Shown here: one piece after another, positions 1 through 64,000 of the stretch
Position numbering within the stretch: the stretch's first letter is position 1
Layout: each line of letters opens with the position of its first letter
IMG/VR virus record: IMGVR_UViG_3300020050_008479
Direction: 5' to 3' (one strand)
DNA length: 64,000 bases
Source of the DNA: a virus
Lineage: Duplodnaviria > Heunggongvirae > Uroviricota > Caudoviricetes > Crassvirales
The notes under the pieces: generated by a model
Database searches by the model: none
What the model saw: only the letters and a program-made list of their open reading frames with translations
What the model was told of the DNA's origin: nothing
Translations under genes and position numbers: made by a program

Positions 1-1
1 A

Positions 2-1015
2 TTACACTGCGGCAATAACTGCTACTGAACCAGCTCCTAAAATTGTGTTAAGATTCGCTACCATTGCATTAAACTGTGCGTTAGGCACGGCTGCAGTTGG
101 CATAGCGATAGTAATACCTTTTTTAGATTGCTTAGCTTCGTCTCTACCTAAAGAGAAATAACCAATTTCAATCACATTGTAAGTGTTACTTAGAACAGAA
201 TCATAAGTTCCTACGAAGTTATGAGGTGCTCCCATCTCACGGTACACATCGTTTCTTTCACCTTTCAAGTACCATTCCATATCAGCAATACTGTATCCAT
301 CTCCAATTGCAGGTTTTGCGGCAACTACTGTGAAAACAGGAAGAGTTGTGAATTTAGCATTTACTACGAAAGGCATTGAAGTCCTTGTATGACGTCCCAA
401 TTGATAAGTCAATCCAACCCAAGTATTCTTTTCAGTGATAACTAAAGCAGCGTTAGCTCCTGTGCCAGTTTTTGTGAAAGAGAAATAAGCATTGTCCGGG
501 ATCTGAACTACAGAAGCATTCGCTAATGTGTATGCAGTAGTTGTTGAAAGTAATGGCTCTTCTCTTTTGAAGTTACGAGCTAATGCTTGAACTAAACCAT
601 CTACAATATTCTCTGCTGTGTTACCGGCAACTGCTTTGTAGAAAGCTTTTTTGATGTATTCATTTTCTGCTGATAAAGAACCAAAGTCTTTGATTGCGAT
701 TTCAACTGTATACAATGTGTTTGCATTTACTGTAATTCCAGAAATAGTAGTTGATCCTAAAACTTGAGCTGAATAAGCTCTTGATTTTGATAATGTAACA
801 TTCTTTGGATCAACGATATCTGATGTGATAAGTGTTCCTTTGTTACTCTTTTGCATGAAGACGAACTTCTTGCCAGCTGCTGGTGCTGTACCGTCTGCTG
901 ATAAGATAGCTAATGCTCCATTAGCTCCAGCTTTTACAGCTGCAACGTTTGCATGTCCAGGGTACGTAAGGGCTACATACATCTGTCTAACTTGATTTTG
1001 TCCTGCTAAACTCAT
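2..1015 (-). CDS. virion structural protein (possible major tail/tube-like), partial; C-terminus runs off window start
   Basis: 337-aa ORF with no stop before position 2; Ala/Thr/Val-rich beta-type composition; last gene of the late block after the capsid genes. Confidence 0.45.
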   Translation of the reverse strand: MSLAGQNQVRQMYVALTYPGHANVAAVKAGANGALAILSADGTAPAAGKKFVFMQKSNKGTLITSDIVDPKNVTLSKSRAYSAQVLGSTTISGITVNANTLYTVEIAIKDFGSLSAENEYIKKAFYKAVAGNTAENIVDGLVQALARNFKREEPLLSTTTAYTLANASVVQIPDNAYFSFTKTGTGANAALVITEKNTWVGLTYQLGRHTRTSMPFVVNAKFTTLPVFTVVAAKPAIGDGYSIADMEWYLKGERNDVYREMGAPHNFVGTYDSVLSNTYNVIEIGYFSLGRDEAKQSKKGITIAMPTAAVPNAQFNAMVANLNTILGAGSVAVIAAV

Positions 1016-1034
1016 AATTATAAATTGTTTTTAA

Positions 1035-1772
1035 TTAAACTACTCTTTGATTTGTTTGAATTTTACTCTGAAGACTATTTTCTCTATAGTCCCTGATGGC
1101 TAACTCAACAGCCCTGTTTAATATTTCTCTGTGAATACTCTCGTCTAATTCACATTGCTTTATTTGGTTTAATCCATTCACTGTTAATCCTAATCCTGTA
1201 ACAGAAGCATCTAACTCAAAGTTAGCTAAAACTATTGGCGAGGGATATTTTACATACCTCATTGAATAAGAGATTAATGGCACTTCAGAAACCAATTCTA
1301 CATTCTTTAATGTAGCGTCTTTAGATATGTCCAGTCTAAATACCCTTTTTCCATTTGGCTTCCTAAAAGGATTCTTCATGCTTGAATTTAAGTCGTCGTA
1401 ACTTATTGGGTTAACTTCAACTGTAACTCTTTCTCCGCAGTTATTGGATAAGTCCGCGGCCTCATATACAATATACATTACATCTGCCGGAATGTTTACT
1501 AACTTTGATTTAGTTGAAAGTGACTTTGATGAAGTAATAAAAGATGCTGATTTAAAATCTTTAACTAGCTCTGATAATTCTCTTCTTTTTTGTTCGTCTC
1601 CTTCAAAACTCCTTTTTAATGGATTGTATCCGCAGTAAGCCGCTTTTACTAATTCAAATTGAGCTGTAGTTAAATACACACTCTTTTCGTAAACATCCAG
1701 TCCAGGAGCAGAACTGCTTGAAATATTGTCATAAAGAATGTCAAATTCAGTACTAAATTCTGCTACTGTCAT
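1035..1772 (-). CDS. hypothetical structural protein
   Basis: 245-aa ORF tightly packed between structural genes on the same strand. Confidence 0.45.
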   Translation of the reverse strand: MTVAEFSTEFDILYDNISSSSAPGLDVYEKSVYLTTAQFELVKAAYCGYNPLKRSFEGDEQKRRELSELVKDFKSASFITSSKSLSTKSKLVNIPADVMYIVYEAADLSNNCGERVTVEVNPISYDDLNSSMKNPFRKPNGKRVFRLDISKDATLKNVELVSEVPLISYSMRYVKYPSPIVLANFELDASVTGLGLTVNGLNQIKQCELDESIHREILNRAVELAIRDYRENSLQSKIQTNQRVV

Positions 1773-1783
1773 GGTCTATATTT

Positions 1784-2707
1784 TTATTGTTTAGAATTCT
1801 TCAATTTTGCTTGCAATGCAAGTCTCATTTCTTGTCCTAATGGAGAAGCTAAATACTTAGCGGCAGTTTCCAATACTGGAATATCTCCCTCAGAAATTGG
1901 CTGATTGTCCAAAGTATAGAATTTCTTGTCAGTCTTGATGACAACTCCATTTTCAAAAGCTTCTTCTAAAAGAACCTTAGTTTCAATCAATGGATCAGCA
2001 GTAACTGCAACAAACATGTTTGGATCTTTCTCAATCATTTTAGCTGTCTCAACTTGCAAGAAGCTTAACTCTTGAGTCTTAGAAGTATAACGTCCTAAGT
2101 TTCTTAAGATATATCTCAAGACATCTTTCTTGTTTTTGAATTCTACATACTTCTCGAAAGCAAGTACTTTGTTTCCAACAGAATCTTTTTCTTTTCTCAA
2201 TTCTTCTCCTTCAGCAATCATTACAAAACGGTATGTAGCTTTATTTCTAATCTCATCTAAGCTTGACGCAACTAATGGACTAACTAACAATACTTTGTAA
2301 AGTAAATACTGAACTGGATCTGACAAGTCAAATTTAACATCATCTTTACCTAAGAATACAGGAAACATTCCTCCTTTTTTGTACTCTTCTTTCCAGAATG
2401 CACCGTAGATACTTAAATCTTTTTTAAGTAAGTATTCCAAACCAGCTTTCTCTTTGTTGGTTAAGATATTCTTCATTTTGTTATTGTCTAACAATGGCAC
2501 CGGAATTGCAATTGAACTGTTCTCAAACAATCCACCGTATCCAACGTGCTTTGGATCTTTAATTGCAGCAGTCTCTTTACGAATGTACTTTACAGTAACA
2601 ACTTCTGCTCTTAAAAAATCTGTTGAAGGCAATTCATTTCCTTGGTAATCTTTTTCAGCAATAGCTCTACTATCGTCTTGAAACTTGTCTTTATTCTTTT
2701 CACTCAT
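1784..2707 (-). CDS. hypothetical head/neck-associated protein
   Basis: 307-aa ORF immediately downstream of the capsid gene, same strand. Confidence 0.45.
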   Translation of the reverse strand: MSEKNKDKFQDDSRAIAEKDYQGNELPSTDFLRAEVVTVKYIRKETAAIKDPKHVGYGGLFENSSIAIPVPLLDNNKMKNILTNKEKAGLEYLLKKDLSIYGAFWKEEYKKGGMFPVFLGKDDVKFDLSDPVQYLLYKVLLVSPLVASSLDEIRNKATYRFVMIAEGEELRKEKDSVGNKVLAFEKYVEFKNKKDVLRYILRNLGRYTSKTQELSFLQVETAKMIEKDPNMFVAVTADPLIETKVLLEEAFENGVVIKTDKKFYTLDNQPISEGDIPVLETAAKYLASPLGQEMRLALQAKLKNSKQ

Positions 2708-2844
2708 GATTCATTCTTCTTTTTATTGATTCTTCTTCTCTCTCTTATGAAGTTGTAGGATTGATAAGCTCACTTCCTACTAAAGCATTTGTTTGCAAAT
2801 ATAGCGAGATACTTTTAATATCTCGCTATTTCTACTAATTATTA

Positions 2845-4344
2845 TTACGCAAGAACGTAAGGGATAATCTGTGCAGTTCTAGAAGGGTCGTAAACAACAA
2901 CTCCTAATTGACACCATTTAGTAATGGTTCCTGCATCTTCCAATGTTCCCATGTTACCGTTGTTGGCTTCTCCAGTAAATGGATTTCTGAAACCCCATTG
3001 GTAACCTCTGTACTCTTCTTTTCCAGTAACCTTGACTTGTTGGATGTTAGGATCTTCTGGTGTTCCGATGTAGAAGATATCGAATCTGTAAGATTCAGCA
3101 ACTCCATTAGAACCAGGAATACGGATTGTATTTCTTACTTTGTCATCGTAGAAGTCATCAACCTCAACTTTAACAGTTACACCGTTTGGTGCTAAATACT
3201 CTGTAAATTGGAAACCTGCTTTGAATGCATTTGCGTGCAATTCAGATTGAGTTTTCATTACAGTGGCAGGGTTTGTACCTGGAGTTGACATGTTAGCAGC
3301 CCATCCTGAAGTGTGGTTTAATACAGCTTTGTGGAATTCAGCAGCTCCTCTTTCTCCAGTTCTTAAGATAAAGACACGTTTGTCAAATCCTAATTTTCCT
3401 TCTGACAATCCGAACAAGATTTCTTCCAACATCTCCAATGAGAACTCATTGTAGTAGAAAGTATTTGATTGTTCCATTTGTTCACGGATACCTGATCCAA
3501 TTTTGATAGCTCTACCAGAAACATCAAAGTTATGGTATTCACCGTCAGCAGTTCTGTTGGATTTACCATACATTAATGCTTTGTTTTTGTAAGCAGAAAA
3601 TTCTTGCTCAACTAACCAGTCTTCATAAAGGGCCAAAGTAGGGAATACTTTTTTGTTACCTTCTTTATCTAGAACTGGGATACCCATTGCTACTTTTTTA
3701 CCAGTTGCATCTCCAGGTAATTTGTGGTCGATACGGATAGTAGTTAACTCACCTCTCATAGAGATTGGAGTAACACGTCTAACACCACCAACTTCTCTAG
3801 ATAATCCACGACCTACTGGCGCAAACTCTTCTGAGAATCTTTTTCCTGAAACTAATTCTTCACCAGGAATACCATCTCTGTTTGAACCTGCACATTCGCA
3901 AGTATAAACATAAAGGTTACCTTCTGGACTACCATCGTCAATAACACGGATTGGGTAAACTTCATTTTTCTCTCCTGTAATTAATTCTCCTTTGAAGAAC
4001 CATTGCTCTGGGAAAGCTAATTCGAAAGTTGTACGACCTTCTCCAATATTGAAATCTCCGGCAGTTACCGTAGCTCCTTTGTAGCGCGCCTCATATAAAG
4101 GAATGTTACGTCTAGAACTTCCGATAAGTTCCCAATAGAACTCTCTATCGTCCTCTACATATTTTGTTTCAAATTGACTAAGCATATTCTCAAGAGATTT
4201 ACCTCTGTGGATTGCTAGTAATTTGATCATTGTGTCGTTAATCTTTTGTGGGTTCATCTTCCAAATAGCACCTAAAGTGTTTTCTGGATTAATCATTCCT
4301 GCAAAAGCCTTAGCGTCTGTTACCTGAAATTTACCTAATTGCAT
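2845..4344 (-). CDS. major capsid protein (putative)
   Basis: 499-aa ORF directly downstream of an acidic coiled-coil scaffold-like gene; composition and size are capsid-like; conserved late-gene order scaffold then capsid. Confidence 0.6.
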   Translation of the reverse strand: MQLGKFQVTDAKAFAGMINPENTLGAIWKMNPQKINDTMIKLLAIHRGKSLENMLSQFETKYVEDDREFYWELIGSSRRNIPLYEARYKGATVTAGDFNIGEGRTTFELAFPEQWFFKGELITGEKNEVYPIRVIDDGSPEGNLYVYTCECAGSNRDGIPGEELVSGKRFSEEFAPVGRGLSREVGGVRRVTPISMRGELTTIRIDHKLPGDATGKKVAMGIPVLDKEGNKKVFPTLALYEDWLVEQEFSAYKNKALMYGKSNRTADGEYHNFDVSGRAIKIGSGIREQMEQSNTFYYNEFSLEMLEEILFGLSEGKLGFDKRVFILRTGERGAAEFHKAVLNHTSGWAANMSTPGTNPATVMKTQSELHANAFKAGFQFTEYLAPNGVTVKVEVDDFYDDKVRNTIRIPGSNGVAESYRFDIFYIGTPEDPNIQQVKVTGKEEYRGYQWGFRNPFTGEANNGNMGTLEDAGTITKWCQLGVVVYDPSRTAQIIPYVLA

Positions 4345-4370
4345 GTGTATTTAATTTAAAAGTGTTATTG

Positions 4371-5483
4371 TTATTCGAACTTGACTCCTTCAAGATCTTT
4401 TAGAGTAAACGTACTCATGTCGTCCTTGGAATCTGTAATTATTTTTCCATCTCCTGTGAAATTAGCTCCTCTTAATAGAGATTCAATTCCTTTAGAAATA
4501 CTTGTTTCTTTTGCATTGCCAAAAACTGAGAAATCTTTTAAACCTTTCGTTAGGTAGAACAAAGCTTCTAGTTTCATTCGAGATCCAAGTGGATCAGCTT
4601 TCTGAGCTTGAACGAATGCATTTTCTTTGTTTCCTAAATCTGTAGTGATTTGGTCATAAAGTTCTTGTTTTTGAGCAAGAGTTAATTTAACGCCAGGTAT
4701 AATTTCATCTTCCTTATCAACGTATGTTTTGATGTTATTCAAAGCACTAGTTTCTTCTTCTTTTTTAGAAGAGATAAGTGAATTTAATTTTCCTTCCTCT
4801 GACTTTACAATTTCTTTTAAAGCAGTAAGAGCGTCTTCTACATCATCTCCGGAATCAATGCTTCGTTGAGCCATTGCAAGCGCCTTGTCTTTAGCGAAAC
4901 CTTTGTTGATGAAATCTTGAGCAATCACATTCATTCTGAATTCTTCGTTTCCTTCTCCAGAAACATACTCATCAGTAATTGCCTTAAGTTTACCAATTGA
5001 CTCTAATTGTCTCGAAGCTTCTTCAGCAGGGACTCCAGCCTTAACGGCATCTTCAATAGTCTTGTTCCTTGCAGATAATCTTGATTCAACTTCTTTGGTA
5101 ATTGCATTATTGATATCATCCATAGATGCTATCTTGTCTTTATCTAAATCAAGATTTGATAAGATTCCTTTAGCTTTGAATTCGGCAGCTAAAGAAGAAT
5201 ATAACTTTTCAGTATCATTCGGTGTTGGAGAGGAAGAATCAGTACCTTCCTTCTTGGCTTCTGGAGCCTTACCATCTTGATTAGTTTTATCTTCTTCCTG
5301 TTTAGCTACGCTCTCTGGAGTTGTAATAGTTTCTACTACTTTTTTCTCCTCACTATTAGGTGTTGGTATTACAATGTCTTTTGCAGGTTCTCCTGCTTTT
5401 CCTTCTGGCTTCGTTGCAAATACGTCAAACACGTCATCTGAACTTGTATCAAAAGTTAAGTCGTTTAAGTTTAATCCTTCCAT
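4371..5483 (-). CDS. scaffolding protein (putative)
   Basis: 370 aa, strongly acidic, Lys/Glu-rich and predicted coiled-coil, low complexity; sits immediately upstream of the capsid gene. Confidence 0.55.
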   Translation of the reverse strand: MEGLNLNDLTFDTSSDDVFDVFATKPEGKAGEPAKDIVIPTPNSEEKKVVETITTPESVAKQEEDKTNQDGKAPEAKKEGTDSSSPTPNDTEKLYSSLAAEFKAKGILSNLDLDKDKIASMDDINNAITKEVESRLSARNKTIEDAVKAGVPAEEASRQLESIGKLKAITDEYVSGEGNEEFRMNVIAQDFINKGFAKDKALAMAQRSIDSGDDVEDALTALKEIVKSEEGKLNSLISSKKEEETSALNNIKTYVDKEDEIIPGVKLTLAQKQELYDQITTDLGNKENAFVQAQKADPLGSRMKLEALFYLTKGLKDFSVFGNAKETSISKGIESLLRGANFTGDGKIITDSKDDMSTFTLKDLEGVKFE

Positions 5484-5555
5484 AATTCTTTTTGTTTAAT
5501 TCTCCGTTGACAAATTTACATTCTTAAAGCAAATTATCTTCATTGCAATTTATTG

Positions 5556-6155
5556 CTATTTAAACAAAGTGAATGTTTTACTAAAGCCTACGTACACATT
5601 CTTATCTAGGTCAATTGACGCTGTATAGATGTTTCCGGATTTAGTTTGGATCCCAGTTTTTATTAAAGGATTAAATTCAAAGTTTCTATATCCTACCTCC
5701 GCTCCTAGTATAATTGACAGTCTAGGTCTCTGAGTAATAACTCTTTCCTTAATTTCTTGCTGCTTTATTTTAACTTTAGCGCTAGTAGCAATAAGATCTC
5801 CTTGTACTTTAGAATAGACTTCAACACTTACTGTATCGTTGTCAATTACTTTTGTGTTATAATCTCTTATCGTGATTGCCTCAACGAATTGTTCTTTTTT
5901 TTTAACAGTATCCTTTTCTTGAATATAATCATTGTACTTGTCTTTATTAACCACCACAGTCCCGTCTTTGACAACAATGGTCTTTAATTTTATTTTTTCA
6001 ATGAATACTGTATCTGTCACTTTGGTATATTCCGGCTGAACTACCGTGACAATCTTTTCTTTTGGACCTGAACAGGTTCCAAGAATCAAGATTATAGCTA
6101 TAAGGGCTACTATAAAGATATTCTTCATAGTAGCCAATTCTTTTAATTTATCCAT
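5556..6155 (-). CDS. lipoprotein (candidate spanin / lysis accessory)
   Basis: N-terminus MDKLKELATMKNIFIVALIAIILILGTCSG is a signal peptide with a lipobox-like LGTC; lies downstream of the endolysin; start probably at 6155 or 6128, not the 6209 given in the ORF track. Confidence 0.5.
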   Translation of the reverse strand: MDKLKELATMKNIFIVALIAIILILGTCSGPKEKIVTVVQPEYTKVTDTVFIEKIKLKTIVVKDGTVVVNKDKYNDYIQEKDTVKKKEQFVEAITIRDYNTKVIDNDTVSVEVYSKVQGDLIATSAKVKIKQQEIKERVITQRPRLSIILGAEVGYRNFEFNPLIKTGIQTKSGNIYTASIDLDKNVYVGFSKTFTLFK

Positions 6156-6666
6156 AAATCTTTTTGTATAACTCTTTAGTGTAAACAGAGTAAACTGTCT
6201 TTCCAGCAACTTTGTGTGCTATAAGTATTTGCTTTCTATTCGCTTCAGAATAACTTACATGAACCCAAGCTGGACTCTTTCCGTCATCTCCTTCAAACTC
6301 AGCAATCAATTGGTCAAACTTAAGATTGTCTTTAATGAAATTAAATACATCGTTGTTTGTAATGCCATTGTCAATTAGATCTGCATCTATATCCATGGCT
6401 GCTTCATTTTTTCCACTAACAGCTCCGGCACAATGTTGAGAAGTTTTAGAACCTCCAACTGCTTTGTTAAGCGTCAATGACCTAAAGAAAGATATAATAG
6501 CGATAGGCTTACCAATCTTTTCTCTTAAAGGCTCGAATACTTTTTCTGCTAGAATCTTCATTCGTGCAATTTCTTTAGAGTTAGGAATATTTTTTATTCC
6601 AAGTTTAATTCCAGTTGCGGACTTAATGCTTTCTTCGTAACTGATGTGCTTTGAAATTCTTTCCAT
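6148..6666 (-). CDS. endolysin, peptidase M15 family (Zn D-Ala-D-Ala carboxypeptidase / L-Ala-D-Glu peptidase-like)
   Basis: Motifs LNKAVGGSKTSQHCAGAVSGKNEAAMDID and WVHVSY match the H-x6-D ... H zinc triad of Peptidase_M15_3; a holin-like gene is upstream. Confidence 0.7.
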   Translation of the reverse strand: MERISKHISYEESIKSATGIKLGIKNIPNSKEIARMKILAEKVFEPLREKIGKPIAIISFFRSLTLNKAVGGSKTSQHCAGAVSGKNEAAMDIDADLIDNGITNNDVFNFIKDNLKFDQLIAEFEGDDGKSPAWVHVSYSEANRKQILIAHKVAGKTVYSVYTKELYKKIYG

Positions 6667-6667
6667 T

Positions 6668-7162
6668 TTATTTTGTTTTAGCGAATATGTCTTGAATTGC
6701 TTTAGGTAGAAATTGAATCATTCTTTTAAGAATGTTTCTTCCCGAAACAGCTTCCATATTTTCGTAGTTACTGTAAACTTCAACGATACTTGCTACCATG
6801 ATTGCTAGTTCAGTTAATGAGAATTGTTTACTCATTAAGTCAATTGGCTCCATTTTAAAGATCATGCTTTCGAATACTGAGCATACGATAATACCTATTC
6901 CATATTCATAGGTTTTTTTCCAGGTCTCTCTGATCCCGTAACTTTTAACTCCTTTCCAGAATCTTTTTTGCCAAACATAGGCTGTAATTCCTTTTAAGAA
7001 AAAATCTTTTCTTATTCCTGATAATAAATCAAGAAGGATTAATAACGCTAATCCGATGATAGCGCTTTGTGAATTTAACATAACTGTAAGTATTGGAGTT
7101 AATACTAGTAAAATCTTTTTTACAATTGTTAGTTCACCAAAAAATAAAATTAACGATCTCAT
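6668..7162 (-). CDS. holin-like membrane protein
   Basis: 164 aa with about 3 hydrophobic helices (ILLVLTPILTVML, AIIGLALLILLDLL, GIGIIVCSVF); directly upstream of and abutting the endolysin. Confidence 0.45.
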   Translation of the reverse strand: MRSLILFFGELTIVKKILLVLTPILTVMLNSQSAIIGLALLILLDLLSGIRKDFFLKGITAYVWQKRFWKGVKSYGIRETWKKTYEYGIGIIVCSVFESMIFKMEPIDLMSKQFSLTELAIMVASIVEVYSNYENMEAVSGRNILKRMIQFLPKAIQDIFAKTK

Positions 7163-7249
7163 ATTTTTTTTTGTTTTACGACGTGGTGTAAAGGCAAAAT
7201 TAACTACAACTTTGCCTCTTTCACGTCAATCTTTTATAGCTTTAAAAAT

Positions 7250-8413
7250 TTATTTATTCACAAAATAAACGGTTCCTGTTAAATTTGTTGCTGTAGTATT
7301 TGATGCTAACCAAAATGGTAATAAGCAATGACCATTATTAAGTTTTAAATCTAGTTTTCTTTGAAAAGCGGTTGACCCAACATTTGCTACTGTAACTGGT
7401 ACAGTACCTAAAAAATTAAAAGCGATTAAACTAATTGCACCTGCTGTTAATGTAGTACCTAATGTAATAGATTGAATACTTCTTACACCAATATCTCCTT
7501 GTGCTAATTGAAAAGGAACAAATGTACCTATTACTGCTGTTGCTGGAAAAGACATTGTACCTATTCTTCCTGCTACACCATTACTATTAGTGTATGAAAT
7601 TGTAATTCCATTATTAACAGCAGCATTTGTAGTAGCAGTAGTAACTAATATCCCTGCGCCTACACCAAATCCATTAGATGTACCTAAATTATCTCTAAGT
7701 GGTAATGTAGGTTGTGTTATTGCTTGTGCAGTTGTAGTTGTAACTACTAAACCTGTATTAACCCATAAAACATCACCTAAAATAAAAGTTCCTGCTTGAG
7801 ATGCTGTTGTAACAATATCTCTAATGTAGTTTACACCACTTGCAGGAGTTCCTGCTGAAATACAACCTCCATCTGCTACTGTTGTGCCATCTGTATTTCT
7901 ACCATTAATTCCTGGCGTACCTGGTAACCAAGCTCCTGGTGCGCCATTATCTTTAGCAAAACAATAATATTGTCCTGCTGCTTCTGGAGCAGTTCCTACT
8001 TTAAACACTACTCTACTGTCTCCAGATATCTCACTATCTCCCATGTTTTGAAGTTTTACTCTACCTGCTATGTCAAAAACTTCTACCTTATCGTTAACTA
8101 TTCTAAAACTCTCTCCATTTTGCAATCCTATTTTTTGATAAATATATTCTGTTCCTGCTACATCTTTTTTAATTGTTATTGTATTTGAAACTCCGTTGTT
8201 ATAAACGTTTAAATATTGTATTTTACTTGTGGTATTTAAAGATCCAGTAACTAATACTGTCGTTGTCGCAGTTGTTATTATTCCTTCATTACTAATAGGA
8301 GCCGTTGCTGTTGTATTAGTAACATTTGTGTATCCTACTTGGTAATGAATTGAACCAGCAATAGAAGTTTGAAGTTCTAATAAATGTGTTAAAGCTGTTA
8401 AATTTAGTTGCAT
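7250..8413 (-). CDS. Gly/Thr/Asn-rich fibre-like structural protein
   Basis: 387 aa, low-complexity T/G/N/V-rich beta-type sequence typical of fibres or decoration proteins. Confidence 0.4.
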   Translation of the reverse strand: MQLNLTALTHLLELQTSIAGSIHYQVGYTNVTNTTATAPISNEGIITTATTTVLVTGSLNTTSKIQYLNVYNNGVSNTITIKKDVAGTEYIYQKIGLQNGESFRIVNDKVEVFDIAGRVKLQNMGDSEISGDSRVVFKVGTAPEAAGQYYCFAKDNGAPGAWLPGTPGINGRNTDGTTVADGGCISAGTPASGVNYIRDIVTTASQAGTFILGDVLWVNTGLVVTTTTAQAITQPTLPLRDNLGTSNGFGVGAGILVTTATTNAAVNNGITISYTNSNGVAGRIGTMSFPATAVIGTFVPFQLAQGDIGVRSIQSITLGTTLTAGAISLIAFNFLGTVPVTVANVGSTAFQRKLDLKLNNGHCLLPFWLASNTTATNLTGTVYFVNK

Positions 8414-8414
8414 A

Positions 8415-10046
8415 TTATAAATTATTAAATATTGTTTTTATCCTCATTACTTCTTCAAAAGTTATTTCTCCGCCACCTCCTCCTGTTGCGTAGTTAGGAA
8501 TATTTAAGGTGCTTCCAACAAATGTTGAAGCTCCGCTTGTTCCTAAAGTAGTCAATGTTATATTATTTTGTTTACTTGTTAAATCATTGATAAGATTTGT
8601 CACTCCTGATTGAGGTATTCCTGTAAAATTAGATTCATTTACATTAATATCTATTCTGTCTGTTCCTGATAAAACAATAGACATCTTGTTATTTACCGGG
8701 TTTAGTTTATAAAATTCTAGATCAGACAATGTTTTTTGTTTAAAAACACCCACACCCACAGTTCCTGTGTTTGAAGCAGTGTTTACTTCTCCTGAACCAG
8801 CGCCTATGATTATATTACCAGAGCCTTCCAGGCTGCTTCCATTTACTGTTTTTAAAGGTCGTTTTGTTTGAATACTTGCTGTAGTTTCATCTCCTGTATT
8901 TACTCCGCTTGAGTCCCCAGAAAAGGTACCAGACTGAGTTGCTAAAGTTCCCAATCCTGTTATTGTGCTTACTGATTGTGTACCTGTATGATTTTCTCTA
9001 TTTCTATCTGAGTCATGAAAATGAAGATTAGAATTAGAATTATCGTCAAGTGTATTTAAATTAGCCGCAGTTATCGTAACATCAGTAGCTCCATCAGCAA
9101 GTAAATGATTATGAGCTGTAGGTGCATCACCTACAAACTGTATATCGCCATCTGTTATTGCTGTATCAAATTGAGCTTTAGTTCCAGTTATTCCTACTAT
9201 AGAAGTTTGATCACCTGTGTTTACTCCAGACTGATTATTTAACGTAGCTATAGTGGTTATTAGACCTACTAAAGTGTTTGCTGAGTTTACATTTCCTGAA
9301 GGAATTACATAATCAGTTCCAGGTACTGCTGCCGCAATAGTTGTACCATTGCTTTTTACTATTCCATTAATCGCTCTAACTATTGGATCAGTTTCTGAGT
9401 AAGAAGTTAAAAATCCAGAAGGATTTCCACTTAAAGGATAAGCATCTGTTATTCCGTATCCTGAAAGAGTAAAAGGCTTGTTAGTTATTGAGTCAAAAGT
9501 TTGTGCTGGAACTGAACTTATATAACCATTTGGATTTGAAGCGTCGTATTTAGAACTCCACTTGGAATAATTATTTAAAGTGTATGGAGTCACAAATTTA
9601 TCATCATTGACTCCTAAGTTGACTTCTGTAGAATTAGCTTGATATGGTTGCTCTACATAGGACCATACAACTCCTGTAGAATGATAAAGTCCTTTTGGAT
9701 AATAAGTTCCGCCTAAAGAACCTGGAAGCCATTTTGTTCCTTGTTCTGAATCAACAAAATAGAATTTTCCTGCTGCTAACTCAGCTGAAGGCAATTGATT
9801 GTAACCGGAAACTACGTTTATAACTGTTCCTAGTATTAAAGCATTAGTAGCTTCAAGTACAGTTCTGTCTATGTCTTCTTGAGTAACTCCTATTGTTTCG
9901 TTTGATATTTTCAATTCAGAAGGCGTTCCTGATTCTCCATATATAAAAAACTCTCTCGTATCTTCACATAAGTAAACACTACCTGGATTCAATGAGTGTG
10001 GAAGTTCAGATCTTAATCCATAATATTGATTTTGAGTTAATTTCAT
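8415..10046 (-). CDS. tail fibre / receptor-binding-like protein
   Basis: 543 aa; internal repeats (SGVNTGDQTS / SSGVNTGDETT); Gly/Thr/Asn-rich; between the portal-like gene and the lysis cassette. Confidence 0.45.
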   Translation of the reverse strand: MKLTQNQYYGLRSELPHSLNPGSVYLCEDTREFFIYGESGTPSELKISNETIGVTQEDIDRTVLEATNALILGTVINVVSGYNQLPSAELAAGKFYFVDSEQGTKWLPGSLGGTYYPKGLYHSTGVVWSYVEQPYQANSTEVNLGVNDDKFVTPYTLNNYSKWSSKYDASNPNGYISSVPAQTFDSITNKPFTLSGYGITDAYPLSGNPSGFLTSYSETDPIVRAINGIVKSNGTTIAAAVPGTDYVIPSGNVNSANTLVGLITTIATLNNQSGVNTGDQTSIVGITGTKAQFDTAITDGDIQFVGDAPTAHNHLLADGATDVTITAANLNTLDDNSNSNLHFHDSDRNRENHTGTQSVSTITGLGTLATQSGTFSGDSSGVNTGDETTASIQTKRPLKTVNGSSLEGSGNIIIGAGSGEVNTASNTGTVGVGVFKQKTLSDLEFYKLNPVNNKMSIVLSGTDRIDINVNESNFTGIPQSGVTNLINDLTSKQNNITLTTLGTSGASTFVGSTLNIPNYATGGGGGEITFEEVMRIKTIFNNL

Positions 10047-12448
10047 TATTTTTTACTTGTTGGTTTATTTGCTTGTTTCTTTTTCACTTCCAACTCTTTA
10101 GCTTTGTGTGCCATCATGTCTTTGTGTTTTGACATGTCGTTATTCATCTGTCCATGTTTTAAATGCATTTCCTCTTGAAACTTATTGTATTCAATATCAT
10201 CATTCTCATCATCTTCAGTTTTAATTAAATCTTGACCTGATTGCTCAATCTTTAATCTGTCTGTCTCAGCTTCAAGCTCTGCTATGTATCTTTTAGTATC
10301 GTCAGTTCTGTTGAATTGTTCAATATCTAATTGATTTCTAACTTCTGCCATTTGCTCATTAGATTGAATTTGCATCTCTTGCATTTTACGAGCCTCTTCA
10401 GATTGTTTCTGCATTGATTCGTTTTTATCATTCTCAGCTTTCTCAATCATTCTTTGAACTTCTCTTATTGAAGGAGAATTGTAAATTTTCATTGCCGTTG
10501 AAAATGAAAGCATTTGATTTTGCAATCCCATTTGGACCATTCCGTCAAGTTTCTGTTGCATCTCGTTAATTGCATCTTCATTTGAAACTTGCAATCCGTA
10601 TTCTTCTTCAGCAAACTCGTCTCCATCAATTTCCATAAGCTTTCTGGTCATATCATCAGCGATGTATGCAAACTTAACTTGATTTCCTTTTGATGCAATC
10701 TTGATTGTCTCTAGAAGTATTTGGAAACATCTTTTTTTACAGTAATCGTGAAGTGTAAATAATTCTTCTGTAATGTGATTAGATTGTGATACAGATCTTT
10801 CTACACCTCCTACAGTTTCTCTATTGTCTACCTGACCCATACGTTGTCTGGATACACCGATTATCTCATCCATTTGTGCTTTAGCAAACTCCATCATTTG
10901 AATGTGAGTCTGAATAAAGTCTCCAACTTTCTGTTCAAGAACTCTGCCGGTTGTATTACCTACGGCTCCTGCAAGTTTTCCTTTAGCCATACCTCTATTA
11001 CCCTCTTTGAAACTATCTACTACAGCAATACCAGACTTACGTGCGAAGTATAACCATTTAGTTACATTCCATCCTTCCGGAATCTTAGCTAAATCTAATT
11101 CTACAATAGAACCTAAGTACTTAGACAAAGCTTCATTTACTCTATACCATGAAATGTCGTATAAGTATTGGAATGGTTTAGATCTTTCCACTAATGAAAC
11201 GGCTCCTTGTTCGTTGGTATTGTAAACTTGTCCAACAATCCCAGATGAGTTATAGCTTGGCTGATTGATTTTATTGTACTGAATCTCTTTAGGTTTGATT
11301 TGCAAGTAGATATTTTTACCAACTTTAACGCCTTTCCACCATTCGTTAACCCAGAACTTCTCAGAAGTCTCTCCTCTTTCTTTATCAAGAATGTAGTCAG
11401 GACTTCTAAATTTAACTTGTTCTTTTCCAAATTCATCAAAGAAAGTTACTTTTAGTATTTCTTTTTTAGATTTCCAGAACATTCTTAAAACTCTTATATT
11501 ACCGTGTCCATCTGTGTATGTGTTCTTAGATGTGTTTGACCAAACTCCACTCATGTCAAGGAAAGAATTAATACTTTCTCTTTGCATCACCTCGTAGTTT
11601 TGCATATCATCGAATGCGTAAGATTCTCCATCTGAATCCTTTCCAGTTCCACCAGTACTTTCTTCGTCAAGCAAATCTATCTCTTTTGATTTTAAATCTT
11701 CGTAGAAGTGATCTTGAACTTTACCCGGGCTCCAGTAATCATCAATTACAATTATATCTGCATCTTCAATTTTATTCGAAGTTCCGGATCTTAATGTATG
11801 TACGTTTAATGGATTAAGTTTCTCGAAAGTTACTTGACCATTTACAATATCAGTCATGTAGATTTCTTCTCCCATGATAAGAGCGTCTTTAAATCCTTGT
11901 TGAAATTTTACTTTCATATCAAGAGATTCTATATGATACCTCATGTACATGTTGGCTCTCTTCTCTCTAACGTCTTGATAGTCATAGTTTATGTAGTCGC
12001 TAAATGCTTTCATGTCTTTCTCTAGTTCCTCTTCAGGCCTAGTAGATTCCAAGTATTCATTTAGTTTTTCTTGAACAAGTTTCATCTTGTCTTTTGAGAT
12101 CATAGCAATTGTATCTGGATTAGTTAAATTAACTGACCAGTCAAACTTACGTCTCTTCTCTTCGCCAATAAGAACATTTATTCTTGGAGTTACGATAGGA
12201 TAATGCTGAATCTTTTCCGGAACAAACATCTTCTCAATGTCTCCAGGATTAAGTATCAACTTCATATCGGCAGGATCTAGAATCCCATTATAGAGATTTA
12301 GATTTATTCGCTTACTTTTTAACCTTGCTCTTATTCGTCCACTATTAATGAAACTGTTGTTGTCTGCAAAGTCTAAATGAGCTTTTCTCCATTTTTTATC
12401 CTTCTTATTGAACGGAAGTTTTTGTTTAGGGAAATTACTTAATGACAT
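10046..12448 (-). CDS. portal protein (putative)
   Basis: 800 aa; position downstream of the terminase-like gene; highly charged coiled-coil C-terminal tail; no enzymatic motifs. Confidence 0.4.
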   Translation of the reverse strand: MSLSNFPKQKLPFNKKDKKWRKAHLDFADNNSFINSGRIRARLKSKRINLNLYNGILDPADMKLILNPGDIEKMFVPEKIQHYPIVTPRINVLIGEEKRRKFDWSVNLTNPDTIAMISKDKMKLVQEKLNEYLESTRPEEELEKDMKAFSDYINYDYQDVREKRANMYMRYHIESLDMKVKFQQGFKDALIMGEEIYMTDIVNGQVTFEKLNPLNVHTLRSGTSNKIEDADIIVIDDYWSPGKVQDHFYEDLKSKEIDLLDEESTGGTGKDSDGESYAFDDMQNYEVMQRESINSFLDMSGVWSNTSKNTYTDGHGNIRVLRMFWKSKKEILKVTFFDEFGKEQVKFRSPDYILDKERGETSEKFWVNEWWKGVKVGKNIYLQIKPKEIQYNKINQPSYNSSGIVGQVYNTNEQGAVSLVERSKPFQYLYDISWYRVNEALSKYLGSIVELDLAKIPEGWNVTKWLYFARKSGIAVVDSFKEGNRGMAKGKLAGAVGNTTGRVLEQKVGDFIQTHIQMMEFAKAQMDEIIGVSRQRMGQVDNRETVGGVERSVSQSNHITEELFTLHDYCKKRCFQILLETIKIASKGNQVKFAYIADDMTRKLMEIDGDEFAEEEYGLQVSNEDAINEMQQKLDGMVQMGLQNQMLSFSTAMKIYNSPSIREVQRMIEKAENDKNESMQKQSEEARKMQEMQIQSNEQMAEVRNQLDIEQFNRTDDTKRYIAELEAETDRLKIEQSGQDLIKTEDDENDDIEYNKFQEEMHLKHGQMNNDMSKHKDMMAHKAKELEVKKKQANKPTSKK

Positions 12449-12516
12449 ATTTTTTTGTTTTAATTTACGAATTTATACTTTTATACCTATTTAGTTCATA
12501 GGAGCTTATGGCTTTT

Positions 12517-14862
12517 TTACATCCATGGCATTTTCTGCTCTTCCATTGTTCCTAATGCTTTGGCCCAGTTAGCATCTAAGAAATCATCTCCAGTCATTGA
12601 ATTAATATGCATGTTAGATTTCTCTTCATACTTATCTACCATTTTTGCTCTATCTTCTCTTAAGATCATCACCATATCCATTGCAGAAACTCTATCCGCA
12701 TTTATGTCAGCATTCCAGGCTATACATTCTTTGATGTATCCAATACTTCTAATTCTTCTTAAGTTCTGAATGAATGTAGTTTGCATATCTCCATTCTCTT
12801 CATCATAAAGTTCAATCTCATATTGAGACATCATCCATTGACGTTGAAGTGTTTTACCTAGTTTTATAACTTCCTTAGTCGTTCTGGTTCCTTTGGCTCT
12901 GTTTCCATGTAAAATAGTTTTTGCTATGTACATATCTTTTAAAATTTCAGGAGTATCAGACAGCAAATGTAATGCATTATGATTAGAAAAGTACGTAAAG
13001 AGTCCTTTTAAATTGCTCTCGTAATTTGCTTCCGCGTTGTAGTAAGAAGTAAGTCTTAAGCAAATCTCATAAAACTCTTCAGCCAATACAGGTCTTGCTG
13101 TGTATTCTGCAACAATTTTATCTGTCCACATATCAAACACGAATATTGAAGCTAATGATCCGTTAACTGTATAATCATTATCAATAGGGTCAATCCCGGC
13201 AATATATCTACCAGAGAATACTTTTCCGTCTCTATCTTTCTGCGGCATATCAAAAATTTCAACAGCTCCATCTGATTTACCACCTTTCACTACGTATGGA
13301 AATTCACGTATTGGTGTTATACTTGGATCTGGCGCCCAAGTAACATTTCCTTTATTATCATAAGATAACTTACCAACCCAATGCTCGTCAACGAAACGGT
13401 CGATATTAGGCATGATATCTTCTAAGTAATCTCTCAAGTCACCTACTGGAAATGCGCTTCCCTCTGTCCTCATAATAGCTTCCTGAGGAGTTATAGGGTG
13501 TTCTGCTTTCTTTTGAACAATTGCATTTGGATCAGAAGCTCCGTATTTAGTTTTAAGCCTATCTTTTACAGTTAGAATTAAAGCTCCAACAACATCGCTA
13601 TTTCCATTCTTATCATACTTTCCTTTAAAGTTCATATAAGTTCCAAAGAAGAATGAGCATCTTCCTCTACCACCTGTATTTTTATCAAACACGTTTGGCA
13701 ATGAATAAATGTTATATCCATCCCCATTGTAGAATATCTCTTCCAAACCATCAAAGGCTGCTCCTTCAGTACCACCGGTTCCGTAAGCATTCATTATTCC
13801 AAAGGCAAATCCATCTTCTTCTACAGAAGGTCTCGCGATTCCCCAAGCAACCAAGAAGTTGTCAAACTTTCCTGCTTCTTCCCATTCAATAAGAGAACCC
13901 CTTTTACCCCTGGCTTTCTCCGGGTCATTCTTTAGAGTAACTCCCATCACTTCGTTAAGAGTTCCAACATCTGTACCAGTTTTAGAATCTTTACGACCCA
14001 TCTTCCAGTGCATATCATTCAATGAATCTTTTAAACTTCTTACTCCAGGGAATCCTGTATGTATCGCGCAGAAATCTGCAATAGCTAAGAATTTGTTTAA
14101 TACACCATCTTTAGTTAAATACTCTTTCTCATTGGCAACAGCGTAAGATTTAATCTTATGTCTAGCTACTTCTGATTCACCTAATATAAAGTTACGAGCC
14201 ATTTTAGATCCGCCTTTAAAGGAGAATCCTGAACCCCTCTTCTTAAGAGTTGCAGTATGTTTACCTGCATTACGCGCTTGTTCTAAGTAATGATAGAATA
14301 AATAATCTCCATCATACACGTTAGGAAATGCTTCCACACGACCGGCACGTTGTGTTCCTTCAACAACCTCTACTTTCAAGATTGGAGAATAGTTCAAGTA
14401 AAAGTAGTAGAATCCTGGGATCCATTCACCATCAGATGGTCTAAAGTGTCCCTCTCTACATCTCCTTGCTTCTTCTTTCCAATACTTAAAGTACTCACTA
14501 TTAGGGTTTCTATTAGGAAATAACCTAGTATAAACTCCATGTTTCTCAAAATGAATAGCTGCTTCTCTGAAGAAATCCATGTCTTCCAAGATGTGAGGAT
14601 TAGTTATGTCTACGACTATTTTACCATTAGGGTCCAGTGTTCTTACTTTTGCTCCAGGAATTACAGCTATTGTTGGAAGCGCCGGGTTATCCCAACGTTC
14701 TAAATCTTTAGCGTATAACCTAGATGGAGAAGATAAATTCTGCAAAAACATAATAGAATCAAGCATTTCGAATAGATCAGCTTCCTCTTCCTTGTTCATG
14801 TGTGACATTAGATCTGCCGTTAAGTCAGTCTGTATCTTGTTAAACTTTCTATAGTTATCCAT
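12517..14862 (-). CDS. terminase large subunit (putative)
   Basis: 781 aa; deviant P-loop-like KKRGSGFSFKGGSK near residue 200; position between a small upstream gene and the portal-like gene. Confidence 0.4.
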   Translation of the reverse strand: MDNYRKFNKIQTDLTADLMSHMNKEEEADLFEMLDSIMFLQNLSSPSRLYAKDLERWDNPALPTIAVIPGAKVRTLDPNGKIVVDITNPHILEDMDFFREAAIHFEKHGVYTRLFPNRNPNSEYFKYWKEEARRCREGHFRPSDGEWIPGFYYFYLNYSPILKVEVVEGTQRAGRVEAFPNVYDGDYLFYHYLEQARNAGKHTATLKKRGSGFSFKGGSKMARNFILGESEVARHKIKSYAVANEKEYLTKDGVLNKFLAIADFCAIHTGFPGVRSLKDSLNDMHWKMGRKDSKTGTDVGTLNEVMGVTLKNDPEKARGKRGSLIEWEEAGKFDNFLVAWGIARPSVEEDGFAFGIMNAYGTGGTEGAAFDGLEEIFYNGDGYNIYSLPNVFDKNTGGRGRCSFFFGTYMNFKGKYDKNGNSDVVGALILTVKDRLKTKYGASDPNAIVQKKAEHPITPQEAIMRTEGSAFPVGDLRDYLEDIMPNIDRFVDEHWVGKLSYDNKGNVTWAPDPSITPIREFPYVVKGGKSDGAVEIFDMPQKDRDGKVFSGRYIAGIDPIDNDYTVNGSLASIFVFDMWTDKIVAEYTARPVLAEEFYEICLRLTSYYNAEANYESNLKGLFTYFSNHNALHLLSDTPEILKDMYIAKTILHGNRAKGTRTTKEVIKLGKTLQRQWMMSQYEIELYDEENGDMQTTFIQNLRRIRSIGYIKECIAWNADINADRVSAMDMVMILREDRAKMVDKYEEKSNMHINSMTGDDFLDANWAKALGTMEEQKMPWM

Positions 14863-14864
14863 AA

Positions 14865-15440
14865 TTATATCCCTTCGTTATCAAACACTCCGCCATTCTT
14901 ACTTCCTGATTGAGCTTTAAGTTCTTTTTCTTTTACAATTTCAAGTTCAATCTCGTTAAGTGCTTTTACTAATTTAGGAACTTTCTCTACTGAAGCTACA
15001 ATCTTTCCTATATCAAATACTGGCTTATTGTTTTTATCTCTTTCATTCACGTCAATGTCGTCAAGAAACTTTGATATCTTTTCTATTACTCCACGCGTGC
15101 TTTTAAGCATTTGTGTAGATGTAGTGGTAGACGCTTCTATATAAAACTCCATCGCCTCGTCAATGTATTGAGGTTTTATCCAGTTAGGATCCATGTTTAA
15201 ATCTCTTATAACAGCTTCCTTTCTTTCTTCTTCATCTAAAATGTACATATAGTCAGATCTGTCGTCTGCCATGTAGAAAACATAAGATAGCTCTTGTACT
15301 GCTTTCTCTTTATCTTTAGACTTATCGTTAAGCCATATCTCTTTAAATGGTCTTAACATTAATGCTTGTGGTGAGAACGTCACCACAAAATTCTTTACTT
15401 CAAAAATATTCATCTTTCTCTCTTTAAAATGTTTTGACAA
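14865..15440 (-). CDS. hypothetical protein (terminase small subunit by position?)
   Basis: 191 aa, acidic; stop overlaps the start of the terminase-like gene. Confidence 0.25.
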   Translation of the reverse strand: MSKHFKERKMNIFEVKNFVVTFSPQALMLRPFKEIWLNDKSKDKEKAVQELSYVFYMADDRSDYMYILDEEERKEAVIRDLNMDPNWIKPQYIDEAMEFYIEASTTTSTQMLKSTRGVIEKISKFLDDIDVNERDKNNKPVFDIGKIVASVEKVPKLVKALNEIELEIVKEKELKAQSGSKNGGVFDNEGI

Positions 15441-15447
15441 ATATACA

Positions 15448-15476
15448 CAAAAAAAGGGACTTTTTCAAGTCCCTTA
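15448..15476 (-). terminator. intrinsic terminator-like hairpin inside the late operon
   Basis: GGGAC-8nt-GTCCC stem; on the minus strand it is followed by a T7-8 run; lies between gene 15479-15697 and the start of gene 14865-15440. Confidence 0.45.
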
Positions 15477-15478
15477 AT

Positions 15479-15697
15479 TTACACAATTTCTTTAGCCACT
15501 TTTGGCTTCCTTACTCTTTTCTTTCGAACTACAGGTTTAACTTCTTCCTCTTCCGGGACGATGTCTTTAGAATTAGCTTTTTCTTCTAATTCTTCTGTTT
15601 TTCTTTCCAGTCGATCAATTGATTTGTTGATTGACCATGTACTGATAATTACTGCTAATACAAATAATGCGTCAAATATTGCTGATACTACTTCCAT
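15479..15697 (-). CDS. small membrane protein
   Basis: 72 aa; N-terminal TM helix (VVSAIFDALFVLAVIISTW) then Lys/Glu-rich tail. Confidence 0.45.
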   Translation of the reverse strand: MEVVSAIFDALFVLAVIISTWSINKSIDRLERKTEELEEKANSKDIVPEEEEVKPVVRKKRVRKPKVAKEIV

Positions 15698-15699
15698 AC

Positions 15700-15912
15700 T
15701 TATTTACTTTTTTTTACTTCTTCGTTCAATTTTAACTCAACTACAATTTCTTTCAGTACATCTTCATCGATTACTGCCAATGCTGATTGAAATTTAACTC
15801 CTTCTGCAATTGCTCCTCTAACCTCGATTGATTGAACTTCATTTAGTTCTAATGCAATCATAATTTTCGCCAATGATTCTAATAAATTTTCTTTCATAAT
15901 ACTATTTTTCAA
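15700..15912 (-). CDS. hypothetical protein
   Basis: 70-aa ORF, tight packing. Confidence 0.4.
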   Translation of the reverse strand: MKNSIMKENLLESLAKIMIALELNEVQSIEVRGAIAEGVKFQSALAVIDEDVLKEIVVELKLNEEVKKSK

Positions 15913-16510
15913 AATTAGTGTTTTTTAATCCTTTTGTGTCTGTGATGTATTCAATTTCTCTCTCTGAGATTTTTATGTATTCGTGTCCGTCAATTTCTAC
16001 AATTGGAACTACGTATTCAAATTCTTTTCTTACTACTGAAGATAAATTCCCTTCTACTTTTCTTTTAAACATTTCGTAGTTGATTTTAACTTCCATTCCT
16101 ACCGCAACTTCTTGAACCTGACGTCCAATTGCCATTACCTTCTGGACAGACTGGTAGTCAATCGACGCGTCTGTTTCTTTCTCGGTACCAAATGATGCTT
16201 GCGGCAACCATAATCCTGAATCTGTCTTTGTCTTATTTCTCCTTGCAGATATAAAAACTTGATTAAACATAGGTCTTGTTGTGTCCTGAATAGGGAAGTC
16301 TTTAATAGAATCCTCGTAAAGAAGTTCTTTGACTTCAGCTTCTGCTTTTGACGTTTCAGTTGCGTCTGAAATTTTAGTATCAATGCCTCTATTGGTTTTA
16401 TCTCTCTCTCCGAAGTATCCCTTGATATCTCCTTGTAGTTCAGCTTGCGCTTTTTGGTGTTTGACATCTTCGTTTACTTTTGCTGTTTTAATCCAAACTT
16501 TTTCGTCCAT
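15902..16510 (-). CDS. hypothetical protein
   Basis: 202-aa ORF. Confidence 0.45.
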   Translation of the reverse strand: MDEKVWIKTAKVNEDVKHQKAQAELQGDIKGYFGERDKTNRGIDTKISDATETSKAEAEVKELLYEDSIKDFPIQDTTRPMFNQVFISARRNKTKTDSGLWLPQASFGTEKETDASIDYQSVQKVMAIGRQVQEVAVGMEVKINYEMFKRKVEGNLSSVVRKEFEYVVPIVEIDGHEYIKISEREIEYITDTKGLKNTNFEK

Positions 16511-16511
16511 C

Positions 16512-16736
16512 TTACTCTTTTAATGTTATTAATTTTACTGTTAGCATTTGTGCATTAACGCAAGCTACTAGACTTGCTTCCTTTAGCATCTTGCTGATTC
16601 TTGTATCTTCCGGAAAAGTTTCAATTAAATCAACTAAGCTTGCGAATGTTTTCTTTACGATATCTACGTCTGGATCTCCTTGAGGATTAAACCTATAGCC
16701 TATTAAGCTTTCTCCGAATGTATCTGTTTTTATCAT
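16512..16736 (-). CDS. hypothetical protein
   Basis: 74-aa ORF. Confidence 0.4.
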   Translation of the reverse strand: MIKTDTFGESLIGYRFNPQGDPDVDIVKKTFASLVDLIETFPEDTRISKMLKEASLVACVNAQMLTVKLITLKE

Positions 16737-16996
16737 TTGATTTTGTTTATTTTTTTATAGGCGTAATATACGGCGCAAAATTTTCCTATGCAAGGAATAT
16801 TAAAATTAGTTTTTAGATTAGAGAACTCTTCTTTTGAGAACTCTTTTTCTGTGAAATTTATCTCTGAAATCTTCTCCCTCATGAATCCATACATGCTGTC
16901 TATAACTTCTTTAGCTTCCTCAATACTTATATTGTGCTTGGCTGCTATCTTTTCAAGTTCTATTTTCTCAGTTTTGTTTACTATCATTGACTTCAA
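16733..16996 (-). CDS. hypothetical protein
   Basis: 87-aa ORF; ATGA stop/start overlap with the neighbouring gene. Confidence 0.4.
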   Translation of the reverse strand: MKSMIVNKTEKIELEKIAAKHNISIEEAKEVIDSMYGFMREKISEINFTEKEFSKEEFSNLKTNFNIPCIGKFCAVYYAYKKINKIK

Positions 16997-17363
16997 AGTT
17001 AAATACCAATTTAAAGTTGTCGGATCCTGGTAAGAAGTTTGGTACTAAAACTTCTGTAATCTTGTTATCTCTCGATATGACACCCTTGTTTCTTAATGCT
17101 GTAAGTAAATTATTAAAAACATAAGTGCTTTTAATATTAAGATCTAGCATTATGCTTTTTCTTACGTCCGGAGAGAATAACAATTTATCTATCAAAGATT
17201 TATTTAGTACCTCTTCAGACAATCTGTGTCTGTAGTAAAGAAACACACTTAATGCTTCAATTTCTTTCTGCCTTAAATTATGATAAGGCTTTAAGAATGT
17301 CAGCCAATAAGTAAACAATTGTTTTACATCGACGTTTATTCTCTTGATATTTATGTTATCCAT
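16968..17363 (-). CDS. hypothetical protein
   Basis: 131-aa ORF. Confidence 0.45.
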   Translation of the reverse strand: MDNINIKRINVDVKQLFTYWLTFLKPYHNLRQKEIEALSVFLYYRHRLSEEVLNKSLIDKLLFSPDVRKSIMLDLNIKSTYVFNNLLTALRNKGVISRDNKITEVLVPNFLPGSDNFKLVFNFEVNDSKQN

Positions 17364-17369
17364 TTTCTC

Positions 17370-17726
17370 TTATTTTTTTTCTAAGAAAGGCTTTCCGTAT
17401 TTAGCTTCATAGAAGTCTTCCCATTCTGTTATATGGGCGCTCTCTACTGAAGTATTCCCACAAGGTATACAATATACCACACTCTTTTCTTTTCCTGTCG
17501 TAAGGTCTAATTTGCCTTCAAACTTTACTTCTTTTAAATGAAGTGATAGACATGTTTTACAATATTCTACCGGGACGTTGTTGTAATCTGATTTCCTTGT
17601 TACCATTTTTTGTTTTGTTTTTAAGTCTTGAATTGTCTCTGTTGAGTAATAAGGAAATGGACACAATAAGTTATAGTCCTCTCTCTTCTTTATTTCTGCT
17701 GCTAAATTAATATCTTTTTTCTTCAT
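17370..17726 (-). CDS. Cys-rich (zinc-ribbon-like) protein
   Basis: 118 aa with CxxC ... CxxC (CKTC ... CIPCGN). Confidence 0.45.
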   Translation of the reverse strand: MKKKDINLAAEIKKREDYNLLCPFPYYSTETIQDLKTKQKMVTRKSDYNNVPVEYCKTCLSLHLKEVKFEGKLDLTTGKEKSVVYCIPCGNTSVESAHITEWEDFYEAKYGKPFLEKK

Positions 17727-17748
17727 TTCCTATTGTTTTTTAATCTTT

Positions 17749-17967
17749 CTACCAATTGCCTTCTGGACATGAGGTATTTATAGCTCTTACCTTTGCTGCC
17801 AATACGCATCCGCATGTTGAACATAACAATCCGTCTTTATTTGATGGACATACGTCACATACTTTTCTTCTTGTAGCAAATAAAACTTCTTCTTCTTCTG
17901 TTGTTAAATTAAGTTTACTTCTCAATATGTTTTTGAATCCGCCTGCAATCTCTTCTATCTTACTCAT
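17749..17967 (-). CDS. small Cys-rich protein
   Basis: 72 aa, CDVCP ... CSTCGC ... SCPEG. Confidence 0.4.
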   Translation of the reverse strand: MSKIEEIAGGFKNILRSKLNLTTEEEEVLFATRRKVCDVCPSNKDGLLCSTCGCVLAAKVRAINTSCPEGNW

Positions 17968-18205
17968 AACTATCTACTGTAATTAACTCTATTAAAATTC
18001 CGCTATCTTTTAGCATAAAAATTATTCCTGACATTGACCTGAATCTTATTGCCGACCGTGTCCTTTCCAGCAATTCAAGTAATAATTCCTGAATACAGGA
18101 GGTAGAGAAAAGAGTAATTGATCTCTCACCGGCGTCAGCCGCAGATTTTATAACACCTTTAAGTTTCTCTTTATAAGAATCACTTGGTAATATTACTACT
18201 TTCAT
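17960..18205 (-). CDS. hypothetical protein
   Basis: 81-aa ORF. Confidence 0.4.
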   Translation of the reverse strand: MKVVILPSDSYKEKLKGVIKSAADAGERSITLFSTSCIQELLLELLERTRSAIRFRSMSGIIFMLKDSGILIELITVDSYE

Positions 18206-18211
18206 CTAGAT

Positions 18212-18484
18212 TTATTTTTTTAATTCTGCTTCAATCATGTCTTGAACTTTATCTACTTCTCTTTGAAGCTCTTCAACTGATATGTGTCCTTTATCTACTC
18301 CGTAGTTTATTCTGTTAAGCAAGATTCTTCTTTCTTCAGCTCCCATGGAGCTAACTCTTAATCTTACTAGTGCGTAATGTTTTATCAATAACTCTTTGTC
18401 CATAGAAAGTATTCTATTCTGAGTAGGAGTGAATACATTGGTCTTCCTTTTTATTGTTTCTGCTCTTTTCTTTAAAAATGCCAT
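18212..18484 (-). CDS. hypothetical protein
   Basis: 90-aa ORF. Confidence 0.4.
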   Translation of the reverse strand: MAFLKKRAETIKRKTNVFTPTQNRILSMDKELLIKHYALVRLRVSSMGAEERRILLNRINYGVDKGHISVEELQREVDKVQDMIEAELKK

Positions 18485-18532
18485 AGCTTACTGTTTTGTT
18501 TCGTCAAAGATAAGAAACTATTTTAAATGACA

Positions 18533-18570
18533 AAGCCTTTATCGTTAAATAAAGGCTTTTATTTTTTAAT
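18533..18570. terminator. 10-bp perfect hairpin with flanking T-run (terminator-like)
   Basis: AAAGCCTTTA-7nt-TAAAGGCTTT followed by TATTTTTTAATTTTT on the plus strand; lies between two minus-strand genes. Confidence 0.35.
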
Positions 18571-18578
18571 TTTTAAGT

Positions 18579-18800
18579 TTAAAACAAGTCAATCCTAGCT
18601 TTCAGTGCTGTAGCATAAGTTTCCATTGCTCTTTGTTGTATGATTAACAAGTTCTTTTGCGTATTCTCTAATTGCTCAAAGAAGGTTGATCCGCCTATAA
18701 ACTTATTTAGATCGTTAAGTTTTACCATTAACTCTTCTCTTTCCGCAATTACTCTCTGCTCATGTGGTAAGTATTCTTTAACCATTTTTTCTTCTTTCAT
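18579..18800 (-). CDS. hypothetical protein
   Basis: 73-aa ORF. Confidence 0.4.
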   Translation of the reverse strand: MKEEKMVKEYLPHEQRVIAEREELMVKLNDLNKFIGGSTFFEQLENTQKNLLIIQQRAMETYATALKARIDLF

Positions 18801-18810
18801 ATTGTTTGTT

Positions 18811-19236
18811 TTAAATTACTCCTCTAGATTCTAACCACTCTTCTACTTTACCCCAATCAACGAATGGTCTGTTCGACACTTCTCTATTGTACTTTAGTGG
18901 ACATCCTAATGCACTGTCATCAATCATTAAATCAGCATAACTCTTCGGAGAATCTGTCCAGTTTTTTTGATCCGGGTTAGATTGAATTCCGTGTAATGGT
19001 ATGTGGTTTTCTTTAAACCAGTTAATAGCGTCGGTTAAATACTGACCTGGAATAGCAATTATTCCTGGATCAGCGGTAGACATGGTTCCGTTTTTGTCTG
19101 ATCTCATTGTGAATAAAATTAATTTATGCCCATTAGCTACTAATCTCTTTAGCACAAATTGCGCTCCTATATTCTTACCTACTTTTGGAAATGCGTGAGT
19201 TACTACAGTTCCATCAAAATCAATGTTTATTGTCAT
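18811..19236 (-). CDS. HAD-superfamily phosphatase (possible 5'(3')-nucleotidase)
   Basis: N-terminal motif I IDFDGTV (DxDGT) plus downstream K and DD motifs typical of haloacid dehalogenase-like hydrolases. Confidence 0.55.
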   Translation of the reverse strand: MTINIDFDGTVVTHAFPKVGKNIGAQFVLKRLVANGHKLILFTMRSDKNGTMSTADPGIIAIPGQYLTDAINWFKENHIPLHGIQSNPDQKNWTDSPKSYADLMIDDSALGCPLKYNREVSNRPFVDWGKVEEWLESRGVI

Positions 19237-19238
19237 AA

Positions 19239-19550
19239 TTACTTTACTATGTATATATTAGTTGGCCTTTTATACTCCTTAACTTCTCCTTCGTGTAGAA
19301 TGTAGTCGTCTGTGTAATCTACATTAGGTTCATTTTCGCATCTACACGCATAATGTATCTGGCATCCTGCTATCACTACATGATTCTCATCAGTACCTAC
19401 TCTTGCATACCAATTTGTGCTTCTTGCGTTAGTCTTAACTCCAAGAATTCTATCGTCTACAATTTTTACTTCTCCCCATACTGACTTATATTGTTTCCCG
19501 TCCGGAGCGTAGAACCAAGCATCAGTTGTTATTAGATATTTTCCAGTCAT
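19239..19550 (-). CDS. hypothetical protein
   Basis: 103-aa ORF. Confidence 0.4.
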   Translation of the reverse strand: MTGKYLITTDAWFYAPDGKQYKSVWGEVKIVDDRILGVKTNARSTNWYARVGTDENHVVIAGCQIHYACRCENEPNVDYTDDYILHEGEVKEYKRPTNIYIVK

Positions 19551-19551
19551 A

Positions 19552-19746
19552 TTATTTATTTTTTATTCCGTTTATGAATTTTTGTAATACTAATTCTATA
19601 AAGATTGTTGATGATTCGTGAGCATTGCCCTCAAACTTTAATGTTTCTCCTTCTATAATGAATTTACCTACTTCTTTTCCATCACTATTGTGAAATGAAA
19701 TTGTTGGCTTAAGGCTTGAATCTTTTAATACTAATTTATCTTTCAT
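19552..19746 (-). CDS. hypothetical protein
   Basis: 64-aa ORF, first gene of the block. Confidence 0.35.
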   Translation of the reverse strand: MKDKLVLKDSSLKPTISFHNSDGKEVGKFIIEGETLKFEGNAHESSTIFIELVLQKFINGIKNK

Positions 19747-19855
19747 GTTCTTTTTATTTAAGTTACAAAGCTAAACTAAAATAGCTTATAAACAAAAAAA
19801 TCCTTAGAATATATTTCTAAGGATTCAAACTACTTCTAGTTTTATCGGATTGAAG

Positions 19856-19939
19856 CAGAGAATAAGAGATTCGAACTCTTGTGCCCTTTCGGACTCATCA
19901 TTAGCAGTGATGTGCATTTGGCCACTCTGCCAACTCTCT
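19856..19939 (-). tRNA. tRNA-Ser (anticodon GCT), type II
   Basis: Hand fold: acceptor AGAGAGT/ATTCTCT; anticodon stem CATCA/TGATG with loop CTGCTAA; long variable arm; T-arm AAGAG-TTCGAAT-CTCTT. Confidence 0.7.
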
Positions 19940-20021
19940 ATAGCTGATTGTGAGAATTACGATATCCCGACCTGATGATTAACAACCAACTGCTCTTCCT
20001 CTGAGCTAACAATCAATATTG

Positions 20022-20109
20022 CGGAAGAAGTGAGACTCGAACTCACACGGGTATTACCCCCAACTGTTTTCAAGACAGCGACCCTTAGCCCAACTTGGTT
20101 TACCCTTCC
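20022..20109 (-). tRNA. tRNA-Ser (anticodon TGA), type II
   Basis: Acceptor GGAAGGG/TTCTTCC; anticodon stem GCTGT/ACAGT with loop CTTGAAA; long variable arm; T-arm GTGAG-TTCGAGT-CTCAC. Confidence 0.65.
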
Positions 20110-20158
20110 AGAGGTAGAGAGCATTGCAAAATTGATAAGATCTCACTTACTCTCTTTG

Positions 20159-20231
20159 GGTGTTGCAGGGACTCGAACCCAATCTTCTCAGTTCACAGCC
20201 GAGCGCATTATTCCAATTATGCTAACAACAC
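20159..20231 (-). tRNA. tRNA-His (anticodon GTG)
   Basis: Acceptor GTGTTGT/GCAACAC; D-stem GCAT/ATGC; anticodon stem CTCGG/CTGAG with loop CTGTGAA; T-loop TTCGAGT. Confidence 0.6.
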
Positions 20232-20233
20232 AG

Positions 20234-20305
20234 TCTGCGGAATAGGATTCGAACCTATGACCTCGCGCGTCCAAGGCGCGCAAACAACCACCGTTATCTC
20301 CGCAG
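20234..20305 (-). tRNA. tRNA-Pro (anticodon TGG)
   Basis: Acceptor CTGCGGA/TCCGCAG; anticodon stem CGCGC/GCGCG with loop CTTGGAC; T-arm ATAGG-TTCGAAT-CCTAT. Confidence 0.65.
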
Positions 20306-20314
20306 GATTAATAG

Positions 20315-20386
20315 AGCTTTTATGAGGACTCGAACCCCAATAGCCTGAGTACAAATCAGGAATAATGCCAATTATATTATAAAAGC
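20315..20386 (-). tRNA. tRNA-Thr (anticodon TGT)
   Basis: Acceptor GCTTTTA/TAAAAGC; anticodon stem CCTGA/TCAGG with loop TTTGTAC; T-loop TTCGAGT. Confidence 0.7.
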
Positions 20387-20392
20387 AGTTTG

Positions 20393-20465
20393 TGGTGAAA
20401 GTAAGACTTGAACTTACGACCTCTAGATCTTCAATCTAGCACTCTACCAACTGAGTTACTTCACC
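20393..20465 (-). tRNA. tRNA-Phe (anticodon GAA)
   Basis: Acceptor GGTGAAG/TTTCACC; D-arm ACTC-AGTTGGTAG-AGTG; anticodon stem CTAGA/TCTAG with loop TTGAAGA; T-arm GTAAG-TTCAAGT-CTTAC. Confidence 0.75.
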
Positions 20466-20638
20466 TTTTAATGCTATTGCTAATTCTCTTTTAGCAATTT
20501 TTTCTTTTAATTCTATTCTGTCAACTCCTACGCAGATATGACAATTACATACATAACCTTTACTATCTTTAGGTTGTTTAGAGTAAATTCTATCGTACCT
20601 ATCTTTTCTAGTTGTTCTGCTCATTGTATTTATTTTAG

Positions 20639-20720
20639 TATTCCTAGAGAGACTCGAACTCTCAGCGCTAATGCGTACAGTTTCTAAGACTGCTGTGTTT
20701 ACCAATTTCACCACAGGAAT
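20639..20720 (-). tRNA. tRNA-Leu (anticodon TAG), type II
   Basis: Acceptor ATTCCTG/TAGGAAT; anticodon stem GCAGT/ACTGT with loop CTTAGAA; variable-arm stem CGC/GCG; T-arm GAGAG-TTCGAGT-CTCTC. Confidence 0.65.
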
Positions 20721-20726
20721 AATTGT

Positions 20727-20795
20727 TGCTTTATCAAGGCTCGAACTTGAATTGACTGCGCCAAAAACAGTAGTGTTACCGTTACACTATAAAGC
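20727..20795 (-). tRNA. tRNA-like gene, isotype undetermined (possible pseudo-tRNA)
   Basis: Acceptor GCTTTAT/ATAAAGC; D-stem AGTG/CACT; T-arm TCAAG-TTCGAGC-CTTGA; only about 69 nt and no canonical 7-nt anticodon loop found by hand. Confidence 0.4.
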
Positions 20796-20803
20796 GGTAT
20801 TTG

Positions 20804-20891
20804 TTGGGTAGGTAGGAATTGAACCTACATAGTCTTATTTGTTTGCGACAGAGTTACAGTCTGCGGACGTAGCCAATTTGTCATCTACCCA
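20804..20891 (-). tRNA. tRNA-Tyr (anticodon GTA), type II
   Basis: Acceptor TGGGTAG/CTACCCA; anticodon stem GCAGA/TCTGT with loop CTGTAAC; long variable arm; T-arm GTAGG-TTCAATT-CCTAC. Confidence 0.6.
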
Positions 20892-20904
20892 ATTTAATAT
20901 TCTG

Positions 20905-20978
20905 AGGGTACAATAGGATTCGAACCTATGTTCTTCAGGTTTGCAGCCATCTACTTTATACCACTCAGTCATGTACCC
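20905..20978 (-). tRNA. tRNA-like gene, possibly Cys (GCA); weak anticodon stem
   Basis: Perfect acceptor GGGTACA/TGTACCC; T-arm ATAGG-TTCGAAT-CCTAT; loop CTGCAAA present but its stem has only 2 Watson-Crick pairs. Confidence 0.45.
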
Positions 20979-20991
20979 GTTTAATCTAGTT

Positions 20992-21060
20992 GCGGATGCG
21001 AGATTCGAACTCGAATTCAAGGTTATGAGCCTCATGTGTTACCAGTTACACTACACCGCG
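20992..21060 (-). tRNA. tRNA-like gene, isotype undetermined
   Basis: TTCGAAT T-loop with CGAG/CTCG stem and GCGG/CCGC acceptor pairing; the remainder does not fold canonically by hand. Confidence 0.35.
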
Positions 21061-21497
21061 ATATATTTTAGACTATTGTCTCATTCTTCTTTTCTACCTC
21101 CCGTTACTAATTAGTGTTATTTACTTTAAAGTAAAGAAGAGGTTCCTGTCCATGAGGATAGGTATAGGCTCTTTTTATATTGTCTTGGCTTATCAGGAAC
21201 ATTCAGTTGTTTCAAACTGAATCAAGCATACTAGAATTATATCCAACTAACACCCGTTTTATCTCTCGGAGCAACTATCATTGCTTATGTTGGTTCACTA
21301 GGAATAAGTTACTACAATAACGGGACCATTCTCAATTTAATACCGTTGCGTCCAATGCATATTTAATACCTCTTGATGTAATCTCCCTATTAAGACATTG
21401 CGACTTGGCAAAGATACAACAAGTTTTATTAAAAACAATACGTTGGAATAACATTTTTTTGTTATATCTTTGTTTTAACAATAAAAATTACTTTATT

Positions 21498-21752
21498 ATG
21501 GAAAAAGAAGATTATGTAGAGTTGTTTAGAAAGGAGTTTTTGAAACTAAATTTCGCACTAGACAGTTACAAACACAAGTGTAAAGCCAACTGGGCTGTAG
21601 TTAATTCAAAGGTTCATATCACTTTTGATACAGGTAACGATAAAGACTTCTTGAGGTATGAACTAGGACTTGAAGAAGCTAAGGATTTTCTTCATGACTT
21701 TAAAAAGAAGTGTATTGACATCTGTTCACACATTAAAAAAGAGGCTATTTAG
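21498..21752 (+). CDS. hypothetical protein
   Basis: 85 aa from the internal ATG at 21498 (A/T-rich leader); lone plus-strand gene, convergent with the operon to its right. Confidence 0.4.
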   Translation: MEKEDYVELFRKEFLKLNFALDSYKHKCKANWAVVNSKVHITFDTGNDKDFLRYELGLEEAKDFLHDFKKKCIDICSHIKKEAI

Positions 21753-21930
21753 CCTCTTTTGTTGTTAATATAAGTTTCTTTCTTTTGTATTTGTGATCAT
21801 TTACAATATCACCAGTGTGTTTTATTTGTTCACATTGTTCGTAAGTTAATGTCCTTACTGATCCTATATCACTAAGACTCATTGTCATTCCGCTGCTAAC
21901 GTATGTTTTAAAATCTACTCTTTCTTCCAT
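21745..21930 (-). CDS. hypothetical small protein
   Basis: 61-aa ORF, last gene of the small-protein operon; start overlaps the upstream gene's C-terminal codons. Confidence 0.4.
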   Translation of the reverse strand: MEERVDFKTYVSSGMTMSLSDIGSVRTLTYEQCEQIKHTGDIVNDHKYKRKKLILTTKEAK

Positions 21931-22133
21931 GTTAGTTTCTTTTTAGGTCCTTTTACATTTCTTAATTCATCCTTGAGTTTATTTTCTCTCTTTGTTTCTT
22001 CTTGCAGGTAGTTCATTACCTTCATTAATTCAGTAAATTGTTCTAATGATGTTGCTTCAAACTTATGAAGCGTACTCATTTGCTCTCTTATTCCTGGCCC
22101 CATCTTTATGTTTCCGTCTGATATCTCACTCAT
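21915..22133 (-). CDS. small protein with C-terminal KGPKKKL tail
   Basis: 72 aa ending ...NVKGPKKKLTWKKE; ATGA overlap with the upstream gene. Confidence 0.5.
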   Translation of the reverse strand: MSEISDGNIKMGPGIREQMSTLHKFEATSLEQFTELMKVMNYLQEETKRENKLKDELRNVKGPKKKLTWKKE

Positions 22134-22537
22134 ATTTTTAGTTTTTTCTTTGGTCCTTTTATTACTTCTTGTTCTTTTAACAATGAACTATTAAATTTCT
22201 TAATTTCATCGTATAATGGATCGTTTTGGATTTGAACTGTAGTCCCACAAGGAAGTTTCATTGTTGTAAACACTTTTCTCGGATCAATTGAATCCATTAC
22301 TTCCATTCTAAATGATTCAGATGGAGTTAATGGCCTTGATACATCTAGCGCTTTGTCGTGCCAATGAGAGTTTATTGGTGGCAGTGAAGCATACTTCCAT
22401 TCAGTCTTGAATACATCTCTAATTGCTTTCTCTAATTCTTTCTTTGTTATATTGTAAAGAAACTTCTGCTTTCTCTTTGGCATTACTTCTAAAGGAGGAT
22501 TCATTACGTATCTTTTGCTCTTATCTCTTTTCTTCAT
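22130..22537 (-). CDS. small protein with C-terminal KGPKKKLKI tail
   Basis: 135 aa ending ...EVIKGPKKKLKI. Confidence 0.5.
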   Translation of the reverse strand: MKKRDKSKRYVMNPPLEVMPKRKQKFLYNITKKELEKAIRDVFKTEWKYASLPPINSHWHDKALDVSRPLTPSESFRMEVMDSIDPRKVFTTMKLPCGTTVQIQNDPLYDEIKKFNSSLLKEQEVIKGPKKKLKI

Positions 22538-22560
22538 AATTTGCTTTATTACATAGCTAT

Positions 22561-22935
22561 TTAAAACTTAAGCTTCTTTTTAGGTTGTTTAATTACATTT
22601 TCTTTTTTAGTAAGAACTGTACTTATGAGGAATAAAGCTTTAGCTGTTTCTTCATTTATTCTCTCTACCCCTCTTGATATTAAAAACTTTTTAACTAATT
22701 CAGCTTTTTCTAATGAATCAAGATACTCAAATGGAAGATCATTCTTAATGAAGTTTGATGTAGAAGAAAACTGCGGTCTTGGTTTAGAAGTTGATAATCC
22801 AGCTGTGTGTTTGTATGTTGCTCCTGATGATGACGTTCCGGTCATACTGTATCCTAAATATTCAGATGACCTTATCGATGTAACTAACTGATTGTCAATT
22901 TTTATTTTTTTTTCAAATATTGATTCTTCTTCCAT
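22561..22935 (-). CDS. small protein with C-terminal KQPKKKLKF tail
   Basis: 124 aa ending ...NVIKQPKKKLKF; Ser/Thr-rich middle. Confidence 0.5.
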   Translation of the reverse strand: MEEESIFEKKIKIDNQLVTSIRSSEYLGYSMTGTSSSGATYKHTAGLSTSKPRPQFSSTSNFIKNDLPFEYLDSLEKAELVKKFLISRGVERINEETAKALFLISTVLTKKENVIKQPKKKLKF

Positions 22936-22956
22936 AGTGTATTATTTTTGTGCAAG

Positions 22957-23601
22957 TTACGAATTAGTTTTGATTATTTTATTACTTTTTATTAAATTAT
23001 CTTTAGCCCATAAAGGTTGAAGGTTCGTGTAGTGGCAAAGTTTAATTAATTCTTCTTCAGTTGTTGCTGAGTCTAAAGGAATAATGTGGTCAATATGCCA
23101 TAGCTCTCTATTCTCCCAGCTCATTCCATCAGTAAATAAAGAAGTTATTCTATCGAAAACAACTTGATATTCAGCGCCTAATAAATCAACAGTTCCTTTT
23201 TTGTTCCAAGACATTCTTCTAAATGCAGTTCCTGTTCTATTTCTTAACCTTCTCTTCATTAATGATAATGGATCTTTAGCCTCCAATTCTTTTCTTTGCT
23301 TTTTCTTACTTTCTCTTATTTTATCTGCGTTAAGTTCTCTATATTTCTTTGCGCTTTTGTTTCTAGAATCTCTATTATTTTTAGCCCATTCCATTGATTC
23401 TTTATAAAGTCTATTCTTGTTTTCACTTCTCCATTTGTCTCTTACTATTTTATTTTCATTTTCTTTCAATTCTTTCTGAATTCTACTTCTTTCTTTATCG
23501 CATTCCTTGCATTGTGACTTTGGTTTGCCTGGAGATTGAAAGTAATATTCCATTAACTCTTTGTCTTTTAAGCATTTAGTACATGTCTTCATTGTTATCA
23601 T
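22957..23601 (-). CDS. HNH homing endonuclease (free-standing)
   Basis: N-terminal CTKC ... CKEC zinc-finger-like motif; C-terminal HNH motif WHIDHIIPL ... CHYTNLQPLWAKDNLIKSNK; start placed at ATG 23601 after an A/T-rich leader (ORF track begins at 23634). Confidence 0.7.
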   Translation of the reverse strand: MITMKTCTKCLKDKELMEYYFQSPGKPKSQCKECDKERSRIQKELKENENKIVRDKWRSENKNRLYKESMEWAKNNRDSRNKSAKKYRELNADKIRESKKKQRKELEAKDPLSLMKRRLRNRTGTAFRRMSWNKKGTVDLLGAEYQVVFDRITSLFTDGMSWENRELWHIDHIIPLDSATTEEELIKLCHYTNLQPLWAKDNLIKSNKIIKTNS

Positions 23602-23609
23602 TTTAATAT

Positions 23610-23643
23610 TGTAAATGTAGTGAAAATAAACCACACATTTACA
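23610..23643. promoter_or_regulatory. 9-bp perfect inverted repeat (operator-like) in a divergent promoter region
   Basis: TGTAAATGT-16nt-ACATTTACA overlapping the 5' end of the HNH gene; intergenic to the divergent plus-strand gene at 23787. Confidence 0.35.
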
Positions 23644-23786
23644 TTTTATAATTTTATTTTTAAAAAATTTTTATAAAAAAAATTGTCATACACGAGTCAA
23701 ACAACACTTCACCCCCTACTCTTTTTATGTTTTGGGATATGGGGTACTCTTATATCTATAAACGTCTAATTTAATACTTACTCATT

Positions 23787-24059
23787 ATGGCTTTAGCTAC
23801 ATTTCATTCATTACGCGGAGAGAAAAAAACATCTGCATTATTACTAGTAAAAAAGAATCCATTGCAATTTAGCAGTGACCCTGTTTATGTGCCATTGGTT
23901 GGTGCTATTCATTTTGCTGGAAAACCATTAACTGATAAAGATAATGGATTCTCATTTGAGATACCTGATGGTTACACATTGGAGGATATCGTTGATAGTG
24001 TTACTGGAGAAATCCGTACTGCTAAAGATGGTAGTCCATTAAAACAACTAGTTTACTAG
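23787..24059 (+). CDS. hypothetical protein
   Basis: 90-aa ORF after an A/T-rich leader. Confidence 0.4.
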   Translation: MALATFHSLRGEKKTSALLLVKKNPLQFSSDPVYVPLVGAIHFAGKPLTDKDNGFSFEIPDGYTLEDIVDSVTGEIRTAKDGSPLKQLVY

Positions 24060-24332
24060 TTGGGCCTTTAAGGCTTGCGCCTAACTTGCATCATCAGATA
24101 ACTCTGATATAACCCAAACTCATTAACAACCTCTCAAACAGCTTCTCTGCACCTTCTATGGTAAAAGACAGATTAGTGGTTGAGAGGAGATGAGTTAATA
24201 CTAAACTTCAATCATTAGATACAATGAAATACTTTATTACTCAAGATGCTTTAGAGATAGACTCAGAAGAAGCAGCAATCCAAATGGCTAGTTATAGAAA
24301 CTAGTATTAATAAACTCTTAATTCTCAACCAC

Positions 24333-24557
24333 ATGAATTTACCAAACACAAGATTATTAGCTTATAATATATTAGCAATGATCAAACTTCTAGCATTAAT
24401 AGTACTCTCATTAGGAGGGTTTGTATTAATGATCTCAGAGCCAATTGATAATGATGGCTCATTATACACTCTTCTTCTATCTAAGATAGTTGGAATAGGT
24501 GCATTGTATATTGCATATCAAATCTTCAATGGCTCATTGAATAAATTAAATGAGTAA
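24333..24557 (+). CDS. small two-TM membrane protein
   Basis: 74 aa; two hydrophobic helices (LLALIVLSLGGFVLMI, IVGIGALYIAYQIF). Confidence 0.45.
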   Translation: MNLPNTRLLAYNILAMIKLLALIVLSLGGFVLMISEPIDNDGSLYTLLLSKIVGIGALYIAYQIFNGSLNKLNE

Positions 24558-24737
24558 TCCTCATTAACCATACAATTCGTGGTTGAATTAGTTTGCACTT
24601 ATACTCATCAGCATTGACTTGTCTGGTGAGTTGAGTGTTTAATGTAAGTTATTGTTATGCTTCGCATAGACCCAATACCCACATTACATCAACATAACCT
24701 CAATCAAAATTAACCTCACATTAATAACATCGCTATT

Positions 24738-24962
24738 ATGTATAAAGAAAATGACTTCGTATTAATAACTAGTATTATATTTAACGAGGGAAGAAAAGAT
24801 GAACACTATAAAACCTATTCAGGTATTATCAGTTATGAATCAGAGAAAGGTATTGGATTTTCTAAAGCAGTAGTTCATCAGATATGGACTAATTACAAAA
24901 CAAGTGTAGCAATGGCTACGCATTTCTCAATAGATAAAACAAACATAAATAATGTATTGTAA
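24738..24962 (+). CDS. hypothetical protein
   Basis: 74-aa ORF. Confidence 0.35.
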   Translation: MYKENDFVLITSIIFNEGRKDEHYKTYSGIISYESEKGIGFSKAVVHQIWTNYKTSVAMATHFSIDKTNINNVL

Positions 24963-25563
24963 AGACATTAACAGTGAAGAATATAGAGAAGACTGTATAG
25001 ATCCAGCTGACACTAATCCATAGGCATAAATAAGAAGCAACGTGTAAGCTTCAAGAATTACACACATTAATATAAATATGAGGTAAAGCAAGAGAGTGTT
25101 GTACACTTTAAAAACATAATACCACCTAAGATAAGTCAAGAGTAATTAACTAGACGAGGTGGACAACATAAATTTAACTGCTATAATTAAGCATTCAACC
25201 ATAATAAAGCAAACCTGTTTTGATAAGAACTGCAGATATCTTATCAATCATCTCTAATCTAGTGCACTATCCTAGATTAGAGTAAGTAATAATGACGTGT
25301 GTTTCAGTTGAGATAAATCAACTCTAGCCAGGGAAACAAATGCCTAGCAAAAACGAGCACTCACTTGTATTGATGTTGACTTGGAAGTTTCAATATGAAC
25401 TTCACATGGTGTTGGAAATACACTAAACCATAAGCACGTAGAGAATATTGCTTATGGTTGCTATAATAATATTGTTGAGTTCGCGAAGCAGTACAATAGG
25501 TTTATATAATTTGGCCGATTGAAAGACAATCGGCCATTCTTAAAACATTTAAAACAACCACAA

Positions 25564-25764
25564 ATGAAATCATCAACAAAATTTATCTTCATCTTATTCT
25601 TAACAATAATATGGATGATAGCAACAGGCATTACAATGATAGACAATGCTAAACAAGAAACAGATCCAATCACATGGTTCATGTATTCAGTTCCATTTAT
25701 CTCATTCTTCGGAATACTGATAATATACAACATTGAATTCAGAAAAGAAAACAACATTAAGTAA
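25564..25764 (+). CDS. small two-TM membrane protein
   Basis: 67 aa from ATG 25564 (MKSSTKFIFILFLTIIWMIATGITMI ... FMYSVPFISFFGILIIY); its stop overlaps the next start (TAATGG). Confidence 0.45.
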   Translation: MKSSTKFIFILFLTIIWMIATGITMIDNAKQETDPITWFMYSVPFISFFGILIIYNIEFRKENNIK

Positions 25765-25874
25765 TGGAAAATGCTCCAGTAGATATGTATGGCCTATTAA
25801 CATGGCCATGCTTATTCTTAGCTTATTATTTATTAACATTAGTAGTGAAAGCTCTAAATAATATGAACAAATGA
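25764..25874 (+). CDS. small hydrophobic peptide (36 aa)
   Basis: MENAPVDMYGLLTWPCLFLAYYLLTLVVKALNNMNK; ATGA-type start/stop overlap with both neighbours; below the ORF-track size cutoff. Confidence 0.35.
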   Translation: MENAPVDMYGLLTWPCLFLAYYLLTLVVKALNNMNK

Positions 25875-26059
25875 AAAAATTCACAACATTCTTATCAATA
25901 ATTCTATTTGTAATTGTAATGGTAAGCACATTAATAGTATCGTTCATATCAATATGGAGCGACATAGATCCAATTGTACTTGACAAATTGAAATCTACAA
26001 TATTGTTAACTACAATAGTATTTATTCTTTCATTCATGACAAATCAAACCATAGACTAA
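25871..26059 (+). CDS. small two-TM membrane protein
   Basis: 62 aa (MKKFTTFLSIILFVIVMVSTLIVSFISIW ... LLTTIVFILSFM); similar architecture to 25564-25764. Confidence 0.45.
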   Translation: MKKFTTFLSIILFVIVMVSTLIVSFISIWSDIDPIVLDKLKSTILLTTIVFILSFMTNQTID

Positions 26060-26300
26060 ACACCACACTAAAGTTTGTGGGTTGCATGACGTGATTGAGT
26101 GAAACCCTAAAAGTGAAGCTAATCATCACAAGTGCGTATAAGTACCATCGTGTCCCAAAACCTTATATGTTTACCTGAATTGACAGGAAAGTTAAATAGC
26201 GTCAAGTGGTGTTTACAATACAGCTTAATAATTATAAGACTCAAATGAAAGCATTTGTAAGTTTGTACTTCAAGAGGAGAACAAGTAATTATTAAGCAAT

Positions 26301-26372
26301 GTCCTTATAGCTCAGCGGTAGAGCACTCCGCTCATAACGGATAGGTCGGCAGTTCAAATCTGTCTAAGGACA
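26301..26372 (+). tRNA. tRNA-Met (anticodon CAT; initiator, elongator or lysidine-Ile not resolved)
   Basis: Acceptor GTCCTTA/TAAGGAC; D-arm GCTC-AGCGGTA-GAGC; anticodon loop CTCATAA; T-arm GGCAG-TTCAAAT-CTGTC. Confidence 0.8.
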
Positions 26373-26600
26373 CAACATGAACCAGGGTTGATTGTTAGTA
26401 TCTAACAATCTCAATAGACTACATTATTTATAATGGGCAGAATTGAATAGATCACTGCAGATTGTTTAATTTAAGAAATCTAATGCTTTGTTATTATCTA
26501 GATTCAGAAGAGAATCTCTCTTTAGATACCTGAACGATGTAATAAAAGTAATTAGAATGACGGATAGTTCTTATCAACCAAAATTGTTTGAAGTCAAAAC

Positions 26601-26672
26601 GTTGGAATAGCTCAATTGGATAGAGCGCTTGCTTTTGGAGCGAGAGACTACAGTTCGAACCTGTAACCAGCA
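26601..26672 (+). tRNA. tRNA-Gln (anticodon TTG), acceptor stem slightly non-canonical
   Basis: D-arm GCTC-AATTGGATA-GAGC; anticodon stem CTTGC/GCGAG with loop TTTTGGA; T-arm TACAG-TTCGAAC-CTGTA; acceptor pairing offset by one. Confidence 0.55.
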
Positions 26673-26702
26673 CAAATTTATAAACCAAAATCAATTAAAA
26701 TC

Positions 26703-27515
26703 ATGAAAATTATAGGACAAATAGAATTAGTAAAAGAAACAAGTAAAATATTTGAGATATTTAGAGCGTCTGATGCTGAAATAAGACCTCACTTTTTACT
26801 TACAGGGCCATCAGGATCAGGAAAATCATTTACAATTGCTCAATTAGCAAAGAAGTTTAACTTAGGATTCATAGAAGTTAATGCAGCTCAATTGACTAAA
26901 GAGGGAACGTCTGGTAATTCTTTATCAAAAGCATTGGCTCCAATTGGACAATCAGGAGGAAAGCCAACTGTAGTATTTGTTGATGAATTTGACAAACTAT
27001 TCATATCTGGAAACAGTAATGATAGTTGCGCTCATGAATCTACAACCGGAGTGCAAAACGAATTTCTTAAAATACTAGAATCTGACACTGCTTCAGTCTT
27101 TGGTGATTATGGAAAATACGTCAATGTTCCAATTAACAATACATTATTTGTATTTGCAGGAGCTTTTAACGGAGAAGAAAACATTTCAATCGACAGGCTA
27201 AGAGAAATTGGAATAAAAACAGAATTCTTAGGAAGAGTTGGACTCGTATTCAATACATGCCCTTTAACTATAGAAGACATGAATAATATAATAGATTCAT
27301 CTAGCTTAATAGATAAATACTTAGCATTATTCGACGCTGTTAATAGAGAAGATGTAGTATCTAGAATAAAAGAAGTAGTAAAGAATAACTTTGAAATGAA
27401 TACAATTGGTGCTAGATTAATAAATACTCTAGTTCATCAATACTTTATAAAAGGAGGATTACTTGAAGAATCAGTAGTGAAAGAAATATCATTTCAATCT
27501 AAGCTTACTCTTTAA
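26703..27515 (+). CDS. AAA+ ATPase, ClpX-like unfoldase core domain
   Basis: Walker A LLTGPSGSGKSF and following segment align with ClpX ([21 protein letters not shown] ... TTLTEAGYVG); Walker B VVFVDEFDKL; only 270 aa, with no N-terminal zinc-binding domain. Confidence 0.6.
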   Translation: MKIIGQIELVKETSKIFEIFRASDAEIRPHFLLTGPSGSGKSFTIAQLAKKFNLGFIEVNAAQLTKEGTSGNSLSKALAPIGQSGGKPTVVFVDEFDKLFISGNSNDSCAHESTTGVQNEFLKILESDTASVFGDYGKYVNVPINNTLFVFAGAFNGEENISIDRLREIGIKTEFLGRVGLVFNTCPLTIEDMNNIIDSSSLIDKYLALFDAVNREDVVSRIKEVVKNNFEMNTIGARLINTLVHQYFIKGGLLEESVVKEISFQSKLTL

Positions 27516-27521
27516 TTAAAA

Positions 27522-27586
27522 GGCAATGTAGCTTAATGGTAAAAGCACTGGAATACGGATGGAGCCTCGATAAGCTTCCATTGCCA
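27522..27586 (+). tRNA. tRNA-like element (truncated / pseudo-tRNA?)
   Basis: Perfect 7-bp acceptor GGCAATG/CATTGCC; D-arm GCTT-AATGGTAAA-AAGC; T-like arm GGAGC-CTCGATAA-GCTTC; anticodon arm too short (65 nt total). Confidence 0.3.
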
Positions 27587-27707
27587 CAACAATCAGCGTG
27601 CAACTGCAATACAAGGAATATCTAAGTAGCCTTGCGTATGATTAAAACTGAGACATTCTACGACTTTGAGTGTCTTAGTTTTCTATTATTAATTAAATCA
27701 TAAGAAA

Positions 27708-27929
27708 ATGTATATAATCAAAAATCAATATGACGACGCAGTCATAGACAAAGATCATCCTGAATACGAAGAATTACACATTGAGGATGAAATAAGATAC
27801 TTATCAGTTGGAGATACAGTAAAAGGAAAATATGAATACAGAGTAACTTCTAAAGGAGTTGTAGTTGTTCATAGTACTTTTAGTGGATTTACTCCAAGAT
27901 GGGATGCAGTATTAAGAAGAAAGAATTAG
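27708..27929 (+). CDS. hypothetical protein
   Basis: 73-aa ORF. Confidence 0.4.
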   Translation: MYIIKNQYDDAVIDKDHPEYEELHIEDEIRYLSVGDTVKGKYEYRVTSKGVVVVHSTFSGFTPRWDAVLRRKN

Positions 27930-28038
27930 TATAAATCAAGTAAAATCAATTAACCATGAAACAAACAATTAAAAGATTCTTTAGTAGAATCTACAAAGAG
28001 CTTCAAGAATTAGGATCAAACGCAGGATACGCAATGAG

Positions 28039-28446
28039 ATGTTAAATACAGTTCACACTGCAGGTACATTATCAGAAGCTTTGGCATTTATGTCAGAACT
28101 ATCTGGGCTTAGTCAATATTACAACGAAGTATATGACACAGTAGACGAACTATACTACATGTCTTCAAGTAAAGTGAAGCCAAAAAAGACACTGAACTTC
28201 AAAACATACACAATAAAAGTGTTTGATAAAGAAGGAAAACAACATCAATTCTATTTTGACAACAAAAGATTCGACGAACACGGAATCATTGCAGATAGAT
28301 TTGAAGTAAGAAGAATAAGATCATTAGTAGATTTCAATATTGACTATCACTTTGTAAAAAGAGTTAAGATTTGTGAAGGAAACGGATGGTACAGTTGGGG
28401 AGGTATTTATAAAATAAAAGGACAAGAGTTCTACTTTGAAATGTAA
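28039..28446 (+). CDS. hypothetical protein
   Basis: 135-aa ORF. Confidence 0.45.
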   Translation: MLNTVHTAGTLSEALAFMSELSGLSQYYNEVYDTVDELYYMSSSKVKPKKTLNFKTYTIKVFDKEGKQHQFYFDNKRFDEHGIIADRFEVRRIRSLVDFNIDYHFVKRVKICEGNGWYSWGGIYKIKGQEFYFEM

Positions 28447-28675
28447 AATGGCAAAAATAACAAAATTAAAAGACGATAAATTCTTTGGAGAACATCCAAA
28501 TGGAATTAACGAAGGCTTCGTACTTGACGCAGATGTTAAACCGGAAATTCCATTAGTGGGATTTAGTTACAGATTTGGTAGATTATCTACCGCTGAAGTG
28601 ACTGAGATTGTTGAAGTTACAGATGATTATTACATCTTTAAAACTAGGAATTCAACCTATAAAATCGAACTATAA
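28436..28675 (+). CDS. hypothetical protein
   Basis: 79-aa ORF overlapping its neighbours by a few nt. Confidence 0.4.
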   Translation: MKCKMAKITKLKDDKFFGEHPNGINEGFVLDADVKPEIPLVGFSYRFGRLSTAEVTEIVEVTDDYYIFKTRNSTYKIEL

Positions 28676-29031
28676 TGAGAAATAGATTATACCGTAGGGC
28701 CTTTACGTCATTAGTATCTATAACAATGGCAGTATTATTAACGCTAATAGTATCTTGTATGATACATGTTGGTAATTTAGATGGAGTTATCAATTCACTT
28801 AATACTAGAGAGTTTTTTGGAGTATCATTATTGTTTTCATTTTTGATGTACATATTCTTTACAGTTCCTGAACCTCCAAGTGAAAGAGAGTTAGCAGGTT
28901 ATGCTGATAAAAATCCAAGAAAAAGTAGAAAGTATTCTGATAAAGAAATCAATCAACTAGAGTCTGAATCTAGATACGCTCAGGAAGCTGAAGATTATTA
29001 CAACAATCCTGAAAATCATAAGCAATGTTAA
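28675..29031 (+). CDS. two-TM membrane protein
   Basis: 118 aa; helices SLVSITMAVLLTLIVSCMI and FFGVSLLFSFLMYIFFTV; acidic C-terminal half. Confidence 0.5.
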   Translation: MRNRLYRRAFTSLVSITMAVLLTLIVSCMIHVGNLDGVINSLNTREFFGVSLLFSFLMYIFFTVPEPPSERELAGYADKNPRKSRKYSDKEINQLESESRYAQEAEDYYNNPENHKQC

Positions 29032-29158
29032 TTAAAGAACAAAGAAATCACATCTCAATAATAGTGAGACAAGAAGGATTTGAAGCTTGGATGGCAAAGA
29101 TTAAAAACAAGTTCCGTTTTAGCTACGCTATGAAGGACGCTATCCAAAGAGTGAAGTA

Positions 29159-29950
29159 ATGTATTTTGGACCAACAACAGAGCTTGGTTTTATTAAGAAT
29201 AAAACAGGCTACGAAGCAAAAGATCCTACAAGTACATATTCAAAAGTTTCTTACCTTGAGGTAATAAAGCCTTTAAAGTGGTCATGTACGAATGCAAGTC
29301 TTCCAGACTTGATTCCAGTAGGATCTTTAACTTGGTGTTATAATTGGAATGGTAAAGATGAATCGATATTGCTTGAAGACAATAGATATGGAATTAATTT
29401 CCATCCAGATTGCTTTAGGTTTATTAAACATGAGTCTTATGGAGAAGAAGAAATACAATCTACAAGCAAAAACGTTGATAAAGAGTATAGATTCAAGACA
29501 AAATCAGAATTTATTGACATTGGTAAGTGGAATAGTATGCCAGATAATGCTGGATATCCATCAAAGTGGGCTTCAGGATTAGACATGAACCATTACCTTG
29601 GTCAACTTCTAACCAAAGATCAACAAGAAGTCGTTAAAGACATGCTTGAAAATAAAAAAAGTCAAGTGGTATTTGATGGATGGACATTTTTTAATTGGGA
29701 TTTTACAGAATTAAAACCTGGATATGTATCACTACCAAGAGAAATGCCAGGAGTTGAAAGAGTCCCGGATATTCCTAAAGCAGTTATTTATCCTTCTCAA
29801 CCAATTCAACAGGTTGATTGGAGAGATCCGCCTAAATTCCCTCCGCTATCTTCTACCTCCGAACAAGCAGCACCCATTATTTACGAAAGTAAGAAAGAAG
29901 AATTAAATGATGACATTGTCATCGAATCAACAATCAACATAACAATCTAA
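29159..29950 (+). CDS. hypothetical protein
   Basis: 263-aa ORF, Trp/Pro-rich, no recognisable motif. Confidence 0.5.
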   Translation: MYFGPTTELGFIKNKTGYEAKDPTSTYSKVSYLEVIKPLKWSCTNASLPDLIPVGSLTWCYNWNGKDESILLEDNRYGINFHPDCFRFIKHESYGEEEIQSTSKNVDKEYRFKTKSEFIDIGKWNSMPDNAGYPSKWASGLDMNHYLGQLLTKDQQEVVKDMLENKKSQVVFDGWTFFNWDFTELKPGYVSLPREMPGVERVPDIPKAVIYPSQPIQQVDWRDPPKFPPLSSTSEQAAPIIYESKKEELNDDIVIESTINITI

Positions 29951-29961
29951 AACAAAGAAAG

Positions 29962-30324
29962 ATGAAAACATCGGAAATTAAAGAAAATGCATCATTATTT
30001 ATTCAATTAGTGATAGCAGCAGTGAAAGGCGATGACGCAGCGGCAGTAGGTATTAAAATCCAAAAGACTGCAATAGCTCAAATTCGTGCTCAAGTAGCTG
30101 CAAAGAATGCGCATACCTTAACACTTGAAGATAATCTTGAAGTAGCTAAAGAAGCTTTAGCAAGTGCTCGTATCAACAACGGAGTATTAATCACTGATAG
30201 TGTTGAATACATTAGAACGCTTCTGTTGGCTAACAAAGGAATCGAACAAGCTGAAGATGCTATTACAAATCATGAGAAAGAAATTGCATTCCTAACGGAA
30301 CAATTGAGTCTGATCTCTAAATAG
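29962..30324 (+). CDS. coiled-coil protein
   Basis: 120 aa, Ala/Glu/Lys-rich heptad-like sequence. Confidence 0.45.
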   Translation: MKTSEIKENASLFIQLVIAAVKGDDAAAVGIKIQKTAIAQIRAQVAAKNAHTLTLEDNLEVAKEALASARINNGVLITDSVEYIRTLLLANKGIEQAEDAITNHEKEIAFLTEQLSLISK

Positions 30325-30904
30325 TATTTTCCTTCTAGTCGCAGCCTAGAACCAACAACAACAGCAGTTTCGCCCCATAAATGTTAGTGGTTTTTCAATA
30401 TGGGGCAAAGTCGCTGATTCAATAGAGATGGGATTCTAACCTTTTTTTAATGAGATTTTAACGGGTTTATGCGTTTTGAGGATCTCTATTGATGAAGTAA
30501 AAATGATTTTATGATAATACCGGCTAAACATTGAACCATTGTGAATAGGCTGAGTCAAATCTACATTCGTAGGGAGAGGATAGTAATTTACATAAAGATA
30601 CTAATACTGAATTGACAGTATCAGAGTTTCACATTAAAGAAAACTTAAGCTAATTGTAACGAAGAGCTGTGAAAGAGGAGTAATCCTAGACGTGTAGTCT
30701 TCGTGGGAGAAGATAACTATGTTGTAGCATACGCGCGAATGAGTCCCAGGCAATGTACATGGATGAGTTGTATTGAAGATTAATCCCGCTTCATAACGTC
30801 AACGCTGTCTTTTTACGCGACCCAATTGCTCATATTAGTCTATCCTCTAACAGGGAGCTATGATTAGTGTGAGTGGAGGGTGCTAAAACTTTAATTTTAA
30901 ACCA

Positions 30905-31396
30905 ATGGGAGGTAAAGAAAATGTAGTATCAAAAACGCCATGGACTCTAGAAGAATTATCTATAGTTGAAGAGGGGGTAAAAGATAGAACAATTGCTGAA
31001 TCAATTGAATTTCTTAAGGTATTGATACCTAATAGATCTCAAGATGCAATCAGAGCAAGAGTTTACGAATTCACCCTTGAAGATAGAGCAAGCAAAAGGC
31101 TAAAGAAAAACAGAAAAGCTCTTGCTAAGAAAAGAGCAATTGCCAACATCGACAACGGAGTTCCTAACGAAGAGTCAATCTTCAAAGAGAATGTGATTGA
31201 CGAAGAAGAAATGGTTATTACTAGCATTGATGGAGGCACGAAGACTCGTGCCTTAGCAATAGCTCATAATGGACCTAAATTAGCTTTTACAGAAGAGCTA
31301 ATTGTTAAACAAGGTGTAATTACTATTCCATTTATGGGAGAAGTAAGATGCAACTTTAGAATTACCGGAACATTCTTTATAGAGAAATTAGATTAA
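30905..31396 (+). CDS. hypothetical protein (possible DNA-binding regulator)
   Basis: 163 aa; basic K/R-rich middle (RLKKNRKALAKKRAIAN). Confidence 0.4.
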   Translation: MGGKENVVSKTPWTLEELSIVEEGVKDRTIAESIEFLKVLIPNRSQDAIRARVYEFTLEDRASKRLKKNRKALAKKRAIANIDNGVPNEESIFKENVIDEEEMVITSIDGGTKTRALAIAHNGPKLAFTEELIVKQGVITIPFMGEVRCNFRITGTFFIEKLD

Positions 31397-31398
31397 CT

Positions 31399-31578
31399 AT
31401 GAGAGTTTTAGTATTTATTTTATGTATGATTGCATCAATAGCATCAATCTTACAAGCATTCAGAATGATTAATCAACCTAGTTGGTTATGGAATACAGCA
31501 GGCGCGGTAGTGTTGTTTCTAATAGGTTATTCTATCGCAAAAACAAATTTTTTTACACAATTTAAAAAGAAAAAGTAA
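31399..31578 (+). CDS. small two-TM membrane protein (candidate partner of the SPFH protein)
   Basis: 59 aa, MRVLVFILCMIASIASILQAF ... AGAVVLFLIGYSIAK ... KKKK; its stop overlaps the SPFH gene start (TAATGA). Confidence 0.4.
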   Translation: MRVLVFILCMIASIASILQAFRMINQPSWLWNTAGAVVLFLIGYSIAKTNFFTQFKKKK

Positions 31579-32438
31579 TGAAGAAAGTATTATTAAGATT
31601 GACAGCAGTATTATTTATTGTTGGTATTATTACAAGCTCTTGCACAACTACAGATAGTGCTGAAGTAGCATTAGTTGTTGACCAGATGGGTAATGACAAA
31701 GGTATTCCAAATGTAACTCCTGCATCAGGATTTGTATTCTATTTTCCACCAACACAAGACGTGTTCACTTATCCAACTTCAATCCAACATAAAGTTTGGA
31801 CATCAGAAGTAACTGACGGAAGTGAATTTGATGAGCATATTGACGTTGTGTCTTCAGATGGAGCAACATTTGGCTTAAATGTATCTTTAAATTTACAATT
31901 AAAAAGAGAAAGTGCTAAAGATGTGTTTATAAAGTACCGAATAGGTATGGATGAATTACTACAAACTAGAGTAAAAGCAATCGTTAGAAAAGCATTAAGA
32001 GACAATTCAGTAACATTTGCTTCTGATTCATTGATTCAACATGGAAATGTGTATGAAGATAAAGTGAATTCAGCTCTTGCGGTATTGCTTGATAAAGAAG
32101 GATTTACATCTGTAACTCTTGCTGTATTGAAAGCTGATATGCCTGCATCTTATAGAAATGCAATTAATAGCAAAATTAAAGTAATTCAGGAAACTGCAAC
32201 AATTAAGTCACAGACATTGAAAGCTGAACAACAAGCATTACAAAAGGTAGCTGAAGCAAAAGGAAACTTTGAGGCTGCTGAATACAATGCAAGAACTAAA
32301 GCAATTATGTCTCAACCTAAAATGTTAGAGTTGTATCGTGCAGAAACAGAAAGAGTATGGGCTGAAAGCGGAGTTTCTCCTTATGGATCAAACAATGTAT
32401 TTGGATCAGCTGGCAATATTCTTTTGAATAGAAAATAA
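31578..32438 (+). CDS. SPFH/band-7 (stomatin/prohibitin/HflKC-like) domain lipoprotein
   Basis: Signal peptide with lipobox-like cysteine (LFIVGIITSSC); core resembles the SPFH domain followed by a coiled-coil region (KAEQQALQKVAEAKGNFEAAEYNARTKAIM). Confidence 0.5.
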   Translation: MKKVLLRLTAVLFIVGIITSSCTTTDSAEVALVVDQMGNDKGIPNVTPASGFVFYFPPTQDVFTYPTSIQHKVWTSEVTDGSEFDEHIDVVSSDGATFGLNVSLNLQLKRESAKDVFIKYRIGMDELLQTRVKAIVRKALRDNSVTFASDSLIQHGNVYEDKVNSALAVLLDKEGFTSVTLAVLKADMPASYRNAINSKIKVIQETATIKSQTLKAEQQALQKVAEAKGNFEAAEYNARTKAIMSQPKMLELYRAETERVWAESGVSPYGSNNVFGSAGNILLNRK

Positions 32439-32860
32439 GATGACTTGGAAAGAACTCATCTTAGACGCATATTCAAAGGGTAAGACAATACAGTCTAATC
32501 ATTCTGGAAAATGGAGTGACTTTAGTCCTCAAAACCAAGTCGACAGGCCTAATTTAAATTATGGAACTGAAGATAATTGGAGAATAAAAGAATAGTGTAA
32601 AAATAGACATCTTGTTGAAGCCAGCATGTAATAAGACCGGATGCGTGGGATACCGAAGCATTTAATGTGGATAACAGAAAGCCGGGTACAAGATTCTATG
32701 ATGCAATAAGCGTTATAACAGGGGCGAGGATGATTGTTTACATTTACACCTATCCTCGCACAGAGAGATTGAGCGTTCTTGTTACATGTTTACGGGAACG
32801 AAGTTAATACAATAAAATTGCGTATCATTATTTTGATTAGTGCCCTCACACGAGGGCTAC

Positions 32861-33294
32861 GGGGCCGCTTGGTTTTGACAGGTTAAATACGCAGTAAGAT
32901 CAGCTCCGAGAGATAACGGATAATAACTAAGGTGAATCATTTTAAATGACAACAATCAAGTTTCAGCCAATATGGCTACAGTAGGTTCATTACTTAACGT
33001 TAACGCTCCGGCAAGAACAATGAGAATGGCAGCATAATACTCTTAGAAGTAATGCGACTCAACATTGGCAAGAGTATAAATTTGCCATAAATTTTAACGT
33101 ACATAGTGCGTTACAACTCATGAGAGAGATTGCATTTATGCACTCATGAGTGTTGAGCTATAAATGCTATCATCTCAAAACTTCTAGATTTAGTATTGTT
33201 TGAGAGAAGGAAAAGGCTAAACTTTACAAAAGCTGTATAAATCTTATTGTTACACTTTAATTTTGGACGGGGGTTCGACTCCCCCCGGCTCCAC
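32861..33294 (+). ncRNA. ssrA: tmRNA (ssrA-like transfer-messenger RNA)
   Basis: 5' end GGGGCCG-CTT-GGTTTTGACAGG resembles the E. coli tmRNA 5' end GGGGCUG-AUUCU-GGAUUCGACGGG; 3' end GGACGGGGGTTCGACTCCCCCCGGCTCCA resembles E. coli GGACGCGGGUUCAACUCCCGCCAGCUCCA; the 7-bp acceptor pairs GGGGCCG with CGGCTCC 434 nt away; an internal short frame ends ...APARTMRMAA-TAA (Ala-Ala-stop, as in tag peptides). Confidence 0.65.
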
Positions 33295-33556
33295 AATTTA
33301 TAAAATCACTTGCTTGAAGATAAACAATAATATAAATACGAATTAACGTATGGTGTTAGCTCTAAGAAGAGTACTTAAAATGTCAAAAAGTATATTATAA
33401 GCTGTACTAGCAGTTGTGTTTGTTGTAAAGATGTTAAATTATAAGCAATTAAGGAGATCATCCTTGTATGTGAAAGATTTCATACTATTATTCCGACTAG
33501 AAAGGACAAGTGATTTTTTAAATAATAAATAGAAGGAAAACTATAGAAACCTGAAT

Positions 33557-33631
33557 ATAGGTGTAGTTCAGTATTTGGTAGAACAGACCCTTCAAATGGT
33601 TATGTCGTTGGTTCGAGCCCAGCCACCTATA
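33557..33631 (+). tRNA. tRNA, anticodon ambiguous (CAA, or TCA suppressor-like); anticodon stem weak
   Basis: Acceptor ATAGGTG/CACCTAT; D-arm GTTC-11nt-GAAC; T-arm GTTGG-TTCGAGC-CCAGC; loop region CCTTCAAATGG; short variable arm, which is inconsistent with a bacterial Leu tRNA. Confidence 0.5.
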
Positions 33632-33668
33632 CAAACGAGAGGAAAGGCAACCATAACAAATGTCCTGG

Positions 33669-33744
33669 TGATGTGTAGCTCAGATGGTTAGAGCGGGGAC
33701 TTTGCAAAGGTTCTGCGTCGTGGGTTCGAGGCCCACCACAACAA
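33669..33744 (+). tRNA. tRNA-Cys (anticodon GCA)
   Basis: Acceptor TGATGTG/CACAACA (one mismatch); D-arm GCTC-AGATGGTTA-GAGC; anticodon stem GGACT/GGTTC with loop TTGCAAA; T-arm GTGGG-TTCGAGG-CCCAC. Confidence 0.6.
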
Positions 33745-34005
33745 CAAAAGTGTCAACTATAAGTATAAGCTCGCGAAAGTTTAGCGGCTAAAGCCTTGTT
33801 GAAGCAATATCTGGTTAACGCGATAATCCCAGTGCGCGAGATACAGTAAACTTATACTTGGTTGGCATAATAATACAACGATCCGTGTAGATTGTGTTCA
33901 AATGAATGTTAGTGTAAGTGTAACATCCTAGCTCGCGGAGAGCGATAATGGCAATATGGCATAACGACCCATACATTCATTTTTTAATTTAAAACTAAAT
34001 AAACC

Positions 34006-34731
34006 ATGTTAAAGAAAAAACTAATTAAAGAGTTGGGTCAAATGACTCAATTGAATGTTGATATAGATCAACCAATGAAGCTTAAGACAGATTTAGACAT
34101 GAATGCATTAAGTCTATACGTGGGTAAAAATGGTTCAGGAAAGAGTCTTATATTGAAAATGACATGGGCATTGGCTACTATCATGGTATTTAAAATCAAT
34201 AGAGCAAAAACATCAGAATCTGAGATGCTTCAAACTGCACAATATGTGTGGGATAATACATTTGAAGACAACAACTTCAATGGACTTGTAGGAGCGATTC
34301 ATCCTGGAGGTAAGATAAGTCTAGGATTTAAAAATGGAAAACTAGAATCAATGAATATTGATGTGGCTGAATCTATTGTAGACGCTCCATCACCTTTATT
34401 CTTATCTGTAACAATGAGAACATTCGATGAAGTAGAAAGATTCTTTAAGCTTCAAGATAAGATTGGTATTGAATCAATGCCAGAATACTACAGACTTTAT
34501 GACTCTGTATACGCTCACAAAATTAAGCGATCGTTCGAAGCTGGTATTATTGCAGACGATAAAATAAAAGACACTTTAAAGAACTTTGAGCTAGATAAAT
34601 ATGACATCGTTTCATTTGGATACAAAAACGAAAAATTTATCTTTACTAATAGTGCAGGTGAAGATAAATTTATATCATCTCTATCTAAAGGAGAACAATC
34701 ACTACTTAACATGAAGTTAGGAGTAATGTAG
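34006..34731 (+). CDS. P-loop NTPase (AAA_15/AAA_21/SMC-N-like), apparently lacking the Walker-B segment
   Basis: Walker A VGKNGSGKSLIL near the N-terminus; signature-like LSKGEQSLL eight residues from the stop; a tRNA gene starts 7 nt after the stop. Confidence 0.5.
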   Translation: MLKKKLIKELGQMTQLNVDIDQPMKLKTDLDMNALSLYVGKNGSGKSLILKMTWALATIMVFKINRAKTSESEMLQTAQYVWDNTFEDNNFNGLVGAIHPGGKISLGFKNGKLESMNIDVAESIVDAPSPLFLSVTMRTFDEVERFFKLQDKIGIESMPEYYRLYDSVYAHKIKRSFEAGIIADDKIKDTLKNFELDKYDIVSFGYKNEKFIFTNSAGEDKFISSLSKGEQSLLNMKLGVM

Positions 34732-34737
34732 AATACA

Positions 34738-34821
34738 CACCGGTGAAACTTAATGGCGAGCTGGCATACCCTCCTGTAGCAGTACAGGTCGTTAGCGGAG
34801 GTTCGAATCCTCCTGCCGGTG
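34738..34821 (+). tRNA. tRNA-like gene with long variable arm (type II); isotype undetermined
   Basis: Acceptor CACCGGT/TGCCGGT; T-arm GGAGG-TTCGAAT-CCTCC; internal hairpin CCTGT-AGCAGT-ACAGG; anticodon not resolved by hand. Confidence 0.45.
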
Positions 34822-34843
34822 CAATAATTAATAAATAAAACCA

Positions 34844-35007
34844 TGAGTAGAAAAAGAATTAAAAAAGGAATATTAATAACTTCCACAAACCTTGCTAGAA
34901 GAAACAAGGCTTTTAAAAATGTAGTAGAAATTACATACACGCCAATGATGTTTGGCAACAAAGTAGTATCCGAGAAAGTCTTAGGAGCTAGAACAAAAAC
35001 AAACTAA
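34844..35007 (+). CDS. small basic protein (54 aa)
   Basis: MSRKRIKKGILITSTNLARRNK ...; below the ORF-track cutoff; A-rich leader. Confidence 0.25.
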
Positions 35008-35009
35008 CT

Positions 35010-35207
35010 ATGATTTCATTATTATTATTAGCAATATCAGTAATATTTTACTTGATAGCTGAAAGATATCACTCCAGAAAAGAAGGCGGATTTATTTACT
35101 TTGAAACAAAAGGATCTATATTGTGCATAATTTCAATAGTGTTTTTTCTTGCATCAACAGCAATGGCAATATATTCAGCCTATAACAGAATCTCAAATGG
35201 AGGGTAA
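35010..35207 (+). CDS. small two-TM membrane protein
   Basis: 65 aa; helices ISLLLLAISVIFYLIA and ILCIISIVFFLASTAMAIY. Confidence 0.45.
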   Translation: MISLLLLAISVIFYLIAERYHSRKEGGFIYFETKGSILCIISIVFFLASTAMAIYSAYNRISNGG

Positions 35208-35340
35208 TATAGATTCAAGACCAATAATTACACTTGTCTTGATGTCATTTGTAGTTGCTATGTTTGTTATAGGAATAATAAGCTCAGCAAGATTAGTTAA
35301 AGCCTTAGAAGATGAGGAAGATAATAAGAATAGACCTTAA
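35197..35340 (+). CDS. small single-TM membrane protein
   Basis: 47 aa from ATG 35197 (MEGNIDSRPIITLVLMSFVVAMFVIGIISSARL ...); overlaps the upstream stop (ATGGAGGGTAA). Confidence 0.35.
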   Translation: MEGNIDSRPIITLVLMSFVVAMFVIGIISSARLVKALEDEEDNKNRP

Positions 35341-35557
35341 AGCGCATGAAGTCGCTAGAACTATTACCTTGTATCAATTAGATACCAGAAGAGAGATTAA
35401 GTTAAATACTTTGAGATGTGTAAAACTAAGGAAAGTCTTAAAAAAGCATGACAATAGGATTAGAATACTTGATGATACTCTCTTAAAAGTGGTATCAGAT
35501 GAGATTGAATACAGAAAGATAATAGGAATAAAAGTAGTAAAATCATTGAAAATCTAG
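35312..35557 (+). CDS. hypothetical basic protein
   Basis: 81 aa, K/R-rich. Confidence 0.35.
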   Translation: MRKIIRIDLKAHEVARTITLYQLDTRREIKLNTLRCVKLRKVLKKHDNRIRILDDTLLKVVSDEIEYRKIIGIKVVKSLKI

Positions 35558-35713
35558 AAATATTAACAGCAGCCTTGGCAGCATCAGGGATGAGCGTAAG
35601 CCAAGAAGACTTATCATTCATCTTAGAGATGGATAGAATAGTTTCTACAAGAGGAAAAGAACTCTCATTAATTGAGATTCAAAAACTGAGTAATGAATAT
35701 TATAATCAACAAG

Positions 35714-36085
35714 ATGGCGAAAGCAATTAAAAAAAAGAAAGATGAGAATCTAATTCCCATTGAGAAGATGATTACAACAGAAGAAATGAATGGCTTGATC
35801 GCAGTAGTTAGATCAAGACAAGAATTTTTTCAACGGATGGCAAGTGAAAAGACAATAGCGCGGGAGCGTTCCAATTCATTGCTTGAAGAAAGGCTAAACG
35901 GAATGGCAAGTAAAGAAGCAAAAGATAAAATCATGCTACTTGGAGAGAAGTTAATGGCCGAAGCTGATAAAGTTTACATGAAACAATACAAGGAAGAGTT
36001 ATCTCACCAATCAGGGATGGTTGAGTTCTTGCATAGATTCACAAATGACAAGTTTACAGACTTGACAGGATTTTTCAGTTTATAA
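35714..36085 (+). CDS. hypothetical protein
   Basis: 123 aa from ATG 35714 (MAKAIKKKK ...); an alternative start at 35693 and a competing 46-aa frame 35611-35751 exist. Confidence 0.4.
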   Translation: MAKAIKKKKDENLIPIEKMITTEEMNGLIAVVRSRQEFFQRMASEKTIARERSNSLLEERLNGMASKEAKDKIMLLGEKLMAEADKVYMKQYKEELSHQSGMVEFLHRFTNDKFTDLTGFFSL

Positions 36086-36173
36086 TACGCATACTAAAAC
36101 AAAAAAAGAGTTAAACAATCGGGAGTAGTCTTTTGCCAACACAAGTAAAGACAAAAAATTAAAATACAAAATC

Positions 36174-36623
36174 ATGAACAATTTAGGTAAAGCAGTAGTA
36201 GTAAGTCACCCAGAAACAGGAAAATTAATCACAAGATTTAAAAATGAAGCTGGTGCAGAATTCGGAAAAATTAGACTAGACCAAAGTGAATTAGCAATCA
36301 GTAATGGTTTCTCAAGATTTGCAAAAAGAAGTGCATTTATTACTGTTGAAGGAGCAACAGCAGATGTATTAGAAGGAATGTTGGTTGAAGGACAACCTTA
36401 TCCAATGGCAGGTAAAATTGTAGTTACAGAGAGTACTCGTCCTTTTTACCCTGGTCAAGAAGCAAAAAGAAAAGGAAAAGACGGAGCAATCATTTTAAGT
36501 AATGGACAACCAGTATATAGAGATACTGAGTTCACTTCAGATTTGAACAGAGGAGATATTTTTATCACTTCAGATTCAAATCCAGGAATGAATACTGCAC
36601 ATGCAGGAAACGCCGCTGAGTAG
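36174..36623 (+). CDS. hypothetical protein
   Basis: 149-aa ORF followed by a strong intrinsic terminator. Confidence 0.5.
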   Translation: MNNLGKAVVVSHPETGKLITRFKNEAGAEFGKIRLDQSELAISNGFSRFAKRSAFITVEGATADVLEGMLVEGQPYPMAGKIVVTESTRPFYPGQEAKRKGKDGAIILSNGQPVYRDTEFTSDLNRGDIFITSDSNPGMNTAHAGNAAE

Positions 36624-36645
36624 TTTTCTCATTTTTTAGTTTTTG

Positions 36646-36674
36646 AAAGGGGGAGTAATTAGCCCCCTTTTTTT
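36646..36674 (+). terminator. rho-independent terminator
   Basis: AAAGGGGG-AGTAATTAG-CCCCCTTT followed by a T7 run. Confidence 0.7.
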
Positions 36675-36697
36675 ATTAATCATTATTACAAAACAAA

Positions 36698-37129
36698 ATG
36701 TCAAAAAAATTAGAAGTTACAATAAAAAGAAGCGGTAAGTTAACATTAACTGAGATTAATGCTCTAACAACAAAAGTATTTGATGATGCTCAAGCAGTAG
36801 TTTCTGCATGGAATTCATCTTATGAAGGAACATTTGACTTTCAAAGAAAGATTAAAGCTTTAAAAACTAAGCATGGAATATTGGCTGCTGAACGCGCAAT
36901 TGTTTTCATAGCTACCAAGCACAAAAAAGTTTCATTCAATATCGTATCAAAAGAGTATTCAACTGCACTTGAAGCGTTACATAAACAATTCAAAAAGCAA
37001 AATGTTGGAACGTACAAAGGATCTCCTTCTTTTGAGAAAGTAAAGAATCAACTTATTCTTGCTCAGGTAGACAATGTAAACATGATTGGCTTAGCTCAAT
37101 CAATATCTTTGTCTCTAGTTAAAGCTTAA
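36698..37129 (+). CDS. hypothetical protein
   Basis: 143-aa ORF. Confidence 0.45.
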   Translation: MSKKLEVTIKRSGKLTLTEINALTTKVFDDAQAVVSAWNSSYEGTFDFQRKIKALKTKHGILAAERAIVFIATKHKKVSFNIVSKEYSTALEALHKQFKKQNVGTYKGSPSFEKVKNQLILAQVDNVNMIGLAQSISLSLVKA

Positions 37130-37134
37130 AAAGT

Positions 37135-37205
37135 TTCCCTATCGTCTAGTGGTTAGGATGGGCGCGAGCGTGTGCAAGACAGCAGTTCGAATCTGCTTGG
37201 GGATC
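37135..37205 (+). tRNA. tRNA-like gene, isotype undetermined
   Basis: Acceptor TTCCCTA/TGGGGAT (6 of 7 pairs); D-arm GTC-TAGTGGTTAG-GAT (Glu/Asp-like); T-arm AGCAG-TTCGAAT-CTGCT; anticodon arm not resolved. Confidence 0.45.
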
Positions 37206-37218
37206 TAAAACAAAACAA

Positions 37219-37530
37219 ATGAAAAGAAAATTAATTGAACAAGTCCAAGAAAAGTTTATCGTATGCGACAACACTGATTGTAATTACGAAATACCATTTG
37301 ACGAAAAGTTAAATCTTCTTGAATACATAGATGAACCTTGCCCTTGTTGTGGAGAAAATCTACTTACAATAGAAGACTACATAACTAGCTTAAAACTTCA
37401 AAAAGCAATAAACTTTATCAATAAATGGTTTAGTTGGCTAACTTGGTTTAGTGGAGAAGTTAAGGAAGAAGATAAAACAAGCGTAAAAGTCCATGTACAT
37501 AAAGGAATAAATTTATCAACAGATGAGTAG
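37219..37530 (+). CDS. zinc-ribbon protein
   Basis: 103 aa with CDNTDC ... CPCCGEN. Confidence 0.45.
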   Translation: MKRKLIEQVQEKFIVCDNTDCNYEIPFDEKLNLLEYIDEPCPCCGENLLTIEDYITSLKLQKAINFINKWFSWLTWFSGEVKEEDKTSVKVHVHKGINLSTDE

Positions 37531-38026
37531 AACATTCGGAATAGCAGATTTACATTTAGGTCATCAAAATATGGCTACAAAAAGAGGTTTCGCGACTGTT
37601 GAGGAGCATGATGAATTTATCATAGCTAACTGGAACAAGGTCGTTAACAAGAAAGACAATGTAATTATCTTCGGAGATGTTACAATGGAAAAGAAAAATT
37701 CATACTACTTACTCAATAGAATGAATGGAAGAAAAACAGTAATTGGAGGCAATCATGACAGGCCGCAAGATTCAGAAGAACTACTTAAGTATGTTTCTGG
37801 AATATGCGGAATGATGAAGAGAAGAGGATTTATCCTAACTCACTGTCCAATACATGAAAGTCAATTAGAAGAATTTTATGTTAATATTCACGGCCACGTA
37901 CACGAAAGAACTTTACAAGATGAAAGATACATTAATCTTTCATGTGAAGTTATAGGCTACACTCCGGTGTTGCTGTCTAATTACGTTAACAAAAATGGCG
38001 AAACAAAACCTAGGAAAAATGAGTAA
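37523..38026 (+). CDS. calcineurin-like metallophosphoesterase
   Basis: Motifs GIADLHLGH (GDxHG-like), GDV and GNHD. Confidence 0.7.
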   Translation: MSRTFGIADLHLGHQNMATKRGFATVEEHDEFIIANWNKVVNKKDNVIIFGDVTMEKKNSYYLLNRMNGRKTVIGGNHDRPQDSEELLKYVSGICGMMKRRGFILTHCPIHESQLEEFYVNIHGHVHERTLQDERYINLSCEVIGYTPVLLSNYVNKNGETKPRKNE

Positions 38027-38351
38027 GATGAAAGAAGGAGTATTAGCTACTCCAGAATTACTGTTATTATACGGATTCAAAGAACGTAAAGGTCCAGTAA
38101 TAGACACTTACAGCATGAGTATAAGCAGAAATAAATTAGAATACAAAGAGGTTAGTGTAACATTAAGTCCTGGTAATCAATACATAATGGCAAGACAAGG
38201 CGACTTAGAATCGCCAAGACATAAAGACGACGTAATTACATTGTATAATGGAGATTATGACGGAAAGCTTGAAATGTTTAGGTTAGACAACTTAATTTAT
38301 GGCTTAACAGGGAAATGGTTAGAAGTCGTTGACTCAATAAAAAAGTGTTAA
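37995..38351 (+). CDS. hypothetical protein
   Basis: 118-aa ORF. Confidence 0.4.
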   Translation: MAKQNLGKMSKMKEGVLATPELLLLYGFKERKGPVIDTYSMSISRNKLEYKEVSVTLSPGNQYIMARQGDLESPRHKDDVITLYNGDYDGKLEMFRLDNLIYGLTGKWLEVVDSIKKC

Positions 38352-38525
38352 CAATAAGAAATAGATACCGGTAACAGGTAATCAATCTTTCTCTATATAC
38401 AGAGAATGGGCAGCAAGCTTTAGACACTTGCCTTTGTCATCGAAAGATGCCATCGTATCATTGGGAGCAATGAATTGTGCGGGAGGTCGTAAAGACCTTA
38501 ATTAAAATAAACTAAAACTATAATC

Positions 38526-39032
38526 ATGGGAATCTTTTCAAGAAAAAAGAAAGAAGTAGAATCTATTGAAAAAACATTAATCAAAAAGCTAGTGGTAATT
38601 GACGAGCAAGTTGTCAGCTTTGCTGGTGATGTTTCAGAATCAAAAGATCAAACTGTTCAAGTTATACACTTAACAGGAGCCATCAATAAACAAGATGGAG
38701 AAGAGAAAGGACAATGTTTTGCTGTAATCGGAAGTCCTGAAGGATTGATGAACATGCTTGAAGGAGCTGGAGCAAAAGAAGGTCATTTCGCTAGAATTTT
38801 AATTACAGTTGCTGAGAGATTAGCTTCAAACAACCCTGAATTAGCTAGGTTCCAAGAAGGAATTAAAAGTGGTGCAGAATGCATGTGTGAAGGTTGTCAA
38901 TTAGAAAGAGCTGCAGAAGGTGCTCCGGGAACACCAATGTCTGCTTTGTCAATTGAAGACATTTCTAATATGACTCCTGAGAAAATGGACGAATTAGTAA
39001 AAAGTATTGTCAAGTCAGCAAAACAAGGTTAG
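38526..39032 (+). CDS. hypothetical protein
   Basis: 168-aa ORF; CEGC motif. Confidence 0.45.
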   Translation: MGIFSRKKKEVESIEKTLIKKLVVIDEQVVSFAGDVSESKDQTVQVIHLTGAINKQDGEEKGQCFAVIGSPEGLMNMLEGAGAKEGHFARILITVAERLASNNPELARFQEGIKSGAECMCEGCQLERAAEGAPGTPMSALSIEDISNMTPEKMDELVKSIVKSAKQG

Positions 39033-40242
39033 AGAAAAAATCCAAGACAAGTCTTTGAAGTTATCTCAAGATAATCAGAATATTGTTTTGGAATGGGCAA
39101 CCGGCGCAGGTAAGACTTATGCCGCGGTTAAGATAGTGAATGACATAATCAAGAAAAACAAGAATGCAAGGGGGTATTTGATATGCAAAGAAAGCACTCA
39201 TAAAAAGAATTGGCTCGATGACATAAAGTTTCATAAGATGGAACACATTCTAAACAATGTCGATACAATACTTTATGCTTCTTTACATAAACTAATTATC
39301 CAAGCGGACTTTATTATTCTTGATGAATGTCATGCATTAACTGACAAAAGAACTGCAGAATTGCAAAGATTAATAGGAAAGAATACTAAGTTGATATTTC
39401 TATCTGCTACCATTCCAGACGACAAAAAGGCATTAATATCTTTACTTTCTAAAAGAAAAGTAGAATATTATACAATAACATTGTTAGATGCCATTAATCT
39501 TGAATTACTGCCAAAGCCTAGAGTTATTGTTCATAGTTTACAACTTACAAATGACGACGACAGGCCTTATGAATTTACTATGACTAAAGGAATTAAAGCA
39601 AAATCAGTAATTAAAACTGTAGTCTTCAAAGAAAGATGGAAGATGCTTAATTCTTATAGCCACATTCAATTAAACGTATTATGTAATCAATTAGAATACT
39701 ACACATATCTAACTGACCAAATGAATTATTTAGACACTAAAATAAAAGAAACTTTTTCAGACTTTTTTCAACGAATGATGATGAAAAATAAGTTCTTAAA
39801 TATAGCGTCTCAAAGAAAGAAATTTATCGCGTCTGCCAAGACCAAGAAAGCTCGGGAAATACTAGATTCTTTTAGTAACTCTAGACACATTTGCTTTACA
39901 GGATCCATTGAGCAATCATTAGAACTTGGAGGTAATAGTAGTGTTAACTCAAAGAATCATAAAAAGGTAAATCAAGAGCTCATTGATGGGTTTAACAGTA
40001 AGATGTATTCTATGCTGTTTGCCGTCAACATGTTGAGAGAAGGGCTCAATCTTACTGAAATTCAAAAAGGATTAATAATTCAATTGGATAGTACGGTTGG
40101 GTCTTATTTCCAGATGTTAGGTAGAATGTTAAGACATGAATTTCCTGAAGTTCATTTGATTAAGTTGCTAAATACACAAGACGAAAAATACTTTGAAAGA
40201 GCAATGGTTGATTTTAGTGAAGATTTTATAGAAAACAGATAA
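39007..40242 (+). CDS. superfamily-2 DNA/RNA helicase (DEAD/DEAH-box type)
   Basis: Motif I ATGAGKT, motif II ILDECH, motif III SAT (FLSATIP), motif VI QMLGRMLR. Confidence 0.8.
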   Translation: MSSQQNKVREKIQDKSLKLSQDNQNIVLEWATGAGKTYAAVKIVNDIIKKNKNARGYLICKESTHKKNWLDDIKFHKMEHILNNVDTILYASLHKLIIQADFIILDECHALTDKRTAELQRLIGKNTKLIFLSATIPDDKKALISLLSKRKVEYYTITLLDAINLELLPKPRVIVHSLQLTNDDDRPYEFTMTKGIKAKSVIKTVVFKERWKMLNSYSHIQLNVLCNQLEYYTYLTDQMNYLDTKIKETFSDFFQRMMMKNKFLNIASQRKKFIASAKTKKAREILDSFSNSRHICFTGSIEQSLELGGNSSVNSKNHKKVNQELIDGFNSKMYSMLFAVNMLREGLNLTEIQKGLIIQLDSTVGSYFQMLGRMLRHEFPEVHLIKLLNTQDEKYFERAMVDFSEDFIENR

Positions 40243-40243
40243 A

Positions 40244-40798
40244 ATGGTAAATATTAGTATAGACTTTGAGCTTTTAAAAAAGTTCAAGATTAGTGTTAAT
40301 GAGTATTTAATACTATACGACGTAGCCAACGACTTTACAATTTCTGGAATATTTAATTACAATGCAGCTGAATTAGTTCAGCTTGAGAAAAAAGCATTGC
40401 TTAAACTAACTGAAGAAGGAATCTTCTTAAGAGGTAAGGCAACTGAGATTTTTTCAACAAAAGAGGATTACTTTTCTCAATGGATTGATTTGTATCCAAC
40501 AGCTGTTAAGAAGAATGCGGGTGGAAGCAGAGCATTAAGTCCAGCATCTTCTGATACAATTCTTGGATCAAGATTAAGAAAAAAATGGGATTTAGTATTC
40601 AAAAAAGACATTGAGAAGCAATTGTTTGCGATAGAAGTACTTCGTGCTGAAGTTGCAGATAAGAAAAAATCAGGTGATTTAGAATACATGGTTGAAGCTG
40701 CAAGATGGTTAAACGAAGGATTTCACGAGAAGTTCGCTCACTTAGTTACAGAGAGCAAAGAAGTTGATAACAACTATTCCAGTGAGGATTGGTTATAA
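40244..40798 (+). CDS. hypothetical protein
   Basis: 184-aa ORF between two helicases. Confidence 0.45.
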   Translation: MVNISIDFELLKKFKISVNEYLILYDVANDFTISGIFNYNAAELVQLEKKALLKLTEEGIFLRGKATEIFSTKEDYFSQWIDLYPTAVKKNAGGSRALSPASSDTILGSRLRKKWDLVFKKDIEKQLFAIEVLRAEVADKKKSGDLEYMVEAARWLNEGFHEKFAHLVTESKEVDNNYSSEDWL

Positions 40799-40810
40799 TG
40801 AAAGAGAAAG

Positions 40811-42019
40811 ATGGTTGGAAAGAGAGAAGATGGGAAGGTATTCCAAAGAGTTCAAGAATTAAGGCAAATAAAGGCTGACAAAGAAAAGGGAAGAATATTC
40901 TGTATTCCATTTGAAAGCTATCCTAAATTAGCCGCTTCAGTTCCTGGCATTGTTCCAGGAATGATAACTATGATTACTGCCGGAAGTGGCGTTGGAAAGA
41001 CTCAAGTGACTAAAGCACTTGCTGTTAGGGAGCCATTAGAATACGCTAGACGAAATGGCATTAAATTAAAAATATTCTATTTTGCATTAGAGGAAAGCAA
41101 ACAAGAGTTTATAGACACAATGATTTGCAATTATGTGTCTAGTAAAGGAATAAAGCTTGATTTATTGACATTACAAGGATTTAGAGTTAATGCACTTGAA
41201 GAATCTGCTATGAAGTCAATAGAAACTCATTTAGATGATATTGAAGAATTGCTAGAATCAGTCGAAGTAATTGATTCAGTTTACAATGCTACTGGAATAT
41301 ATAAATATTGCAGAGACTACGCTGATAAAAATGGTAAACACATCTACGAAGATAGAGAATTCATTAAGAAAAAGAATGATGGATCTACCGAGACTGAAAC
41401 AGTAAAAGTTTATTCTCATTATGAGCCAAAAGACCCACATGCTATTACTATTGTAGTTGTTGACCACTTAAGTTTGCTTGTTCCTGAAAAGGACAAAGTA
41501 ACAGGAAACATGATGAGTCAACATCAAACAATGGCTAAATGGAGTACTGATTATGCTTTAAAACAATTAACTAAGCACTGGAATTGGGCAGTAGTTAATG
41601 TTATTCAGCAAGAACAGTCAGGAGAAAAAGAACAATTTACTAACAAGGGCGATAGTATCGTTAAAAAAACAGAACCTGCATTAAGTAATTTTGCTAATAA
41701 TAAGGAGATACAAAGGGATGCTAAGATTGTCATAGGAGTTTATTCTCCAGACAGGTATGGATTTGAAGACTATCATGATTACGATATCAAAAGATTTAGA
41801 GATTCTTTTAGAGCAATAAAGATTCTTAAAAATAGATTTGGACCTCCTAACAAGTATGTACACATGCTGTTTGATGGAGCGTCGAATAGATTTAAAGAAT
41901 TACCATTGCCAAATGAATCACAGAAATTGGTTAAGTTTTATGAAGAGGCTGACAAGCTATTAGGCAGGACGGGGGCTCCAATTAAAAAGTTAAATGCTAT
42001 ACCAGGGTTCGGAGGTTAA
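40811..42019 (+). CDS. DnaB-like replicative helicase (RecA-fold C-terminal domain)
   Basis: Walker A TAGSGVGKT, Walker B IVVVDHLSLL, followed by DnaB/T7 gp4-type H3 and H4 motifs (VIQQEQSG, RDAKIVIGVYSPDR). Confidence 0.65.
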   Translation: MVGKREDGKVFQRVQELRQIKADKEKGRIFCIPFESYPKLAASVPGIVPGMITMITAGSGVGKTQVTKALAVREPLEYARRNGIKLKIFYFALEESKQEFIDTMICNYVSSKGIKLDLLTLQGFRVNALEESAMKSIETHLDDIEELLESVEVIDSVYNATGIYKYCRDYADKNGKHIYEDREFIKKKNDGSTETETVKVYSHYEPKDPHAITIVVVDHLSLLVPEKDKVTGNMMSQHQTMAKWSTDYALKQLTKHWNWAVVNVIQQEQSGEKEQFTNKGDSIVKKTEPALSNFANNKEIQRDAKIVIGVYSPDRYGFEDYHDYDIKRFRDSFRAIKILKNRFGPPNKYVHMLFDGASNRFKELPLPNESQKLVKFYEEADKLLGRTGAPIKKLNAIPGFGG

Positions 42020-42021
42020 TT

Positions 42022-42276
42022 ATGGAAAGTGAAGTTTCAAAATCAAAACTAAAATCTAGGTCAGAATTTATAGTCTTTAAATGTTTTAAAACTTCTCCAG
42101 AAGGAAGTTCTAAGAGAATAAAGGTAAATACTATTGAAGAGTATTACATCTGCTCAAGAGGTAGACTAACAATATTTCATTCTGGAAGAAAATCTATGTT
42201 TGAATATAAGGATCCGGTAATGACAGAGAAGTTGCTTGACAAAATTGACGCCCTTTTTAATATAAAATCGGTATGA
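42022..42276 (+). CDS. hypothetical protein
   Basis: 84-aa ORF. Confidence 0.4.
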   Translation: MESEVSKSKLKSRSEFIVFKCFKTSPEGSSKRIKVNTIEEYYICSRGRLTIFHSGRKSMFEYKDPVMTEKLLDKIDALFNIKSV

Positions 42277-42408
42277 AGTTATATTGTTTCGCAGTAATGG
42301 ATGGATTTAACAATCCTCCAGTAATGTACTTAATAGGAAAGAAAAATCTTGTTGATGCAGAAAAAAAAAGAATTAAAGTTTTTAAAAAACAATTAAAAAG
42401 AAAGAAGA

Positions 42409-42825
42409 ATGAGTGATAAATCACACGTAGGAATGGGCTTTTTAGTTTGCCCTGTAACAGGAGAGAAACACTCTGAATCTGTTTTATTGGACAAAAACAT
42501 GAAAGATAGACTTGAAAAAGAAAACTTCATGGGTTATGCTTATTGTCCAGAAGTAGCAGCTAAGATTGCGGAAGGTTATGTTTGTCTTATTGAAATTAAG
42601 AATCAACCTTCAAGTAAAGAAGCAGAACAAGTTAGTATGAGAGACGCTGATAGAACTGGAGTTTATTGCTTCATTAAGTCAGAACTTGCTAGAGACATGT
42701 TTGGAATAGAAGGAGAAGTTGAAGAAATTCAGTTTGTATCTCCTGAAGTTGTTGAATTCTTGAAAAATCTTAAAGTACAAACTGAAGGTACAGATGAGCC
42801 AGCTGCCGAAGAGCCAGAGGTTTAA
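42409..42825 (+). CDS. hypothetical protein
   Basis: 138 aa, acidic C-terminus. Confidence 0.45.
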   Translation: MSDKSHVGMGFLVCPVTGEKHSESVLLDKNMKDRLEKENFMGYAYCPEVAAKIAEGYVCLIEIKNQPSSKEAEQVSMRDADRTGVYCFIKSELARDMFGIEGEVEEIQFVSPEVVEFLKNLKVQTEGTDEPAAEEPEV

Positions 42826-43111
42826 TGTAGGTAAGATTAAGTGGACTTTAGTTCATTTTAAATCTATCGAATGCATGGTAGAAGTACTAATGTTCGGAGC
42901 TAAGAAATACGCTCCGGACAATTGGAAGATAGGATTGAATCTTAAAGAGATTGAAGACAGCATGCAAAGACACTTAGCGTCATTAATTGACGGGGAAATT
43001 AGAGATCCGGAATCCGGACTTTATCACATAGGACATATAATGTGTAATTGTATGTTCTGGATGTATCATTACACTAAAAACAAAAACAAAGAAAATGAAG
43101 AGAATCCTTAA
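42794..43111 (+). CDS. dATP/dGTP pyrophosphohydrolase-like small protein (phage DUF-type)
   Basis: Motif GAKKYAPDNW ... RHLASLIDGE typical of the phage dNTP pyrophosphohydrolase N-terminal domain family. Confidence 0.4.
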   Translation: MSQLPKSQRFNVGKIKWTLVHFKSIECMVEVLMFGAKKYAPDNWKIGLNLKEIEDSMQRHLASLIDGEIRDPESGLYHIGHIMCNCMFWMYHYTKNKNKENEENP

Positions 43112-43340
43112 TTTTCTGTTTGGAACAACACCAAACAGTCTTTATCTTAAGTCTACAAAGGCTTTAAGCGCGTTCAATGAAACGTTAGAAACATTGAAGA
43201 ATATCAACGACAAAGCAAACGAAGAAACCTCTAAAAAGGCTATTGAAATTGCTAAAATTGAGTCAGACATCGCAACATTGGCTTCAATCAAAGTCAACAA
43301 TGACAAAATTATTGCTAATATCGAAAAGATACTTAATTAG
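43095..43340 (+). CDS. hypothetical protein
   Basis: 81 aa, coiled-coil-like. Confidence 0.4.
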   Translation: MKRILNFLFGTTPNSLYLKSTKALSAFNETLETLKNINDKANEETSKKAIEIAKIESDIATLASIKVNNDKIIANIEKILN

Positions 43341-44020
43341 TGGTTGCTGAATTAATTTCCAAAAGTGTTGGGGTAAATAGTTACCTCAACCTTGATGGAG
43401 CTCAGATTATTGCGGCTGTAGCAAGACATGGAACAATTAAAGATGATAATGGAAAACTAATAGCTTTTTTAATGAAGCACAAACATTGGTCTCCACTACA
43501 ACACATCTTCTTTGGATTTAAAGTTACTACGAGTAGAGCAATATCTGCACAAATCTTTAGACACAGATCCCTTAACTTTCAAGAAACATCTCAGAGATAC
43601 GAAGAAATTCCATCTCATGAGAACATTGAATTAAGAATGGAACATCCAACTAATCGTCAGAGTAGTACAGACATTTTTGATCCAGAAATCATCTTAAATG
43701 ACGGTGAAGGAGCTGAATGGGGAGAAATGGCTAGTGATGCAATAGCAGATTACCTTTCTCAAGGACAAAGACTATACAAGTCTTTACTTGACGGAGGAGT
43801 TGCTAAAGAGTGTGCTCGAATGATTCTACCTATGTCTAGTACAACTACTATTCATATAAGTGGAACATTAAGAGACTTGTTAGGATTCTTAAATGTGAGA
43901 GCTGATAAACACACGCAGAAAGAATGTCGTGATATTGCATTGGCAATAGGCGCGGCGATTGAATTAGAATTGCCTCAGATGTTTCGAGACATTGAATGGC
44001 AAGAAGGAATGTTTATGTAA
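43340..44020 (+). CDS. thyX: FAD-dependent thymidylate synthase ThyX
   Basis: ThyX signature RHRSLNFQETSQRY (RHR-x7-S-x-RY) plus the conserved N-terminal H ... SPLQH region; 226 aa. Confidence 0.85.
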   Translation: MVAELISKSVGVNSYLNLDGAQIIAAVARHGTIKDDNGKLIAFLMKHKHWSPLQHIFFGFKVTTSRAISAQIFRHRSLNFQETSQRYEEIPSHENIELRMEHPTNRQSSTDIFDPEIILNDGEGAEWGEMASDAIADYLSQGQRLYKSLLDGGVAKECARMILPMSSTTTIHISGTLRDLLGFLNVRADKHTQKECRDIALAIGAAIELELPQMFRDIEWQEGMFM

Positions 44021-44037
44021 TCTTTAAATAAATAAAA

Positions 44038-44337
44038 ATGAGTGATCTTTTAACAAAAAAGAAAAAAGTCGTAGTAGAGCAAGTGCCGGTGTTTGACCAT
44101 TCAAACACAGACATAGGAATTGCAATTGGAGTTCCTGGATTGATCCAAGGAATATCTGACAAGATGAATCAGTTGATTACAAATCAAACTGTAACTTCTC
44201 CGTCAAAAGCAGTTGAGTATTTCTACAATAATTTTAGTTTAATTGAATTAGCTTTTATGGCTATGCATTCTCTTGGTCACACTAAAGATGAACCAAAAGA
44301 AGATGACGGAGCTGTTGAGTTTGAAGAAGTAGGTTAA
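44038..44337 (+). CDS. hypothetical protein
   Basis: 99-aa ORF. Confidence 0.4.
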   Translation: MSDLLTKKKKVVVEQVPVFDHSNTDIGIAIGVPGLIQGISDKMNQLITNQTVTSPSKAVEYFYNNFSLIELAFMAMHSLGHTKDEPKEDDGAVEFEEVG

Positions 44338-44353
44338 TTAAAAAAATTGAATT

Positions 44354-45115
44354 ATGATATTACCAAAAAAGAAAAGGCCTGCTATTAGAATTGACCCTAA
44401 AAGATTATTGTTGTTTGGACCTCCTAAGATAGGGAAGACAACAATTGTATCTGCATTGGAAGATTCGTTGATAGTGGATATGGAAGAAGGATCAGACTAT
44501 GTGGAAGCAGCAGTCGCAAAGGTAAGAAGTCTAGCAGAATTTGTAGAGCTTATTAAAGCCTTGAAAGAGGATAAGGAGTCTAACAATGGAAGAAAGCCTT
44601 ACAAATATATCACTCTTGATACATTGTCGGCACTAGAGGATTTAGCATGTCAATTGGCTGTTAAAGACTACAAAAAGTCTCCTATGGGAGCAAATTACAC
44701 CGGAACAGATGTAAGAACATTACCTAATGGAGCAGGATACGCTTGGACAAGACCAGCATTTGAAAGAATGTTAAAATCTTTTGAGCCATTCTGTGATACG
44801 TTGATAATGATTGGACACATCAAAGAGAAAGACTTCACTAAAAATGGGGAAACTCTTACTGAAAAGTCTATCAATCTTACCGGTAAAACTAAAGATAGCA
44901 TCTGTGCATGGGCAGATAGTATTGGTCTAGTATTCAGAGATGAAAATAGAACAATGATTGATTTCATGCCTTCTGAGAGTCTTTTAGTTGGAAGCAGACA
45001 AGTTCACTTACGAGGAGCAAAAGTTTGTATCGCTACTAGCGATGAAAAAAATAACATCACTATTGACTGGACAACAGTATTTGTTGAAGGCGCAAGAACA
45101 GATGTACAAGAGTAA
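44354..45115 (+). CDS. AAA_24-family recombination-associated ATPase
   Basis: Walker A LLFGPPKIGKTT, Walker B ITLDTLSALED, MIGHIKE sensor; 253 aa, the typical phage AAA_24 size. Confidence 0.65.
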   Translation: MILPKKKRPAIRIDPKRLLLFGPPKIGKTTIVSALEDSLIVDMEEGSDYVEAAVAKVRSLAEFVELIKALKEDKESNNGRKPYKYITLDTLSALEDLACQLAVKDYKKSPMGANYTGTDVRTLPNGAGYAWTRPAFERMLKSFEPFCDTLIMIGHIKEKDFTKNGETLTEKSINLTGKTKDSICAWADSIGLVFRDENRTMIDFMPSESLLVGSRQVHLRGAKVCIATSDEKNNITIDWTTVFVEGARTDVQE

Positions 45116-45150
45116 AAAACAAAAATAATAAAAAATTAAAACAAAGAATT

Positions 45151-45867
45151 ATGATAAACATAGTATTCGGAACGATTAAAAAAGCAGGTAGAGACTTTAC
45201 GTCAAATGAGAAATATGCTGGAAAAGCTGTAGTTACAGTTGAAGGTGTTAAAGGAGAAGGTAAATCAAGAAGAGTATTGTTCAATGCTACTGCCATGGGA
45301 TTATTGAAAATTCCTGCCGGTGCGCAGCAAAATGTAATCTTTGGATTCGTAGAAGCTGATGATTTGATTAATAGAAGATTGTTAATTGCAAATGCTGATT
45401 TGCTTCCTGGCAAAGAAGACACTGTAGTTTACAATGTTTCTAAAAACAAAGTGTCTTACGAAGACAGTAAAGAAAAAGGTAAAGCTATTGCTAGCTCTGC
45501 ATTGCACAAAGAAATCAATTCTTTCTTAGAAGTTGATGAAAATGCAACTCATGAGTATTCACTAGTTTTCTTTGGTGAAAACGCTGGATTAGATCTTTAT
45601 GAATTGGTAAAACTTAATCTTGAAGAAGATGGAAAATCTATCAATGATTTAGTTGCAAATCCATTGTCTTATAATGGCTACCAACAATCTGAATTAATGT
45701 CTGCATCTTTAGATACTGAAGGAATTACATCCGCTGACTTAAATGTTGCAGTTGCTCAAGAAGTTGAAGCTATTGATATTGAAGACTCTATGGCACAAGT
45801 TGCCGAAGTTGAAGCTGAAGAAGTTGATGTTACTGAAGAATGGGGAAATGACGTAGCTGCTGAGTAA
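45151..45867 (+). CDS. hypothetical protein with acidic C-terminal tail (ssDNA-binding candidate)
   Basis: 238 aa; C-terminus EVEAEEVDVTEEWGNDVAAE. Confidence 0.35.
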   Translation: MINIVFGTIKKAGRDFTSNEKYAGKAVVTVEGVKGEGKSRRVLFNATAMGLLKIPAGAQQNVIFGFVEADDLINRRLLIANADLLPGKEDTVVYNVSKNKVSYEDSKEKGKAIASSALHKEINSFLEVDENATHEYSLVFFGENAGLDLYELVKLNLEEDGKSINDLVANPLSYNGYQQSELMSASLDTEGITSADLNVAVAQEVEAIDIEDSMAQVAEVEAEEVDVTEEWGNDVAAE

Positions 45868-45919
45868 TCAGTAGTTTTTAGTAAAAAAAATAATTAATTC
45901 ATATTAAAAAATAAAAAGT

Positions 45920-46819
45920 ATGTCATCATTTGGAAAAAGCATTGAAGTAAAAGAAGGTGGAGCAAGAGTATATTACACAGGAGTAAATAACTTTGATGTT
46001 ATCGCCGTTAACCCAACTAAAGATGAGTTGGGTAAAATCTACGGAAGAGACGTAGATTACGATCCTGAATACGTTGGAACTACAAACATTTCTGATGCAG
46101 GTGGAGAAAGAGAAGTTAATCAAGTTAGAATTGATTTCTACTTGAGAAATGAAGCAGATAAGATCAATGTGAAAGCATCTTTCTATCTTGCTGACACTTA
46201 TCACAAATCAGCGACTGGTAAACTAAAAGTAATAAACGACTTTGGTAATACTACTTGGTTGACTGAAACTGATATCAAAGGAGGAACTGCTCCAGACAAC
46301 ATGGGATGGTACAACATGAGTGGAGTTAAAGTTGCTAAAAGAGGAGAAGAAGAAATCATTGACTTCTTAAAGAATTTATTGAATCTTCCTATTGACTTGA
46401 GTAAACTTGCAGATTTATCTGAAGCTCACGCGAAATTCCCCAAAGAAGTTTTAACTTCTATGTTTAAAGGAGACGTTTCTTTATTGAAACAAATTGTAGA
46501 TTCAAGTAACAACAAGATTGGAATTTTGTTAGGTGTAAAAACTAATGCAGAAGGTAAAATCATGCAAGCAGTTTATACTAAGAAAACTCTTAGACAGTAC
46601 GTATTGCATTCTACAAAAGCAGATAAATTCAAATATCTTCAAAAAGATTTAGCTGATGCTAAAGCTAATGGAGCTTACGGAAACGTAGACTTCGGAAGAA
46701 ACGACTTAGCTTTTAGAGAGTTCGTAATTACTCCTACTGAGATTTCTGCAGAAAACTTGCCATCTGAAGAAGATGCATTCCCTGCTGCGGAACCAGAAGA
46801 AGAAGACTGGTTGAACTAA
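45920..46819 (+). CDS. putative ssDNA-binding / annealing protein
   Basis: 299 aa; acidic C-terminal tail EEDAFPAAEPEEEDWLN; located between the AAA_24 ATPase and the primase. Confidence 0.35.
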   Translation: MSSFGKSIEVKEGGARVYYTGVNNFDVIAVNPTKDELGKIYGRDVDYDPEYVGTTNISDAGGEREVNQVRIDFYLRNEADKINVKASFYLADTYHKSATGKLKVINDFGNTTWLTETDIKGGTAPDNMGWYNMSGVKVAKRGEEEIIDFLKNLLNLPIDLSKLADLSEAHAKFPKEVLTSMFKGDVSLLKQIVDSSNNKIGILLGVKTNAEGKIMQAVYTKKTLRQYVLHSTKADKFKYLQKDLADAKANGAYGNVDFGRNDLAFREFVITPTEISAENLPSEEDAFPAAEPEEEDWLN

Positions 46820-46826
46820 TATTAAC

Positions 46827-46850
46827 GGGGGAGAAATCCCCCTTAATTTA
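46827..46850 (+). terminator. terminator-like hairpin
   Basis: GGGGGA-GAAA-TCCCCC followed by TTAATTTA. Confidence 0.45.
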
Positions 46851-46857
46851 AAATGTA

Positions 46858-47172
46858 ATGTTTAAAAAAAGAGAAGAGAATAAAAAATATTCTGAAGAGA
46901 ATGCTTTGTTGATACAATTTTTAGATTTACAGACTGATGAATTTATAACTAAGTTCATACGAGAGAAATACAAAGCAGGTCAACTTGTGAGTGTAGCCTC
47001 TACCGGAACTGCTGGAGGATTAAGAGTCAAAATAGTAGACGATAGAGTAGATATTTCTAGAACCACAGGATATACTAAGATTTATATCGGAACGGCTAAA
47101 GTGTGGGATAATGAAATAACAAAACTTGGTAACTTTCAAGGAAAATCTAGACTAGCTAAAATCGTACCATGA
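46858..47172 (+). CDS. hypothetical protein
   Basis: 104 aa; its stop overlaps the primase start. Confidence 0.45.
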   Translation: MFKKREENKKYSEENALLIQFLDLQTDEFITKFIREKYKAGQLVSVASTGTAGGLRVKIVDDRVDISRTTGYTKIYIGTAKVWDNEITKLGNFQGKSRLAKIVP

Positions 47173-48212
47173 CAGGATTCAAAAACAGAGAATTTAAAAA
47201 TCTCCCAACAGAAAATGACATATTAGCACTTGTGACTGATATTGATATATTTTCATTTTACTTAGGCGCAATACCTAAGAAGTTAATTTGCAGTCCTTTA
47301 AGGAATGACAAAGTTCCTTCTTTTGGATTATTTCGCAGTGATAAGTACAACAAGACATTATACAAAGATTTCGCTAATGGTGAATCTGGTAATTGCTTTG
47401 TGTTTGTAAAAAAACTATTTAATTTACCAAAGATTACTGACGCGTATACTAGAATAGCATCTGACTTCTTGATGACTCAATTTGAAACTCAAACTCCTAT
47501 TCCTTTTGAAGGTTTAAAAAGCTACGTGGCTAAAAACAACGAAGGAACATTGAGTAAAGAGAAGATTGAAATCAAAGTTAAGGTCAGAAAATGGGATGAT
47601 GGAGATAGAGAATATTGGTTCTTAAAGTATGGAATTAATATTTCAATGCTTAAGCATTGCCAAGTATATCCTATCTCTCATTACTTCCTTAATTCTTATT
47701 GTGTAAAAGTGACCGGACTTGCTTATGCATTCGTAGAAAACAAAGATGGTGAGCAAACATATAAGATTTATCAACCGTTTGGAGAGAATAAATGGATTAA
47801 CAACAACAATTATTCTGTTTGGGAACTATGGACTCAAATGCCAGCAACAGGTAAAACTTTAGTAATCACATCTAGTAGAAAAGATGCCATGGTAATCAAG
47901 AGTTTATTCCTGCCTTCTGAAGTAACTTCATGTTCACTTCAAGGAGAAAACTTTAAACCCAAAATGATAGTCATGGAGGAGTTAACCGCAAGGTTTGACA
48001 GAACATTAATTTTATACGACAATGACAAAACAAAGAAGGAGAATTGGGGTAAAATTGCAGCAGCTAAGATTTGTAAAGAGTATTCTGAACTGGGCCTTAA
48101 GCAAATTGAAATCCCTGACATTTACGAAGAAAAAGACATTTCAGACTACAGGGAAGTTCACGGTAAAGAAAAATCCTTTAATCTACTAACTTATTTAATC
48201 AATGCTAGTTAA
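47169..48212 (+). CDS. DNA primase (CHC2 zinc finger plus TOPRIM)
   Basis: ICSPLRNDKVPSFGLF resembles the DnaG CHC2 motif CPFH-x-E-x-TPSF; TOPRIM-like ILYDNDKTKKENWG. Confidence 0.6.
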   Translation: MTGFKNREFKNLPTENDILALVTDIDIFSFYLGAIPKKLICSPLRNDKVPSFGLFRSDKYNKTLYKDFANGESGNCFVFVKKLFNLPKITDAYTRIASDFLMTQFETQTPIPFEGLKSYVAKNNEGTLSKEKIEIKVKVRKWDDGDREYWFLKYGINISMLKHCQVYPISHYFLNSYCVKVTGLAYAFVENKDGEQTYKIYQPFGENKWINNNNYSVWELWTQMPATGKTLVITSSRKDAMVIKSLFLPSEVTSCSLQGENFKPKMIVMEELTARFDRTLILYDNDKTKKENWGKIAAAKICKEYSELGLKQIEIPDIYEEKDISDYREVHGKEKSFNLLTYLINAS

Positions 48213-48432
48213 AAGAAAGAAAAAAAAAGAACAACTAGACAATTTAGAAGGACTAAAATTTACACACCATAGCACTAGTATTATTTACACTATCTCAAAA
48301 GAAATCGGTCAAACAAAATTTACCGTATCTTGGGAAAAGGGTGAAATGGCAGACTATTCAGGATCTACTACTTATTCTAGAGAAGATATAGTTCACAACA
48401 TAGAGACAAAAGTATGGGTAATAGTTTCTTAA
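48202..48432 (+). CDS. hypothetical protein
   Basis: 76-aa ORF. Confidence 0.35.
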   Translation: MLVKRKKKKEQLDNLEGLKFTHHSTSIIYTISKEIGQTKFTVSWEKGEMADYSGSTTYSREDIVHNIETKVWVIVS

Positions 48433-48671
48433 CAAAAAGAGGTCAAAGACCCGTGAGAACTCCACTAGATCAATGCAGAAGTAGATTCACTGTAGGAACA
48501 CACGTTAGCAACAGGAACTTGAATGGAGATTATACCGAAGACTTTACAATATTACCTGATCCAATATTCTTTGAGAATAACGGACATGTTTTTGTAATAG
48601 TAAAAGAAGTAGTTAGAACCGTATATAGATGCGGAAAGTACGCAATAGTAAGTCATAGAAATTTTGCTTAA
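48414..48671 (+). CDS. hypothetical protein
   Basis: 85-aa ORF. Confidence 0.35.
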   Translation: MGNSFLTKRGQRPVRTPLDQCRSRFTVGTHVSNRNLNGDYTEDFTILPDPIFFENNGHVFVIVKEVVRTVYRCGKYAIVSHRNFA

Positions 48672-48933
48672 AAAAAGAAAAGAAAAGCCTAAAATTAAGG
48701 CTCAGGTAAAACCTATTACAATGTGTCAGATTTTCTTCAAAAAAGGATATGTTCTCAATAATTCAAAAGTAATTAAATCAGAAAAGCCTGATTTTGTTCT
48801 TGGAAATGAATTAACATTCGTAGAAAGTAACAATGTTGTTTACGCTAAATTCATTAATGATGGATCTGGCATTGGAAACACATGGACTGTGTATCAAGGA
48901 GGCGAATATGCCAAAATAATAAAAACTAATTAA
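48664..48933 (+). CDS. hypothetical protein
   Basis: 89-aa ORF. Confidence 0.35.
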   Translation: MLKKRKEKPKIKAQVKPITMCQIFFKKGYVLNNSKVIKSEKPDFVLGNELTFVESNNVVYAKFINDGSGIGNTWTVYQGGEYAKIIKTN

Positions 48934-48952
48934 AAATAAAAAAAAACAAAAG

Positions 48953-49996
48953 ATGACTACAAGAGTAATTGACACAAATTTAATTAAGAAAGAGGAAGTA
49001 TTTAGAATTTTAGCATTAGCTGAAGCAACGGGCTTAGCTATGTTACTGATCGGACCTCCAGGAGTTGCGAAAACTGCGTCAGTTATTGACTACGCTAAAG
49101 CTGCCGGGAATGGAACTCTAGCGAATGATGAGTTGTTTATCTTGGAAACAGATGAAGGAACAAAATCAACCGCTGTTAAAGGAAATATCGATTTAGAGGA
49201 GCTTACTCTTAATCAGAAATACAAAGTAATTTCTCCAATTACTAAAGCAAAATTTGTTGTTATTAATGAGGTTGATAAAGCTTCTGCGTCATTAAGAAAT
49301 TCATTGTTAGGAGTAATGAATGAAAAAGTATTGTTTAATGGTAAAGATGCAGTTCCTTGTGATTGGAATGTATTTGTTGCAACTTGTAATAAAATCCCTG
49401 AAGACGAGATAGGTTCTCCATTCTGGGATAGATTTATGATTACTTTTGAAGTAGAAAGAGTACGTCAAAGTGACATCATGGATTACTATGCAAAAGGAGC
49501 AAAGGCATTTAAAAAGAAAAACACAATCAATCTTCCAACTCCTGCTGATATTGCAGCAATCGCTCTTAGTCCTGTTAAGTTAGGAAAAGTAGTTGATTTA
49601 GCTTATGCTAAATTATCTGATAGAACTTTATCTTACCTTCCTACATTGGTAAAAAACATTATGATTGTTTACAATTGTGCTGAGAATGGAGCTTTGATTA
49701 AGGCTGTAGAATTGTTGATTGGAAAGGCAGAAGCTAATGTATTAGCTAAAGCTTTAGTTCCACAAGAATTAAGATTAATCTATGACAAAATAGATATGCT
49801 TGCTGCATCTTCAGACTATAACGAGTATTCTCGTATTACTGACGAAATCAACTTAATGACAGTTGATTTGATGAATAAAGGTAAATTATCTGACGTAGAT
49901 AAAGATGACATTCAAAACAAATACGAACAAGCTCAAGATAAACTTGAATTCTTAGTTGAAGACGAGAACATGGGCGACACAGAAGACGAATTTTAA
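48953..49996 (+). CDS. MoxR/AAA_5-like ATPase
   Basis: Walker A LLIGPPGVAKTA, Walker B VVINEVDKA, sensor N; 347 aa. Confidence 0.65.
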   Translation: MTTRVIDTNLIKKEEVFRILALAEATGLAMLLIGPPGVAKTASVIDYAKAAGNGTLANDELFILETDEGTKSTAVKGNIDLEELTLNQKYKVISPITKAKFVVINEVDKASASLRNSLLGVMNEKVLFNGKDAVPCDWNVFVATCNKIPEDEIGSPFWDRFMITFEVERVRQSDIMDYYAKGAKAFKKKNTINLPTPADIAAIALSPVKLGKVVDLAYAKLSDRTLSYLPTLVKNIMIVYNCAENGALIKAVELLIGKAEANVLAKALVPQELRLIYDKIDMLAASSDYNEYSRITDEINLMTVDLMNKGKLSDVDKDDIQNKYEQAQDKLEFLVEDENMGDTEDEF

Positions 49997-50013
49997 TCTA
50001 AAAAAAACAACAA

Positions 50014-51495
50014 ATGAGTTTCTTAAAAAAAGGAAATAAAAAAAAAGCGGGGTCATTGGCTCCGCTTAAAAAATTCTATGATCCTTATGAGGAATCAGAT
50101 GGATTCTTAAAGAAGGTTCGAAAAGAGGTTATCCTTCCTGGAGTAACTAAGTACGAAGAAATGAAGCTTGCTAGAATTCATGACTACATTAAAGAGAAGA
50201 CTGGAAAAGAATCTACGCTTCCTCAACACATGTTGAATGATGTTTACAGCATGTATGTTAATAGAGATATTAAGAAAAAACCAGTTAATAAATACAATGC
50301 TATTAAGCAGAAAGTTATTGACTCAACTTACAACTCTTTAACTAAAATGGTTGCTAAAGATTCTGTATTGTTTTCTCAGATTGTAACTAGAGAGATTTCT
50401 CTTTATATGCAACAAGTTCAAGATTTAATTGAAGAAGAGACTAAAGATGAAGATGGAAACAAAAGCGGGATCCCTGGATTTGATCAAGAAGGTGAAGATG
50501 ATGGCGATGACTCAGGAAGTGGCCAAGGTCAAGGCCAAGGTAACGGGGAAGGCGATGGAGACGACGGTGACGACGGTGACGGAGATTCTAGCGGAACTGG
50601 CAATCCTGCAGGAGGCACTGGCGCAGGCAAAGGCCCTTCATCCGGAGGACCAGCACCAAAAGGGTTTGAGAAAAAAGTTGACGATATCATTAAACAGAGT
50701 CAAAACAAGTTAGATCAAGCAATGAAGAATGCTGAAAAAGAAATCAAGGAGATTGAAGACTTATTAGGTAAAGACGCAGCTAAAGAATTAAGCGATACTG
50801 ACGCTAACTTTCTTGAAGATTTTAATAGACTTAAGGCATTACTGAAGAAAGTTACTTTTAATAAAGATAACATCAAAACAGTATTGATGAAGATCCTTAA
50901 TAAATCTCAAAACTACTTTTCTAAAAATGCAATAACAGTTGAGGAAAGTATCTTTGATGCTGATGAACTTGACGAATTATTTGGACTTGAATATCTTCAT
51001 CCTATCTTTAGGAATGCAGGAATAATGGACATTGGTAATGAAGGTAAACTTTATACCGGTAAAATTGACTTGTATTTAGATTGTTCTGGATCTATGAGTT
51101 CTACTGCAAATTTTGGAGGAGTTAATATTAAAATGTCTGAATTGGTTAAAGGAATCGCGATCATTCTTTATAGAATGAACATGATTGATAGACTGTACTT
51201 TTTTGATACAGGAATCTATGAAATCAAGAACATAAATGAATTCACAATACTTTCTTTCGATAGGAGTGGAGGTACTGATTTTAATCGTGTTGTTGACCAA
51301 GCTTTATCCAATAAGAGAAATTCAGTCGTAATTACTGATGGAGAAGATGGAGTTAGCAAGTACGCTAAGAATGTGTTTTGGATAGGAATTGGAGGAACTA
51401 AGTTTTCTCGTAATGACGAATTTAAAACATATAGAGCTATAAGACAATGCGTTACTTACAATCCGTCAACTACAAATTTCGACTATTGTAAATAA
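50014..51495 (+). CDS. von Willebrand factor A (VWA) domain protein with acidic Gly/Asp-rich linker
   Basis: MIDAS motif DLYLDCSGSMS ... T ... FDRSGGTDF ... TDGED in the C-terminal half; central 60-aa low-complexity GEDDGDDSGSGQGQGQGNGEGDGDDGDDGDGDS ... Confidence 0.65.
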   Translation: MSFLKKGNKKKAGSLAPLKKFYDPYEESDGFLKKVRKEVILPGVTKYEEMKLARIHDYIKEKTGKESTLPQHMLNDVYSMYVNRDIKKKPVNKYNAIKQKVIDSTYNSLTKMVAKDSVLFSQIVTREISLYMQQVQDLIEEETKDEDGNKSGIPGFDQEGEDDGDDSGSGQGQGQGNGEGDGDDGDDGDGDSSGTGNPAGGTGAGKGPSSGGPAPKGFEKKVDDIIKQSQNKLDQAMKNAEKEIKEIEDLLGKDAAKELSDTDANFLEDFNRLKALLKKVTFNKDNIKTVLMKILNKSQNYFSKNAITVEESIFDADELDELFGLEYLHPIFRNAGIMDIGNEGKLYTGKIDLYLDCSGSMSSTANFGGVNIKMSELVKGIAIILYRMNMIDRLYFFDTGIYEIKNINEFTILSFDRSGGTDFNRVVDQALSNKRNSVVITDGEDGVSKYAKNVFWIGIGGTKFSRNDEFKTYRAIRQCVTYNPSTTNFDYCK

Positions 51496-51513
51496 GTAAA
51501 AAAGCATACACGA

Positions 51514-51981
51514 ATGGAGTTGAAGAAGAAAGATGAAAAGGAGATTATTGAACGTGTATTTTTTTGCCCAACAGGAACGCCAAGCTCAAAAAATAGTAGG
51601 CAATGGACTGGGAGGAGATTCCTTCCATCCAAAGCTACTACATTGTGGCGGACGGAGACTGAACAATGGTGGTTAGACAATAAAGCACTTTTTGAAAAAG
51701 AGTTAATTGGTTTGGAAAAACCATACTTAATTGGAATCCACTTTGTTAGAAAAAGTAAGCATAAATTTGATTTTGTTAATCCAGTGCAGACAATTCAAGA
51801 TGAAATGACTAAGCATGGATATATCCTAGATGACAATTGTGATGAGATGATGCCATTCCCGTTAAGTATTGACGGGAAGTGGTTTTCTTATGACAAGAAT
51901 AAACCAGGAGCTTACATTAAGGTTTTCAGAGATAAAAAGGAGATAGACGCTATGATTGAGTTATCTAAAATTAATCCTTAA
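51514..51981 (+). CDS. rusA: RusA-like Holliday-junction resolvase
   Basis: PTGTPSSKNSRQWTGRR resembles RusA PWPPSNNRYYRHNRGR; catalytic-region motifs DFVN ... ILDDNCDE resemble RusA DLDN ... WLDDAQV. Confidence 0.65.
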   Translation: MELKKKDEKEIIERVFFCPTGTPSSKNSRQWTGRRFLPSKATTLWRTETEQWWLDNKALFEKELIGLEKPYLIGIHFVRKSKHKFDFVNPVQTIQDEMTKHGYILDDNCDEMMPFPLSIDGKWFSYDKNKPGAYIKVFRDKKEIDAMIELSKINP

Positions 51982-51992
51982 AATAATACCAC

Positions 51993-52256
51993 ATGACAAC
52001 AACAGAGTTATTAGCATTAGCTAATAAAACTTTAGAAAAATACGCAATGCCAGCTTTTGCTGATGCATTACGAGAAAAGAGATTCACTCATTTGAGAAAC
52101 ATAGCCGAGAAATGTATTGACAAGGCAAAAGATGCTTTAATAGAGAATGCAATCAGAGAATACTGCGATCCAGTAGTAACTTCTCACTACAAATTAGCAA
52201 ATGATTTAATGAATGAAACTTTAGAGTTTATCATTGTAAATTCAGAAGTTAATTAA
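51993..52256 (+). CDS. hypothetical protein
   Basis: 87-aa ORF. Confidence 0.4.
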   Translation: MTTTELLALANKTLEKYAMPAFADALREKRFTHLRNIAEKCIDKAKDALIENAIREYCDPVVTSHYKLANDLMNETLEFIIVNSEVN

Positions 52257-53362
52257 TGATTGGTGACCACAACCTTCAAATTCCTGAACAAGAGTATAGG
52301 GATTTGGCGCTGCCATCGTACAGCATGTTATCTGGAATATCCAAAGGAGGAATAGACATTATGACCGGAGTTAAAAACAACATCTTCACGTTGAAGTTTG
52401 GAAGTTTGGTTGATGATATGTGTTTTGATACTACTAAAGTAAAAAGTAAATATCATCTTGCTGGGGCCTTAAAAAGTCCAACTCCTAATGTAAAAGGTAT
52501 AGTAGATCAAGTAATTGCTTCTGTTTTAGCTGGAGAAAATGAGAATAGTTCTTTTAATATCGTAAAGAAAAAGAAAATGAACTCTTTATCTACAGTAGCT
52601 TTAAACTTAGGTAATTATGGAGATACAATTATGCTTGCTGCAAAAGTAAACAATGTCTACCAATCTTATTCAAGAGAAAAAGTAATAGAGACTGTTACTA
52701 AAGCCGGACAAGCGTATTTTGAAGACGCATTAATATCAAGAGGAAAGATACTTATAAAGAAAGAAATGTGGGATAAAGCAATGGAGACTTCAATGACTCT
52801 TGCAACCCATCCATTTTCTAAAAGTTATTTCGAAGTTGAACCTGGAATTGAGCTTTTCTATCAATATAAATTCATCACTGAAGTTAGAGGTAGAAGAACC
52901 AAAGGAATGCTTGACATTTTAAAAGTAGACCACAATCAGAAAATAATCTATCCTGTAGATTTAAAAACTGGTGAAATGCCTGTATCTAAGTTCCCGGAGA
53001 TAATGTTGATGTATGGATATTACATTCAAGCAGCATTGTACAGAGAAGCTATTATGAATATAGTAGAATCTGATCCAGACTTAGCAGATTACACAGTTGC
53101 TCCATTTGAGTTTCTTTACATATCAAAAGAGAATCCAAATAAACCATTAGTTTATGTTGTTCCTGAAAGAATGCATAATGCAAGTATGGTTGGATTCACG
53201 GATAGATACGGTACAAAGCACAAAGGAATAATGCCATTGCTGAAAGAATATTACGACTGTAAAGAAGGAATGTTTTGTCAGTATACAGAAGAAGAGTATG
53301 ACCAAGATGGGAAAATCCCATTTGACGATGATTTAATAAAGGAGATTGACGATGAAGATTAA
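52256..53362 (+). CDS. PD-(D/E)XK-family nuclease (RecB/Cas4-like fold), putative
   Basis: Core IYPVDLKTG (D-x-K) and downstream YYIQAALY (QxxxY) motifs; 368 aa. Confidence 0.45.
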   Translation: MIGDHNLQIPEQEYRDLALPSYSMLSGISKGGIDIMTGVKNNIFTLKFGSLVDDMCFDTTKVKSKYHLAGALKSPTPNVKGIVDQVIASVLAGENENSSFNIVKKKKMNSLSTVALNLGNYGDTIMLAAKVNNVYQSYSREKVIETVTKAGQAYFEDALISRGKILIKKEMWDKAMETSMTLATHPFSKSYFEVEPGIELFYQYKFITEVRGRRTKGMLDILKVDHNQKIIYPVDLKTGEMPVSKFPEIMLMYGYYIQAALYREAIMNIVESDPDLADYTVAPFEFLYISKENPNKPLVYVVPERMHNASMVGFTDRYGTKHKGIMPLLKEYYDCKEGMFCQYTEEEYDQDGKIPFDDDLIKEIDDED

Positions 53363-53915
53363 AAATGTAAGATTAAATATAGTTCCCACAAAGAGCTCTA
53401 CTTATTTTCTTCCAATTTTAAATTCATTAGTAAACTTTAAGTTTTTACATCTGTTACAAAACTCGTATGTTATGAATTCCATAGAAGAAGGTTATTTTAG
53501 TGTTCTATACAAGTGGAATGGAAAACCTGATTTTACTGAATGGGAAGCTGAATTAATGGAACATCATTTATTTATTGGTCATGAAGACTATGATGAATAT
53601 GTTTTATACAAGTTTAAGCTGCCTAAGAACTCTCAGGAGATCCTAAAGCTATTTATTCAGGGAAAATATAGCGAATATCCAGACTCATCAAAAGAAGCTG
53701 TTAAAAGCTTTATAGAGAGTCGAGGGTTTATGAATGCAGAAAAGATATTTAAAATAATGAATCTTGACGAAAATTTAAGGCTACAAATGCAGAAGGATTC
53801 AGGTACTACAATTCCAATTGGAAGTGAACTATCGGCTCCGCCTGACATTAACTCAGAAAACTTTTTAAATTCAGTTAAATTTCTCTCAAGTAAGGGAGAT
53901 GCTGACTTTAGTTAA
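53346..53915 (+). CDS. hypothetical protein
   Basis: 189-aa ORF. Confidence 0.45.
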   Translation: MTMKIKNVRLNIVPTKSSTYFLPILNSLVNFKFLHLLQNSYVMNSIEEGYFSVLYKWNGKPDFTEWEAELMEHHLFIGHEDYDEYVLYKFKLPKNSQEILKLFIQGKYSEYPDSSKEAVKSFIESRGFMNAEKIFKIMNLDENLRLQMQKDSGTTIPIGSELSAPPDINSENFLNSVKFLSSKGDADFS

Positions 53916-53932
53916 CCTTAATAATTAATATT

Positions 53933-54313
53933 ATGTTATTAGTAAAAAGAGCAACAAAGCCACTAGGAATAGGTAGCATTGTCAAGATAACGTCAGAAGC
54001 GTTAAATATTTATTATTCAAAAAAATCAGGAGGATTCAACGACAGATTAACATATCAAAAGTACATTGTCTTAGGAAAGATGAATTCTTGTGATCAAAAA
54101 ATCATTAGATTAATACCAATACAAACAACATCTTATCCAGAAGGCAATGCAAATCATTTTAGACTCAGCAAAAAGAGAAAGTTACTTTTTGTAGCATTAT
54201 CTGCTGTTGAGGATTCTAAACAGTCATACTTATCTATTTTTGGAGCAGACGGAAGAAATGAAGTTCAAAATCATTTATTGATAACTCATGGAATCAACGT
54301 TACAAAAGTATAA
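53933..54313 (+). CDS. hypothetical protein
   Basis: 126-aa ORF. Confidence 0.45.
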   Translation: MLLVKRATKPLGIGSIVKITSEALNIYYSKKSGGFNDRLTYQKYIVLGKMNSCDQKIIRLIPIQTTSYPEGNANHFRLSKKRKLLFVALSAVEDSKQSYLSIFGADGRNEVQNHLLITHGINVTKV

Positions 54314-54378
54314 TTATGGTAGAGAAATTACACTCCTCGAATTGATTGAGGAGTGTGAACTTGAGCAAAAGATGATAA

Positions 54379-54687
54379 ATGAAGAAGAAAGCGCAAGTAG
54401 AGACAGCGAAGGAAAAAGAAACTCGGATACGGAAGTTAAGAAGCAGAACTTATAGTTGGGATAAAACAGATATGAATTATTGTTTAGAAAATGGAATTTC
54501 AATCTATCCGGCATGTCAACCTAATGGAAAAATACTACTCTTTGCTCAGCAAGGAGAAAGGTTTAAGCCACTTGACAATAAGATTTATGGACAAGCAAAC
54601 GAAGAAGAATGCCTTGAGTACACGGTAGCAATTATTGACGCGTATACAGAATACGCTGATAAAATAAGATTAAAAAAGAAAGAATGA
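54379..54687 (+). CDS. hypothetical protein
   Basis: 102 aa; ATGA overlap with the next gene. Confidence 0.4.
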   Translation: MKKKAQVETAKEKETRIRKLRSRTYSWDKTDMNYCLENGISIYPACQPNGKILLFAQQGERFKPLDNKIYGQANEEECLEYTVAIIDAYTEYADKIRLKKKE

Positions 54688-54923
54688 TTGGGTCTAAGTT
54701 TGAATTAAACAAAAGAACTTACGTTTTAATCAAAGAAGAAACTAAAGGGCATTGTACCGGATGCGTGTTTGAAGATATTCATGGCGACGGCAATCTTTGT
54801 TCTTTAGTTTATTCTACAACAGCAAGCGGTGATAGTGGTAAAATGTGTCAATATTTTGATGCAATATTCGCTGAAGTGTTTCCTGAAGTAACAAAAGGCG
54901 TTAAAAAAAAATTATCTTTATGA
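54684..54923 (+). CDS. small CxxC protein with C-terminal KGVKKKLSL tail (tandem paralog 1)
   Basis: 79 aa; GHCTGCVFEDIHGDG ... C; ends KGVKKKLSL; ATGA overlap with its paralog. Confidence 0.5.
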   Translation: MIGSKFELNKRTYVLIKEETKGHCTGCVFEDIHGDGNLCSLVYSTTASGDSGKMCQYFDAIFAEVFPEVTKGVKKKLSL

Positions 54924-55150
54924 TTGGAGAATTGTATACAATGAATGGAATAAGGGTTAAACTTGTTCAGGAAGAAGTTTCTTCTGGTTGTACTGGTTGT
55001 TATTTTTCAGGAGTAGATGAAGATAGCGACCAAGATGAATGTTTATTCAAGTCAGAGGATAACGTATCTTTAGAGTGCGGAAACGTAGACGGAATCTACA
55101 AAAAAATTGATTTAAAAAAAGGAGTCAAAAAAAAATTAACCTTAAATTAA
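54920..55150 (+). CDS. small CxxC protein with C-terminal KGVKKKLTLN tail (tandem paralog 2)
   Basis: 76 aa; SGCTGCYFSGVDEDS ... C; same architecture as the preceding gene. Confidence 0.5.
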   Translation: MIGELYTMNGIRVKLVQEEVSSGCTGCYFSGVDEDSDQDECLFKSEDNVSLECGNVDGIYKKIDLKKGVKKKLTLN

Positions 55151-55235
55151 AGCTTACCTTAAATGGAAGAGAATAGATATTCGAATAAGTTCAAGAAAAG
55201 AAACGAACCTATCAAAGAGAAAAAAAGTAAAAACC

Positions 55236-55550
55236 TTGAGGCTCACAAAAAGCCTAAGTACAAAAACAAATTTGAAGAAGATTAGTATGTTTGAAAAAAG
55301 AAAACAAGTACAGATGCCATTTGACGAAAGTAATTTGGAAGAATTGACTGATCCTAAGAAGTTTAAGTATGCCACAAGAATTTACTTAAAATCTTATGGA
55401 GAGTTACTTAGGTTGAATGCGGTTGGAGTAATTACTACAGAAGAGACTAATGAATTAATAGCTGCATTGCCGCTTACTGAAATTTATCAATTAGTATTAC
55501 TTCACAAGGCTAAATTATACAGACTTAAAGTTATCGAAGATGTTGATTAA
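55236..55550 (+). CDS. hypothetical protein
   Basis: 104-aa ORF. Confidence 0.4.
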   Translation: MRLTKSLSTKTNLKKISMFEKRKQVQMPFDESNLEELTDPKKFKYATRIYLKSYGELLRLNAVGVITTEETNELIAALPLTEIYQLVLLHKAKLYRLKVIEDVD

Positions 55551-55833
55551 AAAGCGAGAAGAAAAGAAATTAAGATATGAAAAAGAATGGTTCATGTCTG
55601 AAATTAATCTGAACGGAAAAACTTATTATTCAAAAGATGGATTCTCATTTAGTCATTCTAGACAAGAGAGAACTACATTGAATGACATAATAAAGAATCA
55701 AAGCGTAAATACACTTCAAGTGTTGGCTATTGAAAACAACAACGGAGACATAGCCTCTATAGGAAGCAATTGCAGTCATATAAGTTTAGACATAATAGAA
55801 AGAGTTTTAATCCTAAAAGTAAGACCTATATGA
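55540..55833 (+). CDS. hypothetical protein
   Basis: 97 aa; its stop overlaps the next ATG. Confidence 0.4.
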   Translation: MLIKKREEKKLRYEKEWFMSEINLNGKTYYSKDGFSFSHSRQERTTLNDIIKNQSVNTLQVLAIENNNGDIASIGSNCSHISLDIIERVLILKVRPI

Positions 55834-56027
55834 AGGTTATTTATATGCAAGACACCATAGATCTAATTGAAGTTAGAAATGGTAAAACAGAAGCATTGGC
55901 CCTTATTGGGCTAGGAACTGTTATTCCAGGAGTAGAAGACTCGAACGAGAAGTCTTATTTATTAATTGAAGAAAAAGAAGAAGATGGAGCAGATGATTTA
56001 CAAGAAGGACACCAAGGGAAACAATAG
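55830..56027 (+). CDS. hypothetical small acidic protein
   Basis: 65 aa from ATG 55830 (ATGA coupling with the upstream gene); overlaps the 5' end of the ligase ORF in another frame. Confidence 0.3.
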   Translation: MKVIYMQDTIDLIEVRNGKTEALALIGLGTVIPGVEDSNEKSYLLIEEKEEDGADDLQEGHQGKQ

Positions 56028-57087
56028 GTTTTTATTGGTAGAAACTTCAGGAGCTGTTTTGATTCAAACTTCAGGAATAGTCATGACTGGCAACCCAATA
56101 GTTCATAAAAAGGTTTGTAACCCTAAGAATATAGGAAAATCTAATGAAACATCAGGATCAGATCAAGCAGAACTTGAAGGAGCTAGCTTAATTAAAAAAA
56201 AGCTAACAGAAGGTTATTTTTTAACTATTGATGAGGTAGAGAAAGAAGAAGTGATTATGCCTATGCTGGCGCACGACTATTTCAAATACACCCACAAAGT
56301 TAATTGGAAGGAAAATTGGTTTGTACAGCCTAAATTCGACGGAATGAGATGCCTTGCATTTGTAAAAGCAAATGGAGAAGTCAAATTAATGTCTAGAACT
56401 GGAAAAGAAATCACCACGATGAATCACATTAAAGTAGAGTTGTCTAAACTAAAAATAGACATAATCCTTGACGGTGAACTATATGTGCATGGAGAAAATT
56501 TCCAAGAAAACATGAGATACATTAAGAAGTATGTAGCTGGATTGTCAGAAAGAATTGACTTTCACATCTACGACACAATCAACGAAGATGTATTCATGAG
56601 AAGATCCGAAGAAGTAGGGAATGTTTTAAGATCCGGAATAGAATTTAAAAGCTTGAAACTAGTGTTAACTTGTGTCTGCCTTGATTTTGAATCATTAAAC
56701 ATGTATCACCAGAACTTTCTTAAACAAGGTTACGAAGGTACAATGCTAAGAAAAAGAAATTCTCTGTATAAAGTGAATGGCAGAAGCCAAGACTTGCTTA
56801 AATACAAAGACTTTAAAGATCTAGCTCTGCCAATCCTTGATATTGTTCCAGATGACGGAGACCCTACTATGGGCTCACCAGTTTATCATTGGCCAGGTGC
56901 CAGTGGACATAAACTAGGAGAACACATTATTGGTTCCGGAATAAGAGCAAATCATCCTAAAAGAAGAGAGATGCTTAAAAACAAGCAAAATTACATTGGT
57001 AAAATTTACGAAGTAAGATTCTTTGAATATTCTGACAAAGGAGTTCCAAGATTCCCAATTACAATTGGAGAAAGGCTAGATAAGTGA
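55966..57087 (+). CDS. ATP-dependent DNA ligase
   Basis: Adenylation motif I KFDGMR (K-x-D-G-x-R) plus downstream motifs III-V (LDGEL, EGTMLRK, DLLKYK); start uncertain (55966, 55984, or 56257 MPMLAH, which would give ChV-ligase-like spacing before motif I). Confidence 0.75.
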   Translation: MKKKKKMEQMIYKKDTKGNNRFLLVETSGAVLIQTSGIVMTGNPIVHKKVCNPKNIGKSNETSGSDQAELEGASLIKKKLTEGYFLTIDEVEKEEVIMPMLAHDYFKYTHKVNWKENWFVQPKFDGMRCLAFVKANGEVKLMSRTGKEITTMNHIKVELSKLKIDIILDGELYVHGENFQENMRYIKKYVAGLSERIDFHIYDTINEDVFMRRSEEVGNVLRSGIEFKSLKLVLTCVCLDFESLNMYHQNFLKQGYEGTMLRKRNSLYKVNGRSQDLLKYKDFKDLALPILDIVPDDGDPTMGSPVYHWPGASGHKLGEHIIGSGIRANHPKRREMLKNKQNYIGKIYEVRFFEYSDKGVPRFPITIGERLDK

Positions 57088-57374
57088 TGACTTTAGAAGA
57101 AATAGTAGACAAAGCAGCATCAATGCCACAAGAAGAAGGTTACTTATTCATTGAAAACAACATAAATAAGACTCATAAATTTACCGTAAAAGGAAATGGA
57201 AGGGTTTTAATGTATGTTGGATTAGTGGATCACGAGAATACAAAAAGAATAGTAATGAAGAGAAAAAACACTGATTCTAATTTTAGAATAACCTCTCATA
57301 AATTCTTTAAAAGAATACGCAGGAAGACATGGACGCAATTCATGGTTCACAAAAGAAAAAAACTAATATTATAA
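57084..57374 (+). CDS. small basic protein with C-terminal HKRKKLIL tail
   Basis: 96 aa ending ...MVHKRKKLIL. Confidence 0.4.
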   Translation: MMTLEEIVDKAASMPQEEGYLFIENNINKTHKFTVKGNGRVLMYVGLVDHENTKRIVMKRKNTDSNFRITSHKFFKRIRRKTWTQFMVHKRKKLIL

Positions 57375-57385
57375 AAACAAACATT

Positions 57386-58336
57386 ATGTACACAGAAGCT
57401 CAATTAAACGGAATGACTAAAACTCAAATCATTGAACAAACTTTAAAATTATCAAACAAAGTTGAATCTCTTTCTTCTGGACCTGTAACTGCAGATACAA
57501 TCAAAGCTGCTTACTTAAACTTAAAGAAAGAAGGTGCAGATATTGCTGAAAGAAGACAGAATTCTCAGCAAGCACACAAAGAAGCGTTAGCTGAAATTGA
57601 AGCTAACAAAGTTAAAGCTATTGCTGAAATGCAATTGAAATTCTCTTCTACTGATGGCCAAGACGCTAAAGAATTAGAAAAATTATATTCTGATTTAGAA
57701 ACTAAATCTGTTAAAGCTATCAAAGATTTAACTTTTGGTTTAGAAAAAGCTGAAAATGACGCTGCTGTTGAATTAGCTAAATTGACTGAGAAAACTGAAA
57801 AAGCTCAAGCAAAGTATGACGACTTAGTTAAAGACTTGACTGCTAAAGAGAAAGCTTTAGTTGACGCTTACATTGCAGACACAGATGCTAAAACTGTAGC
57901 TCACAAACGTAAAATGGAGCAATTGCAATATGACAATTCTATTGCATTGAGAGATGGAAACATCGAATTCATGGAGAAATTAGCAACTTCTGTTGGAATG
58001 GAGCTTATTGACACTGAAGAATTAGAAGGACTAAAAGAGTTCAAGAAAACTGATGCTGATACAATTAGTGAAATTGTTAAAGTTGAAGTTGCTGAAGCAT
58101 CTCAAAGGATCTATGCAGCTGAAGGAGCTAAAGCATCTGCTTTGAAGTATGCTTCAGACAGTGCTATTGCTCTATTAAAGAATGACAACAATCACCAAGC
58201 AACTACAATTGCTAGTCAATTAGCTAGAATTAGTGAATTAGAAGCTAACGCTAAGTTAGTTCCTTCTCAAATTGCTGCTGCAGTACAGGCTGCTCAGTCT
58301 TCTGTAACAGTAAATCAAGACGCTGTTAAAAAATAA
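57386..58336 (+). CDS. Ala/Glu/Lys-rich coiled-coil protein
   Basis: 316 aa from ATG 57386 after an A-rich leader; long heptad-like repeats. Confidence 0.5.
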   Translation: MYTEAQLNGMTKTQIIEQTLKLSNKVESLSSGPVTADTIKAAYLNLKKEGADIAERRQNSQQAHKEALAEIEANKVKAIAEMQLKFSSTDGQDAKELEKLYSDLETKSVKAIKDLTFGLEKAENDAAVELAKLTEKTEKAQAKYDDLVKDLTAKEKALVDAYIADTDAKTVAHKRKMEQLQYDNSIALRDGNIEFMEKLATSVGMELIDTEELEGLKEFKKTDADTISEIVKVEVAEASQRIYAAEGAKASALKYASDSAIALLKNDNNHQATTIASQLARISELEANAKLVPSQIAAAVQAAQSSVTVNQDAVKK

Positions 58337-58545
58337 TGGCTAGATACTGGTCAAAGTCTAAAGGAAAAATGCCACAAAATATTACAATTCAGTTCCGGCA
58401 AGTAGTCGGAGCTGAAGTAGTATTTGGTCCATACTTTAGCAATCCTTCAGAGGATAATGGGACTTTTAAAAACATAAACTTTAAGCTTTGTGAAACGACC
58501 GGAAACTACATCAGACAAACTCCAATTCAAGACTTCGAAAAGTAA
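58336..58545 (+). CDS. hypothetical protein
   Basis: 69-aa ORF. Confidence 0.35.
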   Translation: MARYWSKSKGKMPQNITIQFRQVVGAEVVFGPYFSNPSEDNGTFKNINFKLCETTGNYIRQTPIQDFEK

Positions 58546-58897
58546 TGAAATAGATGCTTATAAACTTCTGTACGCATTAGATTGTGTAGATGAAATGCGT
58601 AAGAATAGGAGGAATATATACATTGTAATTAGAGACAAAGAAAAATTATCTAAAGTACTTCACATTCTCTACCTTTTAAATTATTGTAGTAACTATGAAT
58701 TGTGGAGTGATTACTATGTAGACGCCTGTAAGGCAAGAGATTTTTTAGTTCTTGAAATAATAACAGAAAGAAGAATTGTAAAATCTCCAGTGATTCTAGA
58801 CAAAAGTAAATATGCAGAAGCTAAAAAAAGCAATAGAGTTCTGTTTGATTTAGATTACTACAGATTGACAGGCCCAAGGTTAAAACTTAAATTATAA
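58490..58897 (+). CDS. small protein with C-terminal TGPRLKLKL tail
   Basis: 135 aa ending ...YYRLTGPRLKLKL; start uncertain because it overlaps the upstream ORF. Confidence 0.4.
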   Translation: MKRPETTSDKLQFKTSKSNEIDAYKLLYALDCVDEMRKNRRNIYIVIRDKEKLSKVLHILYLLNYCSNYELWSDYYVDACKARDFLVLEIITERRIVKSPVILDKSKYAEAKKSNRVLFDLDYYRLTGPRLKLKL

Positions 58898-59078
58898 TAG
58901 ATAGAGTGCAGCGATGGTAGCTTTACTTAAATGACTAATCTCTCCAGATCGGAGATTAAAAAAAAGCGTCTTGATATTACAGAATACTTATTGGTAGAAA
59001 GATAATTGTATGGAAAGACAAACAATAAAGGTGATAGTCCTTACTTTCGAGTGCCTACACAATCCATATAAGAATGAG

Positions 59079-59174
59079 TGTTGCGTGGCGGAGTGGTTAA
59101 ACGCTGATGAATCTTAATGGTAATACCTAAATGGTGACAAAGTACCTACGCAGGTTCGAATCCTGTCGCAACAT
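59079..59174 (+). tRNA. tRNA-like gene with long variable region (96 nt); isotype undetermined
   Basis: Perfect acceptor TGTTGCG/CGCAACA; D-loop AGTGGTTAAA; T-arm GCAGG-TTCGAAT-CCTGT; anticodon arm not resolved (contains a CTTAATGG motif). Confidence 0.45.
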
Positions 59175-59188
59175 CTAAAACTAAACAA

Positions 59189-59539
59189 ATGGCAAAAACA
59201 AAATTACAAGAATTTGTTCTTTCATTTAAGAAAGAACGCAGAGACAATAGTGAAATACTAGTTGTAATCAATACAATGGACGAAGCTAGACAAGTTATAG
59301 AGATGATGAATAAGATAGGAATGTGTTGCAATTACAATGCATGGGTTGACCCAAAAAGCTCTAGCGGACTTAATGGATTTAAAAACAATAAATCAACACA
59401 TCTATTGATAGACATTCATGACAAGTCTATAACTTATAGTGGAAATAAACAGATTGCAGAATTAACAGGAGAGAAATTAGCATACATCAATGCAAGAGAT
59501 TATACTGTAAAAAGAGAAAGAAAAAAACTTATATTGTAA
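59189..59539 (+). CDS. small protein with C-terminal RERKKLIL tail
   Basis: 116 aa ending ...YTVKRERKKLIL. Confidence 0.45.
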   Translation: MAKTKLQEFVLSFKKERRDNSEILVVINTMDEARQVIEMMNKIGMCCNYNAWVDPKSSSGLNGFKNNKSTHLLIDIHDKSITYSGNKQIAELTGEKLAYINARDYTVKRERKKLIL

Positions 59540-59853
59540 TGGTAGACATACAGAAATTAATCAAAAAAGGGGTTGGAGAAATTTATGTAATGGTTTCTTC
59601 TAAAGAGAATGTATTTTTATTAATGAAAGGACTTGATTCTATAAATTTTTTTACTAATACTTTAGGATGGGTAGCTAGAAATGATTACGAATCAAAAAGA
59701 GGCAGTATGAAATATCTAGTTCTTAATTTAGTTTCAAAAGAAATTGCTTTCAATAGAAATAATCCAACTGAAGAATTACTAGAAAACAAACTCTTTGTTC
59801 ATGAATTAGATCAATTTATAAACGCTGGCCCAAGAATAAAACTAAAATTTTAA
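59539..59853 (+). CDS. small protein with C-terminal AGPRIKLKF tail
   Basis: 104 aa ending ...FINAGPRIKLKF. Confidence 0.45.
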   Translation: MVDIQKLIKKGVGEIYVMVSSKENVFLLMKGLDSINFFTNTLGWVARNDYESKRGSMKYLVLNLVSKEIAFNRNNPTEELLENKLFVHELDQFINAGPRIKLKF

Positions 59854-60047
59854 TGAAGATAAAACAGTTAATTGAAGCTAAGATCAAGTATCTAGAAGGA
59901 GAGTTATTAAACTTGAGAAAAAACCTAGAAAAGGTAGAAAAAGGACTAATACCAAATAGCAGTACTATAAGAGTATGTCCAGATTGTGGAACTAGAAACC
60001 TACATTATTATGTAGATACTAATAATTGGTGTTGCGCATGTTGTTAA
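59853..60047 (+). CDS. small zinc-ribbon protein
   Basis: 64 aa; CPDCGT ... CCACC. Confidence 0.4.
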   Translation: MKIKQLIEAKIKYLEGELLNLRKNLEKVEKGLIPNSSTIRVCPDCGTRNLHYYVDTNNWCCACC

Positions 60048-60361
60048 AGAAAAAAGAAGCAAAGTATTTACCACCAGAAGAAGATTGGTGGGGATATCTT
60101 CACGTAAATGGAACAATACAAGTTAAAAGCTATCATTCTACAGCTCAATTGCAAGACGCAAAAGAAAGTACGTTTGTTGAATTAATAGTATATCCATTCA
60201 AAACAAGTAGTAGAGAAGAAGCGGCAATAATAATCACTAAAAAAATAGAAGATGCAAGGTCAAGAAATAGACAACAGCAAAGCGTTAGATCGTTTAAAAC
60301 AATTAATCTTAATGGTTCCGGAGGACAAGGAGTCACTTCTAAAGGACTTAAATGCTTCTAG
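60026..60361 (+). CDS. hypothetical protein
   Basis: 111-aa ORF. Confidence 0.35.
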   Translation: MVLRMLLKKKEAKYLPPEEDWWGYLHVNGTIQVKSYHSTAQLQDAKESTFVELIVYPFKTSSREEAAIIITKKIEDARSRNRQQQSVRSFKTINLNGSGGQGVTSKGLKCF

Positions 60362-60542
60362 TTCTGCACTAGATGTAAAGCATGAAGCAATGCAGGTTCT
60401 TCAAAAACACATGTTCTTACCAAAAGAAGATTGGGAATTTGAAGTGATTTCAATTATGTCAGGAGTTCCTTCTGAAAAGTTAAAAACATTATTCAATTTA
60501 GCTAAGTTAAAAGTAGCTTTGAATGAAACAATGCAAAAATAA
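60252..60542 (+). CDS. hypothetical protein
   Basis: 96-aa ORF, last gene of the plus-strand block, followed by a terminator. Confidence 0.4.
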   Translation: MQGQEIDNSKALDRLKQLILMVPEDKESLLKDLNASSSALDVKHEAMQVLQKHMFLPKEDWEFEVISIMSGVPSEKLKTLFNLAKLKVALNETMQK

Positions 60543-60562
60543 TTAAAAAATAAAAGCAAAAC

Positions 60563-60598
60563 CCTCAACTGACGCAAAGTCTATTGAGGGTTTTTTTT
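60563..60598 (+). terminator. rho-independent terminator ending the plus-strand module
   Basis: CCCTCAA-14nt-TTGAGGG followed by a T8 run. Confidence 0.7.
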
Positions 60599-60604
60599 AT
60601 ACTT

Positions 60605-60645
60605 ACCAAAAAGGGAGCGATATCTGTATGATATTAGCTCCCTTT
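60605..60645 (-). terminator. rho-independent terminator for the convergent 1041-aa gene
   Basis: AAAGGGAGC-18nt-GCTCCCTTT; a T5 run follows on the minus strand. Confidence 0.55.
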
Positions 60646-60705
60646 TAAATTACTTACCGAATTCTACACCTTAAGTCTCAATTCTCATATTGAAAAAGAA
60701 GTGTT

Positions 60706-63700
60706 TTAGTTATTCTGCTGAAATCTCAATGCAGTCTCCAGATCTTTCTCTAAGAATGAAGCAATAAAAGGCGTTGACTTTCTTAATTTAACATAAAACT
60801 TGTTTCTTCCTTTGTTTATTCCAGACTCATAAGTCTCAGTTGGATCAGTCAATTGAGATATAACAGCTAAGTTTCTATTAACTACTCCAAGTGCGGCAGT
60901 AGGAGAAGACATTAGTTTTATTGCCTCTCTAGGATTTAAGAAATAAGTAAGTTCGCTCAATTCTTTACTTAATAAATACCTGGCCATTAGAGTTTTTTCA
61001 TCTGGCTCGTCATCGAATCCACCGGCAGCGGCATAAGCCAATAGCGTAAGAGATATCATTCCTATTTCAGCAGCCATTCTCTTCATGTTTGCCTTTTCGT
61101 GTTTATTCATCTTGCTGAAATTAGCACTAATCATTTCTAATTGAAATCCTTTTCCAGATTTAACTAACTGAGCTATAAACCTAGCGGCTGTAGTATAATA
61201 TCCTTCTTGATATTGCTTAAGATCTTCAGAATAGTATCTATCAGTCTCCTTTAAATCATCAGAAGCAACGAATGCTTTAGATACTCCACGAAGTCTTCTA
61301 GTTGCAGATGGCTCTATCCATTTTTTTAAGAAGAATAAAAGTTTTCCCCACCATTCTCTCTGAGCTGCAGCTTTTATACTTTCATCATAAACACCATATA
61401 AATCTACAGTTTTCTTTTTAACCAAACCTCTTATGTCTAACAAGATTTTATCAGAACCTCCTCCTAATGGAGAGAATGTAGTGGCTTCTACAAAAGATTT
61501 AAGTTGAAGTTTAACTCCTCCTTTGCCGTCTGGCATGAACTCAATCATTTTGTCCATTGGAGCAGCTTCTTTTTCAGTGGCAACTACTTTTCCTTCTGTA
61601 TTGATGAATTCTCCTTTCTTGTTTAAAGCTTTTATACTATTAAGAACAGCGTACATTGTTTGTCCTTGCATCATGTGTTCTCCACCGTGGTCCAAAACTC
61701 TCAAGCTATGAAGAGACATTAGTGATTTGACTTTATTTGTGTCACTGAATTTATTGTTTAGCGCTGAAGCCGAACCCATTACATTAAAGTAATTCATTAA
61801 TAAATTAGTCTTAGACGTTTCTACGTTAGATCCTACATCTGTAATTATAGATCTTGCGTCACTCCAGTAATTCACTTTAGCTTGTTTCCAGTCTCCTATA
61901 TTGTAAGTTTCGCCTCCTATAGCTTCAATTATACTAGAAACTGTACCAGATGTTGCATTAACAATTGAGTTTAAGTAATTACCAACTAACGATACATTAC
62001 TCGCGTATCCCATATAAGTAGACATTGCTTTCTGAACATTTATTCCATGAATTTCGCCGGCATTTTTCTCTTTAATACCGTAGATTCTATTCTCAGCCAT
62101 ACTAATAGCTTTCTTTACATCATTAGGCATCTCATCGATATTCTTGTTAACTTGGATTCTTTTTACTCCGGAGAATCCATGTACTTTGGCAAGTCCAGTA
62201 AGTCCGTCATAATCCGGAACCATTCTCTTGCCCATTACGTCTATGATTGTATTTATAGAAGCTTCAATTTTCTTTTTTTGCTCGTAATTTTTAGCTCCTT
62301 CTAAGTTCATAAGAAGTATTGAGTGTAAATCAAAGCTTTGTTCTTTTATGTCAAGTTTAGATCTGTAAGGAATAGGAACGTTTAATTTTTCTTTATTAGT
62401 TACATCAGCAAATACTTTTTTAAAGTTTTTATCTTGCTCATTTGCAGCTCCAATTTCGAATTCATCTTCTTTTCTTCTAAACATGTCTGTCAATCTATCC
62501 ACTACGGCGCCACCAACTTTTCCCTCGGTAAGTCTTTCCATTGAAGATTTAGTTATACCAGGAAGCATGTATACTTTGGATCCAAATACATCTGATATTA
62601 ATGAAGTTTTAGATTCATACATTGCATCAGCTTCGTTTATCATTTCTTTAAAAATGTTAAGCTGAGCTCTATTCTCTTGAGACATAGAAGCAAATTTAGG
62701 ACTAAGCCATTTATCATGTGGTTCAACTTGAATGACTTCTCCATATTGAACTTCTTGAGTATTGTTTTTAATCCATTCTCTAAGTTCATTTTTAGCTAAA
62801 GATTCTTTAATAGGCATATTGTATTTAATACCTCTAATTTCATACTCCATAAACTCTCCAACAATAATAACTTTCTTGATGTTCTTATCAAGAACTAAAG
62901 TTTTAGTTACTCCATTTAAAGTATAATCAAGTCCATTCCAAGTTACATCTTTAAAATGCTCGTTATATTGGTCCGGATCATTTGCCATCTTAGCAATTTC
63001 AAAGTATTGTTGATGAAATTCTGGCAAATACTTGCCAACTAAGCTAGATTCTCCTTTAGCATTTTGCTCTATAAAGTCTCCGTACTTCTTTTCCATACTA
63101 GACTCGTTGTGAGTTTTAGTGAATTCATCGTAGTGAGATTTTATTTCTGCAGCTTTTGATTGAATGTAACCAGAAGTTTCCATGTCTGCCGCATCAGCTA
63201 TTCTTGATATAACCTGGATCTCAGTAGAACTAATGTTTTTTTCATTCGCAAATACTCCTGAAAACATAGAAATGTCTTTGATAGATTTCTCTGCCATTCC
63301 TAAATAGAAATTAAAAGCAGCATTATCAATTGACTCTTTGTTAATTTCCATTTGCTTAATCACCCATACAGTTTTTGCTTCTTGAGGCTGAGTTCTTTCC
63401 CATAACTTACCATAATGCTCTAAATACTCTTGCTCATGCTCATTAGAGTTTTGCATAAGTATTCTAGCATAGATTTGTCTTTGAGCAGTAAGTAATTCTT
63501 TATTCACTGATTCTCTCTCTGCATTTATTGAAGCTAGTTCTGTAACGAATGTTTTCTTTCTACCATCTGAAATCTCTCCTCTATCATGAAGTGAAATAAT
63601 CATTGTTTCAATCTCGTCTAAAAGTCCAAAAGCTGAATTGTATTCTTTTAGTTCTGCAATAACTTCCGGAGTCATTTTATCACCTTTCTTTAGCTTTGCA

Positions 63701-63831
63701 ACCCTATTTCTCATCAACTTAATTTGGTACTTAGACCATTTGTTATACTTCAATAAGCCGTTTATTTGGCTTGTAGTACTATACTTTTCCAAAAGATTCT
63801 TCAACTCTTCTATTTTTTCAAAAGGAGTCAT
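60706..63831 (-). CDS. large hypothetical protein (1041 aa), possibly virion-associated
   Basis: Uninterrupted 3.1-kb ORF convergent with the replication module; N-terminal half is coiled-coil-rich; no polymerase, ATPase or hydrolase motifs recognisable by eye; minus-strand coding continues past the window end. Confidence 0.6.
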   Translation of the reverse strand: MTPFEKIEELKNLLEKYSTTSQINGLLKYNKWSKYQIKLMRNRVAKLKKGDKMTPEVIAELKEYNSAFGLLDEIETMIISLHDRGEISDGRKKTFVTELASINAERESVNKELLTAQRQIYARILMQNSNEHEQEYLEHYGKLWERTQPQEAKTVWVIKQMEINKESIDNAAFNFYLGMAEKSIKDISMFSGVFANEKNISSTEIQVISRIADAADMETSGYIQSKAAEIKSHYDEFTKTHNESSMEKKYGDFIEQNAKGESSLVGKYLPEFHQQYFEIAKMANDPDQYNEHFKDVTWNGLDYTLNGVTKTLVLDKNIKKVIIVGEFMEYEIRGIKYNMPIKESLAKNELREWIKNNTQEVQYGEVIQVEPHDKWLSPKFASMSQENRAQLNIFKEMINEADAMYESKTSLISDVFGSKVYMLPGITKSSMERLTEGKVGGAVVDRLTDMFRRKEDEFEIGAANEQDKNFKKVFADVTNKEKLNVPIPYRSKLDIKEQSFDLHSILLMNLEGAKNYEQKKKIEASINTIIDVMGKRMVPDYDGLTGLAKVHGFSGVKRIQVNKNIDEMPNDVKKAISMAENRIYGIKEKNAGEIHGINVQKAMSTYMGYASNVSLVGNYLNSIVNATSGTVSSIIEAIGGETYNIGDWKQAKVNYWSDARSIITDVGSNVETSKTNLLMNYFNVMGSASALNNKFSDTNKVKSLMSLHSLRVLDHGGEHMMQGQTMYAVLNSIKALNKKGEFINTEGKVVATEKEAAPMDKMIEFMPDGKGGVKLQLKSFVEATTFSPLGGGSDKILLDIRGLVKKKTVDLYGVYDESIKAAAQREWWGKLLFFLKKWIEPSATRRLRGVSKAFVASDDLKETDRYYSEDLKQYQEGYYTTAARFIAQLVKSGKGFQLEMISANFSKMNKHEKANMKRMAAEIGMISLTLLAYAAAGGFDDEPDEKTLMARYLLSKELSELTYFLNPREAIKLMSSPTAALGVVNRNLAVISQLTDPTETYESGINKGRNKFYVKLRKSTPFIASFLEKDLETALRFQQNN

Positions 63832-64000
63832 TTCATTTTTTGCATGAGCCTTAACTTTTCTTTCAGTTTCTTTTGCTCTTTCGGCAAGACCTACAGGTTT
63901 ATGTTGTTCAAAAATAATAGAAATTCTAGCCTGAACTTGCTCATAAACTGACTCTAAACTAGTTTCAATTTTAGTCTCAACTCCTGTTTCTTCATTTATG

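Follow-up and report, generated by a model that had tools for sequence, protein, structure and literature searches.

Unrelated small proteins of a crAss-like phage share a C-terminal tail that resembles the tail of the phage's own ClpX/HslU-like ATPase

The window, that is the whole 64,000-nt stretch of DNA analysed here, is part of a crAss-like phage with a GC content of ~34%. It encodes a Crassvirales-type major head protein (2845-4344), a portal (10046-12448), a large terminase (12517-14862) and, at 39-57 kb, a replication module with helicases, a primase, a Sak4-like protein, an exonuclease and a ligase, and the coding strand changes at about 23.7 kb and 60.2 kb. ARAGORN detected 13 tRNAs, with further ones found by Rfam. 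Ten small open reading frames (ORFs) of this genome share the motif [KR]-x-K-L-x-[LIFW], placed at the C-terminus of the protein or no more than six residues from it. Four of the carriers lie in a separate early operon and six at the end of the replication operon beside the ligase, in both cases in plastic regions rich in small ORFans.

The early-operon carriers are all on the minus strand. The 61-aa product of 21745-21930 ends in KYKRKKLIL followed by TTKEAK (full end ...KYKRKKLILTTKEAK), where the six codons after the tail make up the stem of a terminator hairpin (21737-21760); its orthologues retain the tail as KYKRKKLILNTKEAR (L025) and KFKKKKLTWNQ (L036). The 72-aa product of 21915-22133 ends in KGPKKKLTW plus KKE, the ATG of the next gene falling within its T-W codons, and orthologous tails read GPKKKLEWKKE, GPKKNLLWKN and GPKKELKWKTEI. 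The 135-aa protein of 22130-22537 ends in KGPKKKLKI (orthologues of 98-101 aa with KGPKLKLIL, KGPKIKLTL and KGHKLKLTL) and the 124-aa protein of 22561-22935 in KQPKKKLKF (orthologues with KQPKKKLKF and KQAKKKLII). The remaining six carriers are on the plus strand: 54684-54923 (79 aa, KGVKKKLSL), 54920-55150 (76 aa, KGVKKKLTL plus a final N), 57087-57374 (95 aa, HKRKKLIL; orthologues YKKLKLTL, HERKKLIL and HKKLKLTL), 58490-58897 (TGPRLKLKL), 59189-59539 (116 aa, KRERKKLIL) and 59539-59853 (104 aa, AGPRIKLKF). The ORF at 58490-58897, which has a 291-nt gap downstream, gives 100 aa from an ATG at 58595 or 135 aa from a GTG at 58490, and the long form is the one found in P0012. An earlier note on this DNA had cited nine of these tails and put the number of such proteins at nine or more; all nine are present at their places, in frame and at ORF ends, and the tenth is that of 21745-21930.

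The bodies of these proteins had been described as not alike, which is correct for most of them, with ~7 unrelated body types present, but two sets do show relatedness. The products of 54684-54923 and 54920-55150 are tandem paralogues (E = 3e-7), and those of 58595, 59189 and 59539 are weakly similar members of one paralogue family (E = 2e-5 to 3e-3). In this second family, only 20% identical, the K-L of the tail provides two of only five invariant columns. No family match was found for any of the ten proteins in PHROGs or Pfam. The AF2 model of the 59189-59539 protein has an alpha/beta body with a predicted disordered tail (mean pLDDT 76, residues 109-116 below 50).

Two other genes near the right-hand tail locus were considered. 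A MoxR-type AAA+ protein (PF20030) is encoded at 48953-49996 and is not ClpX-like; the 493-aa protein adjoining it contains an acidic D/G-rich linker. Within the gene for the 493-aa protein, an alternative-frame ORF (50429-50713) includes KGLRKKLTI, which was rejected as a by-product of GFEKKVDD in frame 0 and the stop-free D/G-rich linker. Co-occurrence of MoxR/VWA genes with the tails was uninformative, many genes being clade-specific. The phage also encodes a tmRNA, and mimicry of its tag by the tails was discarded, as the tag ends in ...RMAA and differs from them.

The shared tail is a property of protein ends, as the earlier note had suggested should be checked. An exact C-terminal match to [KR].K[LI].[ILFVMW] occurs in 7 of 106 ORFs, compared with 0.07 expected from the internal rate (binomial P = 1e-12), and a match no more than six residues from the end in ten ORFs, compared with 0.47 expected (P = 1e-10); shuffled proteins gave a mean of 0.085. 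Chance does not account for such numbers, and the shared tail is genuine. The core of the tail reads K-K-L-x-[L/F/I/W], mostly with G-P or more basic residues in front, and in three of the ten proteins it is followed by 1-6 extra residues. Its net charge is +3 to +5 with two hydrophobic residues, and at the Lys positions L, I, N, E, Q and H also occur. Being short, predicted disordered (pLDDT <50), conserved among orthologues, specific to the C-terminus and present on ~7 unrelated bodies, the tail has the characters of a short linear motif (SLiM).

Codon usage was examined in 41 tails, those of the window together with its close relatives, and the synonymous variation reported in the earlier note was not only confirmed in this larger set but found to be extensive. 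Leu(-2) is a leucine in 39 of 41 tails, encoded by TTA (n = 15), CTA (n = 12), CTT (n = 6), TTG (n = 5) or CTC (n = 1), giving an entropy of 0.28 bit for the amino acid versus 1.2-1.3 bit at codon positions 1 and 3. Elsewhere in the tails Gly is written as GGA, GGC or GGT, Pro as CCA or CCT and Arg as AGA, AGG or CGT; between orthologous tails there are AGA to CGT swaps, and the residue changes that do occur are conservative (K/R, L/I, L/I/F). Leu(-2) constancy through five codons and synonymous turnover in orthologues show that the tail is selected as a peptide, at the protein level.

The DNA itself behaves differently from what a nucleotide signal would require. Using a position weight matrix (PWM) built from the ten sites, no further copy was found in any frame or intergenic region of the window; the sites score 19-28, the best non-site 14, and all ten sites are in frame at ORF ends. 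The distance from tail to next start ranges from -16 nt to >700 nt without fixed spacing. Five of the ten tails are not overlapped by a downstream start, and of the 28 gene pairs that do overlap, 23 lack the tail. Because of this uniqueness of the motif DNA, the variable distance to the next start, the synonymous turnover and the constancy of Leu(-2), we reject the trivial explanation weighed earlier, in which A-rich initiation regions of downstream genes impose lysine codons on upstream C-termini.

A ClpX-like ATPase had been noted nearby, and a 270-aa AAA+ protein of the ClpX/HslU clade is indeed encoded at 26703-27515 (+), ~4 kb off. Searched with phmmer against the PDB it matches ClpX (E = 6e-16) and HslU (1e-12), all top 50 Foldseek hits are ClpX or HslU, and NCBIfam returns partial matches to ClpX and HslU, that to ClpX reaching 66 bits against a cut-off of 359. 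The motifs GPSGSGKS, VDEFDK, GVQNEFLKILES and GARLI (Walker A and B, GVQQxLLKxLEG-type, sensor-2 GAR) place its AAA+ module in this clade. Features specific to ClpX are missing, however: the protein has no zinc-binding N-domain and starts ~28 residues ahead of Walker A, the alignment shows gaps where the RKH and IGF segments would be, and the pore-1 GYVG is replaced by G[TIVL][SA]G, conserved in the ATPase family within a non-aromatic loop, KEG[TIVL][SA]GNS. Compared with HslU, it lacks the I-domain and has a conserved, flexible C-terminal tail whose sequence is unlike that of HslU; no HslV was found, and no peptidase was found among the window proteins tested. As its pore loop has no aromatic residue, the ATPase may not be a protein unfoldase at all.

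This ATPase belongs to a large family (2067 homologue clusters at E <= 1e-10) found in crAss-like phages, Chryseobacterium phage MA9V-3 and many N4-like Schitoviridae. The protein of the window ends in SFQSKLTL, and F-Q-[KNSR]-K-L-[KTS]-[LFM] plus 0-6 residues is kept in 111 of the 120 closest homologue clusters. The family consensus is [ST]-F-Q-K-K-L-[KTS]-[LF] plus 0-6 residues, and in an alignment of 46 distinct homologues from viral-contig loci the motif persists to ~59% identity, with examples such as FQKKLKL, FNKKLEWK, FQKTLSLK and STFQNKLKFGE, each running up to the stop codon. No compensating IGF-like insertion was found in tail-less homologues, and no neighbour of the ATPase is universal across 64 loci. 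AF2 models the protein with a mean pLDDT of 79.5 and residues 266-270 below 50. Extra residues (1-6) follow the motif in 58 of 111 ATPase tails and in 3 of the 10 small-protein tails, so neither class fits a PDZ class II ligand (Phi-x-Phi-COOH).

By sequence, the small-protein tails match this conserved and predictedly flexible C-terminal peptide of the phage's own ATPase, a closer connection than the earlier note had proposed, since the conserved C-terminus of the ATPase itself carries the K-K-L-x-L/F core. The relaxed expression KL.[LFMIW].{0,6}$ retrieves exactly 11 of the 106 proteins of the window. These are the ten tail carriers and the ATPase, which is the only other window protein ending in this motif. 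With a position-specific scoring matrix (PSSM) built solely from ATPase-family tails, the ten small tails and the ATPase take the top 11 ranks among 106 C-termini; three small tails score above 14, and none of 16,684 internal windows reaches 10. Common to both classes are the KKLxL/F core, its near-terminal placement and the extensions of 0-6 residues, as well as a Trp variant (FNKKLEWK in an ATPase, GPKKKLEWKKE in the small proteins) and predicted disorder (AF2 pLDDT <50) on otherwise confident bodies. The match has its limits: F-Q, nearly invariant in ATPase tails, is missing from the small ones, the ATPase tail lacks G-P, and the shared core comprises only five positions, Lys-rich in an AT-rich genome.

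The two classes differ in distribution. Small-protein tails are restricted to one narrow clade of marine crAss-like phages; they are kept in close relatives with ligases 70-84% identical (L001-L003) or TerL 93-96% identical (L025, L027, L036) and absent among relatives with ligase identity of <=49% or TerL identity of <=76%. Variants ending at the stop codon in these relatives include GPKKNLLWKN, GPKKELKWKTEI, GPRKQLDI, KQAKKKLII and QVRKKLKL. No near-identical phage was found in GenBank, megablast of both tail loci against GenBank phages returning no match. A word search with the 59189 family found close homologues only, and a profile search of 1.8 billion representatives found 17 proteins, with motif ends in all 15 of the 15 remote members retrieved. 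Scanning IMG/VR for the exact coding pattern GPKKKLx-Phi-stop gave eight matches, of which only the one in the known clade is placed at an ORF end. When the ATPase-tail matrix was applied to loci (+/-10 kb), the clade gave 11 hits in 244 ORFs versus 9 in 3286 for all other loci examined. Because most ATPase-bearing phages have no tail-bearing small proteins within +/-10 kb, the ATPase tail appears to work without them.

How might a peptide of an ATPase come to be shared by unrelated small proteins? The reading that we favour, at roughly even odds (a probability of about 0.5), is that these proteins copy a docking tail of the ATPase and would so engage the same receptor. The IGF loop is ClpX's docking element for ClpP; since the phage ATPase is ClpX/HslU-like yet lacks the IGF and RKH loops and the pore-1 Tyr, it is plausible that it has a different docking element. 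The ATPase would form a hexamer with C-terminal tails that dock onto a partner, in the way that HslU tails enter pockets of HslV and the HbYX tails of proteasomal ATPases enter the 20S core, and ~7 unrelated families of small early and replication-module proteins would have acquired the ATPase-tail peptide, on a disordered stalk, within one narrow clade. The small proteins probably plug into whatever the ATPase tail docks to, where they could compete with the ATPase tail, modulate the receptor or be delivered to it. Candidates for that receptor are a self-compartmentalised peptidase of the host and the ATPase ring; if it is the ring, the small-protein tail would mark clients or adaptors, and the copy on the ATPase would serve autoregulation.

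More specifically, the ATPase family could be an IGF-less, unfoldase-like ring that docks to host ClpP or HslV via its KKLxL tails, with the at least seven small proteins as natural ligands of the same pockets; taken as a whole, this is unlikely. Proteins of this kind would act by blocking host unfoldases, by opening the gate of the peptidase or by bringing cargo to it, amounting to a phage-encoded reprogramming of host proteolysis alongside the phage tmRNA. ADEPs and HslU-tail peptides are analogues for the proposed pocket ligands.

Other explanations were weighed against docking to a common receptor. One is that an AAA+ machine, the phage ATPase or host ClpXP, recognises the tail as a tag or degron. 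The small proteins would then be its clients, to be unfolded, remodelled or degraded at set times, and the ATPase tail would serve auto-recognition or autoregulation. Basic residues followed by a hydrophobic C-terminus recall the C-motif-2 degron of MuA for ClpX, CILEQNRRKKAI, which ends in ...RRKKAI (PMC12723719). The resemblance is one of composition only, and this loose likeness does not extend to the L-x-Phi of the phage tails, which MuA lacks. A phage with its own tmRNA does engage the tagging and proteolysis axis, and the ATPase itself bears the motif; nevertheless, this ATPase is without the aromatic pore-1, RKH and IGF loops, three of the ten tails are trailed by 1-6 residues, and no tagged clients occur nearby in other ATPase-bearing phages, so that we regard a degron as possible but rather doubtful. 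The charge of the tails with their two hydrophobic residues, on carriers from early and replication modules, would also suit a generic anchor to DNA, RNA or anionic membrane, co-localising the ATPase and the small proteins without a specific receptor. Such an anchor is improbable, as an amphipathic membrane helix would be expected to exceed eight residues, and an almost fixed Leu(-2) with a hydrophobic residue exactly two positions on, among variable Lys positions, fits a pocket-binding motif better.

The six carriers that end the replication operon, adjoining the ligase, would agree with tails that dock to a hub of the replisome, for instance the host beta-clamp, a helicase or SSB. Distant relatives use the host clamp, their weakly PolB-like protein (646-647 aa, with a PolB match below threshold) ending in a canonical ...QLSLF. 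Clamp-binding motifs read Q-phi-x-[LM]-[FL] or Q-phi-x-[LM]-x-[FL] (PMC11139829), and the resemblance to them raised in the earlier note does not hold: the tails, [KR]-x-K-L-x-Phi, contain no Gln and, with just L-x-Phi left before the terminus, fall one residue short of Q-phi-x-[LM]-[FL]. As the other four carriers lie in a separate early operon, and the same motif on a ClpX/HslU-like ATPase would be left unexplained, a replisome hub is highly improbable. Less probable again is an origin in DNA or RNA, whether through A-rich initiation regions without Shine-Dalgarno sequences or ATGA/TAATG overlaps that impose Lys and Leu codons, through a recombination boundary cassette common to shuffled genes, or through nascent-peptide or termination pausing that couples translation. 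The tails are A-rich, half of them overlap the next start codon and their regions are plastic, but the PWM result, the unfixed spacing, the tail-less overlapping pairs and the synonymous turnover described above all speak against such a signal; moreover, the flanks are unrelated, and the ATPase has the same peptide in phages whose gene neighbourhoods are unrelated.

In the literature on the motif, on phage ClpX-like ATPases and on crAss early proteins, we found neither the ATPase tail nor small proteins with the same tail described. If docking to a common receptor is correct, it would provide the first functional handle on a widespread, unstudied phage AAA+ ATPase (>2000 homologue clusters, crAss-like and N4-like) and on ORFan early proteins that are otherwise unannotated, as well as a route by which phages spread one docking peptide over unrelated proteins. 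Natural peptide ligands of bacterial protease docking pockets are a possible yield. The part that concerns the ATPase tail is testable in cultured phages with the same ATPase tail, namely Chryseobacterium phage MA9V-3 and Shigella phage B2.

Both principles behind the finding are known, C-terminal docking tails on AAA+ proteins and motif mimicry by viruses. The E. coli HslU tail is ...SRFIL, and we know of no separate small tail-bearing proteins in HslUV. HslU C-terminal peptides bind pockets of HslV and activate it, and mimetics compete for these pockets (PMC6429459). Our ATPase is similar in that it is a ClpX/HslU-clade AAA+ protein with a conserved, flexible, hydrophobic-ended C-terminal peptide, and the IGF loop is absent in both; it differs in its tail (FQKKLKL), in lacking the I-domain and an aromatic pore loop, and in that no HslV or other peptidase was identified. 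ClpX is its closest match in sequence and structure, and MuA offers a ClpX degron with a comparable basic-to-hydrophobic end, but the zinc N-domain and the GYVG, RKH and IGF loops of ClpX are missing from the phage protein, and the fixed L-x-Phi of its tail from MuA.

Proteins annotated as "ATP-dependent Clp protease ATP-binding subunit" in Schitoviridae and MA9V-3 belong to the same ATPase family (45-66% identity) and mostly end in FQxKLx[LF]; no tail-bearing small proteins were seen in positions 1-50000 of MA9V-3 or 1-36000 of Shigella phage B2. The small proteins themselves can be compared with viral SLiM mimicry and with hub-docking tails such as the clamp-binding ones of T4 and bacteria, where likewise one disordered peptide is conserved among orthologues and has been gained repeatedly by unrelated carriers. 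Unlike in those systems, the model copied here would be the tail of the phage's own protein rather than a host motif.

The ClpX/HslU-like ATPase family, represented by the window protein at 26703–27515 (+ strand) and its homologues in viral-contig loci (L047–L110), shares 59–75% identity between phages which otherwise have almost nothing in common. Its pore-1 loop is strictly conserved and non-aromatic, reading KEG[TIVL][SA]GNSLSKAL in place of GYVG, and both the RKH loop and the IGF loop, the ClpX element for ClpP docking, are absent throughout the family. In the window, the ATPase gene is followed by a SPFH/Band-7 domain gene (31578–32438, + strand; PF01145, E = 5e-13) and then by a tmRNA (32861–33296, + strand; Rfam RF00023, 80.6 bits, E = 1e-29), which was not called by ARAGORN and whose tag, translated from the aligned resume codon, ends in APARTMRMAA. 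Chryseobacterium phage MA9V-3 also possesses a tmRNA, and its gene for the ClpX-like ATPase lies ~4 kb away. The ATPase, SPFH/Band-7 protein and tmRNA possibly constitute a proteostasis island.

Rfam additionally called tRNAs at 19944–20015, 20805–20890, 20905–20978 and 27522–27586, all absent from the ARAGORN set. A further tRNA-like element (59079–59174, + strand; Rfam tRNA, 36.8 bits, no ARAGORN call), at 96 nt of unusual length, lies inside the 291-nt gap 3' of the tail-bearing gene 58490–58897.

Downstream of a MoxR-type AAA+ ATPase gene (48953–49996, + strand; PF20030) is a gene for a 493-aa, VWA-like protein (50014–51495, + strand) that contains a MIDAS-like DCSGSM motif and an extended D/G-rich acidic linker. 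Within this gene a stop-free ORF in the +1 frame (50429–50713, + strand) runs across a GAGAAAAAAG run and carries the tail-like end KGLRKKLTI. In the close relatives L002 and L003 the peptide is exactly terminal. In our judgement it is a by-product of GFEKKVDD, which is conserved in frame 0, but a +1 slip here would place a tail-like end on the N-terminal half of the VWA-like protein. The top non-site score (14.0) of the nucleotide matrix built from ten tail-coding sites fell at 55138–55161 (+ strand), where NLKLKLTL is encoded in the +2 frame directly 3' of the 54920–55150 tail, apparently through a small local duplication of tail-coding sequence.

Beyond the clade, a 71-aa ORF ending in RKHKLVL (L052:9448–9663), directly upstream of the ATPase gene on an unrelated contig, is a sporadic tail-like carrier. 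In distant crAss-like relatives, a 646–647-aa protein (L010:6868–8808, L016:6488–8431), whose match to family-B DNA polymerases is weak and below threshold (E ~1e-4), ends in the canonical beta-clamp motif (QQLSLF/TQLSLF), implying that these phages use the host clamp.

Several replication-module proteins in the window (45920–46819, 48953–49996 and 52256–53362, + strand) bear acidic C-terminal tails (EPEEEDWLN, GDTEDEF and IKEIDDED), some with a terminal aromatic residue, which we take to resemble the acidic tails of SSB and T7 gp2.5/gp4. N4-like Shigella phage B2 encodes the same trio of MoxR, its partner and the ClpX-like ATPase (gp1, gp2, gp5) inside 4 kb, and this carrier of the ClpX/HslU-like family also has a C-terminal peptide common to its SSB (gp23, 17691–18434; PTKSLFAK) and gp27 (19353–19799; PTKSLFARN), a shared tail which differs from the KKLxL type.

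What the first reader, a model, noticed from the sequence alone, without database searches (positions are those of the whole stretch)
32861..33294. Phage-encoded tmRNA (ssrA) with an atypical tag reading frame
A 434-nt plus-strand segment has both ends of a tmRNA. The 5' end GGGGCCG-CTT-GGTTTTGACAGG resembles the E. coli tmRNA 5' end. The 3' end GGACGGGGGTTCGACTCCCCCCGGCTCCA resembles the E. coli 3' end, including a G5/C5 T-stem. The two ends form a 7-bp acceptor stem. It sits in an ORF-free, relatively GC-rich island flanked by tRNAs. An internal frame ends ...NAPARTMRMAA-TAA. The Ala-Ala-stop ending resembles the ...ALAA-stop ending of tmRNA tag peptides, but -MAA is unusual and the resume codon is not obvious. 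tmRNA genes are rare in phages. A phage copy could hijack or modify trans-translation and the degradation tag, or could be the 3' partner of an attP-type site (tmRNA 3' ends are common integration targets). The presence of the 5' half as well argues for a full gene.
Basis: partly seen in the sequence, partly recalled or inferred. Interest (0 to 1): 0.78.

Follow-up and report, generated by a model that had tools for sequence, protein, structure and literature searches.

The report
Phage tmRNA with a long tag
A crAss-like phage carries its own complete ribosome-rescue RNA (tmRNA), one of a phage-only lineage common in viruses of flavobacteria, and its degradation tag is about three times the usual length with a conserved middle motif of unknown role.

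Summary
Window 32861-33293(+) is a full-length, one-piece tmRNA: Rfam RF00023 gives 80.6 bits against a threshold of 47, E 1e-29, covering the whole model. ARAGORN misses it. The window is a crAss-like phage (capsid Pfam E 3e-163).

The resume codon is GAC at 32948. The tag is DNNQVSANMATVGSLLNVNAPARTMRMAA (29 aa) followed by TAA.

This RNA is not a one-off or a captured host gene. Its PK1 signature occurs in 104 IMG/VR viral contigs but in only 1 of 185,579 species genomes, and that contig is a mis-binned phage.

- In 57 distinct family members the acceptor stem, T arm and helix 2 covary strongly, and G3:U70 is invariant.
- All tags are 24-49 aa. All but one end in Ala-Ala.
- 55 of 57 carry Q-[VI]-x-A-N-M-x-x-V, with synonymous codon variation (pN/pS 0.38).

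Cultured members exist. Flavobacterium phage FpV4 has an unannotated copy. Cellulophaga phage phi14:2 has one (Rfam 46.0 bits, 1 bit under threshold) in an intergenic interval published as an abundant early RNA of unknown function.

Most likely the RNA performs trans-translation using host AlaRS and SmpB. No SmpB, integrase or protease was found in the window.

Verdict: a new variant of a known kind, of moderate interest.

The parts
32861..33293 (+). tmRNA gene (433 nt up to the discriminator A; CCA not encoded)
   Evidence: Rfam RF00023 at 32861-33296: 80.6 bits, E 1e-29, full model. MFE z-score -3.7 against shuffles. Member of a 57-sequence family alignment, A2.
32861..32867 (+). Acceptor stem, 5' strand GGGGCCG. 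G3 (32863) pairs with U (33290), the alanine identity pair.
   Evidence: Direct reading. In A2 the G:U pair is invariant in 57/57 sequences, and 3 of 7 acceptor pairs show compensatory changes.
33286..33292 (+). Acceptor stem, 3' strand CGGCUCC, followed by discriminator A at 33293
33269..33285 (+). T arm: GGGGG / UUCGACU / CCCCC
   Evidence: Rfam alignment. 4 of 5 T-stem pairs covary across the family and 100% of cells are paired.
32880..32905 (+). Helix 2, 5' strand (including CAGCU at its top)
   Evidence: RNAalifold and pair counts on A2: 18 of 22 helix-2 pairs show compensatory changes.
33231..33263 (+). Helix 2, 3' strand (AGCUG...AUCUUAUUG...UUUAAUUUU)
32905..32947 (+). PK1 region with the lineage signature GAGAGAUAAC...AGGUGAAU...UAAAU. 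The first hairpin (CCG/CGG) is supported; the second stem is not resolved.
   Evidence: Hairpin columns 53-55/64-66 are 98.8% paired. The signature pattern hits 104 viral contigs and 1 genome contig.
32948..33037 (+). Tag reading frame: resume codon GAC, 29 codons (DNNQVSANMATVGSLLNVNAPARTMRMAA), stop TAA at 33035-33037
   Evidence: Rfam alignment places the consensus resume codon here. ARAGORN gives the same start and frame in L011. The same junction yields an ORF ending in xAA (a few in LVA) before a stop in all complete family loci. Codon analysis gives pN/pS 0.375.
33039..33086 (+). PK2, an H-type pseudoknot: S1 ACUCUU/AAGAGU, S2 UGGC/GCCA
   Evidence: Direct reading of A2. S1 covaries among long-form members (CUCUU/AAGAG, CCUC/GAGG, AGUCA/UGACU, UGUC/GACA), while S2 is invariant.
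33095..33178 (+). Central hairpins: UAACGUA/UGCGUUA, ACUCAUGAG/CUCAUGAGU, UUGAG/CUCAA. This segment is variable and is replaced or deleted in L001 and L011.
   Evidence: MFE fold. One compensatory C:G to U:A change between window and L153. L011 lacks about 100 nt here.
33181..33221 (+). Putative PK4: CUUCU/AGAAG with UUUAG/CUAAA
   Evidence: Direct reading only. The sequence is conserved in window, L153, L001 and L011. No covariation is available.
32842..32857 (+). Hairpin GCCCUC-ACAC-GAGGGC, 3 nt upstream of the mature 5' end. Possibly a precursor leader or processing element (inferred).
   Evidence: GTGCCCTCACAYGAGGG recurs directly 5' of the tmRNA in many family loci. In L001 it precedes a tRNA-Met instead.

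Best explanation
This is a functional, phage-encoded, one-piece tmRNA belonging to a phage-specific lineage carried by crAss-like and other phages of Flavobacteriia.

Proposed mechanism. The evidence covers the gene's anatomy and conservation; every biochemical step below is inferred.
1. The gene is transcribed with the rightward early/replication block.
2. RNase P removes a short hairpin-containing leader. Because CCA is not encoded, host enzymes add it.
3. Host AlaRS charges the RNA through the invariant G3:U70 pair.
4. Host SmpB and EF-Tu deliver it to ribosomes stalled on broken or stop-less mRNAs. Such mRNAs should be plentiful when the phage or host defences degrade RNA.
5. Translation resumes at GAC (32948). 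It adds Ala plus 29 residues ending in Met-Ala-Ala and terminates at UAA.
6. The ribosome is released for phage protein synthesis. The truncated protein carries a C-terminal Ala-Ala degron of the ClpXP/ClpAP type.

The conserved internal motif Q-[VI]-x-A-N-M-x-x-V-x-x-[LI]-[LI] is under selection at the peptide level. It most likely serves as an additional recognition element for an adaptor or protease. Its partner is unknown.
For: - Identity as a tmRNA: full-length RF00023 match, 80.6 bits.
- Phage context: crAss capsid PF23898 (E 2.7e-163), crAss auxiliary capsid and ring proteins, portal and TerL.
- Functional constraint on the tRNA-like domain and helix 2: in 57 distinct relatives 95.3% of cells are paired, against 77% in shuffles and 39-47% in slid controls. 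27 of 37 pairs have compensatory changes and G3:U70 is present in 57/57.
- Evidence that the tag is translated: one shared junction (UAAAU|G) gives an ORF of 24-49 aa in all complete loci, and 56 of the 57 distinct tags end in Ala-Ala, the other in LVA. Q, A, N, M and V are invariant in 55/57 despite synonymous variation (GCT/GCC, AAC/AAT, GTA/GTT/GTG). Third-position entropy is highest, and pN/pS is 0.375.
- L001 has the identical peptide with one synonymous change. L011 has only V>I and R>K.
- L153 keeps the same tag and central domain (95% identity) on a different tRNA-like domain (57-69% identity).
- Phage-specific lineage: the signature is found in 104 IMG/VR contigs and 1 of 185,579 species genomes. 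That one contig is 100% identical to a viral contig and encodes endolysin and holin.
- crAss-type TerL lies within the locus in 20 family loci.
- Cultured members: FpV4 (Rfam 58.2 bits, unannotated) and phi14:2 (ARAGORN tmRNA at 4031-4500; Rfam 46.0 bits, E 1e-16).
- Expression in a relative: the phi14:2 gene lies between g004 (ends 2904) and g006 (starts 4602). The g004-g005 and g005-g006 junctions there are reported as rightward transcripts more abundant than most genes, present from the earliest time point and stable later, with function undetermined (bioRxiv 10.1101/2020.03.07.982082).
- Dependence on host factors: no SmpB by tblastn, and none in Pfam scans of 50 ORFs.
Against: - There is no expression, aminoacylation or tagging data for this phage or any family member. 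The phi14:2 link rests on gene coordinates, not on read-level data.
- The second stem of PK1 could not be identified. The search pattern fixes those bases, so covariation there cannot be tested.
- ARAGORN rejects this copy.
- The window is 64 kb of a probably ~97 kb genome, so an SmpB or a dedicated protease could lie outside it.
- The host, and therefore the host's own tag, is unknown. The contrast with short Bacteroidota tags rests on my memory of tmRNA databases, not on a tool result.
- Conservation of the internal motif could partly reflect RNA-level constraints.
Confidence: 0.78

Rival explanations
1. The RNA is a decoy or inhibitor. It would soak up host SmpB, EF-Tu or AlaRS, or occupy stalled ribosomes, to block host trans-translation (for example to stop phage proteins being tagged). 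Tagging itself would not be its purpose.
For: The phage encodes no SmpB of its own within the window, so the RNA must compete for the host's. The homologous region in phi14:2 is very abundant from early infection.
Against: A decoy does not need a translated message. Yet the tag frame is open in every member, ends in Ala-Ala before a stop, and shows purifying selection at the amino-acid level with synonymous variation. The resume-codon context is invariant.
Confidence: 0.08
2. The gene is a recently captured host ssrA, or the phage half of an integration site (attP). Many temperate elements insert into the 3' end of tmRNA genes.
For: tmRNA 3' ends are common integration targets (established knowledge). 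Many IMG/VR hits to the generic 3' pattern sit at contig ends.
Against: Both halves and the whole middle are present and co-linear. No integrase was found among the scanned ORFs. Cultured members (FpV4, phi14:2) carry the gene inside a virion-packaged genome. The lineage signature is absent from 185,579 species genomes except for one mis-binned phage contig. Finally, the gene lies mid-genome among early genes.
Confidence: 0.03
3. The tmRNA works by trans-translation, but the long tag is more than a degron. Its conserved Q-x-x-ANM-x-x-V core would give tagged proteins a phage-specific fate, such as delivery to a particular protease or adaptor, sequestration, or a signalling role that reports ribosome stalling.
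For: The motif is invariant in 55/57 distinct tags, across tags of 24-49 aa and across divergent tRNA-like domains. Tags are about three times longer than needed for a C-terminal degron. L153 and the window share the message module on different tRNA-like domains, so the module appears to be kept as a unit.
Against: No partner was identified. The only Clp-like gene in the window (26703-27515) lacks the pore-loop tyrosine and the IGF/RKH loops by eye, and it is widespread in phages that have no link to this tmRNA. A test for an amphipathic helix was not significant.
Confidence: 0.2

Closest known systems
Bacterial one-piece tmRNA (SsrA; Rfam RF00023)
   Same: Acceptor stem with G3:U70, T arm, reduced D-loop analogue (GGUUUUGAC), long helix 2, a pseudoknot region before the message, a short ORF without a start codon ending in Ala-Ala and a stop, and further pseudoknots after it.
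   Different: - It is encoded by a lytic-type crAss-like phage, and its PK1 signature is not found in bacterial chromosomes.
- The tag is 29 aa here and 24-49 aa in the lineage, against roughly 8-13 aa in most bacteria (from my knowledge of tmRNA databases).
- The tag has a conserved internal motif.
- Resume codons are GAC/GGC/GGA rather than the common GCN.
- The RNA is 433 nt long and ARAGORN misses it.
Previously reported phage-encoded tmRNAs: huge phages (PMC7162821), Bacillus phage G (PMC12484599), Cellulophaga phage Calle (PMC8776804), Chryseobacterium phage MA9V-3 (PMC13120357)
   Same: A virus-borne tmRNA sitting with tRNAs in a translation-support region. It is presumed to rescue ribosomes during infection.
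   Different: Those reports list the gene as a count or give a short tag (phage G: AKLNITNNELQVA). None of the papers found describes a phage-specific lineage, a long tag with a conserved core, or a tmRNA in crAss-like phages.
Long tmRNA tags of Mycoplasma/Ureaplasma, about 27 aa and targeted to Lon (from established literature, recalled, not tested here)
   Same: An unusually long tag in which internal residues, not only the C-terminus, are thought to matter for recognition.
   Different: The sequences are unrelated, and the mycoplasma tags end in AFA/FA rather than xAA. They are a cellular lineage that lacks ClpXP, whereas here the bearer is a phage of Bacteroidota.
Abundant early long non-coding RNAs of crAss-like phage phi14:2 (g004-g005 and g005-g006 junctions; bioRxiv 10.1101/2020.03.07.982082)
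   Same: A family tmRNA lies at phi14:2 4031-4500(+), inside that 2905-4601 interval and in the reported direction of transcription. The stability reported late in infection fits a structured RNA.
   Different: The paper leaves the function open and does not call the RNA a tmRNA. The RefSeq record annotates nothing there. I could not check read-level coordinates because no supplement is held.

Membership tests
tmRNA (RF00023, one-piece) | Covariance-model score at or above Rfam's gathering score, over the full model | tested here: met
   80.6 bits against 47, model positions 1-374/374, not truncated.
tmRNA (RF00023, one-piece) | 7-bp acceptor stem formed by the 5' and 3' ends, with the G3:U70 alanine identity pair | tested here: met
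   32861-32867 pairs with 33286-33292, and G32863 pairs with U33290. G:U is present in 57/57 relatives, and 3 acceptor pairs are compensatory.
tmRNA (RF00023, one-piece) | T arm with a GTTCGAnTC-type loop and a 5-bp stem | tested here: met
   33269-33285. 4 of 5 pairs covary and 100% of cells are paired.
tmRNA (RF00023, one-piece) | Long helix 2 joining the tRNA-like domain to the message/pseudoknot domain | tested here: met
   Alignment columns 21-50 pair with 588-621. 18 of 22 pairs have compensatory changes.
tmRNA (RF00023, one-piece) | Pseudoknot PK1 immediately upstream of the resume codon | tested here: inconclusive
   The first hairpin is supported (98.8% paired). The second stem was not identified, and its bases are fixed by the search pattern, so no covariation test is possible.
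tmRNA (RF00023, one-piece) | Internal ORF without an initiation codon, ending in a hydrophobic-Ala-Ala C-terminus and a stop codon | tested here: met
   32948-33037, ending ...RMAA-TAA. The same frame is called by ARAGORN in L011. 56 of the 57 distinct family tags end in xAA, and pN/pS is 0.375.
tmRNA (RF00023, one-piece) | Pseudoknots downstream of the message (PK2-PK4) | tested here: inconclusive
   PK2 (33039-33086) is supported by S1 covariation read directly from A2. The other elements are predicted only, and the region is replaced or deleted in close relatives.
tmRNA (RF00023, one-piece) | Charged by AlaRS, binds SmpB, and acts in trans-translation | not testable with these tools
   This needs biochemistry or in vivo tagging assays.
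Integration-site tmRNA fragment (attP/attL remnant) | Only the 3' part of the gene is present, next to an integrase, and is identical to the host gene | tested here: not met
   The gene is full length. No integrase was found among the 50 scanned ORFs. The signature is absent from bacterial chromosomes.
Two-piece / permuted tmRNA (RF04321, RF01849, RF01850) | Circularly permuted gene order, with the acceptor 3' part placed before the 5' part | tested here: not met
   The best and only clan match is the standard RF00023 in normal order. Permuted models do hit other, unrelated viral loci.

The most novel reading that the evidence does not exclude
A phage-specific tmRNA lineage spread through crAss-like and other flavobacterial phages has a message module that has evolved into more than a degron. 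The conserved Q-x-x-ANM-x-x-V core of its 24-49 aa tag would direct stalled-ribosome products to a phage-chosen fate, through a dedicated adaptor or protease, sequestration, or a stall-sensing signal. The RNA would also be one of the abundant early 'long non-coding RNAs' of unknown function reported for the model crAss-like phage phi14:2.
Probability: 0.2. Interest if true: 0.8.

Novelty: new variant of a known kind. Interest (0 to 1): 0.6.

Why it matters
crAss-like phages are among the most abundant viruses known, yet how they take over host translation is poorly understood. This work shows four things:
- A whole lineage of them, plus relatives infecting Flavobacterium and Cellulophaga, carries its own ribosome-rescue RNA.
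- Standard pipelines often miss or leave it unannotated. ARAGORN of 81 copies, and the GenBank record of FpV4 and the RefSeq record of phi14:2 annotate nothing at the site.
- Its tag is unusually long and has a conserved core.
- It offers a concrete identity for a published, unexplained, highly abundant early RNA of the model phage phi14:2.

Two cultured phage-host pairs carry the gene, so the role of trans-translation in phage infection and the function of the conserved tag core can be tested directly.

Tried and rejected
1. GenBank phage searches with the window tmRNA (blastn) and the surrounding 10 kb (megablast) found nothing. Relatives appeared only through IMG/VR pattern scans and a search with a more typical family member.

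2. A phage-encoded SmpB, CCA-adding enzyme, integrase or Clp/Lon protease: none was found.

3. A functional link between the tmRNA and the window's ClpX/HslU-like AAA+ protein (26703-27515): rejected. By eye it lacks the GYVG pore loop (it has GTSG) and the RKH and IGF loops. Homologues at 60-66% identity are spread through N4-like and many other phages, and it does not recur in the family loci.

4. The conserved tag core as an amphipathic helix: the hydrophobic moment was not significantly above shuffles for any tag.

5. The 265-nt conserved element upstream (32596-32858) as a known RNA family: no Rfam match at E<=1. It recurs only in L153 and L001, and three sequences are too few for covariation. 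It has no similarity to the FpV4 locus or to phi14:2 1-9000.

6. An automated check of PK2 pairing was mis-registered and uninformative. The PK2 covariation is therefore read directly from the alignment.

7. Literature searches for a prior description of crAss-like or flavobacterial phage tmRNAs returned only software methods and gene counts.

8. The supplementary tables of the phi14:2 transcriptome paper were not available.

Full report

Yes. Infernal with Rfam 15 reports a single tmRNA (RF00023) at 32861-33296(+). The score is 80.6 bits against a gathering score of 47, E 1.1e-29, covering model positions 1-374 of 374 without truncation (repeated).

This holds both on the window and in tmRNA-only mode on the excised gene.

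The features read directly from the sequence are:
- Acceptor stem: 32861-32867 paired with 33286-33292, containing G3:U70.
- Discriminator A at 33293. CCA is not encoded.
- T arm: 33269-33285.

The segment lies in a 1.4-kb stretch with no ORF above 53 aa. That stretch falls in the GC-richest 2-kb bin of the window. tRNA genes lie only downstream: Leu-CAA at 33557 and Cys-GCA at 33669.

**2. What carries it?**

The window is a crAss-like phage. The evidence is:
- Major capsid protein PF23898, E 2.7e-163.
- crAss001 auxiliary capsid and tail-ring proteins.
- Portal and large terminase.
- A rightward block with helicases, DnaB-like helicase, ThyX and DNA ligase.

The capsid protein is 52% identical to those of uncultured phage cr108_1 and the PhiCrAssBcn phages of Bacteroides. 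It also matches 29 Flavobacterium phage records. No GenBank phage matches the tmRNA or its surrounding 10 kb at the DNA level.

**3. The tag**

The Rfam alignment places the consensus resume codon on GAC at 32948. From there the frame reads DNNQVSANMATVGSLLNVNAPARTMRMAA followed by TAA at 33035-33037 (29 codons). An in-frame TGA lies four codons upstream.

Close relatives were found by scanning IMG/VR for the 3' and 5' ends.
- L001 (97-kb contig) encodes the identical peptide with one synonymous change.
- L011 (72-kb contig, syntenic with the window) has only V>I and R>K. ARAGORN calls L011 with exactly this start and frame.
- L153 has the identical tag.

**4. A phage-specific lineage**

Aligning more distant viral tmRNAs showed a shared region before the message: GAGAGATAAC...AGGTGAAT...TAAAT|G. 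That pattern hits 104 IMG/VR viral contigs, many of them 88-124 kb. It hits only one contig among one genome for each of 185,579 bacterial and archaeal species.

That single contig is a 4.9-kb piece of a Flavobacteriales MAG. It is 100% identical over its whole length to a viral contig, and it encodes an endolysin and a holin. It is therefore a mis-binned phage fragment.

Twenty family loci have a crAss-type large terminase within the fetched flank, and 16 have the portal.

From these loci I extracted 81 complete tmRNAs (57 distinct), 314-455 nt long. All have a 7-bp acceptor stem, G3:U70 and a 5-bp T stem. ARAGORN of the 81.

**5. Structure is under selection**

RNAalifold on the 57 distinct sequences predicts the acceptor stem, T arm, a long helix 2 and a small hairpin in the PK1 region. 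Of its 39 pairs, 27 have compensatory double changes.

I then counted 37 of those pairs with controls:

| Measure | Observed | Column shuffles | Partner slid by 1-3 columns |
|---|---|---|---|
| Cells forming a standard pair | 95.3% | 77.1% (0 of 500 shuffles as high) | 39-47% |
| Covariation score | 0.498 | 0.161 | 0.06-0.12 |

After the message, an H-type pseudoknot (window 33039-33086) has an invariant stem UGGC/GCCA. Its second stem covaries among long-form members: CUCUU/AAGAG, CCUC/GAGG, AGUCA/UGACU and UGUC/GACA (read).

The rest of the middle is variable. L011 lacks about 100 nt of it, and L001 has unrelated hairpins there. The second stem of PK1 was not identified.

**6. The message is under peptide-level selection**

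Translating from the shared junction gives an ORF of 24-49 aa in every complete family locus. Across the 57 distinct tags:
- C-termini: VAA 31, MAA 8, LAA 6, IAA 6, AAA 3, EAA 1, FAA 1, LVA 1.
- Resume codons: GGC 31, GAC 13, GGA 13.
- Stop codons: TAA 47, TAG 10.

So -MAA and a GAC resume codon are normal for this lineage.

55 of the 57 tags contain Q-[VI]-x-A-N-M-x-x-V-x-[SN]-[LI]-[LI]. The invariant residues are encoded by varying synonymous codons (GCT/GCC, AAC/AAT, GTA/GTT/GTG, four Leu codons). Entropy is highest at third codon positions. Pooled pN/pS is 0.375 in this block.

L153 shares the window's message and central domain at 95% identity. Its tRNA-like domain and helix 2 are of a different type, at 57% and 69% identity. 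The gene is therefore modular, and the message module is kept as a unit.

**7. Cultured members and expression**

A typical family member matches 29 Flavobacterium psychrophilum phage records and 9 Cellulophaga phage records in GenBank.

*FpV4.* The gene lies at KT876724.1 81947-82361.
- Rfam scores it 58.2 bits.
- ARAGORN finds nothing.
- The record annotates nothing in that 2.3-kb gap.
- The tag is GNTNNSVVSLEDNAQVEANMNMAFSLIREDVAVAA.

*phi14:2.* This is the model crAss-like phage (Steigviridae).
- nhmmer with the window tmRNA finds 4031-4498(+) at E 4e-8.
- ARAGORN calls a tmRNA at 4031-4500.
- Rfam scores it 46.0 bits, one bit below threshold, with E 1.3e-16 in the local search. This explains why it was absent from the gathering-threshold scan.
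- The frame from the family junction reads GNDTDNTQLKANMTVVHNILNGSDALIGSSVQKLAMVA.

The phi14:2 gene lies between g004 (ends 2904) and g006 (starts 4602), where RefSeq has only removed ORFs. The phi14:2 transcriptome study reports that the g004-g005 and g005-g006 junctions are transcribed rightward at higher levels than most genes. They are present from the earliest time point and do not decline later, and their function 'remains to be determined'. I infer that one of those RNAs is this tmRNA. I could not check read-level coordinates.

**8. How it most likely works**

The evidence establishes a complete tmRNA anatomy with the alanine identity pair. Structure and message are both under purifying selection. 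The gene sits in a lytic-type phage genome, co-oriented with early/replication genes and next to tRNA genes.

The following steps are inferred:
1. Host RNase P and CCA-adding enzyme mature the RNA.
2. Host AlaRS charges it.
3. Host SmpB and EF-Tu deliver it to stalled ribosomes. No SmpB was found by tblastn or in Pfam scans of 50 ORFs.
4. Translation resumes at GAC and ends at UAA.
5. Ribosomes are recycled for phage use, and truncated products receive a C-terminal Ala-Ala degron.

The conserved internal core points to an extra recognition step whose partner is unknown.

A hairpin (32842-32857) lies 3 nt before the mature 5' end. It recurs in many family loci and precedes a tRNA-Met in L001. 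It may be a shared leader or processing element.

**9. Rivals**

- *Decoy or inhibitor RNA.* This does not explain a translated, constrained message.
- *attP remnant or recent host capture.* This is contradicted by four things: the whole gene is present, no integrase was found, the signature is absent from bacterial chromosomes, and the lineage is broad.
- *A specialised role for the tag.* This is compatible with the main explanation and remains open.

**10. Comparison with what is known, and novelty**

Phage tmRNAs are documented in several places:
- Huge phages (PMC7162821).
- Phage G, with a 13-aa tag (PMC12484599).
- Cellulophaga phage Calle, listed as one tmRNA (PMC8776804).
- Chryseobacterium phage MA9V-3 (PMC13120357).

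The kind is therefore known. None of the papers the searches returned describes the following:
- A phage-only lineage centred on crAss-like and flavobacterial phages.
- The three-fold extended tag with an invariant core.
- The modular exchange between tRNA-like and message domains.
- The link to the unexplained abundant early RNA of phi14:2.

I rate this a new variant of a known kind. The gene identity is close to certain, the trans-translation mechanism is probable, and the role of the tag core is unknown.

Noticed in passing
window 32596-32858 (+): A ~265-nt non-coding element lies directly upstream of the tmRNA and ends in the hairpin GCCCUC-ACAC-GAGGGC. It is 85% conserved in L153 (again next to the tmRNA) and in L001, where a tRNA-Met and an AAA+ gene follow it before the tmRNA. 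It has no Rfam match at E<=1. RNAalifold predicts long-range helices, but three sequences are too few for covariation. Its position resembles the second abundant early non-coding region of phi14:2, though there is no sequence similarity.
   Followed up: partly
L167 (Cellulophaga phage phi14:2, NC_021806.1) 4031-4500 (+): An unannotated tmRNA of this family. ARAGORN calls it and Rfam scores it 46.0 bits against a threshold of 47. It lies inside the g004-g006 intergenic interval that a published transcriptome describes as very abundant early RNA of undetermined function.
   Followed up: partly
L166 (Flavobacterium phage FpV4, KT876724.1) 3001-3415 = record 81947-82361: An unannotated family tmRNA in a cultured phage (Rfam 58.2 bits, ARAGORN negative). 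It has a 35-aa tag ending VAVAA. The same match occurs in 29 F. psychrophilum phage records.
   Followed up: yes
window 26703-27515 (+): A 270-aa AAA+ protein whose best matches are ClpX and HslU (PDB E 6e-16; NCBIfam ClpX E 2e-18, far below the family cut-off). By eye it lacks the pore-1 tyrosine (GTSG in place of GYVG) and the RKH and IGF loops. Homologues at 60-66% identity occur in Chryseobacterium, Tenacibaculum, Vibrio and N4-like Salmonella/Shigella phages, which is striking conservation across distant hosts. It is not specifically linked to the tmRNA.
   Followed up: partly
L153 13114-13548 (-) versus window 32861-33293: A mosaic tmRNA. The message and central pseudoknot domain are 95% identical to the window's, but the tRNA-like domain and helix 2 are of a different family type (57% and 69% identity). 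This suggests recombination between tmRNA modules of co-circulating phages.
   Followed up: partly
L002 7790-7870 (-) (IMGVR_UViG_3300006169_000036, GC-rich contig): An 81-nt sequence matches RF00023 at 55.3 bits across model positions 1-374 with the whole middle missing. It is a tRNA-like domain only (acceptor stem with G3:U70 plus T arm), with no message or pseudoknots.
   Followed up: no
window 19944-20015(-), 20805-20890(-), 20905-20978(-), 27522-27586(+), 59079-59174(+); L001 2142-2258(+): Rfam tRNA matches that ARAGORN does not call. They include a 96-nt one at 59079 and a 117-nt one in L001, which may contain introns. Their anticodons were not determined.
   Followed up: no
L165 (JBIPLT010000239.1, Flavobacteriales MAG, Lake Mendota sample 3300034064): A 4.9-kb MAG contig that is 100% identical to IMG/VR viral contig L142 and encodes endolysin and holin. 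It is a phage fragment binned into a bacterial genome. It may hint at a Flavobacteriales host for that branch of the family.
   Followed up: yes
window 48953-49996 (+) and 50014-51495 (+): A MoxR-type AAA+ ATPase (PF20030 bpMoxR, E 2e-24) is followed by a 493-aa protein with only weak matches. The pairing is reminiscent of MoxR-vWA systems. It sits inside the replication block.
   Followed up: no
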